Assembly: GCA_036522715.1 (NCBI GenBank)
Contig: DATDFH010000421.1
Coordinates: forward strand, 1-32,562
DNA: 32,562 nucleotides
Direction: 5' to 3'
DNA from: Verrucomicrobiia bacterium
Lineage (GTDB): Bacteria > Verrucomicrobiota > Verrucomicrobiia > Limisphaerales > JACQFS01
Shown: positions 1 through 32,562 of the stretch, one piece after another
Position numbering within the stretch: position 1 is the first letter of the stretch
Layout of the letters: every line of letters starts with the position of its first letter
Notes under the pieces: model-generated
The model's input: the letters and a program-made list of their open reading frames with translations, nothing else
The model's database searches: none
Told to the model about the DNA's origin: nothing
Translations under genes and position numbers: made by a program

Positions 1-191
1 CACGGCGCGGCCGGCCGCCGCAGCACCGGCGGCCACGGTCTTGGTGGACTGGCAGGAGACTGCCTGCTCGATCGATCTGATCAATTTCGAGTCCGCGTCT
101 CACCAGCGATGTTCGCTGCTGAGAAAGCACATTCCACCACACGAGTGTGTGGCTGGAGCAACAAACACAAACCCCAAGCAAAGAAAGCACA

Positions 192-401
192 ATGAAAACA
201 CTGAATCCTACACTCGAGCGGCTCGAGGAACGAGTCGCACCAGACCTGTTCGGTACGATCGGGATCGGGGTTGGAGTGGGTCTGGGCGTTGGCATCGGCA
301 TTGGTGGAGGCACCAGCTGCCAAGACTCAGTGAGTTCCTGTGACAACAGCTCACGGGACACCAACAGTGGCACCTGCCACTGCGGGCGACACAGCCACTG
401 A
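192..401 (+). CDS. Small 69-aa Gly-zipper / Cys-His-rich peptide; candidate ribosomally made secreted peptide precursor (bacteriocin/RiPP-like)
   Basis: The ATG at 192 is in frame within ORF 147..401, with a purine-rich aaagaaag just upstream. Translation: MKTLNPTLERLEERVAPDLFGTIGIGVGVGLGVGIGIGGGTSCQDSVSSCDNSSRDTNSGTCHCGRHSH. It has a hydrophilic N-terminus containing LERLEERVAP, then a ~20-aa (G-x)n hydrophobic block, then a polar tail with 4 Cys and 3 His. It lies directly upstream of, and co-directional with, the PqqD-like/M50/HlyD gene. I recognise no family. A short ORF in GC-rich DNA is not proven to be coding. Confidence 0.5.
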   Translation: MKTLNPTLERLEERVAPDLFGTIGIGVGVGLGVGIGIGGGTSCQDSVSSCDNSSRDTNSGTCHCGRHSH

Positions 402-461
402 CGGCAGGGCTGAGTAGTCGGGCCTGTTAAAGGTCCGGCTGAACGGCCCACCAAATAACAA

Positions 462-490
462 GGGAGGGCCGCGGTTCTCGCGGCCTTCCC
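462..490 (+). terminator. GC-rich stem-loop between the peptide ORF and the downstream gene (possible partial terminator/attenuator or mRNA-stability hairpin)
   Basis: A 12-bp stem pairs 462-473 with 479-490 (one G:U at 466/486); the loop is gttct (474-478). Only a short ttt (493-495) follows. The hairpin lies between the peptide stop at 401 and the ATG at 524. Confidence 0.35.
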
Positions 491-523
491 CCTTTGGGTC
501 CGGAGATCAACCATTCCCGCCTC

Positions 524-2914
524 ATGTCTCGTGAACCGCCCAAACTCCGGAGCGACCTGCTGTTCAGCCGGCGGGAACGGGACGGGCGTACGACATTCGT
601 GGTCAAGGATCCGGCGGCCAGCCAGTTCTTCTCGCTGAAAGACGAGGAGCGTTTCATCGCGGCCCAACTTGACGGACATACTCCGCTGGAAACGATCCGC
701 CGGCGGGTCGAGGAAAAGTATGACGTCTCGCTCAGTCAGGAATCATTGGCGAGTTTCATCAAGAGCCTGCGCCACTCCAATCTTCTTGAAGCCGCGACCG
801 GGCCGGCGCAGCCAAAGCGACGAAGCCGCCTGCGGGGCGGACTGTTGTCGCTGCGATTCAAGGTGCTCGATCCGGACGCGCTGTTCACCCGATTGGCAAG
901 GAGGGTCCGCTTCTGTTTCACGCGCGGCTTCGTCACCTGGACGCTCGCGCTGATCGCGTTGGCGTTCATCGTCGCGGTCGGGAACTGGGACGCACTAAGA
1001 TTTGACCTCACCCGGCTGATTCGATGGGAGGCATTGGCCTGGTTGATCCCGGCGATGTTTGCGGTCTCGACGGCGCACGAATTCGCGCACGGGCTGACGT
1101 GCAAACATTTCGGCGGCGAGGTGCGCGAGTTGGGCCTGCTGCTGATGTATCTCCAGCCCGCGTTCTATTGCAACGTGAGCGACGCCTGGCTTCTCCCGGA
1201 AAAACGAAAGCGACTGTGGATCGGCTTTGCAGGACCGTACCTCGAATTGTTCGTGTGGACCTGCGCTGTGTTGGTCTGGCGCCTCACCGATCCGGAGTCG
1301 TTGCTCAACTACGGCGCCTTGGCGGTGATCGCCACCTCCGGCTTCAAGACGCTGATGAACTTCAATCCGCTGATCAAACTCGACGGCTACTATCTGCTTT
1401 GCGATCTGTTGGAGACGCCCAACCTGCGGCAACGTGCCTACGCTTACGTCGGCAATGCCATCCGGCGCCTGCTGGGATCGGGCGCCGACGAACCCGACGA
1501 ACTGTCGCGGCGCGAGCGGCGGATCTACCTCGCCTACGGACTGGTCGCCTCGGTGTTCTCCGTCTCGCTGCTGGGGTTCGCGCTGGTGAAGCTCGGCGGG
1601 TTCCTGATCGACAAGCAACTGACCGGGACGGCATTTCTGGCCACCGGTCTTCTGGGCTTGAAGTTCGGCCGGCGATTCAAGCGGCTGTTCGGCAAGACGT
1701 CAGACCCGTCCGCATCAGACGATATTTCCATCGCTGAGCCGTCAGGCGAATCGGACGGCGCATCGGACGAGTCGTCTCCCGCAGCGAAACGCAAGAAACC
1801 CGGCGGTCTCAACCGGCGCGCGGTGGTCGTGGCACTCCTCGCAGGAATCGGTTTGCCGCTTGCATTCCTCTGCCGGATGCAGCTTCGCATTTCAGGTCCT
1901 TTCATGGTGCTGCCGATCCACAACGCCGACGTGCGCGCCGAAGTCGGCGGCACCATCGAGGAAATTTTTGTGGACGAAGGCGCCGCGGTCCGCAAAGGCG
2001 ACCCGATCGCCCGGCTGTCTGATCGCGACAACCGCGCGGTGCTGGAGAGGACGTTGGCCGAAATGGAGCAGTTGCGGGCGCAGATCCGTTTGCTCGAAGC
2101 CGGGCCGCGCCCGCAGGAAATCGAACTGGCGCGAATCGCCGTCGCTCGCGCCGAGGAGCGGGCCAGGTTCATGCAAAAGAACCTTGAGCGCGACAAACAA
2201 CTGGTCCAGGACCAACTGCTCGCGCGAAAAGATTTCGATGCCAGCCAGCAGGCTGTGTTGGACAGCAAGAACGACATTGCCGATGCGAAGAAAAGACTGG
2301 AGTTGCTTCTTGCCGGCAGCCGGCTCGAGGACATCGAGGCCGCCAAGGCCGGCCTCGCCCGACTCGAAACTCAGCGCCGCTACGTGGAGGAACAACTGGC
2401 CCACGTCAAAGTCGTCAGCCCCGCTGCGGGCATCGTGACCACACCGTCGCGGGAACTGAAGGAGAAGATCGGCCTCGTCGTAAAGGAGGGAGACCTGATC
2501 GCCAAGGTCCATGAACTGGACTCGGTGGAAGTCGAGACACCCGTTTCCGAACGCGACATCGCCGACATCAAGGTCGGACAGAAAGTCGCGCTGAAAGCCC
2601 GGGCGTATCCCGAGCGAATGTTCTTCGGCACCGTCACGTCCATCGGCACCACCGCACAAATCGGAACGCCGGCGCAATTCGCCGCCAGCGGCGCTTCCAC
2701 TTCATCCACGTCAGCCAGTACGTCGTCGTCCAGCGGTGCGTCCCCGACGGCCCGGTCCGTTCTCGTGACGACCCAAATCAACAACGAGGACCAGTTGCTC
2801 AAACCCGGAATGACGGGGATGCTCAAGATCTCCTGCGGCACCCGTCGCATTTTCGATCTCCTGACGCGCCGCCTTGCCCGGACCATCCGGGTGGAATTCT
2901 GGTCCTGGTGGTAG
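524..2914 (+). CDS. Tri-domain fusion protein: PqqD-like (RRE-type) peptide-binding domain + peptidase M50 (site-2-protease family) + HlyD-family membrane fusion protein
   Basis: This is ORF 494..2914; I prefer the ATG at 524 over the TTG at 494. The N-terminus is PqqD-like (FVVKDPAASQFFSLKDEERFIAAQLDGHTPLETIRRRVEEKYDV...FIKSLRHSNLLE). A multi-TM core follows, with HEFAH (1076..1090) and the second M50 motif NFNPLIKLDGYY. Next come an acidic/Ser-rich linker and a TM segment (VVVALLAGIGLPLAFL). The HlyD part has a lipoyl-like hairpin (VRAEVGGTIEEIFVDEGAAVRKGDPIARL), a long coiled coil, VVSPAAGIV, and a beta-barrel (VGQKVALKARAYPERMFFGTVTSIG) interrupted by a Ser/Thr-rich insert. Confidence 0.85.
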   Translation: MSREPPKLRSDLLFSRRERDGRTTFVVKDPAASQFFSLKDEERFIAAQLDGHTPLETIRRRVEEKYDVSLSQESLASFIKSLRHSNLLEAATGPAQPKRRSRLRGGLLSLRFKVLDPDALFTRLARRVRFCFTRGFVTWTLALIALAFIVAVGNWDALRFDLTRLIRWEALAWLIPAMFAVSTAHEFAHGLTCKHFGGEVRELGLLLMYLQPAFYCNVSDAWLLPEKRKRLWIGFAGPYLELFVWTCAVLVWRLTDPESLLNYGALAVIATSGFKTLMNFNPLIKLDGYYLLCDLLETPNLRQRAYAYVGNAIRRLLGSGADEPDELSRRERRIYLAYGLVASVFSVSLLGFALVKLGGFLIDKQLTGTAFLATGLLGLKFGRRFKRLFGKTSDPSASDDISIAEPSGESDGASDESSPAAKRKKPGGLNRRAVVVALLAGIGLPLAFLCRMQLRISGPFMVLPIHNADVRAEVGGTIEEIFVDEGAAVRKGDPIARLSDRDNRAVLERTLAEMEQLRAQIRLLEAGPRPQEIELARIAVARAEERARFMQKNLERDKQLVQDQLLARKDFDASQQAVLDSKNDIADAKKRLELLLAGSRLEDIEAAKAGLARLETQRRYVEEQLAHVKVVSPAAGIVTTPSRELKEKIGLVVKEGDLIAKVHELDSVEVETPVSERDIADIKVGQKVALKARAYPERMFFGTVTSIGTTAQIGTPAQFAASGASTSSTSASTSSSSGASPTARSVLVTTQINNEDQLLKPGMTGMLKISCGTRRIFDLLTRRLARTIRVEFWSWW

Positions 2915-2960
2915 TCACCAACACCGTTTCAACGACGAACCATTCGACGATGACCCAGCG

Positions 2961-3929
2961 ATGATTGCGAATCCCACAATGCCCGAACCCGAAGCCGACG
3001 TCCCGGTGGAGACGAACCACGAGATCGTGGACGATTACGTCTATCTCATCGGCCGGCCGACGCTCCAGGCCTTTCTGAGCTTCGTCAAAAACCGCTCGCG
3101 GAACGGCCGTCGCGCCGATGTCGGAGCGCTCACCGACGAATGGCGCGCTGCCGCCCGGCACATTGCCAAATTGGAAAAAACCGAAGCCGGTCGCGCCGAC
3201 CGGCCCGCGATTCAGCCGTTGCCGGCACATCTGAAATCGCTCGAGGAGCAGTTCATGCGCGACCCACTCGTGCAAAACGGCTTCAACAACGTTCCCACCG
3301 AAATCGGCATGGTGGAACTCGACCGGCTCGTGGTTTACCAGCATCACATTGATCTCTCGTATGTCGCCAAGCTGAAAGAAAGACTCGGCCCGTCGCCGCG
3401 TGAAGAGGACATCTTCCGGCTCTGCCTGCCGTTCGACCGCCGCGATCCTCAAGTCAAATGGGCGCGGGTGCATCGCGACACCTACGTGTTCGAGTCGCCC
3501 TCGAACGATTTGCGCTTTCTCGGCGCGATGCCGTTGGAGCCGGCCAACATCACGGGCTGTCCGCCGCCCGGCGCGCTGGCCGGCGTGGTGGGTTTGGCGG
3601 TTGGCTTCGGCCCCAACTTCCTCAGTGTCATCAGCGCCTATGACCGGCTCATCCTGCACAACGGCAGTCACCGCGCCTTCGCGTTGCGTGAGCTCGGCGT
3701 GACCCATGCGCCGTGCGTCATCCAACACATCTATTCGCGCGAGGAACTCAACGTCGTGGCCGCCAGCGCGGTGACCGCGCGCCCGGACGTTTTCGTGGCG
3801 CAACCGCGCCCGCCGTTGCTCCGGGATTACTTCGACCCGGACCTGCGCAAGATCATTCCCGTCCTTCGCCGGCTGCGTCAGGTAACGGTAAAATTTCAAG
3901 TGGACGAAGGCTACGTGCCGGCCTTTTAG
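2961..3929 (+). CDS. Hypothetical protein with a C-terminal ParB/sulfiredoxin-like motif; function unknown
   Basis: This is the frame of ORF 2874..3929. The ATG at 2961 lies 47 nt after the upstream stop, whereas the TTG at 2874 would overlap it by 41 nt. I recognise no family for most of the protein. YDRLILHNGSHRAFALRELGVTHAPCVIQHI resembles the DGxHR...ELG core of ParB/Srx-fold domains; this is from memory and unverified. Confidence 0.6.
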   Translation: MIANPTMPEPEADVPVETNHEIVDDYVYLIGRPTLQAFLSFVKNRSRNGRRADVGALTDEWRAAARHIAKLEKTEAGRADRPAIQPLPAHLKSLEEQFMRDPLVQNGFNNVPTEIGMVELDRLVVYQHHIDLSYVAKLKERLGPSPREEDIFRLCLPFDRRDPQVKWARVHRDTYVFESPSNDLRFLGAMPLEPANITGCPPPGALAGVVGLAVGFGPNFLSVISAYDRLILHNGSHRAFALRELGVTHAPCVIQHIYSREELNVVAASAVTARPDVFVAQPRPPLLRDYFDPDLRKIIPVLRRLRQVTVKFQVDEGYVPAF

Positions 3930-4100
3930 CGAGGGGGGATTTTCAAGGCGCAGATCAACCCCTGCCGAGACAGTTGCGATTAGGAGACACGGGGTATTCA
4001 GCCCACTCGGGTTCCCTATTTTACCCCACCCGGATGGAGGTTTGTTCCCGCCTAGGCGTCCGGCGGAAAGCATTTACGGTTTGTCACAAGGAGCAGCGTC

Positions 4101-5255
4101 ATGCTCCGAAACGAAGTGCAAACTACAAACCAAAGGAATCCAATGAAGAACCCCACATGGGTGTCCCCACCCAAAATGGTGACCGTCAGCGCGTGCCTTG
4201 CTGCGATAGCCTTGACACTCGCCGACGGCCAGAAATCCCTGCTTGCGCAGGGTCTCCTCGAACAGTCTCCGGGCGTTGCCTACAGCGGTCAAGCCACGGC
4301 GATCAACATCACGGACACGCACAATTTTCCCAGTCCGATCGTGTTCTGTGACACCGGGCCGCTGCCCAGTGGCGGCGGCTTTCTCGAAGCCTCAGCCAAT
4401 GAGACGAGCGTCGCCAACGGGGCGCTCACCTTCCGCATGGCTCACGCCACCACGCGCGGCGATGGTCCCGAGGTCGTGTCGGACACTTCGGTGAACGACT
4501 TCTTCATCGAGATCATGGCGATGGATGGGACGATCTCCACGTTGCGCGCCCGTTTCGTCGGGTCCGAGGCGTCGGCCTCGTGCCGATCCAGCGGGCAGGT
4601 GGACGTCGGCGCCTCAGCCGTCATCGAGGGTCTGGTGCTCAACGGCGTCGCCGTCAAGGTCACCAAGAGGCCCAACCAGGTGGAGTACTTCCCCGGTGGA
4701 CGAATCATCATCAACGAGCAGAGCAGTTCTGTGAACGGGAGCATGGGTCACATCACCATTGTGGCCCTGCACATCCTTGTCGATGGCTGCATGAACGGGA
4801 TGATCGGCTTCGCCCACGCGGACATCACGTGTCCCAGCGGGACCACCGTGCCGCCGCCCGAATGCGGCAAGCTGACTGGCGGCGGATGGATTGTCGGAAC
4901 GCCCTCGGGTGCCAAGGGGACCTTCGCGGTCGGCGGCGGCATCCGTCGGGGTGAGTTCTGGGGCCACCTCAACTACATCGATCATGGCAACGGCATGCAC
5001 GTCCATGCGACATCGGTTACCGGTTTCACGGTCGATCCCAACGACTCGACCTGCCGGATCATCGACTACAACGTGACCATTGACGGGTCACCAGGCACCG
5101 CGAGGGTGCGCGCCTGCGACAAGGGCGAACCCGGCCGGGACGACATCTTTGAGATTCAGGTGTCCAACGGCTACTTCGCGGGCGGCGACCTCGGCGGCAA
5201 CGACCCGGGCGGCGGCAACATCCAGTTGCACAAGTGCCCGCCGGGCTGGCAGTGA
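4101..5255 (+). CDS. Secreted/anchored beta-rich hypothetical protein
   Basis: The ATG at 4101 is preceded by aaggag at 4088..4093. There is an N-terminal hydrophobic segment, MVTVSACLAAIALTLA. The segment NGVAVKVTKRPNQVEYFPGGRIIINEQ...ITIVALHI is reminiscent of choice-of-anchor-type secreted beta-sandwich families (unverified). The C-terminal half is Gly-rich with several Cys. Confidence 0.7.
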   Translation: MLRNEVQTTNQRNPMKNPTWVSPPKMVTVSACLAAIALTLADGQKSLLAQGLLEQSPGVAYSGQATAINITDTHNFPSPIVFCDTGPLPSGGGFLEASANETSVANGALTFRMAHATTRGDGPEVVSDTSVNDFFIEIMAMDGTISTLRARFVGSEASASCRSSGQVDVGASAVIEGLVLNGVAVKVTKRPNQVEYFPGGRIIINEQSSSVNGSMGHITIVALHILVDGCMNGMIGFAHADITCPSGTTVPPPECGKLTGGGWIVGTPSGAKGTFAVGGGIRRGEFWGHLNYIDHGNGMHVHATSVTGFTVDPNDSTCRIIDYNVTIDGSPGTARVRACDKGEPGRDDIFEIQVSNGYFAGGDLGGNDPGGGNIQLHKCPPGWQ

Positions 5256-5292
5256 ACTGAAGTCGTGATTGCAATTGTGTCATGACCAACAA

Positions 5293-5329
5293 CCCCCGGC
5301 CGTGTTTGCATACTCCGCACGTCCGGGGG
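5293..5329 (+). terminator. Imperfect stem-loop downstream of the 4101..5255 gene (possible terminator)
   Basis: cccccggccgtg (5293-5304) pairs with cacgtccggggg (5318-5329), with one mismatch (5300/5322) and a 13-nt loop. The following sequence, ccttcttccc, is only weakly T-rich. Confidence 0.3.
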
Positions 5330-5518
5330 CCTTCTTCCCAAGGCGCCCATGCGCAACAGCCGCCCCGCGAGCAAAGTGAGTGATCCGGGTGGCACCTACC
5401 AACATGGGGTCAATCACCCCAAGCCTTTCAGGGTTTCACCCATCTACACGAGGGCATTGCGCGCATCTAGTTTCTGCACAGTGACGCAATATCCAACGCC
5501 ATCGAAAGGAATCTGAAT

Positions 5519-5560
5519 ATGAAGCCCGTCCGCTTGTTGATGAAGCCCGTCCGCTTGTTG
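5519..5560 (+). repeat. Perfect 21-bp tandem duplication that includes the start codon (atgaagcccgtccgcttgttg x2)
   Basis: 5519-5539 and 5540-5560 are identical, giving MKPVRLL-MKPVRLL and two in-frame ATGs. aaagga lies about 8 nt upstream of the first copy. Confidence 0.95.
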
Positions 5561-8500
5561 AAACGAATCGTGGCACTGCTGTCGATGGGGATCATTGGCA
5601 TTGGCGCCGTCAACACCGGTGGCGACGCAAACCAAGCCCTGGCCGATGAGCCGCGTCTGAAGTTGAGCGTCCCCGGCGGGTTCGTCTTGGGTGTCCCCCC
5701 GCTGCAAATGCAGTTGACCGGTGATCCCAATCAGACCTACGTCATCCAGACCTCGACAGACCTGGCCAACTGGACCACCCTTTCCACCAATCAAACGGAC
5801 GCCACCGGCGCGGCGCGTTCGGAAGACGCGCAGTGGAGCCAGTTCAACAGCCGGTTCTATCGGGCGGTGCCGGTGGGCGTTCCAAATTTTCGCGGCGACA
5901 GAATTCTGGTCAAGCCGCTGCCCGGCGTGGATTTGACCGCGCTGCACGGAATCACCGGGGCGCAGGTTTTACGGCATTACCCAGCGATTGGGAACCTGCA
6001 AGTCGTCCACGTGCCGCCCGGGCTGACGGTGCCGGCGGTACTGGCGCTTTATCAACAGAGCGGACTCGTCGCGTATGCCGAAGCCGACGGCATCGTGCAC
6101 GCGCTGGCGACGCCAAATGACTTTCGTTATCAGGACGGTTCGTTGTGGGGACTGAACAACGTAGGTCAGCTCGGCGGCGTGCCCGACGCAGACATTGACG
6201 CGCCGGAAGGCTGGGACACCCAGAACAGTGCCGCCAACGTGATCGTGGCCGTAATCGACACGGGAGTGCGCTACACCCACGAAGATCTCGCGGCCAACAT
6301 GTGGGTCAATCCCGCCGACGGCAGCCACGGCATCAACGCCATCACCGACACCAACGATCCCAACGACGATCACGGGCACGGCAGCCACGTTGCGGGCACC
6401 ATCGGCGGTGTGGGCAACAACTCGGTCGGCGTCGTCGGCGTCTGCTGGAAGGTGCAGATCATGGCGCTCAAATTCCTGGACCCACAGGGCAACGGCTCGA
6501 TTTCCGACGCCATCCAGTGCATTGATTTCGCCCGGAACAACGGAGCGAAGGTGATCAACGCCAGTTGGGGCAGCACGACCTTCACGTCGCAGGCGCTGCA
6601 CGACGCGATCGCCAGCGCGGGCCAGGCCGGCATCATCTTTGTGGCCGCCGCCGGAAATTCCTCGGCCAACAACGACACCACGCCGCTCTATCCTGCCAGC
6701 TACGACTTGGACAACATCATCGCCGTCGCCGCGACCACGCGCACGGATGAACTGGCCACCTTTTCCGATTACGGCGCCGCGAGCGTGGACCTTGGCGCGC
6801 CGGGCGCGGCGATTTTCTCCTGCTGGAACGGCTCCGACAGCGACTACAAATATCTTGATGGCAGTTCCGCGGCCACGCCTCACGTCGCGGGAGCTTGCGC
6901 GTTGTTGATGGCCCGCTTCCCCGGCGAAGATTATCACCAGACGATCAATCGAATCCTCTCCACCGTCGATCCGCTGCCAACACTCGCGGGCAAGAGCGTC
7001 ACGGGCGGCCGGCTCAATCTGCAAAAGGCGCTCGGTGGCACGCCACCGCCTTCGCCAACTGTCACCGTGACGGCCACGGATGCCAACGCCTCAGAAGCCG
7101 GGCCTGACACGGGGACGTTTACGGTCACCCGCACGGGCGGAACCACGACGCCACTCGTCGTCAACTACACGCTTGGCGGCACGGCGGGAAACGGAACGGA
7201 TTATCAGAGCCTGCCGACCTCGGTGACAATTCCGGCCGGTGCAAGCTCGGCGAACATCACTGTGACACCCATCGACGACACGGCAGTCGAAGGCAACGAA
7301 TCGGTTGTCATCACGCTCGCGGCCGATGCGACGTACACCGTCGGCTCGCCTGGTAGCGCGACCATTACCATCGCGGACAATGACCAGACGACGCTGCCCG
7401 TGGTGACAGTGACGGCCATTGATCCCAACGCTTCCGAAACCGGACCCGATCCGGGCGTTATCCGTTTCCATCGCACCGGCGACACCTCGCAACCGCTGAC
7501 GGTGAACTGGTCGTTCTCCGGCACGGCGGTCAACGGGACTGACTACCAACAGTTGCCCACCACCGGCAACTTCCCCGCCGGCCAGGCTGACGCCGACCTG
7601 ACGATCACGCCCATCGACGATTCTCTAGTCGAAGGAAATGAAACCGTGGTGCTCACGCTCTCCGCGAATGCCGCCTACACGGTTGGCTCGCCCAGCAGCG
7701 CGACCGTGACCATCGCGGACAACGATTCACCGCCGCCGCTGCCGACTGTCACGGTTACGGCCACGGACGCCAACGCTTCTGAGTCGGGTGACACCGGGAC
7801 GTTCACTGTCAGCCGAACCGGGAGTACAGCCACCGCACTGACCGTGAACTACTCGTTGGGCGGCACCGCCGGCAACGGGTCGGATTATCAAACATTGTCC
7901 GGCTCGGTCACGATCGCAGCGGGCGCCAGTTCGGCGAACATCACCGTCACGCCCGTCGACGACACAATTGTCGAGGGCAACGAAACGGTCGTGCTCGCGA
8001 TCTCCGCGAATGCGGCATACACGATCGGTTCACCCGGCAGCGCAACGGTGACGATCGCGGACAACGATTCGCCGCCGCCACCACCAACCGTGACGGTTAC
8101 GGTTACAGATGCCAACGCCTCCGAATCGGGCGACACGGGCACGTTCACCGTGAGCCGCAGTGGAAGCACGGCCTCGTCGTTGACGGTCTTCTACTCGATG
8201 AGTGGCAGCGCGCAGAACGGGTCGGATTATCAAACGCTGTCCGGATCGGTGGCGATCCCGGCGGGCGCGAGTTCCGCGAACATCACCGTCACGCCGATTG
8301 ATGACACGATTGTGGAAGGCAACGAGACCGTCGTGCTCACGCTCTCCGCGAATGCCGCCTACACGGTTGGCTCGCCCAGCAGCGCGACCGTGACCATTGC
8401 CGACAACGATTCACCGCCGCCGCTGCCGACCGTGACGGTTGTCGCGAGCGACGCCAACGCCTCCGAAACGGGCGACACGGGCACGTTCACCGTGAGCCGC

Positions 8501-9073
8501 AGCGGAAGCACGGCCTCGTCGTTGACGGTCTTCTACTCGATGAGTGGCAGCGCGCAGAACGGGTCGGATTATCAAACGCTGTCCGGATCGGTGGCGATCC
8601 CGGCGGGCGCGAGTTCGGCCAACATCACGCTCGTGCCGATCAACGACACGATTGTCGAAGGCAACGAAACCGCCGTGCTGACGCTCTCGCCGAACGCGGC
8701 CTACTCCGTCGGCTCGCCGAACAACTCGACCGTCACCATTGCCGACAACGACCAGCCGCCGCCACTACAGGCCAACTTCACGGCGAGCCCGCTGCTGGGA
8801 ATCGTGCCGCTCATCGTGCAATTCGCCGACACGTCCACCGGCAATCCGGTTTCGTGGGACTGGAATTTCGGCGACGGCTCGCCTCACGACACGGCGCAGA
8901 ACACGTCGCATATTTATCTGCTGCCCGGCGATTACACGGCCACACTGACGGTTCGCAACAGCGCTGGCGCGACCAGCAGCAAGAGCGTGACGATCCACGC
9001 GACGTTGCTGGGATTGGGCCTCGAGCCGCCGCCCGCGACTCCCGCCGAGGCATTTCCAACCACGCTCCCATGA
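5519..9073 (+). CDS. Secreted subtilisin-family (S8) serine peptidase with 5 Calx-beta repeats and a C-terminal PKD domain
   Basis: The protein has a signal peptide, an FYR-type beta module (…TYVIQTSTDLANWTTL…RFYRAV) and an I9-like propeptide (FRGDRILVKP…YAEADGIVHA). The subtilase triad motifs are VAVIDTGV, HGHGSHVAGTIG and GSSAATPHVAG. Five 114-aa Calx-beta-type repeats follow (DANASE…NG.DY…DD..EGNE…IADND), then a PKD-like domain (WDWNFGDGS…YTATLTVRN). Confidence 0.9.
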   Translation: MKPVRLLMKPVRLLKRIVALLSMGIIGIGAVNTGGDANQALADEPRLKLSVPGGFVLGVPPLQMQLTGDPNQTYVIQTSTDLANWTTLSTNQTDATGAARSEDAQWSQFNSRFYRAVPVGVPNFRGDRILVKPLPGVDLTALHGITGAQVLRHYPAIGNLQVVHVPPGLTVPAVLALYQQSGLVAYAEADGIVHALATPNDFRYQDGSLWGLNNVGQLGGVPDADIDAPEGWDTQNSAANVIVAVIDTGVRYTHEDLAANMWVNPADGSHGINAITDTNDPNDDHGHGSHVAGTIGGVGNNSVGVVGVCWKVQIMALKFLDPQGNGSISDAIQCIDFARNNGAKVINASWGSTTFTSQALHDAIASAGQAGIIFVAAAGNSSANNDTTPLYPASYDLDNIIAVAATTRTDELATFSDYGAASVDLGAPGAAIFSCWNGSDSDYKYLDGSSAATPHVAGACALLMARFPGEDYHQTINRILSTVDPLPTLAGKSVTGGRLNLQKALGGTPPPSPTVTVTATDANASEAGPDTGTFTVTRTGGTTTPLVVNYTLGGTAGNGTDYQSLPTSVTIPAGASSANITVTPIDDTAVEGNESVVITLAADATYTVGSPGSATITIADNDQTTLPVVTVTAIDPNASETGPDPGVIRFHRTGDTSQPLTVNWSFSGTAVNGTDYQQLPTTGNFPAGQADADLTITPIDDSLVEGNETVVLTLSANAAYTVGSPSSATVTIADNDSPPPLPTVTVTATDANASESGDTGTFTVSRTGSTATALTVNYSLGGTAGNGSDYQTLSGSVTIAAGASSANITVTPVDDTIVEGNETVVLAISANAAYTIGSPGSATVTIADNDSPPPPPTVTVTVTDANASESGDTGTFTVSRSGSTASSLTVFYSMSGSAQNGSDYQTLSGSVAIPAGASSANITVTPIDDTIVEGNETVVLTLSANAAYTVGSPSSATVTIADNDSPPPLPTVTVVASDANASETGDTGTFTVSRSGSTASSLTVFYSMSGSAQNGSDYQTLSGSVAIPAGASSANITLVPINDTIVEGNETAVLTLSPNAAYSVGSPNNSTVTIADNDQPPPLQANFTASPLLGIVPLIVQFADTSTGNPVSWDWNFGDGSPHDTAQNTSHIYLLPGDYTATLTVRNSAGATSSKSVTIHATLLGLGLEPPPATPAEAFPTTLP
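7055..8764 (+). repeat. Five tandem 342-bp (114-codon) coding repeats encoding Calx-beta domains
   Basis: The span is exactly 5 x 342 bp. Repeat copies 4 and 5 differ at 2 of 164 nt (8111..8274 versus 8453..8616). 7649..7746 and 8333..8430 differ at 2 of 98 nt. These are in-frame protein repeats, not a CRISPR array. Confidence 0.9.
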
Positions 9074-9125
9074 CTTGGGCAAAGGGCCCAGAAACGAGGC
9101 CCAATCCGACGTCCGCGCGCGTTCC

Positions 9126-9192
9126 GGGGTGAAACCCCACCAGCGCGATTTGTTCTGGGGTTTCTCCCGCTTCGTGGCCGGGGTGTTCACCC
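9126..9192. repeat. Cluster of three copies of a short GGGGT-N(0-1)-TT(C)A/T-CCCC-like inverted-repeat motif upstream of the first kinase gene (function unknown)
   Basis: The copies are ggggtgaaacccc (9126-9138; reverse complement ggggtttcacccc), ggggtttctccc (9157-9168) and ggggtgttcaccc (9180-9192). Related copies occur in other 5' intergenic regions (see findings). Confidence 0.3.
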
Positions 9193-9211
9193 GCCTTCCG
9201 CCCGACCGGGA

Positions 9212-11542
9212 ATGTGCAAAATTTTCGGTGGGGCCGGAATTGAACGTGTGAAAGAAGAGATTCACATACTCGTAATCGAAGATGTCCCCACGGACGTGGT
9301 GATGATCAATCACGAGTTGCGTCGGGGCCGGATGAACTTCCGCTCCAAGCGCGTCGAGACCCGGGACGCGTTTCTGCGCGAACTGGAGCAAAACCCGCCT
9401 GATGTGATTCTCTCCGACCACGGTCTGCCGAGTTTCGACGGTTTCACGGCGCTGGCCATCGCGAAGGACAAATGTCCCGACGTGCCGTTCATCTTCGTGA
9501 CCAGCGCGCTGGGCGAGTCGGTGACGATTCAAACCTTCGAGAGCGGCGCCACGGACTATGTGCTCAAGAGCCAGCTTTCGAATCTCGTCCCGACCATCGA
9601 GCGCGCATTGCGCGAGGCGGAGGAACGAGTCAATCATCGCGAGGCCGAGCGTGCACTGCGCGAGAGTGAGGAACGCTTTCGCATGTTGGTCGAAGGCGTG
9701 AAAGATTACGCCATCGTCATGCTCGATCCCCAGGGCCGCATCACCAGTTGGAACGCCGGTGCGGAGTGGATGATCGGCTATCGCGCCGAAGAAATTCTCG
9801 GCCAGCATTTCTCGCGCTTCTACACCGCCGAGGACGTGCAGAAGCACCAACCCGAGCAGGCGTTGCGGACCGCCGCCGCCGAAGGCCGCCACGAGGAGGA
9901 AAACTGGCGGACGCGCAAGGGCGGCTCGAAGTTCCGCGCCAATGTCGTGCTCACGGCGCTGCGCGACGAGCGCGGTCAACTGCGGGGCTTCGCCAACGTG
10001 ACGCGCAACATCACCGAACGGATCAAAGTGCAGGACGCCTTGCGGGAGAGCGAACAGCGCTTCCGCCTCCTGGTCGAGGGAGTGGTGGATTACGCGATTT
10101 ACACGCTCGACCCCGAAGGGCGCGTGACCTTATGGAACAACGGCGGCGAGCGCCTGATGGGTTACAGCGCGGAGGAAATCATCGGGCAGCCCTTCGCGCG
10201 ATTGTACACGCGAGAGGATCGCGAGCAGCACAAGCCGGAAGAGATCCTGCGTGAAGCCGCCACCCACGGCCGGTTTGAAGAAGAGGGCTGGCGCGTGCGC
10301 AAGGACGGCTCGCGCTTCCTGGCCAACACGCTGACCACCGCCGTGCATGACGACGCCGGCCAACTCTGCGGGTTCTCCCGCATCAGCCGCGACGTGACCG
10401 CGCGGCACCAAACCGAGCAGGCATTGCGAAAGAGCGAACAGCTTTACCGCACGGTGGCCAGCAACATCCCCAACGGTTTCGTGGCCATTTTCGACACGGA
10501 TCTGCGGTTCCTGCTGGTCGATGGCAAGGAGGCCCTGGAGTCGATCGGGCTTTCCAAGGAGCGGTTGCAGGGCAAAACCGTCGGGGAAATTGTTCCGGCC
10601 GGGAAGTACGCGCTGGTCGAACCCATTTACCGTGGCGCTCTGGATGGCACGGAGGTGACCACGGAGCTTCCGTGTGAAGATCGCACGTTTCTCGTCAACG
10701 CGCTGCCGCTGAGAAATGGCGATGGCAAAATCTACGCGGGCATCGTCTTGGCACTCGACATCACCGAGCGGCGCCTGGTGGAGGACCGCGTCCGCAAACT
10801 CAACGAGCAGCTCGAACAACGCGTACGCGAACGCACCGCCGAACTCGAGGCCGCGAACAAGGAGCTTGAGGCATTCAGTTATTCCGTCTCACACGACTTG
10901 CGCACGCCGCTCCGGCATATCGACGCATTCACGCAGTTGCTTCAGAAGGGTGCCGCGCGCAAGCTCGATCAACAAAGCCGGCGCCATCTGGAGACCATCG
11001 CCCAAGCCACCCGGCAGATGAACCAGTTGATCGACGGCCTGCTCGCCCTGTCGCGCACCGACCGCGCCGAACTGCACAAAACCGCACTGGGCCTCAACGA
11101 TCTGGTGAAGGCCGCCCGCCAGGATTTGCGCCAGGACGCCGAGGGGCGTACGATCCAATGGGTCGTTGGCGCATTGCCCGAAGTGCGCGGCGATCCAGCG
11201 CTGTTGCGCCAAGTCATGGTGAATCTCATTTCCAACGCGCTTAAGTACACGCGTCCCCGGGCGGAGGCCCGCATCGAGATCGGCGCCTCGGAGACGGAGT
11301 CGGAGACGGTCGTGTTCGTGCGCGACAACGGCGTGGGATTTGACGCGAAGTACGCGGACCGGCTGTTCGGCGTGTTCCAGCGGCTCCATTCCAACGAGGA
11401 TTTTGAGGGCACGGGCATCGGCCTGGCCAACGTGCGGCGCAGCATCGAGCGGCATGGCGGCCGCACCTGGGCCGAGGGCGCGGTCGATGCCGGCGCCACT
11501 TTCTATTTTTCGCTGCCGAAGAGAGCAGGAGGTGAAACATGA
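9212..11542 (+). CDS. Hybrid sensor histidine kinase: N-terminal receiver + three PAS/PAC modules + HisKA + HATPase_c
   Basis: The REC domain shows VILSDHGLP and DYVLK. There are three PAS modules; the first two are clear paralogs (RESEERFRMLVEGVKDYAI… / RESEQRFRLLVEGVVDYAI…). The H-box is SYSVSHDLRTPL. ATPase boxes are NLISNALKYT, RDNGVGFD and GTGIGLA. The GTG at 9248 (VKEEIHILV) is a plausible alternative start, matching the start of the paralog at 12094. Confidence 0.9.
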   Translation: MCKIFGGAGIERVKEEIHILVIEDVPTDVVMINHELRRGRMNFRSKRVETRDAFLRELEQNPPDVILSDHGLPSFDGFTALAIAKDKCPDVPFIFVTSALGESVTIQTFESGATDYVLKSQLSNLVPTIERALREAEERVNHREAERALRESEERFRMLVEGVKDYAIVMLDPQGRITSWNAGAEWMIGYRAEEILGQHFSRFYTAEDVQKHQPEQALRTAAAEGRHEEENWRTRKGGSKFRANVVLTALRDERGQLRGFANVTRNITERIKVQDALRESEQRFRLLVEGVVDYAIYTLDPEGRVTLWNNGGERLMGYSAEEIIGQPFARLYTREDREQHKPEEILREAATHGRFEEEGWRVRKDGSRFLANTLTTAVHDDAGQLCGFSRISRDVTARHQTEQALRKSEQLYRTVASNIPNGFVAIFDTDLRFLLVDGKEALESIGLSKERLQGKTVGEIVPAGKYALVEPIYRGALDGTEVTTELPCEDRTFLVNALPLRNGDGKIYAGIVLALDITERRLVEDRVRKLNEQLEQRVRERTAELEAANKELEAFSYSVSHDLRTPLRHIDAFTQLLQKGAARKLDQQSRRHLETIAQATRQMNQLIDGLLALSRTDRAELHKTALGLNDLVKAARQDLRQDAEGRTIQWVVGALPEVRGDPALLRQVMVNLISNALKYTRPRAEARIEIGASETESETVVFVRDNGVGFDAKYADRLFGVFQRLHSNEDFEGTGIGLANVRRSIERHGGRTWAEGAVDAGATFYFSLPKRAGGET

Positions 11543-12021
11543 ATGACGGCAGACACATTCTGGTCGTGGACGACAATTCGACGAACGTCGACCTGATTCT
11601 GGCCGCGCTCAGGCGCCACAAGTTTTCCTTCGAGGTCGTCGTGGCCAACGACGGCGATGAGGCGCTCGACTACCTGTACCGCCGGGGCAAATTCCTCGGA
11701 CGCAACGGCGGTGCACCCGCAGTGGTGTTGCTCGACTTGAAGATGCCGCGCGTGGACGGTTTTGAAGTGTTGCGGCAGGTCAAGGGCAGCGCCGAGTTGA
11801 AGATGATTCCCATCGTGGTCTTCAGTTCCTCGGGCGGCGATCAGGACCGGCTCAAAAGCTACCAGTTGGGCGCCAACGCCTACGTCGTCAAGCCCGTCGG
11901 CTTTGAGGAATTCCTCGAAGCCATCCGGGCCATCGGCGTGTTCTGGGCGGACATCAACCAGCCGCCGCCCATTCATTCGAGCGGCGGGCGCGACACAGCA
12001 AGGCTGAATGTCGCAGCCTGA
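11539..12021 (+). CDS. Stand-alone CheY-like response regulator receiver protein
   Basis: Receiver motifs are ILVVDDN, VVLLDLKMPRVDG, VVFSSS and NAYVVKP. The start ATG overlaps the upstream stop (ATGA, 11539-11542), suggesting translational coupling. Confidence 0.9.
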   Translation: MNDGRHILVVDDNSTNVDLILAALRRHKFSFEVVVANDGDEALDYLYRRGKFLGRNGGAPAVVLLDLKMPRVDGFEVLRQVKGSAELKMIPIVVFSSSGGDQDRLKSYQLGANAYVVKPVGFEEFLEAIRAIGVFWADINQPPPIHSSGGRDTARLNVAA

Positions 12022-12093
12022 TCGCAATTGGCGGCCCGGTCGTCTCTGGCGAATCGCGTCGCCTAGATTGTCCGGCCGCGCGGCGCGTTTTCC

Positions 12094-13257
12094 GTGAAGA
12101 AAGAGATTCACATCCTGATGCTCGAGGACAACCCGGCCGATGCCGAGTTGAACGAGTTGACGCTGCGTGACGGCGGACTGGGTTTTGTGATCCGGCGCGT
12201 CGAGCGCAAGGTCGATTTCGTCCGCGCCCTCGAAGAATGTCCGCCCGACCTCATCCTGTCGGACTACGCGCTGCCAACGTTTGACGGTCTGGCCGCCCTG
12301 GCCATCGCGCGGGAGAAATGCCCCGACGTGCCGTTTCTCTTCGTCACCGGGACGATGGGCGAGGAAGTGGCGATTGAAACGCTCAAGAACGGCGCGACGG
12401 ACTACGTGCTGAAAACGCGCCTCTCGCGGCTCGTCCCCTCGGTGCACCGCGCCTTGCGCGAGGCGCAGGAGCGGGCCGACCGGCGGCGCGCCGAACGACA
12501 GCTCCGGGAGTCGCACGAGCAATTGCGCGCGCTGTCCGCCCACCTGCAAACCGTGCGCGAGGAGGAGCGCACGCGCATCGCCCGCGAGGTGCACGACGAG
12601 TTGGGCCAGGCTCTGACCGGCTTGAAACTGGACCTCTCGCGGCTTGGAAACCAGTTGCCCCGCGCTCCGAAGGCGCCTGTCGAAAAGGTCAAATCGCTCG
12701 TCGCGCGCATCGATTGCACCATCCAGACCGTGCGGCGCATCGCCACCGAATTGCGCCCCGGCATCCTGGACGATCTCGGTCTGGTGGCGGCGATCGAGTG
12801 GCAGGCAAACGATTTCCAGTCGCGCACTGGCATCACCTGCGAAGTGACGGCAATGGATTGCGAGCCGGAATTGAATCGGGACCTCAACACCACGTTTTTC
12901 CGCATCTTTCAGGAAACGCTGACCAACGTCATCCGCCACGCCGAGGCCACGCGCGTGGAGGTGCAGTTGAAACAGGAGGCGGATCACGTCGTGCTGGAAG
13001 TCAGCGACAACGGGCGCGGCATTTCCGAGGCGGAGATTGCCGACACACGCTCGATCGGCCTGCGTGGGATGCGCGAACGCGCGGCGCTGCTCGGTGGCGA
13101 CGTGACCATCCGCGGCCTTCCAAACGAGGGAACATCGGTCACGGTGCGGATTCCCTTCAACCGGTTCCTGAACAACAAAAGGCGCAATCATGAAGATACT
13201 CATCGTGGACGATCACGCCGTGGTGCGAAAAGGCTTGCGGCAGGTCCTGGCCGATGA
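12094..13257 (+). CDS. Receiver-fused histidine kinase of the HisKA_3 (NarX/LiaS-like) type
   Basis: The gene starts at a GTG. Its REC domain is paralogous to that of 9212..11542. The HisKA_3-type H-box is RIAREVHDELGQALTGLK. HATPase_c motifs are ETLTNVIRHA, DNGRGI and GLRGMRERA. A basic C-terminal tail overlaps the next gene by 68 nt. Confidence 0.85.
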   Translation: MKKEIHILMLEDNPADAELNELTLRDGGLGFVIRRVERKVDFVRALEECPPDLILSDYALPTFDGLAALAIAREKCPDVPFLFVTGTMGEEVAIETLKNGATDYVLKTRLSRLVPSVHRALREAQERADRRRAERQLRESHEQLRALSAHLQTVREEERTRIAREVHDELGQALTGLKLDLSRLGNQLPRAPKAPVEKVKSLVARIDCTIQTVRRIATELRPGILDDLGLVAAIEWQANDFQSRTGITCEVTAMDCEPELNRDLNTTFFRIFQETLTNVIRHAEATRVEVQLKQEADHVVLEVSDNGRGISEAEIADTRSIGLRGMRERAALLGGDVTIRGLPNEGTSVTVRIPFNRFLNNKRRNHEDTHRGRSRRGAKRLAAGPGR

Positions 13258-13819
13258 ATATCGGCGGGCCGATTTCGGTGAGGCGCGCAACGCCCATGAG
13301 GCGCTAAACCGCGTCGGAAAGGAGAAATGGGACGTGGTGGTGCTGGACATCACCATGCCCGGGCGCAGCGGCCTGGAGGTCTTGCGCGAAATCAAACGGT
13401 CCAAGCCGCAAGTCCCCGTGCTGATTCTGAGCATGCACCCGGAGGACCAGTTCGCCGTGCGCATGCTCCAGGCCGGCGCCTCGGGCTACATGACCAAGGA
13501 AAGCGCTCCAGAGGAACTGGTCGGCGCCGTCAAAAAGATCCTCGCCGGCCGCCGCTACGTCAGCCCGGCGCTGGCGGAAAAAATGGCGCTCTATCTCGCC
13601 GAGGACACCCGCCGGCCCTTGCACGAACGGCTCTCCCACCGCGAATTCCAGGTGATGCGTCTGATCGCTTCCGGCAAGACCGTGCGCGAAATCGCCGAAG
13701 AAAATTTCCTCAGCGTCAAAACCGTCCGCACCTACCACCAGCGCATCCTTGAAAAGATGGGGATGAAACGAAACGCGGAACTGACCCGTTACGCCATCGA
13801 AAACCAACTCGTCGAGTGA
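13190..13819 (+). CDS. NarL/LuxR-family response regulator (REC + LuxR-type HTH)
   Basis: REC motifs are ILIVDDH, VVVLDITMPG and GYMTK. The C-terminal HTH is LSHREFQVMRLIASGKTVREIAEENFLSVKTVRTYHQRILEKMG. Confidence 0.9.
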   Translation: MKILIVDDHAVVRKGLRQVLADEYRRADFGEARNAHEALNRVGKEKWDVVVLDITMPGRSGLEVLREIKRSKPQVPVLILSMHPEDQFAVRMLQAGASGYMTKESAPEELVGAVKKILAGRRYVSPALAEKMALYLAEDTRRPLHERLSHREFQVMRLIASGKTVREIAEENFLSVKTVRTYHQRILEKMGMKRNAELTRYAIENQLVE

Positions 13820-14094
13820 GCGGAACGCAACGGGGTGACACGTGTTCGTTCGTCCATTTCGCCTCGCCTCCTTGTCGTGGATTCCTTCGTAGCTGCGCTG
13901 GGGTCTTCACCCCACTTTCGGACAGCCCGCGCGCGACCGTATCTTGCGCCAGTTCATGGAATATGCCGGCCTCGGGTATGAAGAACGAAAAGGAACCGGG
14001 GCCGGCTTTGGAAACCGTAGTCAGGGCCTGGGGCTGTCAGCGCTAAGGCGGGGTTCTCTGAGAGCGCTTCAGCCAGCTTCGCGCCCGTTCGCTT

Positions 14095-17000
14095 ATGAAT
14101 CAGAACGAGGCATCCGATTTTGACGCGCTCTCATCCGCCCGTGAGGAGGAGGCGCAGAATTTCGCGCAACGTCGTGTTGGCACCAGCGGCGGAGCTGGAG
14201 TCAATGAACAGGCCGCACCCGCGGGACCATCGTCGTCCCGGACCAGCACCTGGGTCTTCATCGAATTGTTCGTGAAGCGGTGGGTCTGGCTGCTGCTCGG
14301 GGGCGCGGCGCTGGCGGCAGCGGCATGGGAGGCTGGCATGTGGCTGTTGCAGACCCATTTCACCGCCGTGGCGCAACTGATCTACTACGAGTCGCCCAAC
14401 GTTGCCGAGGTGTTCCGGCCGCGACAAATCACGCTCCAGACGCTGGCCAGCCAGCTTCGCGCGCCGGAACTTTTGGAGCGCGTCGGCGCCAAGGCCGAGC
14501 CGCCGCTTTCGGCCGAAGGCCTCGCTGCGAACTCGCGCGTTGTTCCGGAACGCGGCGCCGAGGTCGTGACCCTCTCCGTGACGGGGACTAATCTCTCCGC
14601 TTCGGTCGAACTGGCCAATCTCTACGCGCGCGAAGCCGTCCGCTACACGCAGGAAATTCAGGGCAAGGACGCCGCTGAAATCGACCGTTACGTCAAACAA
14701 CAACTGGCGCAGATCGACGCCGAAGTGAGCGTGATCAGCCAGCAGTTGCGTTCCCTGCCGCGCTCCGCCCTGCAATCGGCGGCGCATCCGGCGCAACTGT
14801 CGGAGAAGTTGCAGTCGGCGCGCGAGGAACTCGCGGCCTTGCAGGGACGTTACACTGACGCCCATCCCGCCGTGCAGGCGCAGCAGGCCAAAGTCGCCGC
14901 GCTGGAAAAATTTCTTGCCGGAAACGGCACCGGCGCCAACGGGACCACGGCGTCCGGCGAAGCAAAAGCATCCAACGACTCGAACGCTGGAAACCCGGTC
15001 GAGTTGAAGGAATCCGACCTGGAATCCCTCACGAGCCGGCTGCACGTGCTCTTGACCGGTCGCTTGCAATTGGTTGGCCGCCAGCGTGCCGCCCAGGAGT
15101 TCGCGGAAAATGCGCCAGGATTCTTCCGCGTGCTGGCTCCCGCCTCGCCGAAGGAAGTCATCCGCCACGACCGCGAAGTGAAGGTCGCCGCCCTGAGCGT
15201 CCTCGCCGGAATCATGGGCGTGTTCGTCACCGCCTGCCTGATCCTCCTGGTCGAACTGACCGGGCGCCATCTGAAAAACGCCGCGGATGTTGAGCGGGTC
15301 ACCCAGTTGCCACTGCTCGCGACGCTCGGTGACTTGGACAAGATGGAACCCAGCCAGCAGGCGCACTGGGCTTTTCGGACGTGGACCATTTTGCAGGGCC
15401 GGCTCTCGCATTCGCCCAATCACGGCCTGGTCTGCGGCTTCATTTCCTCCGAACGCGGTGAGGGCCGGTCCACCTGGGTGAACCTGCTGGCGCGCGCGGC
15501 CAGCGCCATGGGCTTCCGCGTCCTGACCATCGCCACCCAACCCACGACCTCGTTCGTCGAAGACCCGCACGCGATACCCAAGGAGATCGCCGACAAGGAT
15601 CAATTTCCACCGACGGCTGCCGACGCGCCCACGACGTCTGCCCTCACCCGCAACGTCCTGACATCGCCGACCGACGTGACGCAGAAGCTCGTCGGCCCGC
15701 ACTCGCAGCCGGTCGTCCACATCCCGTTGCCCGGCTGGGTATGGAATCTCGAACGGCGCAAGCAGTGGCAGGCCGCGCTGGAGAATTGGCGCGCGATCGA
15801 CAACATCGTCATCCTCGTTGAACTGCCGCCCGCCAGCGTGCCGGAGTCGGTGTTGCTCGGCGAAAACGTGCCGCAGGTCGTGTGGCTCACCGCCAGCGGC
15901 GAAGCCGATGCCGCTCAAACTCGCGAGCACCTGGAACTGCTCCGCCACGCCCGTTGCAATCTTGTCGGCGCCGTGCTCAATCACGCGCCGAACCACGCGC
16001 TGAAAAAACGTTTCGCCCGGTGGCTCGCCTGCGTGGCGTTGGGCGGCGCGATCACCCAGGCGCAAGCGCAACAAACCACTCCGACTTCCGCACCCGCCGC
16101 CGCCGGGGGACCACTGCCTCCGGCGCTCGCCGTCGTGCGGACGCCCCAGACCGTTCCCGCGGAGCCTGGCATCGGCCAGATTCCGGCGGCTGAGAACACC
16201 GGCCGCGCCATCGCGTGGTCGATGCCCGTGTCCGTTCGCGCCGCCGCCGAAGCTCCGGCAGTTCAAACGAATCTTTCCCTCGCCAGCATCGGCGCTCCGC
16301 AGCGCGCCGCGTGGCAGCAGCGCCTGACGCTCGGTCCCGGTGACGTTTTGAACTTCTCCCTCTTCGGCTCGCCGGAACTGGCGCGCAGCGAAGTCCTCAT
16401 CGGCCCCGACGGGCGCGTGAGTTACCTGCAGGCGCACGACATCCTGGCAGCGGGGCTGACCATCGACGAACTGCGCGCGAAGTTCGACGAGGAACTGGCG
16501 AAGTATCACCGCACACCGCGCACCCTCATCACGCCCGCGGCGTATCACAGCAAGAAATTCTTCATGCTCGGCACCGTGGTGCAAAAGGGCGTCTTCCCGC
16601 TCGACCGGCCGATGAGCATCATCGAAGCGGTGGCGCAGGGACGCGGGCTGGAAACCGGCTTGTTTGGCAACAACACACGCGAGCTGGCGGATTTGTCGCG
16701 GAGTTTCCTCGTGCGCCAGGGCAAGCGGATGCCGGTGGATTTCGAGAAGCTCTTTCAGTCAGGCGACCTCTCGCAAAACATTGCGCTCGAACCTGACGAC
16801 TACCTGTTTTTCCCGCCGACGGGCCTCCAGGAGGTCTATGTGCTGGGCGAAGTCAAGCTCCCCGGTCCAGTCGGCTACAATCCCGGCCTGGGCGCCGTGG
16901 CCGCCATCTCCCAGCGTGGTGGCTTCACCGACCGCGCGTGGAACGACCGCATACTGATCGTGCGCGGCTCGCTCAACCGACCCGAACCTTGGGCTTTGGA

Positions 17001-17178
17001 CGCGAAGGCAGTTCTTTCGGCCCGCGCGCTGGATTTTGCGCTGCAACCCAAGGACATCATCTACGTGAGCCATCGCCCGTGGATCAAAGCGGAGGAATTG
17101 CTCGACGCCGCTGCGACGTCCTTTGTGCAGGCGGCGGTCATCGTGTGGACCGGACAGAACGTCGGCACATCGAGATAG
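14095..17178 (+). CDS. Fusion of a polysaccharide co-polymerase (Wzz/chain-length determinant with a degenerate BY-kinase-like P-loop domain) to a Wza/OPX-like polysaccharide export domain
   Basis: TM1 is WVWLLLGGAALAAAAW, followed by a periplasmic coiled coil. A Pro-rich segment plus TM2 follows (LAPASPKEV…VAALSVLAGIMGVFVTACLILLV). The P-loop-like domain has GEGRST (15457..15474) and DNIVILVELPP. A third hydrophobic segment is KKRFARWLACVALGGAITQAQA (about 16003..16070). The C-terminal region is Poly_export/SLBB-like (LTLGPGDVLNFSLFG…GPDGRVSYL; YVLGEVKLPGPVGY). Confidence 0.8.
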   Translation: MNQNEASDFDALSSAREEEAQNFAQRRVGTSGGAGVNEQAAPAGPSSSRTSTWVFIELFVKRWVWLLLGGAALAAAAWEAGMWLLQTHFTAVAQLIYYESPNVAEVFRPRQITLQTLASQLRAPELLERVGAKAEPPLSAEGLAANSRVVPERGAEVVTLSVTGTNLSASVELANLYAREAVRYTQEIQGKDAAEIDRYVKQQLAQIDAEVSVISQQLRSLPRSALQSAAHPAQLSEKLQSAREELAALQGRYTDAHPAVQAQQAKVAALEKFLAGNGTGANGTTASGEAKASNDSNAGNPVELKESDLESLTSRLHVLLTGRLQLVGRQRAAQEFAENAPGFFRVLAPASPKEVIRHDREVKVAALSVLAGIMGVFVTACLILLVELTGRHLKNAADVERVTQLPLLATLGDLDKMEPSQQAHWAFRTWTILQGRLSHSPNHGLVCGFISSERGEGRSTWVNLLARAASAMGFRVLTIATQPTTSFVEDPHAIPKEIADKDQFPPTAADAPTTSALTRNVLTSPTDVTQKLVGPHSQPVVHIPLPGWVWNLERRKQWQAALENWRAIDNIVILVELPPASVPESVLLGENVPQVVWLTASGEADAAQTREHLELLRHARCNLVGAVLNHAPNHALKKRFARWLACVALGGAITQAQAQQTTPTSAPAAAGGPLPPALAVVRTPQTVPAEPGIGQIPAAENTGRAIAWSMPVSVRAAAEAPAVQTNLSLASIGAPQRAAWQQRLTLGPGDVLNFSLFGSPELARSEVLIGPDGRVSYLQAHDILAAGLTIDELRAKFDEELAKYHRTPRTLITPAAYHSKKFFMLGTVVQKGVFPLDRPMSIIEAVAQGRGLETGLFGNNTRELADLSRSFLVRQGKRMPVDFEKLFQSGDLSQNIALEPDDYLFFPPTGLQEVYVLGEVKLPGPVGYNPGLGAVAAISQRGGFTDRAWNDRILIVRGSLNRPEPWALDAKAVLSARALDFALQPKDIIYVSHRPWIKAEELLDAAATSFVQAAVIVWTGQNVGTSR

Positions 17179-17199
17179 GAACGGAAAAGTTTTGTAGCC

Positions 17200-18333
17200 A
17201 TGAAGCAAATTCGGCTCAACGCCTGGCTCGGATTGGCGACCGCCTTGGTCGCTGGTTGTCAGAGCCGCGGGCCGCAGTTCGATGCCTGGATGAACAATCC
17301 CAATCGTTCGGCTGCGGCGGCGCTGCTCGTTTCGGTGCCTGCGACCAACCGGGTAAACCCCGAGTGGCTGCGGCCCGCCCCAAATTTCTTCACCCTCGGT
17401 CCCGGCGACCGCCTGGAACTCGAAGTCTTCGGGGACGAAACGACGCGCACGTCGACGTTCGTCGGGCCGGACGGCAAGATTTACTTTTACCTGCTGCCGG
17501 GCCTTGACGTGAGCGGACTCACACTGGCCCAGACCAAAGCGCTGCTGGAGCGCGAACTCACCAAATACATCCGCGAGGAACCGCAATTGACCCTGACGTT
17601 GCACAGCGTGGAGAGCAAACGCGTCTGGCTGCTCGGACGCCTTACCGCACCGGGTGTGTACCCGATGAACGGCCCGATGACCTTGCTCGAGGCCATCGCG
17701 CTGGCGGGCGGACCGGCGCGGGCGGCTCCCGCCGCGTTGGTGGGCGGCGCGAGCCTCACGTTGAACGTCGCGTCCGGAGCGGAAGACGTGGCCGACTTGC
17801 GCCGCAGCTTTGTCATTCGCGGCGGCCAGTTTCTGCCGGTCGATTTCCACCGGCTGCTCCGTGAAGGCGACGCAACGCAAAACATCTATTTGCAGCCGGA
17901 TGATTTCGTCTATGTGCCCTCCGCTGTGGCGCGCGAGGTCTATGTGCTCGGCTCGGTGGCGCAGCCGCGCGCAATCGCGTTCAAAGACCAGCTCACCCTC
18001 GTCTCCGCCATCGGTGGCGCCGGAGGAACCATCAAAGGCGCCTACGTTTCCCACGTCGCCATCGTGCGTGGCTCGCTCACCTCGCCCCAAATCGCGACTG
18101 TCGATTTCCAGAACATCATCGAGGGCCGGACGCCCGACGTGCTGCTCGAACCCCACGACATCGTGTACGTCCCGCGCACGCCTTACTTCATCCTCACGCG
18201 CTACCTCGACATCATCCTCGATACGTTCGTGCGCACCGTCGCGGCCAACGAAGGCGCGCGCGCGGTCGTACGTGGTGCCTTGCCATTGGGCATCAATGTC
18301 CCCATCGGCGTGGGCGTTGGGACCCCTCCGTGA
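17200..18333 (+). CDS. Wza-like outer-membrane polysaccharide export lipoprotein (Poly_export + SLBB)
   Basis: The lipobox is LATALVAGC. The Poly_export-type motif is FTLGPGDRLELEVFG…VGPDGKIYF. SLBB-like segments are VWLLGRLTAPGVYP and VYVLGSVAQPRAIAF. The gene is paralogous to the C-terminal third of the upstream gene and starts 21 nt after its stop. Confidence 0.85.
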   Translation: MKQIRLNAWLGLATALVAGCQSRGPQFDAWMNNPNRSAAAALLVSVPATNRVNPEWLRPAPNFFTLGPGDRLELEVFGDETTRTSTFVGPDGKIYFYLLPGLDVSGLTLAQTKALLERELTKYIREEPQLTLTLHSVESKRVWLLGRLTAPGVYPMNGPMTLLEAIALAGGPARAAPAALVGGASLTLNVASGAEDVADLRRSFVIRGGQFLPVDFHRLLREGDATQNIYLQPDDFVYVPSAVAREVYVLGSVAQPRAIAFKDQLTLVSAIGGAGGTIKGAYVSHVAIVRGSLTSPQIATVDFQNIIEGRTPDVLLEPHDIVYVPRTPYFILTRYLDIILDTFVRTVAANEGARAVVRGALPLGINVPIGVGVGTPP

Positions 18334-18518
18334 GCGGCTGATCAGGATTCGGTGCGAGAATGAGGAAACAGGGAGACTTTGGCCACATGGCACAATGAGC
18401 GGATTGCGGTGCATTATTGCCCGCCCGGGGGCGTCCGGCTTGTAGTCCAAAGGCGGACACGAGTTTCAGCCTTCCGCCAATACTTCCACAGGGGCCGTAA
18501 CCCTACGGTTGCGGCACC

Positions 18519-21500
18519 ATGCAGAAAGTTTGCAGTGCCGTATTCGGTATCATGTTGATGGTGTCCGCTCCGATCTGGAGCCGGGCAGTCGAACCCACTT
18601 GGAATTATGCCGTGCAGGTCAGCTCTGCCGTGCAGAGTTCACCACCCCAGATCACGCTCAGTTGGCCGCAGGACACGTCCGTCACGCCAAGCAGTTACAC
18701 GGTCTATCGCAAGGCCCCAAGCGCCACGTCTTGGGGCGCCGGCACCACGCTCGCCGGCACCGCTACCAGCTACACCGACACTGGCGTCACTGCCGGCACG
18801 GCGTACGAGTATCAAATCGTCAAGAACGCCGGCACCTACTACGGCTACGGCTACATCCAGACGGGCATCAACGTTCCGCTCGTGGAAAGCCGCGGCAAGG
18901 TGGTGCTTGTCGTCGATAACACTTACGCCGCGAACCTCGCCGCCGAACTCACGCGTTTGCAGCAGGACCTCGCCGGCGACGGCTGGACGGTGCTGCGCCA
19001 TGATGTTGGCCGCAATGATTCGGTCGCCAGCGTGAAGAATCTCATCAAGGCCGATTACAATGCCGACCCGGCGAATGTGAAGTCGGTCTTCCTTTTCGGC
19101 CACGTGCCGGTCCCGTATTCCGGGCAGTTGAATCCGGACGGCCATCCCGACCACGTCGGCGCCTGGCCCGCCGACGCCTACTACGGCGACATGGACGGCA
19201 ACTGGACTGACAGTTCGGTCAACTATCAGCAGACCGTCAACACCGACCCTGTTGACCGCGCGCGCCTGAGCAACGTCCCGGGTGACGGCAAGTTCGACCA
19301 GACGACGATTCCGTCCACCGTGGAATTGCAGGTCGGCCGCGTCGATCTCGCGAACATGCCCGGGCGGACGACCTACGGCGGACCGGCGACCTTTGCGAGC
19401 GAGCAGGAGCTGCTGCGCCAGTATCTGAACAAGGACCACAACTTCCGCCACAAGCTGCTCAACCCCCAGCGCCGCGGCCTCGTCGGCGATTATTTTGGCA
19501 CGCGAAACGGAGAAGCCTTTGCCGCAAGCGGCTTCCGCAGCTTCGCACCGCTCTTTGGCGCGAATGGCATCGCGAACCTGAACACGATCTACAACGACCA
19601 GAAGGGAAAATGGATCCCGGAACTGGCCGCCACCGATTATCTCTTCGCCTACGGCTGCGGCGCCGGCAGCTACACGACCATCGGCGGACTCGGCAGCACC
19701 GGCCTCTACAACGACGGCAGCACGGTTGAGATGGTCAATAACGACGTCCGCGCCGTCTTCACGCTCTTCTTCGGCAGTTGGCTCGGCGACTGGGACCACG
19801 AGGACAACATCATGCGTTCGATCCTCGCCACGCGGACCTACGGTCTCGCCTGCGCGTGGTCCGGTCGCCCGCACTGGTTTGCGCATCCGATGGGCTTGGG
19901 CGAAACGATCGGTTACGCCGCGCGTCTCACGCAAAACAACTCCGGCCTTTACCAGAACCAGATCAACAGTTCGGCCAACTTGGTCCACGTGGCGCTGATG
20001 GGTGATCCGACGCTACGCCTGCACCCGGTCGCGCCGCCCGCATCGCTCGGGGGCACGAGCAGCGGCGGCGCGGTCACGCTCACCTGGACACCGTCGCCGG
20101 ATTCCGTGGCGGGCTATCACGTTTATCGCGGGACTTCGGCTAACGGACCGTTCACACGGCTCACGGGCTCTCTTCTCACCGCCACCAGTTACACCGATGC
20201 CAGCGCGCCAGCCGGAGCGACCTACATGGTGCGCGCCGTGAAACTGGAGAACACGCCCAGCGGCAGTTACTACAACGCCAGCCAGGGCTATTTCTGGTCG
20301 GCGGGCGGCTCGCCGCCTCCGCCGTCGGACACGACACCCCCAACCATCTCGCTCAGCGCGCCCGCGAACAACGCGACCGTCTCCGGTTCGTCAGTCTCCG
20401 TTTCGGCGAGCGCCTCGGACAACGTCGGCGTCGTCGGCGTGCAGTTCAAACTCGACGGGGCCAATCTCAGCTCCGAAGACCTGAGCGCGCCTTTCAGCGT
20501 CAACTGGGACACCACGTCCGCCGCGAACGGCCCGCATACTTTGACGGCTGTTGCGCGCGACCTTGCCGGCAATCAAACCACTGCGACCACTTTGAACGTC
20601 ACGGTCAGCAACGCCGCGTCCTCGACCGTGGTGTGGGTGGAGGACGTGTTGCCCGCTGGCGCCGGCCCCGGCTCCAGCGGCGGCGATTCGTGGACGTGGG
20701 TCGGCAGCAGTCCCGCGCCGTTCTCCGGCTCACTCGCGCATCAGTCCGCCATCGCATCCGGCGCGCACGAGCATTACTTCAACTGGGCGACCACGACGCT
20801 TCCCGTGAGCGCCGGCGACGCGCTCTTCGCCTACGTTTATCTCGACCCGGCCAATCCGCCGGGCGAAGTGATGCTGAGCTGGAACGCGGACAACTGGGAG
20901 CACCGCGCCTATTGGGGCGCGAACAACATCGCATACGGCACCGACGGAACGGCCAGCCGCCGTTACGTCGGCCCGTTGCCCACGCCCGGTCAATGGGTGC
21001 GGCTCGAAGTGCCCGCCAGCCAGGTCGGTCTCGAAGGCCAGACGCTGGTCGGCATGAGTTTCTCGACGTTCGACGGCCGCGCGACGTGGGATTACGCCGG
21101 CAAGTCCAGCCAGTCCTCGCCGCCGGCTCTGCCGACCGTGACCGTCACGGCCACCGACGCGAACGCGTCGGAAGCCGGCGCGGATCCGGGCGTCTTCACC
21201 ATCACTCGCACGGGCAGCAACACGGCGTCGCTCACAGTGAACTACTCGCTCAGTGGTACCGCCGCCAACGGCGCTGACTACAACACGCTTGGCACCACTG
21301 TCACGATTCCTGCGGGGGCAGCCTCCGCGACGGTGACCGTAACGCCGATCGACGACACGGCGGTCGAGGGCTCCGAGACCGTCGTGCTTACGCTCTCGGC
21401 AAACGCGGCTTACACGGTTGGCTCGCCCAGCAGCGCGACCGTCACCATTGCCGACAATGATTCCGCGCCGACGTTGCCGACGGTGACCGTCGCGGCCACC

Positions 21501-24500
21501 GACGCGAACGCGTCTGAAACCGGCGCGGATCCGGGCGTCTTCACCATCACGCGCACGGGCAGCAACACGGCGTCGCTCACGGTGAACTTCGCGCTCAGCG
21601 GCAGCGCGGCCAATGGCACTGACTACATTTCTCCCGGCTCCTCGGTCACAATTCCCGCAGGCAACAGCTCCGCGACGGTGACGGTGACGCCGATTGATGA
21701 TTCGCTCGTCGAGGGTTCGGAAACTGTCGTGCTCACGATCTCGGCGAATGCCGCCTACACAGTTGGCTCGCCGAACAACGCGACCGTCACCATTGCGGAC
21801 AACGACTCCGCGCCCCCACCGGGCACAAACGCGCCCACCGTGAGCGTCGTGGACTACGTGAATCTCACGATGCCCAAGGTCGGCGACTGCACGTTGCACG
21901 TGCTCTCGCCCACGACGCTGGAGCTGCGCATGATCAACCTCAAGCAGCCCGATCCCGCGACAGTCACAAATTGGAATTTCGTGGATGCCAGCGGCAACTT
22001 CACGGCGCCCGCGCTCTCGCAGTTCGCCGTCACGGTGAACGGCTCGCCGGTCACCGCCACGGCGGTCGGCTTCAAGCGCCGTCCGTTCTACGCGCCGCTC
22101 GCGGTGCGCGATTTGCGGCTGGAGAACAATTTGATTCTCCAACTCGCCTCGGCCATTCCGGACGGCGCGGCGGTCGAAGTGAAAAATCCCGGCGGCGCTC
22201 TCTGGCCTTCGACCATGCTGTTTAGCATCACCGCCGATCCGCTGCGTTACAGCCCGGCCATTCACGTCAATCAGGAAGGTTACGTGCCGTCGCTGCCGAA
22301 GAAGGCGACGGTGGGCTATTACCTCGGCAACCTCGGCGAGATGGACATTGCGCCGTCGCTCGGCTTCAAGCTCGTGGACACCGCGACCGGCGCGATCGTC
22401 TATCAAGGCACATTGAGCAACCAGCTTGATGTCGGCTGGACCTATTCGCCCACGCCGTATCAGAAAGTGTGCGTCGCCGACTTCAGCAGCTTCACCACGC
22501 CCGGCGAATACCGCCTGCTGGTGCCCGGCCTCGGCGCGTCGCTGCCTTTCCTCATTGATGACGGCATCGCGATGGCCTTCACGCGCACTTACGCGCTGGG
22601 CCTTTATCATCAGCGTTGCGGCACGGACAACGCGCTGCCCTTCACGCGCTTCACGCACAACGCGTGTCACACCGCGGTCGTGGACGTGCCCAGCCCGCAG
22701 GCGAATTACTCCTTTACTTGGAACACCATCGCGGCTTACGCGAACCAGACGAACGCCGACAATCCGCCGCAAGTCGCGCCGGCGCTCACCAGCGAAGCCG
22801 CGCAGCTTTATCCGTTCGTCAACCACGGCCAGCTCGACGCTCACGGCGGCCATCACGACGCGGGCGATTACAGCAAATACACGATCAACTCGGCGCTGCT
22901 GGTTCACTCGTTGATGTTCGCTGTTGACGCGTTCCCCGGTGTGGCTGCGCTCGACAATCTCGGCATTCCCGAGAGCGGCGACGGCGTCAGCGACCTCATG
23001 CAAGAGGCGAAATGGGAGGCCGATTATCTGGCCCGCATCCAGGACGCCGACGGCGGCTTCTACTTCATCACCTACCCACGCAACCGCGAATACGAAAACA
23101 ACGTGCTCCCCGACCAGGGCGACCCGCAGGTCGTCTGGCCGAAGACCACCGCGTCCACTGCGGTCGGCGTCGCGGCGCTGGCGCAGTGCGCGTCGTCGCC
23201 GAAGTTCAAGGCGCAGTACCCGGTGGAAGCCGCGGCGTATTTGCAAAAGGCCAGGCTCGGCTGGCAGTTCCTCACCAACGCCATCGCGCTTCACGGCAAG
23301 GCCGGCGCTTATCAGAAAATCACGCACTACGGAGACGTGTTCACGCACGACGACGAACTCGCATGGGCCGCCTGCGAAATGTTCCTCGCGACGGGCGACC
23401 AGTCCATTCACCAGACGTTGAAGTCGTGGTTCCCGAATCCGAACGACCCGGCGACCTATCGCTGGGGCTGGTGGCGGATGTGGGAGAGCTACGGTTGCGC
23501 GGTGCGCAGCTATGCCTTCGCGGCGCGCACGGGCCGGCTTCCGGCCAGCGCGCTCGATGCGGCTTACCTCGCCAAATGCGAGACCGAGGTCAAGGGAGCC
23601 GGCCAGGACGTGTATCAACGCGCCCACGACAGCGCTTACGGCACGAGCTTCCCGAGCCAGACCAAGGCCGTGCGCGGTGGCGGGTGGTATTTCTCCAGCG
23701 AACAAACGTTCGACATCACCGCCGCCTATCAGCTCGACGCGCGCCCCGAGTATCTCGACGCGATCATCTGCAACATGAACTACGAGGCCGGCGTCAATCC
23801 CGCCAACGCGAGCCTGATCACGGGCCTTGGCTGGAAGCGCCAGCGCGAGATCGTCCACCAGTACGCGCAGAATGACTGGCGCGTCCTGCCGCCCGATGGC
23901 ATTCCGCTGGGCAGCGTGCAATCCTACTTCAGTTGGGTGGATAAATACGGCAGCGAGTTGAGCACCGTCTGCTACCCGGCCAACGACGCCTCGGCCGCGC
24001 CGTATCCCTACTACGACCGTTGGGGTGACATCTACAACGTCACCACCGAGTTCGTCGCGGTATCGACGGCGCGCAGCCTCGCGAGCCTCGCGTATGTGGC
24101 CGCGCTGACGCCTGCCAAATCGCAGGCGTGGACCTCGGCCACGGCGCAAATCATCCTGCCCGCCCAATCCGGCACCAACCAGCCGGTGACCGCCACGCTG
24201 CAGGCGCCCGGCGTGGACCTCAGCCGCGCGCGCATCGTGTGGGAAGCCGCAGGCCAGGAACCGGCTTACGGTGACGAATACACCTTCACGCCCGCCACCT
24301 CGGGCGCGCAATGGGTCGAAGTGGAAATTCAACTGGCCGACGGCCGGCGCGTTTTTGGCGTGACCAATCTCTTCACGACCAACGCCCTCCCGACGGTGAG
24401 CATCACCTCGACGGACGCCACGATGACCGAAGGCGGCACCGACACGGCGTCGTTCACGCTCACCCGCACGGGCAGCACCGCGAGCGATCTCACGGTGACG

Positions 24501-25646
24501 CTCGCGCCGAGCGGTTCGGCCACGAAGTGGAATGATTACCGACGACCGCAAGGCGACATGCCGGACTCGTTCACAATTCCGGCGGGCCAGAGTTCCGTCA
24601 CGATCACGGTCATCGCCGTGGATGACACCGAAGTGGAAGGGACGGAGACCGCGACGCTCACGATCCAGGCCGATGCCGCCTACAACCTCGGCTCGCCGGG
24701 CAGCGTGACGCTCACCATCTACGACAACGACGGAGCCGTGACGCTCCCGACCGTGGCCGTGGCGGCGACGGATGCGAACGCGTCTGAAGCCGGCGCCGAC
24801 CCGGGCGTGTTCACCATCACCCGCGGCGGCAGCACCACGGCGGCGTTGACCGTGAACTACACCCTCGGCGGCACCGCGGGCAACGGGACGGACTACAGCA
24901 CGCTCAGCGGCTCGGTGACGATTCCCGCGGGCGCGGCCTCGGCCACCGTCACAGTGACGCCGATCGACGACGCGCTCGTGGAAGGTTCTGAAACGGTTGT
25001 GCTGACACTGGCGAACAACGCGTCTTACACCGTGGGCACGCCGTCCAGCGCAACCGTCACGATCGCAGACAACGACTCGGTGCCGACGCTGCCGGTGGTC
25101 ACGGTGACGGCCACGGACCCCAACGCCTCGCGCGTCGGCCTCGATCCGGGAACGTTTACCTTCACCCGCACAGGCAGCACCACCGCGGCCCTCACGGTGA
25201 ACTTCACCCTCGGCGGTGCGGCGGCCAACGGTGTTGATTACAACGCGCTCGGCACTTCCGTGACGATTCCGGCGGGCGCGGCTTCGGCCACGCTCATCGT
25301 GACACCGAAGGCTTCGACGAGCCTCGTCGGTTCGGAAACCGTCATGCTGGCACTCACGGCCAACGCGGCTTACACAATCGGTTCACCCGCCAGCGCCACC
25401 GTGACTGTCGCGGGCAACAGCGTGCCCGTCTCTTCGATCAAGAAGGTGCCCGGCAATGACATGCAAATCACCTGGGCGAGCACCGTCGGGAAAATCTACC
25501 GCGTGGCCTACAAATCCAACCTCACCGATCCGGCCTGGACGGATCTCAGCGCCAACGTCACTGCCACGAGCACAACGACTTCGTGGACGGACACGACGAG
25601 TGGCGCTTCCAAGCAGCGTTACTATATCGTGTATGTGACGAACTAA
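18519..25646 (+). CDS. Giant (2375 aa) secreted multidomain protein: FN3, gingipain(C25)-like region, FN3, Ig-like, unassigned His-rich domain, 2 Calx-beta, GH9 glycoside hydrolase with N-terminal Ig-like domain, 3 Calx-beta, FYR-type tail
   Basis: The protein has a signal peptide and FN3-like segments (ITLSWP…YTVYRK…YEYQIV; VTLTWTPS…YHVYRG). GH9 hallmarks: YSPAIHVNQEGYVPSLPKKATV (CelD_N-like), LGLYHQRCG, HGGHHDAGDYSKY (DAGD at 22857..22868), DADGGFYF, HDDELAWAACEMFLATGD and NVTTEF. The Calx-beta repeats lie at 21129..21812 and 24387..25418. Confidence 0.9.
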   Translation: MQKVCSAVFGIMLMVSAPIWSRAVEPTWNYAVQVSSAVQSSPPQITLSWPQDTSVTPSSYTVYRKAPSATSWGAGTTLAGTATSYTDTGVTAGTAYEYQIVKNAGTYYGYGYIQTGINVPLVESRGKVVLVVDNTYAANLAAELTRLQQDLAGDGWTVLRHDVGRNDSVASVKNLIKADYNADPANVKSVFLFGHVPVPYSGQLNPDGHPDHVGAWPADAYYGDMDGNWTDSSVNYQQTVNTDPVDRARLSNVPGDGKFDQTTIPSTVELQVGRVDLANMPGRTTYGGPATFASEQELLRQYLNKDHNFRHKLLNPQRRGLVGDYFGTRNGEAFAASGFRSFAPLFGANGIANLNTIYNDQKGKWIPELAATDYLFAYGCGAGSYTTIGGLGSTGLYNDGSTVEMVNNDVRAVFTLFFGSWLGDWDHEDNIMRSILATRTYGLACAWSGRPHWFAHPMGLGETIGYAARLTQNNSGLYQNQINSSANLVHVALMGDPTLRLHPVAPPASLGGTSSGGAVTLTWTPSPDSVAGYHVYRGTSANGPFTRLTGSLLTATSYTDASAPAGATYMVRAVKLENTPSGSYYNASQGYFWSAGGSPPPPSDTTPPTISLSAPANNATVSGSSVSVSASASDNVGVVGVQFKLDGANLSSEDLSAPFSVNWDTTSAANGPHTLTAVARDLAGNQTTATTLNVTVSNAASSTVVWVEDVLPAGAGPGSSGGDSWTWVGSSPAPFSGSLAHQSAIASGAHEHYFNWATTTLPVSAGDALFAYVYLDPANPPGEVMLSWNADNWEHRAYWGANNIAYGTDGTASRRYVGPLPTPGQWVRLEVPASQVGLEGQTLVGMSFSTFDGRATWDYAGKSSQSSPPALPTVTVTATDANASEAGADPGVFTITRTGSNTASLTVNYSLSGTAANGADYNTLGTTVTIPAGAASATVTVTPIDDTAVEGSETVVLTLSANAAYTVGSPSSATVTIADNDSAPTLPTVTVAATDANASETGADPGVFTITRTGSNTASLTVNFALSGSAANGTDYISPGSSVTIPAGNSSATVTVTPIDDSLVEGSETVVLTISANAAYTVGSPNNATVTIADNDSAPPPGTNAPTVSVVDYVNLTMPKVGDCTLHVLSPTTLELRMINLKQPDPATVTNWNFVDASGNFTAPALSQFAVTVNGSPVTATAVGFKRRPFYAPLAVRDLRLENNLILQLASAIPDGAAVEVKNPGGALWPSTMLFSITADPLRYSPAIHVNQEGYVPSLPKKATVGYYLGNLGEMDIAPSLGFKLVDTATGAIVYQGTLSNQLDVGWTYSPTPYQKVCVADFSSFTTPGEYRLLVPGLGASLPFLIDDGIAMAFTRTYALGLYHQRCGTDNALPFTRFTHNACHTAVVDVPSPQANYSFTWNTIAAYANQTNADNPPQVAPALTSEAAQLYPFVNHGQLDAHGGHHDAGDYSKYTINSALLVHSLMFAVDAFPGVAALDNLGIPESGDGVSDLMQEAKWEADYLARIQDADGGFYFITYPRNREYENNVLPDQGDPQVVWPKTTASTAVGVAALAQCASSPKFKAQYPVEAAAYLQKARLGWQFLTNAIALHGKAGAYQKITHYGDVFTHDDELAWAACEMFLATGDQSIHQTLKSWFPNPNDPATYRWGWWRMWESYGCAVRSYAFAARTGRLPASALDAAYLAKCETEVKGAGQDVYQRAHDSAYGTSFPSQTKAVRGGGWYFSSEQTFDITAAYQLDARPEYLDAIICNMNYEAGVNPANASLITGLGWKRQREIVHQYAQNDWRVLPPDGIPLGSVQSYFSWVDKYGSELSTVCYPANDASAAPYPYYDRWGDIYNVTTEFVAVSTARSLASLAYVAALTPAKSQAWTSATAQIILPAQSGTNQPVTATLQAPGVDLSRARIVWEAAGQEPAYGDEYTFTPATSGAQWVEVEIQLADGRRVFGVTNLFTTNALPTVSITSTDATMTEGGTDTASFTLTRTGSTASDLTVTLAPSGSATKWNDYRRPQGDMPDSFTIPAGQSSVTITVIAVDDTEVEGTETATLTIQADAAYNLGSPGSVTLTIYDNDGAVTLPTVAVAATDANASEAGADPGVFTITRGGSTTAALTVNYTLGGTAGNGTDYSTLSGSVTIPAGAASATVTVTPIDDALVEGSETVVLTLANNASYTVGTPSSATVTIADNDSVPTLPVVTVTATDPNASRVGLDPGTFTFTRTGSTTAALTVNFTLGGAAANGVDYNALGTSVTIPAGAASATLIVTPKASTSLVGSETVMLALTANAAYTIGSPASATVTVAGNSVPVSSIKKVPGNDMQITWASTVGKIYRVAYKSNLTDPAWTDLSANVTATSTTTSWTDTTSGASKQRYYIVYVTN
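21129..21812 (+). repeat. Two tandem 342-bp Calx-beta coding repeats inside the giant gene
   Basis: PTVTVTATDANASEAGADPGVFTITRTGSNTASLTVNY… is repeated twice. A 32-nt stretch (21411..21442) is identical to 7676..7707 and 8360..8391 in the subtilase gene. Confidence 0.85.
24387..25418 (+). repeat. Three tandem ~342-bp Calx-beta coding repeats near the 3' end of the giant gene
   Basis: The three units begin LPTVSITSTDATMTEGG…, LPTVAVAATDANASEAG… and LPVVTVTATDPNASRVG…; each ends in a …T(I/V)…DND-like motif. Confidence 0.85.
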
Positions 25647-25753
25647 ACCGGAACCATGCAGTTGAGGAACCCGCACCGTGCGATCGAAGCGTCCCTTCAG
25701 CGACGGGACCGACGAGTGACACAGGGCGGACGCGTGAAAACACTCGCGACCCG

Positions 25754-27304
25754 TCAATGGCGCGGCGGCCATTCTTTCGGCTTGCCGGTTTCGTCCACGA
25801 TCAAAGCCTTCGTGCCGGGCGGCAACACCTGCAGGGTTTTCAAAAACTCGATGATCGAGTCCTTCTCGTAGGGGCTGAGCGCGTCGAACGCTTCGCGGCT
25901 GGGCCTGGCTTCGCCGAAGTGCGCGAGGATGGCCTCCCGCATCGTGGTGAATTGGCCGTGGTGAAAGAACGGCGGCTGGTTGCCGCAGCCCCAAAGTTTC
26001 TTCGTCACGAACCGGCGGTTGCCGGCAAAGAATCCCATCGAACCGTTTGGCTCATTCATGTCGAGCGGTTCGATGTTCGGATCGGCCGGTCCATCACAGA
26101 TGTCATGCAGCTTCAAATCGGTGAAGGCCGGCACGTTGACGATGCCGCGAGCATCGGGTTTGAGGCGCGGTGAAGGCAGGTCATCGGCGATGAGGTTGAC
26201 CGCCACGGGTCTCGCATCTCCCGGTCGGAGGTTGGCCGGCGGATTGTAAGGATTCGGCTCGGAGAACATCCAATCGTCCAGCGGCAGATTTGGCACGTGA
26301 CAGGCCGTGCAGCCGACTGCTTGAAACCGATGTTCGCCAGTCAGCACCGCCGCTTCGATTTCGGGATCGTTCGGAATCACGCGACCGGGCACGGCCATCG
26401 TCGCCTGGAAAAAGACCGCCGCTGTCATGTCCGCGCGCGTCATCTCGTTCACGACTCCGTCTCCGTCGGGGTCGGTGCCGATGCCGAAGCGTTCGGTGGA
26501 TTGGATGCCGTGATGTTGATTGAAGGCGTTGTTGGAAAACTCGCGCAGCGACACTACGCGGCCCGCCTGGTGAAACGGACGGATCACCAGACTTGGCGGC
26601 GTCGCGCCAGAAGTGCCAAGGCTCGTCGCGGGAATGCCCTCGACGCCCGAGGTGTCCCACGTGCCGTCGGCACGACGTGCGATCGTTCCGAATGGAACGC
26701 CTTTCGTGATGAGCGGATGCGACTCGCCCGGGAGCGTCGCGTCCCGAATGGCCTGCAAGTCGCGCGTCATCTGGCGGGCGAGCAGTTCGATGAAGCCCGA
26801 TCCAAACATGCCGATGGTGATGCGCGTGTTGGCGAAGGTCTGTTCCGTCACGGGCCGACCCAGCTCATCGATGGAACTTTTGGTGGGCACGACGGTCATG
26901 CGGTCGAACGTGAGGAAATCAAACCGCTGGCCGAGCACGAACACGTTGGCCACAATGTCGCCGTGGCCGCCGGCCAGCCCGAAAGGTTGGTTATGGCAAC
27001 CGGCACACGAATTGGCGTCGGGCGCGGAGAGGCGGTTGAAGTTGCGCGGGAACACAAGCGGATCGTTCAGGTCCGACAACGGCGCGCCGGTGCCTTTGGT
27101 CAACGGTCGCCCGCCGCCCTCCTGCGCCGTCCAGACAGCGGTGAAAAGTCTTCGCCCGTGCTCGATGAGGGCATTGGGCGGCAGTAGGTACTCCTCGCCG
27201 TCCTGAAGGTGTTTCGGCACCGCGACTTCACGGCCAAGTTCAGCGGCGGGAAGGGGAGTGGCAATGGATGTGAGTAAAAGCAGAGACACGGCTGGAGATT
27301 TCAT
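25754..27304 (-). CDS. Secreted di-haem c-type oxidoreductase/peroxidase-like protein (DUF1111-like)
   Basis: The protein has a signal peptide (MKSPAVSLLLLTSIATPLPAA) and two CxxCH haem-binding motifs (CAGCHNQP and CTACHVP). Its size and layout resemble the DUF1111 di-haem family; this is from memory. Confidence 0.7.
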   Translation of the reverse strand: MKSPAVSLLLLTSIATPLPAAELGREVAVPKHLQDGEEYLLPPNALIEHGRRLFTAVWTAQEGGGRPLTKGTGAPLSDLNDPLVFPRNFNRLSAPDANSCAGCHNQPFGLAGGHGDIVANVFVLGQRFDFLTFDRMTVVPTKSSIDELGRPVTEQTFANTRITIGMFGSGFIELLARQMTRDLQAIRDATLPGESHPLITKGVPFGTIARRADGTWDTSGVEGIPATSLGTSGATPPSLVIRPFHQAGRVVSLREFSNNAFNQHHGIQSTERFGIGTDPDGDGVVNEMTRADMTAAVFFQATMAVPGRVIPNDPEIEAAVLTGEHRFQAVGCTACHVPNLPLDDWMFSEPNPYNPPANLRPGDARPVAVNLIADDLPSPRLKPDARGIVNVPAFTDLKLHDICDGPADPNIEPLDMNEPNGSMGFFAGNRRFVTKKLWGCGNQPPFFHHGQFTTMREAILAHFGEARPSREAFDALSPYEKDSIIEFLKTLQVLPPGTKALIVDETGKPKEWPPRH

Positions 27305-27380
27305 AATCGTTTCCTTCGTTTACGACCCGGAACTTGTCAGAGCGCTTCCGGCATTTGCGGGAGACTCCGGCGCGAAGTTC

Positions 27381-29021
27381 TCAAGGCTTTCGGAGTCGAT
27401 AAAATTTTCTCTCAACGATTGTGTCGTTGGTTGCGGTGTAGTGGTCGCCGACAACCGCGGCGTTCGTTTCGGGCGTCCAGTTCGTTCCAGCCGAAAGTTC
27501 CGGCGCGCTTTCGAGCACGAATCCGGCGACGTTTGTTGACCAGGAGAGAACGATCTGATCGCCAACAATGAAAAGGCCAACGGGTGGAAGCCCGATCTTC
27601 GCGACCAGGATGTCGCCGAAGTTGTCGGCTGTGAGGGCGACACCGTCGAAAGTGGCCACGCCCGCGATGTCGCCTGTGAGGTGCGCATCGCCCTTGGCGT
27701 CCACGGCGATGCCTTTGCCGCCCTGGCTGCCGATTTCGCCCGTCGGCTGCTTCGCCCAGAGCACGTTTCCGGCGCTGTCATATTTGACAGCGAACGGCGT
27801 GGAGGGATTGGTCAGGACGATGCCATCGAAAGTCCCGCCCTGTTGCAGGAACCCCGTTACGTAGGTGCCGCCCGCCGCGTCCACTGCGATGGCAAAGCCG
27901 TAATCGCTCGTGTTGCCTCCACCGGACCTGGCCCAACGCACGTCGCCGGCAGCGTCGTAGCTGGCGACGAACATGTCAGGGCTGAAGGACACGCCAGCAC
28001 TGTGGTTTGTCACCATGACGCTGCCGAAGAAAAGATTGCCCGAGGTAAACGCGCCGGTCACGAAGCTGTTGCCCGCGGCGTCCACCGCGATGCCGTAGCC
28101 GGCGCTGCCGCTGTTGGTGGTGCCGGTCTGCCTGACCCAGAGCACATTGCCGGCGCTGTCGTATTTCGCGATGAAGAAGCCCGGATTCGTCAGCGGGTTC
28201 GTCGGGCCGAAATTTGCGTTAGTCGTGGTGAAGAAGCCCGTCACGTAGCTGTTGCCTGCGGCGTCGGCGGCCACCGCGGTGCCGCGATCCACTCCGAACG
28301 CTTCCCTCGCCCAAAGCGCACTCCCGCCGGAATCGTACTTCGCGAGGAATAGTCCGCCGTTCGTCAGGCTGTCGTTTCCGATGATGACCGGCCCGCGCAC
28401 GAGTCCAGTGACGAAACAGTTGGTCGCCCCATCGAGGGCGATGCCCAGGCCCCGATCATCGACAAACAGAAGACCGCCCGCCCCAGCGGACCTGGCCCAC
28501 TGCGCGTTGCCGGAACTGTCGTATTTGACCACGAAGATGTCGGCTGAAGGGTTGTTGGCGCTGTTGGTCACCGTGAGATCGCCGAACCTCGCGATGGGAT
28601 TGAAAAACTCGCCGGTCACAAAACTGTTGCCATCGGCGTCGGTCGCGATGGCATAACCCTTCGCGCTTCCGATGGCTTGTCTGGCCCAAACGGGTTGGCC
28701 TGCGCTGTCGAATTTGGCGATGAAGAACGGGCCGTTCGTCAGGGTCGTGCTGCCGAACCTGGCGGTTGAAGAATAAAATTCACCGGTAACGTAACTGTTG
28801 CCCTCGGCGTCCACGGCGATGGCATTGCCGAGGTCGGTGGAGTTTCCGCCGCCGCTGCTCGCCCAAAGAAATGGCGGCGTCTCAGCGGAAGCAGCAGGGA
28901 ATCGAACGAGTTCAAGAGCAGCGAACGCGAGGAGAGTCAGAGCGATCAACCGGCGGAGTCGCTTGCGGGCAGGCAGATGCCTCATCGGGTGCGTGCGCAT
29001 ATGCGGTCCTAAACTTCGCAC
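27381..29021 (-). CDS. Secreted SBBP-repeat beta-propeller protein with FYR-type C-terminal tail
   Basis: The signal peptide is RRLIALTLLAFAALELV. There are at least seven ~55-aa repeats with GN(S/C)(Y/F)VTG.F … KYDS.G…WA. The C-terminus is …VLSWSTNVAGFVLES…KFYRLRKP. The start may be an internal Met (for example the ATG at 28985). Confidence 0.8.
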   Translation of the reverse strand: MRSLGPHMRTHPMRHLPARKRLRRLIALTLLAFAALELVRFPAASAETPPFLWASSGGGNSTDLGNAIAVDAEGNSYVTGEFYSSTARFGSTTLTNGPFFIAKFDSAGQPVWARQAIGSAKGYAIATDADGNSFVTGEFFNPIARFGDLTVTNSANNPSADIFVVKYDSSGNAQWARSAGAGGLLFVDDRGLGIALDGATNCFVTGLVRGPVIIGNDSLTNGGLFLAKYDSGGSALWAREAFGVDRGTAVAADAAGNSYVTGFFTTTNANFGPTNPLTNPGFFIAKYDSAGNVLWVRQTGTTNSGSAGYGIAVDAAGNSFVTGAFTSGNLFFGSVMVTNHSAGVSFSPDMFVASYDAAGDVRWARSGGGNTSDYGFAIAVDAAGGTYVTGFLQQGGTFDGIVLTNPSTPFAVKYDSAGNVLWAKQPTGEIGSQGGKGIAVDAKGDAHLTGDIAGVATFDGVALTADNFGDILVAKIGLPPVGLFIVGDQIVLSWSTNVAGFVLESAPELSAGTNWTPETNAAVVGDHYTATNDTIVERKFYRLRKP

Positions 29022-29536
29022 GGTGTGCGTGCGAATTCTCGTCGCAACAGAGCACGCACCATCCGGCTTGTCACGGGGAAACAGGCGCAGGAGTCGAGGC
29101 GAGTGGTCTGGGTCTTCACCCCAAAAGCTGTTGGGGGTTTTACCTACCTAGCGACCGGAGCGCGCCTGGATAAATTCGCGCGCGATTTGTCACGTCGCCA
29201 CAAATAGAGAGAGCGGCGTGGCTCCATAACAACGTGAGAGAAGACGCAATGAAGGCAACTCGTGCGCCCGGGGCCGGAGCCGCATCCGCAAGCGGAAGCA
29301 TTCTTGAAACGGCGGCATCCCCTGGGGGTCGCAAAAGGGTTCGGGGCGGACAAAGAGCGTCAGGCAATGTGCGGAGCGCGCCTGTCGTTGTCTCTGACTA
29401 CCGACGAAGCGCTGAGAATCGTCACGCCTCTCCACCGCGTCGCCACTCGCCTCGGGCGCTCCGAGAAATCCTTCGCAAGCCTTTCCGGAATTTCGGAGGA
29501 GCACTCTGAAGACCCCCCCGAACCAAGAAGACGACC

Positions 29537-31516
29537 ATGAAAACGAAAATAAAACTGACAGGAGTCGAAATGAAACCACACGTAACATTCTTCAAGTTGG
29601 CGACCATCCCGGCCCTAGGGCGTCGTCGGCTGACAGCACTGTTCCGGCGGAATCCATTCTTCGCCGGGTTGTGCGCGCTGATCTGGCTCACGATTCTGCC
29701 GGGCGCATTCGTTCAGGGCCAGGTGATCACCAACAGCCCGCCGGGGTCAGCGGGATTTCGTACCGACCGCATTCTGGTCAAACCCAGCCGGGGCATTCCC
29801 GACCAGGCGTTGAACAATTTCCACGCGACGACGGGCGCGCAGGTCTTGCGACGCTTCCCGCGGATTGAGCGGTGGCAGGTGCTGCAACTGCCGCCGCAGG
29901 CCGCCGTCGATCAGATGCTCGCCCGCTATCGCGAGGCCGGCCTGTTCCAATACGCCGAGCCGGACTACGTGGTGCACGCCCTGATGGAGCCGAATGACTT
30001 CCGTTACTGGGACGGCACGCTGTGGGGCTTGCGCAACACCGGCATCTACGGCGGCATGACGAAGGCCGACATTCACGCTGCGGCGGGCTGGGACATGCAA
30101 ACCGCCGCCAGCAATGTGATCGTCGCCGTGATCGACACCGGTGCGCGCTACACGCACGAGGACCTCGCCGCCAACATGTGGGTGAATCCCGGTGAAACCG
30201 GTCTGGACGCCAGCGGCCACGACAAGGCCACAAACGGCATCGACGATGACGGCGACGGGTTCGTGGACGACGTGTACGGCATCAACGCGATTCTCGGCAC
30301 CGGCGACCCCATCGACGATCACGGGCACGGCACGCACGTGGCTGGCACAATCGGCGCCGTGGGCAACAACAGCGTCGGCGTGGTGGGCGTCGCCTGGCGC
30401 GTGCAATTGATGGCTTGCAAGTTCATCGATCCCCAAGGCCACGGCACAATCTCCGATGCCATCACCTGCATGGATTACGCCCGAAACAAAGGAGCGAAAA
30501 TCGCGAACGCGAGTTGGGGTGATTACAGTTTCACTTCCGTGGCGCTGCGCGACGCGGTCGACAGCCTCCGCGACTCGGGAGTCATTTTCGTGGCCGCGAC
30601 GGGCAACAACAATAACGACAACGACCTCAATCCGCTCTACCCGGCCAGCTACGAGTTTGACAACGTCATCGCGGTCGCAGCCACGGATCGCACGGACGTC
30701 AAAGCCTGGTTCTCGAACTTCGGCAAGAACACCGTCCGACTCGGCGCGCCGGGCCAGGCCATATTCTCCTGCTGGAACGGGTCGGACAGCGATTACCGCT
30801 ACTCCGATGGCACGTCGATGGCAGCGCCGCACGTAGCGGGAGCCTGTGCGCTGGCGTGGGCATATCATCCCAGTGAGACGCATCAGGAGATCATCAATCG
30901 CATTCTTTCTACGACCGAGCTTCTGTCGAGTTTGACGAACACCACCAGCACAGGCGGCCGACTGAGCCTGCCCGCCTCGCTTGCGTTCCAGCAGCCGACT
31001 CCCCCCTCGGACACACTTTGGGTGGACGAATCCGTGCCAGCGGGGTCGATGCTGGGTGCTGACGGCGGCGATGATTGGTATTGGGTCGGAGAGAACCCCA
31101 CGCCGGTTTCAGGCTTGGCCGCGCATCAGTCGGCTGTCGCTCCCGGATTGCACGAACATTACTTCCAGTGGGCCACTGACAAGCTCGAAATCTGCGCTGG
31201 CGACACGCTGTTCGTTTACGTTTACCTGGACCCGGACAATCCGCCCAGCGAAGTGATGGTTTCCTTTAACGATGGCTGCTGGGAGCATCGCGCGTTCTGG
31301 GGGCAGGCCCTTATCCCGTATGGGGCGTACGGAACGAGCAGCATGTATGACATGGGTGATCTGCCGCCAGTCGGAGAATGGGTGCGCCTCGAAGTACCGG
31401 CAAGGATGCTGGGGTTGGAGGGCGGCAAGCTGAGTGGAATCGGCTTCATGTTGTACGACGGCAGCGCCACTTGGGATGCGATGGGCCGTGCTCCCGCCGG
31501 CGGAACAACGCCTTGA
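29537..31516 (+). CDS. Secreted subtilisin-family (S8) serine peptidase, paralog of 5519..9073, with a C-terminal unassigned His-rich domain
   Basis: The I9-like propeptide is FRTDRILVKP…YAEPDYVVHA. The triad motifs are VAVIDTGA, HGHGTHVAGTIG and GTSMAAPHVAG. There is a Ca-binding-type insert, NGIDDDGDGFVDDVYG. The C-terminal ~160 aa (31013..31492) are homologous to 20628..21107 of the giant gene. The start may be the second ATG (MKPHV…, about 29570). Confidence 0.9.
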   Translation: MKTKIKLTGVEMKPHVTFFKLATIPALGRRRLTALFRRNPFFAGLCALIWLTILPGAFVQGQVITNSPPGSAGFRTDRILVKPSRGIPDQALNNFHATTGAQVLRRFPRIERWQVLQLPPQAAVDQMLARYREAGLFQYAEPDYVVHALMEPNDFRYWDGTLWGLRNTGIYGGMTKADIHAAAGWDMQTAASNVIVAVIDTGARYTHEDLAANMWVNPGETGLDASGHDKATNGIDDDGDGFVDDVYGINAILGTGDPIDDHGHGTHVAGTIGAVGNNSVGVVGVAWRVQLMACKFIDPQGHGTISDAITCMDYARNKGAKIANASWGDYSFTSVALRDAVDSLRDSGVIFVAATGNNNNDNDLNPLYPASYEFDNVIAVAATDRTDVKAWFSNFGKNTVRLGAPGQAIFSCWNGSDSDYRYSDGTSMAAPHVAGACALAWAYHPSETHQEIINRILSTTELLSSLTNTTSTGGRLSLPASLAFQQPTPPSDTLWVDESVPAGSMLGADGGDDWYWVGENPTPVSGLAAHQSAVAPGLHEHYFQWATDKLEICAGDTLFVYVYLDPDNPPSEVMVSFNDGCWEHRAFWGQALIPYGAYGTSSMYDMGDLPPVGEWVRLEVPARMLGLEGGKLSGIGFMLYDGSATWDAMGRAPAGGTTP

Positions 31517-31559
31517 AGCGACTTTGCGGAAGACAATAGCGTCGCGCGACAGCCGGACG

Positions 31560-32562
31560 CTATTCCAGGCGGGCCATCAATTCGCGAGCCACGACGCGCA
31601 CATGAGGTTCTTCAAGGATCGTTTCGTGCGCGCCGGGAACGATCTTCACCGTCACGCCCTCGCCAGCCAGTTCCCGCCAGCCGAACGCGAAATCAAACGA
31701 GCAGAAAAACGGATGCACCTTGGTGCGGAAGAGCGTGACGTGACCGGAGTACGGCTTGGGCACGTAATCGCGCAGGTTGCGAATGTGGATGTCCCAGAGC
31801 TTGCGCTCGTATTCAGCGTAGGAGGAGAGATCGAGCCAGCCTTCGGCTTCACTGCCGGGAGCCGCGTCGGTGGACGGGCCGAACCAGCGGCGGATGCGCT
31901 TCCGGGTCGCGCGGAATTTTCGGCGGAAGAAATCGCGGCGCTGTTCGGGTTTCCAGCGGCTGAAAGCAACGAGCCAGTTGGTCGTGTTGACGAGAAACCT
32001 CGCCACCAGACGCAGGCTCCAGCGTGCCTGATAGTAGCCGGAGTTGGGCGGCATGCAGTTGAACAATGCCAGCAGCGCGACACATTGCCCCTGGGCGTGA
32101 AGCTGACGGGCCATTTCGTAAGCCACGTTGCCGCCAAAACAGTAGCCGCCGAGATGATATGGACCACGCGGCTGGAACGCACGCAGATCAGCCACGTAGT
32201 GCGCGGCCATCTCCTCGATGCGCGAGAATTCCTGCAAATGATCCAGGCCGCGCGATTTGAAGGCGTACACCGGTTGTTCGGGTCCCAGGTGACGCGAGAG
32301 GTTCGTGTAACCCCACAACATTCCGCCGCCGACGCCGTGAACGAAAAACAGCGGCGGCCTCGAACCGGCGGGCTGAATGGCCACGATGGACGAGCCGGGT
32401 TGCGCGTTTCGCTCGCCGCGAAGAATCTGCGCCAGCGCGTCAATCGTCTGGACTTCGCAGAGCGTGGCGACGGAAATCTTTTTGCCAAAAACTTTTTCGA
32501 TCTGCGCGACAAGCCGCGCCGCTTGCAACGAATGGCCGCCGAGGTCGAAAAATCTTTCGTCC
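31560..32562 (-). CDS. 3' end of an NRPS/PKS-type megasynthase gene (partial): carrier-protein domain + type I thioesterase domain with a Cys in the nucleophile motif
   Basis: The reading frame is open to the window edge. Its translation starts …DERFFDLGGHSLQAARLVAQIEKVFG, the phosphopantetheine-attachment motif GGHS, with the Ser codon at 32529..32531. The TE domain shows PPLFFVHGVGG, HLGGYCFGGNVAYEMA (Cys codon 32139..32141) and PGAHETIL. The 'M' at 32528 in the ORF track is a TTG Leu codon inside the carrier domain. Confidence 0.85.
   Translation of the reverse strand, partial: DERFFDLGGHSLQAARLVAQIEKVFGKKISVATLCEVQTIDALAQILRGERNAQPGSSIVAIQPAGSRPPLFFVHGVGGGMLWGYTNLSRHLGPEQPVYAFKSRGLDHLQEFSRIEEMAAHYVADLRAFQPRGPYHLGGYCFGGNVAYEMARQLHAQGQCVALLALFNCMPPNSGYYQARWSLRLVARFLVNTTNWLVAFSRWKPEQRRDFFRRKFRATRKRIRRWFGPSTDAAPGSEAEGWLDLSSYAEYERKLWDIHIRNLRDYVPKPYSGHVTLFRTKVHPFFCSFDFAFGWRELAGEGVTVKIVPGAHETILEEPHVRVVARELMARLE

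Follow-up and report, generated by a model that had tools for sequence, protein, structure and literature searches.

A conserved bacterial module of leader-tagged small peptides and a predicted RRE–M50–HlyD fusion protein, related to the daptide leader peptidase

The first three genes of the analyzed stretch of DNA (32,562 nucleotides from a Verrucomicrobiia bacterium, contig DATDFH010000421.1, assembly GCA_036522715.1; hereafter the window) represent one member of a very large, unstudied soil-bacterial system. Its small, presumably secreted peptides carry a conserved 17-residue tag (LExLEERxAP), which is probably read and cut off by a single membrane protein fused to an export adaptor. The system is related to the daptide leader peptidase, but it is built differently and carries different cargo. 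No paper containing the leader motif was found in the literature.

A sequence-only reading of the window had described three co-directional genes for a peptide, a PqqD-like–M50–HlyD fusion and a protein of 322 residues, and this observation is confirmed: all three genes are present, and the arrangement recurs in about 100 independent loci, which is far more than chance. The same reading had inferred that the leader is bound by the N-terminal domain, cleaved by the M50 core and handed to the adaptor for export; our results support this interpretation, with the refinements given below.

Positions of the features in the window, with residues of the encoded proteins
Feature	Positions	Strand	Residues	Description
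Precursor peptide gene	192-401	+	69 aa	ATG 192 to stop 401; MKTLNPTLERLEERVAP|DLFG...TCHCGRHSH
Leader	192-242		17 aa	MKTLNPTLERLEERVAP
Core	243-398		52 aa	Gly-zipper hydrophobic stretch GIGVGVGLGVGIGIGGG, Ser/Asp/Asn/Cys-rich part, C-terminal motif TNSGTCHCGRHSH
Two G+C-rich stem-loops	407-490	+		Between precursor gene and fusion gene
Outer/inner stem	407-449			
12-bp stem	462-490			Followed by CCUUUGGG
Fusion gene	524-2914	+	796 aa	From ATG 524 (MSREPPKLRSDL...); tri-domain membrane protein
RRE/PqqD-like domain	560-775		13-84	
M50 site-2-protease-like membrane domain	872-1690		~117-389	
HEFAH	1076-1090		H185/E186/H189	
NPLIKLDG	1364-1387		N281, P282, D287, G288	
Linker	1694-1807		391-428	Acidic, disordered
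TM anchor	1808-1870		429-449	
Periplasmic adaptor	1874-2911		451-796	MacA/EmrA-like; ends in the conserved EFWSWW
Third gene	2961-3929	+	322 aa	Starts MIANP...; predicted cytoplasmic protein of an uncharacterized family
NGSHR	3660-3674			Within the invariant motif RLxLxNGSHRA

Precursor peptides and the fusion protein

In order to test whether a small ORF is a conserved neighbor of the fusion gene, as the sequence-only reading had required of its own idea, we examined 99 distinct fusion genes from many phyla. For 88 of them, an ORF with the leader M-K-H-L-N-[LP]-x-L-E-x-L-E-[EQ]-R-[IV]-A-P and a hypervariable, low-complexity core lies within 1.6 kb upstream on the same strand, compared with a background of 4 hits in 445 kb. 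Close orthologs of the peptide with the same N- and C-termini occur in four other loci. The leader is invariant at L-6, R-3 and A-1 and near-invariant at E-5 and P0; however, R-3, A-1 and P0 were fixed or nearly fixed by the search pattern, while L-6, E-5 and the positions further upstream were less constrained or not constrained at all. The small ORF also shows coding conservation: the entropy at the three codon positions is 0.69/0.29/1.43 bits in the leader and 1.7/1.7/1.7 bits in the core, i.e. the wobble positions of the leader are nearly saturated while its amino acids stay fixed, and the cores are unconstrained. Thousands of peptides of 45–82 residues carry the leader in metagenomes.

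A strong hairpin follows the precursor gene. The RNA fold of positions 400-525 gives -67.7 kcal/mol (z = -5.3; 0 of 200 shuffles as good), and a strong hairpin sits at the same place in 39 of 45 related loci (z < -2). It is probably a leaky terminator or an mRNA-stabilizing hairpin; a simple terminator scan did not call it because the U-tract is weak.

The ORF of the fusion gene opens at TTG 494, but its homologs start at ATG 524. According to Pfam, the protein matches HlyD_D23 (3e-19) and HlyD_3 (2e-14) above the cut-offs, whereas the matches of this one sequence to Peptidase_M50 (7e-5) and PqqD (0.017) remain below the gathering thresholds. All 37 homologs match M50 and HlyD, and 11 of the 37 match PqqD. 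The protease motifs HExxH and NxxPxxxxDG, here HEFAH and NPLIKLDG, are invariant. The N-terminal domain scores as PqqD/RRE-like at the family level: its AF2 model shows the beta-beta-beta-alpha-alpha-alpha topology of an RRE, and a profile of the domain finds the lasso RRE TfuB1 and PqqD as its top two PDB sequences. For the C-terminal part, Foldseek finds MacA and EmrA at 1e-16 to 1e-18. The best family hit of the N-terminal half is the daptide intramembrane metalloprotease of NCBIfam (daptide_HExxH, 7e-67), which spans residues 31-386 of the ORF from TTG 494, i.e. about 21-376 from ATG 524, and covers both the RRE and the M50 region; with 226 bits, however, it does not reach the equivalog cut-off of 300.

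The subfamily-specific third gene

The third ORF opens at TTG 2874, but its homologs start at ATG 2961. The fusion gene lies directly upstream of it in about 65 of 79 loci found through the third gene. Although the sequence-only reading counted it as part of the module, it is not universal: it lies immediately downstream of the fusion gene in one subfamily (A) only, with 58 loci that contain it and 31 that have room for it but lack it, so it is not needed for cleavage or export. Its presence tracks the chemistry of the cores, which are Gly/Ser/Lys/His-rich, with 24% Ser and 16% Lys+His, where the gene is present, and Asn/Pro-rich with 9% Ser where it is absent. In Deinococcales, its homolog sits beside a C39-ABC exporter and a GG-leader peptide with a similar, Gly/Ser/Asn/Cys-rich core.

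The protein has no Pfam or NCBIfam family. It has more than 1000 homologs, none with a Pfam domain; the family comprises 1400 clusters at 50% identity, and the motifs SPSNDxR and RLxLxNGSHRA are invariant. The earlier label 'ParB/Srx-like' rests on weak evidence. The AF2 model has a pLDDT of 77, and the best 50 Foldseek matches are all ParB/Srx-fold proteins, but with E-values of 0.07–2.5 over 40–80 columns. SerK is the top sequence hit in NCBIfam (0.004) and in PDB (0.15), and no ParBc hit of Pfam occurs in 39 members. SerK and SbnI, ParB/Srx-fold small-molecule kinases that are also among the Foldseek hits, share the motif (D/N)G(H/S)HR followed by a helix and a strand ending in Pro; they phosphorylate a serine hydroxyl, and the cores associated with the third gene are rich in Ser. 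Yet all scores are individually non-significant, the N-terminal 150 residues have no match, the catalytic Glu of SerK has no conserved counterpart in the alignment, and the substrate would be a peptide instead of free serine. A tailoring role is hence plausible but unproven.

Proposed function and alternative readings

We hypothesize, with fairly good confidence, that the three genes form a leader-guided cassette for peptide maturation and export, evolutionarily related to the leader and leader peptidase of daptides. According to this model, the precursor would be made in excess, with the hairpin after its gene limiting read-through; its leader (core motif LExLE[EQ]R[IV]AP) would be bound in the cytoplasm by the RRE domain and cut just after Ala-Pro by the adjoining M50 domain; and the covalently attached adaptor would couple release of the core to an outer-membrane duct encoded elsewhere. 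The protein of 322 residues would be a subfamily-specific accessory matched to Gly/Ser/Lys/His/Cys-rich cores, most likely a nucleotide-dependent tailoring enzyme, with peptidyl-Ser/Thr phosphotransfer as the leading guess. Our analysis demonstrates the gene order, domain content, catalytic motifs, the conserved leader with its hypervariable cores, the co-occurrence statistics and the homology to the daptide peptidase, while binding, the cleavage site, hand-off to the adaptor, export and any modification are inferred from sequence and from predicted structure alone. The export step is incomplete as a mechanism, because no energy source or inner-membrane translocator was found in the cassette or in the 14 long ORFs scanned in the window, nor is one conserved in about 150 loci; likewise, no TolC, radical-SAM, YcaO or LanM gene was detected among these ORFs. 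The product could be microcin-like or metal-binding.

A possible, though less likely, alternative is an unmodified secreted peptide, either similar to microcins or class II bacteriocins or acting as a signal. In this view the fusion protein only removes the leader and exports the peptide, and the third protein is an immunity, regulatory or chaperone factor for Ser/Gly/Lys/His-rich cargo. Subfamily B has no conserved partner gene at all, yet keeps tandem precursor genes with cores conserved across phyla; Gly/Ser-rich cores resemble class II microcins; and many ParB-fold proteins, such as ParB, Noc and KorB among the Foldseek matches, are NTP-gated switches rather than enzymes. On the other hand, the third protein is more conserved than the fusion protein (55–80% versus 45–67% identity across phyla), with invariant polar motifs typical of a ligand-binding or active site. 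It has no TM segment or signal peptide, which is unusual for immunity proteins, its best sequence and structure matches are the small-molecule kinases mentioned above, and distant members are fused to methyltransferase and GT25-like enzyme domains.

It is very unlikely that the small ORF is a regulatory upstream ORF, whose translation together with the hairpin attenuates transcription of a membrane protease/efflux adaptor acting in regulated intramembrane proteolysis or drug efflux. The position of the hairpin, the database name of the fusion ('multidrug resistance efflux pump') and the classical role of site-2 proteases in signaling would fit. However, purifying selection acts on the 17 N-terminal residues, not on codon choice or length; up to 8 tandem copies occur with distinct cores conserved across phyla; an RRE domain is fused to the protease; the system is homologous to the experimentally proven daptide precursor/peptidase pair; and no anti-sigma or sigma gene is conserved nearby. 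We found no competing established role for such fusions, the nearest characterized relative being itself a RiPP leader peptidase. Least likely is a plain daptide or epipeptide cluster with tailoring genes outside the window: despite the best family hit and the similar leader, no aminotransferase, alcohol dehydrogenase, methyltransferase, DUF-RRE, radical-SAM or ABC gene is present among the ORFs scanned in the window or conserved in relatives with full upstream context, the scores are below both equivalog cut-offs, and the precursor ends in ...RHSH instead of the invariant C-terminal Thr, with C-termini that vary among about 130 family peptides.

Relationship to characterized systems

The closest known relative is the daptide leader peptidase MpaP/DapP (NCBIfam: NF041824), an RRE fused to an intramembrane site-2 protease (Ren et al., bioRxiv 10.1101/2023.03.08.531785), and not YydH, which the sequence-only reading had cited; the part that binds and cuts the leader is therefore not wholly undescribed. 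In both systems short precursor genes, often in multiple copies, lie directly upstream. The daptide leader (ELExMEAP) has the same form as the present one (ELE-x-x-x-A-P) and is cut after Pro-1, from which we infer cleavage after Ala-Pro. What differs is the HlyD/MacA-type adaptor fused to the C-terminus and the absence of the C-terminal Thr, of the MpaB/C/D/M tailoring genes and of an ABC transporter. Furthermore, the cores are Gly/Ser/Asn-rich and of low complexity rather than aliphatic helices, and the hosts are mostly uncultured Verrucomicrobiota, Acidobacteriota, Gemmatimonadota and similar phyla rather than Actinobacteria/Firmicutes.

The epipeptide protease YydH/EpeP of Bacillus is likewise an M50 intramembrane protease encoded next to a small secreted peptide, and EpeP is thought both to cleave and to export (PMC10885120). 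The fusion protein yields only a weak hit to the YydH/LiaK family (6e-8; 33 bits against NF058609, with a cut-off of 225); there is no radical-SAM epimerase, and no RRE or HlyD was found described for EpeP. In the export of class II microcins and bacteriocins (C39-peptidase ABC, HlyD adaptor CvaA and TolC), a leader-tagged, Gly/Ser-rich small peptide is also processed at the inner membrane by the export machine, with participation of a HlyD-family adaptor. In the present system, however, the leader is not of the double-glycine type, the cysteine-protease ABC transporter is replaced by an RRE–metalloprotease without ATPase, and the adaptor is covalently fused to the protease; the classical PCAT arrangement is seen only next to the Deinococcales homologs of the third gene.

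The three genes and the predicted domains of the fusion protein

At the 5' end of the window, three co-directional ORFs are present, and the observation of the sequence-only reading is therefore confirmed. The first encodes the peptide MKTLNPTLERLEERVAPDLFGTIGIGVGVGLGVGIGIGGGTSCQDSVSSCDNSSRDTNSGTCHCGRHSH. The long ORF opens at a TTG codon, but alignment with homologs places the start at a downstream ATG (MSREPPKLRSDL...); likewise, homologs of the third protein begin at an internal ATG, which gives the length of 322 aa stated in the sequence-only reading. Between the peptide gene and the fusion gene, the RNA is predicted to fold into two G+C-rich hairpins (-67.7 kcal/mol, z = -5.3). A simple terminator scan did not call this structure, whereas folding did, and a strong hairpin follows the precursor gene in 39 of 45 loci.

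For the single fusion sequence, the Pfam families HlyD_D23 (3e-19, 69 bits against a cut-off of 30) and HlyD_3 (2e-14, 55 bits) score above their cut-offs, while Peptidase_M50 (PF02163; 7e-5, 22.7 bits against 27.2) and PqqD (PF05402; 0.017) remain below theirs. At family level the picture is clear: all 37 aligned homologs match M50 (E <= 0.01) and HlyD, and 11 of 37 match PqqD (best 6.5e-5). The two signatures of M50 peptidases and site-2 proteases, HExxH in one TM helix and NxxPxxxxDG (LDG) in another, are invariant in the 37 homologs (H185, E186 and H189; N281, P282, D287 and G288). A profile of the first ~90 residues finds the lasso-peptide RRE TfuB1 (E 0.012) and PqqD (0.18) as its top two PDB sequences. 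In agreement with this, the AlphaFold model (AF2, pLDDT 75.5) predicts the winged helix-turn-helix topology of an RRE at residues 13-84, i.e. three strands (13-19, 22-29, 34-39) followed by three helices (40-48, 55-66, 72-84). It further predicts a helical membrane domain at 117-389, a disordered acidic linker at 391-428, one TM helix at 429-449 and an adaptor with four long helices at 501-626. Foldseek matches the C-terminal half to MacA and EmrA at 1e-16 to 1e-18, and the features of HlyD-type membrane-fusion (periplasmic adaptor) proteins, namely lipoyl and beta-barrel domains with an alpha-helical hairpin anchored by one TM helix, are thus recovered. Because basic residues precede the anchor helix, the positive-inside rule suggests that the linker is cytoplasmic and the adaptor periplasmic. 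The protein ends in a conserved aromatic tail, [KR]VE[FV]WSWW (V790, W793 and W796 invariant; E791, S794 and W795 near-invariant), which follows a basic amphipathic helix and was specific enough to serve as a genome-scan pattern.

Coordinates of the features in the window and in related loci (L-numbers denote loci recovered in the genome scans)
Sequence	Coordinates	Feature
Window	192-3929	Three-gene module
Window	ATG 192, stop 399-401	Precursor peptide gene
Window	407-449	First predicted G+C-rich hairpin
Window	462-490	Second predicted G+C-rich hairpin
Window	ORF from TTG 494; start ATG 524; end 2914	Fusion gene
Window	2890-2911	Aromatic tail of the fusion protein (residues ~790-796)
Window	ORF from TTG 2874; start ATG 2961	Gene of the 322-aa protein
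Window	4101-5255	Choice-of-anchor P plus post-COAP-1 protein, co-directional
Window	5519-9073	S8 subtilase, 1184 aa, with five Calx-beta domains and a PKD domain, co-directional
Window	9212-13819	PAS/His-kinase hybrid and LuxR-type response regulator
Window	14095-18333	Two Wza-like polysaccharide export proteins
Window	18519-25646	GH9/Calx-beta protein, 2375 aa
Window	29537-31516	Second S8 subtilase
Window	31560-32528 (minus strand)	Thioesterase at the window edge
L141	583-2845	Tandem precursor genes, fusion locus without the 322-aa gene
L130	380-1409	Tandem precursor genes, fusion locus without the 322-aa gene
L122	501-1557	Tandem precursor genes, fusion locus without the 322-aa gene
L132	52-804	Tandem precursor genes, fusion locus without the 322-aa gene
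L087	7253-10945	Deinococcales homolog of the 322-aa gene beside a C39-peptidase ABC exporter
L034	10964-11662	~230-aa protein just after the 322-aa gene
L140	8243-8953	TIGR02466-family protein
L021	3265-7289	First complete module of a Verrucomicrobia contig
L021	10576-14711	Second complete module of the same contig
L039	1198-1380	Precursor with the leader motif twice in tandem

The precursor family and its two subfamilies

Two close homologs of the fusion gene sit in the same three-gene arrangement, and their upstream peptides share both the N-terminus and the C-terminal TNSGTCHCxRHSH motif with the window peptide. However, CHCxRHSH turned out to be confined to the window's own Verrucomicrobia subclade and is not a feature of the family. 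A genome scan with the single fusion protein returned only distant HlyD-only hits in Bacteroidota and Sulfurovum, so that alignment-based scans were needed. A scan of species-representative genomes with the 322-aa family gave 79 loci, nearly all labelled MAGs, from Verrucomicrobiota, Acidobacteriota, Gemmatimonadota, Nitrospirota, Bacteroidota, Ignavibacteriota, Eisenbacteria, Rokubacteria, Actinobacteria and Proteobacteria; in about 65 of them, the fusion gene lies immediately upstream on the same strand. A scan of species-representative genomes with the fusion alignment gave at least 588 confirmed loci.

Over all loci, 88 of 99 distinct fusion genes with at least 450 nt of upstream sequence have a leader-type small ORF within 1.6 kb upstream on the same strand, while only 4 such ORFs occur in 445 kb of flanking DNA more than 3 kb away. 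Across 133 distinct DNA sequences, the entropy at codon positions 1, 2 and 3 is 0.69, 0.29 and 1.43 in the leader, but 1.71, 1.74 and 1.71 in the core, and positions upstream of the part fixed by our search pattern show the same signature. This is purifying selection on a peptide leader followed by a hypervariable core, the hallmark of precursor peptides. A profile search of 5.8 billion proteins found 4916 candidates at E <= 10; the best 120 are all 45-82 aa long and, wherever a source names them, are called "hypothetical protein". Some precursors contain the leader motif twice in tandem within one ORF, as in locus L039 and the peptide P0241 (...LDQLKQRIARDKVLNPELEQLEQRIAPDL...; ...VEELEQRIAPEKVEELEQRIAPDA...).

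The loci fall into two subfamilies. Subfamily A, which includes the window, possesses the 322-aa gene, about one precursor copy, and a fixed-length leader M-[KR]-H-L-N-[LP]-x-L-E-[KR]-L-E-[EQ]-R-[IV]-A-P; its cores have a median length of 49 residues (G 26%, S 24%, K 8%, H 7%) and are either GSHGSK-type repeats or an (Ile-Gly)n stretch with an acidic, His- or Cys-rich tail. One Verrucomicrobia contig (L021) carries two complete modules, the second with two precursor genes whose cores are Pro/Gly and then (Gly-Ser)n. Subfamily B lacks the 322-aa gene and keeps hEELE[EQ]RIAP behind a variable N-terminus; its cores have a median length of 34 residues and are Asn/Gly/Pro-rich (S 9%), and precursor genes number 1.8 on average and up to 8 in tandem. 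Four subfamily-B loci (L141, L130, L122 and L132) carry 4-8 tandem precursor genes whose cores fall into a few types conserved across phyla, many of them sharing an NPGNE motif; examples are GNPGNNNPPxNNTNNPGNEGTGGQVSTG, ESNGNPGNEVSNGxKPQP, GYEGQPGNQG repeats and TVGALHNNPDNPNNNNDHNAVP. The universal unit is therefore precursor(s) plus the fusion protein, and the third gene is an accessory tied to Ser/Lys/His-rich cargo.

The 322-aa protein

The third protein has more than 1000 homologs of ~270-360 aa (nearly all 300-340) at 55-80% identity, which form 1400 clusters at 50% identity; its motifs SPSNDxR and RLxLxNGSHRA are invariant, and no Pfam domain was hit in 39 members. In the AF2 model (pLDDT 77), Foldseek finds nothing below E = 1e-3, yet each of the best 50 matches is a ParB/Srx-fold protein (PadC, ParB, Atu1540, sulfiredoxin, SbnI, SerK, Noc or KorB), with weak scores of E 0.07-2.5 over only 36-83 columns. 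The free serine kinase SerK is the only NCBIfam hit (0.004) and also the top PDB sequence hit, at 0.15 over 75 residues, for a sub-profile of residues 168-300 that aligns DGHHR, the SerK form of the GxxR/DGHHR nucleotide-phosphate motif of the ParB/Srx superfamily, with NGSHR; the full-length profile gave only spurious maltodextrin phosphorylase hits. The possibility that the protein contains an RRE, like daptide MpaB, was examined by hhalign against the RRE profile and rejected (probability 6.6%).

In four Deinococcales loci (L087, L089, L091 and L093), a 41-43% identical homolog lies divergently next to a C39-peptidase ABC exporter (Pfam 8.5e-39). In the two loci whose intergenic region was read (L087 and L089), a double-glycine-leader peptide with a Gly/Ser/Asn/Cys/Lys-rich core precedes the exporter (MKLGNLNLQELSQNQMLEVSGG|GKKGAKK...GGNSSSGGCGG...). 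Its first 11 residues, MKLGNLNLQEL, resemble the subfamily-A box MKHLNLELEKL. The protein thus follows a type of cargo, not a type of exporter, which points to an action on the peptide. A few distant members with an NGYHR motif (P0471, 730 aa; P0461, 518 aa; P0378, 512 aa) are fused to N-terminal extensions, in P0471 a Glyco_transf_25 (GT25) plus a methyltransferase-like domain, which hints that the domain works within modification enzymes. A nucleotide-dependent tailoring role, with Ser phosphotransfer as the leading guess, is plausible but remains tentative, and nucleotide binding is itself inferred from this weak similarity alone; immunity or chaperone functions are also possible.

Relation to known systems and genomic neighborhood

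The best NCBIfam match of the N-terminal half of the fusion is NF041824, "daptide biosynthesis intramembrane metalloprotease" (E = 7e-67, 226 bits over residues 31-386), which is below the equivalog cut-off of 300 bits; the protein is a homolog, not an equivalog. Daptide clusters were found through RRE domains fused N-terminally to an intramembrane site-2 protease, and their precursors carry the leader motif ELExMEAP with Pro at position -1, which is removed by this RRE-dependent peptidase, MpaP (also DapP) (bioRxiv 10.1101/2023.03.08.531785). The leader LE-x-LE-[EQ]-R-[IV]-A-P found here has the same form and ends in the same Ala-Pro; cleavage after Pro17 is therefore the best inference. In our interpretation, the system works like the daptide leader-removal step coupled to a microcin-type envelope exporter. 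We are fairly confident that it is a leader-guided peptide maturation/export module, and the interpretation in the sequence-only reading is in this respect supported. Gene order, domain content, conserved leader and co-occurrence rest on direct analysis of the sequences, whereas leader binding, the cleavage site, export and any modification of the core are inferred.

The system is not a daptide cluster: the window peptide ends in ...GRHSH instead of the invariant Thr that is converted to Dmp, and the C-termini across the family vary (K, S, G, H, N, D and others). Furthermore, no DUF-RRE (MpaB), alcohol-dehydrogenase-type decarboxylase, PLP aminotransferase, methyltransferase (in short, no MpaB/C/D/M) or ABC transporter is present among the window ORFs scanned, and no such family is conserved in about 150 related loci. 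It is not an epipeptide (YydF/EpeX) system, since the YydH/LiaK-type protease model NF058609 scores only 32.6 bits against a cut-off of 225 and no radical-SAM gene was found among the window ORFs scanned; nor is it a PCAT system, as the leader is not double-glycine and there is no C39 domain.

Neither an ABC, MFS or RND transporter nor a TolC-family duct, as expected for tripartite efflux or type I secretion, is encoded among the long ORFs scanned in the window, and none is conserved in about 150 neighborhoods, although unlinked partners cannot be excluded. All-against-all clustering of neighboring genes likewise revealed no conserved fourth gene (ABC, TolC or a modifying enzyme); the largest extra clusters were generic response regulators (15 of 82 loci) and a ~230-aa protein downstream of the third gene (11 loci), which has FHTDRD...HGV motifs (possibly 2OG-oxygenase-like) but no Pfam or NCBIfam hit. 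The other recurring extras are a TIGR02466-family protein (1.4e-27) in 5 subfamily-B loci, and S8 subtilases. One explanation for the missing transporter could be that the fusion protein performs both steps, as has been proposed for the M50 protease EpeP, which would both cleave and export its peptide (PMC10885120); alternatively, an unlinked pump may be recruited by the adaptor.

No paper in the library searched contains the leader or core motifs or describes RRE–M50–HlyD fusions; literature searches on M50 combined with HlyD and PqqD, on RRE-Finder and M50, and on sulfiredoxin/ParB proteins in RiPP pathways also found nothing relevant. Pfam and NCBIfam have no family for any precursor type or for the 322-aa protein. 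RRE-dependent leader removal by a site-2 protease is already known, while the fused architecture and the very large precursor family are new, and the 322-aa protein is a candidate new accessory enzyme. If this reading is correct, it defines a very widespread peptide-secretion system with thousands of distinct peptides in dominant but almost uncultured soil phyla (Verrucomicrobiota, Acidobacteriota, Gemmatimonadota, Rokubacteria and Eisenbacteria), and it carries the RRE–site-2-protease arrangement of daptides into diderm bacteria. The LExLE[EQ]RIAP leader could then serve as a genome-mining handle for a large hidden pool of secreted peptides, a highly conserved orphan family would obtain a testable candidate function, and the concrete problem arises of how a protease fused to a TolC-type adaptor moves a peptide across the inner membrane without an ATPase.

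A more far-reaching model is not excluded, but we consider it unlikely. In this view, the RRE–M50–HlyD protein would be a self-contained, ABC-less "cut-and-eject" trans-envelope machine, i.e. a protease-coupled tripartite exporter, and the ParB/Srx-like 322-aa protein would represent a new class of RiPP tailoring enzyme that recognizes the subfamily-specific N-terminal leader box (MKHLN[LP]) and phosphorylates, or otherwise nucleotide-dependently modifies, the many Ser/Thr of the low-complexity cores. The products would be poly-modified, silaffin- or phosvitin-like secreted peptides, possibly for metal or mineral binding, made by abundant uncultured soil phyla.

Directly downstream of the module, the window contains the choice-of-anchor P gene and the first S8 subtilase gene; the remaining genes up to position 32528 are listed in the table. 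The same order (an unknown protein of ~366 aa, then S8) follows the module in the related locus L014, and S8 genes lie near the module in 9 loci, mostly of Verrucomicrobia, which could reflect lineage synteny or a second processing protease.

Follow-up and report, generated by a model that had tools for sequence, protein, structure and literature searches.

A leader-peptide protease homolog fused to a periplasmic adaptor in a widespread, undescribed peptide cassette without a linked ABC transporter

Several systems that mature or export ribosomal peptides share parts with the locus examined here. In the characterized daptide cluster of Microbacterium, the leader, which carries the motif ELExMEAP, is removed by MpaP (MpaP/DapP), an RRE-dependent intramembrane site-2 protease (S2P) (bioRxiv 10.1101/2023.03.08.531785). 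Class II microcins and bacteriocins leave the cell through the adaptor CvaA, the C39-peptidase ABC transporter CvaB (a PCAT) and TolC. Adaptors of the EmrA, HlyD and MacA type have an N-terminal transmembrane (TM) anchor, a lipoyl domain, a long alpha-hairpin with an RLS-type tip linked to TolC docking, and a beta-barrel, and every characterized adaptor of this fold works with a separate inner-membrane pump. YydH/LiaK, finally, is a membrane HExxH protease of the S2P type that matures epipeptides. Here we describe a gene of a Verrucomicrobiia bacterium (GCA_036522715.1, contig DATDFH010000421.1, positions 1 to 32,562, the whole stretch analyzed and hereafter the window) in which such a protease and such an adaptor are joined in one 796-residue chain.

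A preliminary description, made from the sequence alone, had proposed that one polypeptide joins a PqqD-like domain, an M50 core, an acidic linker with a further TM helix, and a HlyD-type adaptor with a Ser/Thr insert in its barrel. Our analysis confirms this observation. The open reading frame spans 494..2914 (+), and alignment with homologs puts its start at ATG 524. All sequence elements lie where they had been placed, including NFNPLIKLDGYY at aa 279-290, within which the NxxPxxxxDG motif occupies aa 279-288. Two details are corrected: the coiled coil is about 126 rather than about 150 residues long, and the membrane part, described as a core of four to six TM helices and one more, is best read as six TM helices plus one anchor helix.

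Table 1. Features of the window, with the data that support each of them (AF2, AlphaFold2 model; invariance refers to 112 homologs of the fusion protein)
Position	Strand	Feature	Supporting data
192..401	+	Precursor peptide gene (69 aa); leader MKTLNPTLERLEERVAP (nt 192-242), core DLFGTIGIGVGVGLGVGIGIGGGTSCQDSVSSCDNSSRDTNSGTCHCGRHSH	Orthologous peptides upstream of the fusion gene in three compared loci; codon-position entropy 0.56/0.14/1.32, showing protein-level selection, with most of the variation at the third position; only such leader motif in the window
407..491	+	Two strong predicted RNA hairpins between precursor and fusion genes, the second (462-491) followed by UUUGGG	MFE -66.7 kcal/mol, z -4.86, 0 of 200 shuffles fold as well; a hairpin with GGGAGG-like and CCUUCC-like outer arms recurs at the same place in five loci, including the three with orthologous peptides
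524..2914	+	RRE-S2P-adaptor fusion gene (796 aa)	Profile matches, homologs and AF2 model (see text)
542..787	+	PqqD/RRE-like domain (aa 7-88), predicted cytoplasmic, inferred to bind the leader	PF05402 at aa 27-88, 15.9 bits against a cut-off of 23.4, E 0.017; AF2 strands 13-19, 22-29, 34-39, then helices 40-48, 55-66, 72-84, pLDDT 83-94 for aa 13-84; covered by the NF041824 match
905..1690	+	S2P (M50) membrane core (aa about 128-389), about 6 TM helices; HEFAH (HExxH, aa 185-189) at nt 1076-1090, NxxPxxxxDG at nt 1358-1387	H185, E186, H189, P282, D287 and G288 invariant in 112 of 112; HEFAH at the end of predicted helix 168-195; TM count from hydrophobic segments and AF2 helices
1694..1810	+	Disordered acidic Ser-rich linker (aa 391-429), predicted cytoplasmic, flanked by basic stretches	pLDDT below 50; length and sequence vary across the family, position constant
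1811..1879	+	Seventh TM helix (aa 430-452), anchor of the adaptor	Hydropathy 2.2; AF2 helix at 430-449; HlyD and EmrA chains align from this helix onward
1880..2911	+	Periplasmic adaptor (aa 453-796): lipoyl domain, alpha-hairpin aa 501-626 (nt 2024-2401), beta-barrel, C-terminal amphipathic helix ending in the invariant KVEFWSWW; no membrane-proximal domain	PDB profile hits to MacA (1.4e-18), EmrA (1.7e-13) and HlyD (7.5e-12)
2189..2224	+	Hairpin-tip RLS-type motif R556-x3-L560-x6-(S/T)567; Ala at 567 in the window	R in 112 of 112, L in 110 of 112, S/T in 90 of 112
2663..2746 (approximate)	+	Ser/Thr/Ala/Gly low-complexity insert (aa 714-741) in the beta-barrel	pLDDT below 50, between strands 700-707 and 745-753; all homologs have an insert here, without sequence conservation
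2961..3929	+	Conserved 322-aa soluble partner protein of no known family; invariant NGSHR (aa 234-238) in a possible ParB/Srx-like core	Immediately 3' of the fusion in 34 of 69 loci with enough DNA; more than 1,000 homologs, nearly all unnamed or hypothetical; AF2 pLDDT 83

The identity of the adaptor half is firmly supported, as HlyD_D23 (PF16576) scores 69.6 bits against a cut-off of 30, PF13437 scores 55 against 22.2, and TIGR01730 (RND_mfp) scores 96.8 against 94.9. Foldseek matches the AF2 model to MacA, EmrA and AcrA at E 1e-17 to 1e-15, with MacA and EmrA at 1e-17. The protease core falls below the Pfam M50 threshold (PF02163, 22.8 bits against 27.2, with only aa 176-245 matched), the family being divergent from the Pfam seed, but the N-terminal half matches the daptide intramembrane metalloprotease model NF041824 over positions 14-361 of 379 (348 positions; E 6.7e-67). 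A PDB sequence search with this half returned no solved relative, and the top 50 Foldseek hits of the whole model were all adaptors, so that the S2P fold is not confirmed structurally against the PDB. While the PqqD part likewise stays below threshold by sequence, its predicted structure shows the canonical winged-helix order of three strands followed by three helices.

Could the fusion be an artifact of assembly or frameshifting, an outcome that had been named beforehand as fatal to the proposal? We found nothing in favor of this, although stand-alone RRE-S2P proteins of about 405 aa do exist elsewhere. More than 3,500 homologous database clusters exist, most of the best 120 being about 790 aa long and covering 97-100% of the query, and at least 553 loci in species-representative genomes from about ten phyla carry the fusion. 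A genome scan with the single protein had found only distant HlyD adaptors, whereas rescanning with an alignment of homologs recovered these loci. These thousands of independent full-length homologs come from different sources and phyla, the linker and TM7 are present in all aligned homologs and the reading frame is uninterrupted, and we reject the artifact as all but excluded. A search for stand-alone RRE-S2P genes beside a separate HlyD gene yielded one copy next to a B12-radical SAM gene instead, the other contigs being too short or lacking a record.

The gene is part of a cassette. In 61 of 73 loci with upstream DNA, one to nine small ORFs share the leader M-K-x-L-x-L-x-h-E-E-L-E-(E/Q)-R-I-A-P, followed by hypervariable Gly/Ser/Asn/Pro-rich cores, while 12 of the 73 showed no leader ORF with our pattern. 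All 103 such ORFs lie on the strand of the fusion, and 96 of them are upstream, at a median of about 420 bp. Positions that the search pattern left wholly or partly free are near-invariant, with E-9 in 95, L-7 in 100, E-6 in 103 and A-2 in 102 of 103. More precursor genes may lie upstream of position 1 of the window. The hairpin between precursor and fusion genes is attenuator-like, and the partner gene starts 46 nt after the stop codon of the fusion, both of which we take as operon signals; Rfam and tRNA scans of the window found nothing.

The partner protein, present in about half the loci, has no Pfam or NCBIfam family, with no Pfam hit in 57 members. The motif NGSHR is invariant and resembles the (D/N)GxHR of ParB/Srx-fold NTP-binding proteins, a SerK model hits weakly at E 0.004 over 44 residues, and the top Foldseek hits are nearly all ParB, Noc, Srx, SbnI or SerK, but only at E 0.1-1 over about 50 residues. 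A PDB profile search gave only phosphorylase hits at chance level, which we rejected.

What can be inferred about the role of the fusion protein? We favor, with moderate confidence, a function as the processing and export component of a ribosomal-peptide cassette. In this view, the cytoplasmic RRE domain binds the leader of the peptide encoded just upstream, and the S2P core, with H185, H189 and D287 as zinc ligands and E186 as the catalytic residue, removes it, by analogy with MpaP directly after the invariant Pro, the leaderless peptide of the window being predicted to start at Asp18 of the precursor. The attached EmrA/HlyD-type adaptor would probably oligomerize and dock by its RLS hairpin tip onto a TolC-type outer-membrane channel encoded elsewhere, through which the mature Gly/Ser-rich peptide leaves the cell. 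In the subtype of the window, the 322-aa protein would act on or with the same precursor before export, and the K/R versus E dependence at leader position -8 predicts that it reads the leader. Our data establish the domain identities, the conserved motifs, the genetic linkage to leader peptides and the absence of a linked transporter, whereas leader binding, the cleavage site, oligomerization, docking, the step across the inner membrane and export itself are inferred, in the absence of any experiment. Several features sit less easily with this model. No TolC-like gene is in the window, whose protein has Ala at the third RLS position, no energy source or inner-membrane translocator is identified, and many cores, especially in type-B loci, which consist only of peptide genes plus the fusion, are fully hydrophilic, which is unusual for an intramembrane protease substrate.

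A function in regulated intramembrane proteolysis or quality control, with the HlyD-like ectodomain as a sensor or scaffold and the small ORFs as incidental neighbors, appears very unlikely. Classical S2Ps such as RseP and SpoIVFB do act in signaling, and the Pfam M50 match is weak. However, the RRE fold and the homology to the daptide peptidase argue for a peptide substrate, the leader ORFs are conserved across phyla with a coding signature, no sigma or anti-sigma neighbors are conserved, and the TolC-docking tip motif is retained.

The interpretation offered in the preliminary description is supported in part. The three-part architecture holds at the level of sequence, motif and predicted structure, and the hint that an upstream peptide is the substrate is strongly supported. 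The statement that no characterized example is on record also holds: literature searches combining M50, HlyD, RRE and site-2 protease found no description of the fusion, apparent hits in two reviews matched only a residue M507 and a DOI, a search for the leader motif ERIAP was swamped by "periapical", and the TMcin preprint describes a different S2P-like leader peptidase in a cluster with an ABC exporter. The homology to the daptide peptidase, the RLS motif and the conserved cassette with its third gene had been missed. The further idea, that the M50 core doubles as the inner-membrane partner or conduit, is neither shown nor excluded.

How might the peptide cross the inner membrane? A two-motif check for ABC ATPases hit an ORF in only 1 of 83 loci, within up to 8-10 kb, clustering of neighbors revealed no conserved transporter, the only conserved neighbors being the peptides and the 322-aa protein, and no pump is in the window. 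It is possible, if tentative, that an ordinary ABC, MFS or RND pump encoded elsewhere is recruited by the adaptor half, as EmrB is by EmrA or CvaB by CvaA. Every characterized adaptor of this fold works with a separate inner-membrane pump, structures 5nik, 8zar and 8dck being among our hits, S2Ps have no known transport activity, and outer-membrane channels and some pumps are commonly unlinked. However, partners of dedicated peptide exporters are normally co-encoded, and the adaptor lacks the membrane-proximal domain that contacts MacB- or RND-type pumps. Alternatively, the S2P modules of an oligomeric, for example hexameric, fusion could themselves form the entry, cleavage releasing the core directly into the adaptor tunnel without ATP. 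The protease is the only membrane module in cis, type-B loci lack further genes, the covalent fusion is kept across about ten phyla, and the fused part occupies the position of the cytoplasmic, substrate-sensing N-terminus of HlyD. However, S2Ps are not known to transport peptides, no energy source is identified, and the hydrophilic cores would need an aqueous path; we consider this reading unlikely on present evidence, an unlinked pump remaining equally possible. If true, it would constitute a new kind of trans-envelope secretion machine, recognizing the leader ELE[EQ]RIAP, cutting it and passing the peptide into a TolC-type duct with no ABC, MFS or RND pump and no ATPase; in this equally doubtful scenario the ParB/Srx-like partner would, in the subtype of the window, in addition be a new RiPP-tailoring enzyme, for example an NTP-dependent modifier of Ser/His-rich cores.

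The cassette is very common in uncultivated soil and sediment bacteria, yet it is annotated only as an "HlyD family adaptor" or "multidrug efflux pump", and its peptides and third gene have no family model. Its simple leader rule defines a large, easily mined class of secreted or processed ribosomal peptides, including microcin-like Gly-rich peptides, His/Cys-rich peptides that might bind metals, and N/P/G-rich cores conserved across phyla. It also raises, in a form testable with two or three genes, the question of whether a periplasmic adaptor can work without a classical energized pump.

Among the described systems, YydH/LiaK (NF058609) is only distantly similar (E 6e-8, aa 137-299), and no radical SAM epimerase or YydIJ-type ABC transporter was seen in the window or among the conserved neighbors. 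From EmrA, HlyD and MacA, whose architecture it otherwise shares, the protein differs in the roughly 430 residues of RRE-S2P and linker that precede the anchor, in lacking the membrane-proximal domain and a cognate pump gene, in the disordered barrel insert and in the invariant C-terminus. With the CvaA-CvaB-TolC route it shares the logic of a small Gly-rich peptide with a short leader, leader removal coupled to export and a HlyD-family adaptor docking on TolC, here inferred, and the core in the window resembles class II microcins in style, with a Gly-rich hydrophobic stretch and a Cys-containing C-terminus. However, the protease is a zinc S2P with an RRE rather than a C39 cysteine peptidase and is fused to the adaptor rather than to the pump, the leader ends in A-P rather than in a double glycine, there is no C39 or ABC domain in the fusion, and no immunity gene is evident. 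From the daptide peptidase it is set apart by the added linker, TM helix and adaptor, and by its score of 226.2 bits against an equivalog cut-off of 300, which makes it a homolog, not an equivalog. The cores lack the aliphatic stretch, and no invariant C-terminal Thr is visible in the 103 listed sequences; nor is an aminotransferase, alcohol dehydrogenase, methyltransferase, DUF-RRE or ABC transporter gene of daptide clusters a conserved neighbor or annotated in the window. Nevertheless, both have an N-terminal RRE and an S2P core, their leaders carry E-8, L-7 and P-1 in the same register and end in A-P, and several precursor genes can sit in one locus. The cassette extends the daptide-type RRE-S2P leader peptidase from the Microbacterium cluster in which it was characterized into mostly soil lineages known as diderms, Verrucomicrobiota, Gemmatimonadota, Acidobacteriota and others.

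Is the joining of a protease and an export adaptor in one polypeptide genuine? The gene is the longest ORF at the left end of the window, and alignment with homologues places its start at the ATG given in the table, yielding a protein of 796 aa. All sequence elements named in the preliminary description, namely the HEFAH motif, NFNPLIKLDGYY, the acidic Ser-rich stretch and the Ser/Thr insert, are present where it had put them, and its observation is confirmed. The C-terminal half passes curated thresholds, with HlyD_D23 scoring 69.6 bits against a cut-off of 30 and TIGR01730 RND_mfp scoring 96.8 against 94.9. While the Pfam matches to M50 and PqqD stay below threshold (22.8 against 27.2 and 15.9 against 23.4 bits, respectively), the NCBIfam model NF041824, the daptide biosynthesis intramembrane metalloprotease, matches aa 21-376 at E 6.7e-67 (226 bits, cut-off 300). 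A search of 5.8 billion clustered proteins gave 3,567 hits, and most of the best 120 are about 790 aa long, cover 97-100% of the query and are 46-68% identical to it. A profile-guided scan of one genome per species gave at least 553 confirmed loci from Verrucomicrobiota, Gemmatimonadota, Acidobacteriota, Eisenbacteria, Rokubacteria, Bacteroidota, Ignavibacteriota, Proteobacteria, Nitrospinae and Phycisphaerae, the closest being a locus in a soil Verrucomicrobia MAG (L086, 64% identity). The N-terminal half alone has 1,950 relatives at E <= 1e-30 among 50%-identity representatives, most of the best 150 being 680-950 aa long, and the linker and the seventh TM helix are present in every aligned member. 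An assembly or frameshift artefact, which had been named beforehand as an outcome that would refute the observation, is excluded. The RRE-S2P module also occurs in other putative RiPP clusters, as a stand-alone homologue of 404 aa without an adaptor sits directly upstream of a B12-binding radical SAM gene in a further locus, L098.

The AF2 model, built from 112 sequences, has a mean pLDDT of 82.6. It predicts three strands followed by three helices at the N-terminus, which is the RRE/PqqD fold, and then a helical membrane core, in which the HExxH motif lies at the end of a helix and is followed by a beta-hairpin and further helices. A disordered segment and a TM helix lead into a lipoyl domain, a four-helix hairpin, a beta-barrel with a disordered insert and a terminal helix. 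Hydropathy and the positive-inside distribution fit an N-in, 6+1 TM, C-out topology, which is an inference. Residues invariant in 112 of 112 sequences include H185, E186, H189, C193, P282, D287 and G288, and the C-terminus, KVEFWSWW, is almost invariant. A profile search of PDB sequences hits MacA (1.4e-18), EmrA (1.7e-13) and HlyD (7.5e-12), with the EmrA and HlyD alignments beginning at the TM anchor, while Foldseek gives MacA, EmrA and AcrA at E 1e-17 to 1e-15. The hairpin tip carries R556-x3-L560-x6-S/T567, present in 112, 110 and 90 of 112 sequences, respectively; this is the RLS motif used by MacA, AcrA and HlyD to dock on TolC. There is no membrane-proximal domain, so the adaptor is of the EmrA/HlyD type.

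Features of the window and of related loci (L-numbers) discussed in the text; nucleotide positions, with residues of the 796-aa fusion protein where applicable
Feature	Position (nt)	Strand	Residues (aa)
Precursor-like peptide gene (69 aa)	192..401	+	
Two strong hairpins between precursor and fusion genes	407..491	+	
ORF of the fusion gene (start at ATG 524)	494..2914	+	1-796
NF041824 match		+	21-376
Predicted RRE/PqqD fold		+	13-84
Helix ending in HExxH		+	168-195
HEFAH	1076-1090	+	185-189
Beta-hairpin of the membrane core		+	202-217
NFNPLIKLDGYY		+	279-290
End of the helices of the membrane core		+	389
Acidic Ser-rich stretch, predicted disordered		+	391-429
TM helix		+	430-449
Four-helix hairpin		+	501-626
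Ser/Thr insert in the beta-barrel, predicted disordered		+	714-741
Terminal helix		+	776-795
Partner gene (322-aa protein)	2961..3929	+	
Long antisense ORFs	2823..4073; e.g. 1534..2346, 1892..2677	-	
Choice-of-anchor-P / post-COAP-1 protein and S8 subtilase with five Calx-beta repeats	4101..5255 and 5519..9073	+	
Two adjacent Wza-like genes, followed by GH9 cellulase-like protein	14095..18333 and 18519..25646	+	
Thioesterase domain preceded by the end of a PP-binding domain	31560..32528	-	
Choice-of-anchor-P paralogues and S8 proteases in L001	13623..22460		
Stand-alone RRE-S2P homologue and B12-binding radical SAM gene in L098	383..2925		

The fusion gene belongs to a conserved cassette. The small ORF upstream of it encodes a precursor-like peptide with a 17-aa leader ending in RVAP, MKTLNPTLERLEERVAP, followed by DLFGTIGIGVGVGLGVGIGIGGGTSCQDSVSSCDNSSRDTNSGTCHCGRHSH, which contains a Gly/Ile/Val-rich hydrophobic stretch and a Cys/His-rich C-terminus (TCHCGRHSH), suggesting disulfides or metal binding. 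Orthologues with the same leader and the same C-terminal TNSGTCHCxRHSH lie upstream of the fusion in three related loci, L001, L003 and L086. Across the fetched loci, a pattern scan found 103 ORFs with the leader, all of them on the strand of the fusion and 96 upstream of it, with 1-9 per locus; they are present in 61 of 73 loci that have at least 400 bp of upstream DNA. The consensus is M(-17) K L(-14) x L(-12) x h(-10) E(-9) E/K(-8) L(-7) E(-6) E/Q(-5) R(-4) I(-3) A(-2) P(-1), and positions that the search pattern left wholly or partly free are near-invariant, with E-9 in 95, L-7 in 100, E-6 in 103 and A-2 in 102 of 103. Codon-position entropy is 0.56, 0.14 and 1.32 for positions 1, 2 and 3, which shows selection on the protein. 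The cores have a median length of 36 aa and are composed of 24% Gly, 14% Ser, 11% Asn and 8% Pro. The 123-nt spacer between precursor and fusion folds into two strong hairpins (z -4.86), and a hairpin with GGGAGG-like and CCUUCC-like outer arms, but a different interior, recurs at this position in Verrucomicrobia and Gemmatimonadales loci. This arrangement resembles the attenuators that set the precursor-to-enzyme ratio in RiPP operons; it may be an attenuator or a processing site.

A third gene lies immediately 3' of the fusion in 34 of 69 loci that have enough downstream DNA, across phyla. Its 322-aa product, for which an identical protein is on record, has more than 1,000 homologues, nearly all unnamed or called hypothetical, and matches no Pfam or NCBIfam family. 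While the AF2 model is confident (pLDDT 83, pTM 0.78), Foldseek finds only weak local matches (E 0.1-1, about 50 residues), nearly all to ParB/Srx-fold proteins, namely ParB, Noc, PadC, sulfiredoxin, SbnI, free serine kinase and Atu1540. This agrees with a weak SerK hit over the invariant NGSHR motif, but we treat a ParB/Srx-like NTP-binding core as tentative. The presence of this partner correlates almost perfectly with the residue at leader position -8: with K/R/Q it is found in 22 of 25 loci, with E in 0 of 26. So there are two types of cassette. Type A, which includes the window, has S/G/K/H-rich or GIGIG-plus-His/Cys cores and the partner, whereas type B has N/P/G-rich cores and consists only of peptide genes plus the fusion. 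In type-B loci (L033, L046, L049, L056, L060, L063, L065, L072, L077, L080, L081 and others), the same core peptides recur almost unchanged upstream of the fusion match in different phyla, as exemplified by GNPGNNNPPLNNTNNPGNEGTGGQVSTG, GIGGTPGTGTSNSNGHGTEVSGGSTPQPEPGR and repeats of GYEGQPGNQG, with up to 9 precursor genes per locus (L072) and no tailoring gene nearby.

Clustering of all neighbouring ORFs shows no other conserved neighbour. In type-B loci, the flanks are unrelated and often on the opposite strand, and a combined Walker-A plus LSGGQ check found an ABC-ATPase-like ORF in 1 of 83 loci. Long ORFs opposite the fusion and partner genes are shadow ORFs typical of 62% G+C DNA, one of which clustered as a spurious family in the neighbour analysis. 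The rest of the window encodes a choice-of-anchor-P protein, S8 proteases with Calx-beta repeats, histidine kinases and a response regulator, Wza-like proteins, a giant GH9 protein and an NRPS-type thioesterase end, but no pump and no outer-membrane factor. The choice-of-anchor-P / post-COAP-1 protein and an S8 subtilase follow the cassette; choice-of-anchor-P paralogues and S8 proteases also follow it in L001, and choice-of-anchor-P homologues lie upstream of the fusion in another locus, L064, which looks like lineage-specific synteny rather than an established functional link. Of the two adjacent Wza-like (Poly_export + SLBB) genes, one has an N-terminal extension of about 700 aa, and they are followed by a 2,375-aa secreted GH9 cellulase-like protein with Calx-beta and Ig domains. 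The thioesterase domain is the terminal part of an NRPS/PKS-type gene near the right end of the window, and the related contig L001 also has an NRPS a few kb from its cassette.

What mechanism do these findings suggest? In the best supported view, the RRE would bind the leader in the cytoplasm, the S2P would remove it after Pro-1, and the fused adaptor would link the event to a TolC-type channel for export. While the homologies, the conserved residues and the linkage to leader-bearing ORFs are established by our analysis, leader binding, cleavage, docking and export are inferred from them. For the step across the inner membrane, either an unlinked pump may be recruited, or the S2P/TM ring may itself be the entry, as the preliminary description had suggested in proposing that the protease core may double as the inner-membrane partner or conduit. 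The linkage data lean against a dedicated pump but cannot exclude a housekeeping one; of the preliminary interpretation, the three-part architecture is supported, while the conduit idea is on present evidence neither shown nor excluded. No paper in the literature searched describes an M50/S2P-HlyD fusion, the ELE(E/Q)RIAP leader or the partner protein, and public annotation calls the fusion "HlyD family efflux transporter periplasmic adaptor subunit", "multidrug resistance efflux pump" or "putative peptide zinc metalloprotease protein". All the parts belong to known kinds, while their combination, the lack of a pump, the leader class and the partner are new; a mechanistically new secretion route remains a minority possibility.

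The daptide clusters were found through RRE domains fused N-terminally to an intramembrane site-2 protease, with a reported leader motif ELExMEAP, mutational positions E-8, L-7, M-4, E-3 and P-1, and leader removal by the RRE-dependent intramembrane peptidase MpaP (bioRxiv 10.1101/2023.03.08.531785; PMC10036551). The leader described here, ELE(E/Q)RIAP, has E-8, L-7, A-2 and P-1 in the same register, which together with the 226-bit match makes homologous leader recognition, with cleavage after the Pro, the best inference. However, the system is not a daptide system, as the equivalog cut-off is not reached, the cores lack the aliphatic stretch and the invariant C-terminal Thr, and none of the daptide tailoring genes or ABC transporters was seen in the window or among the conserved neighbours. 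In function, the analogue is class II microcin export by CvaA, CvaB (a PCAT) and TolC; here, an RRE-S2P takes the place of the C39 peptidase and is fused to the adaptor instead of to the pump.
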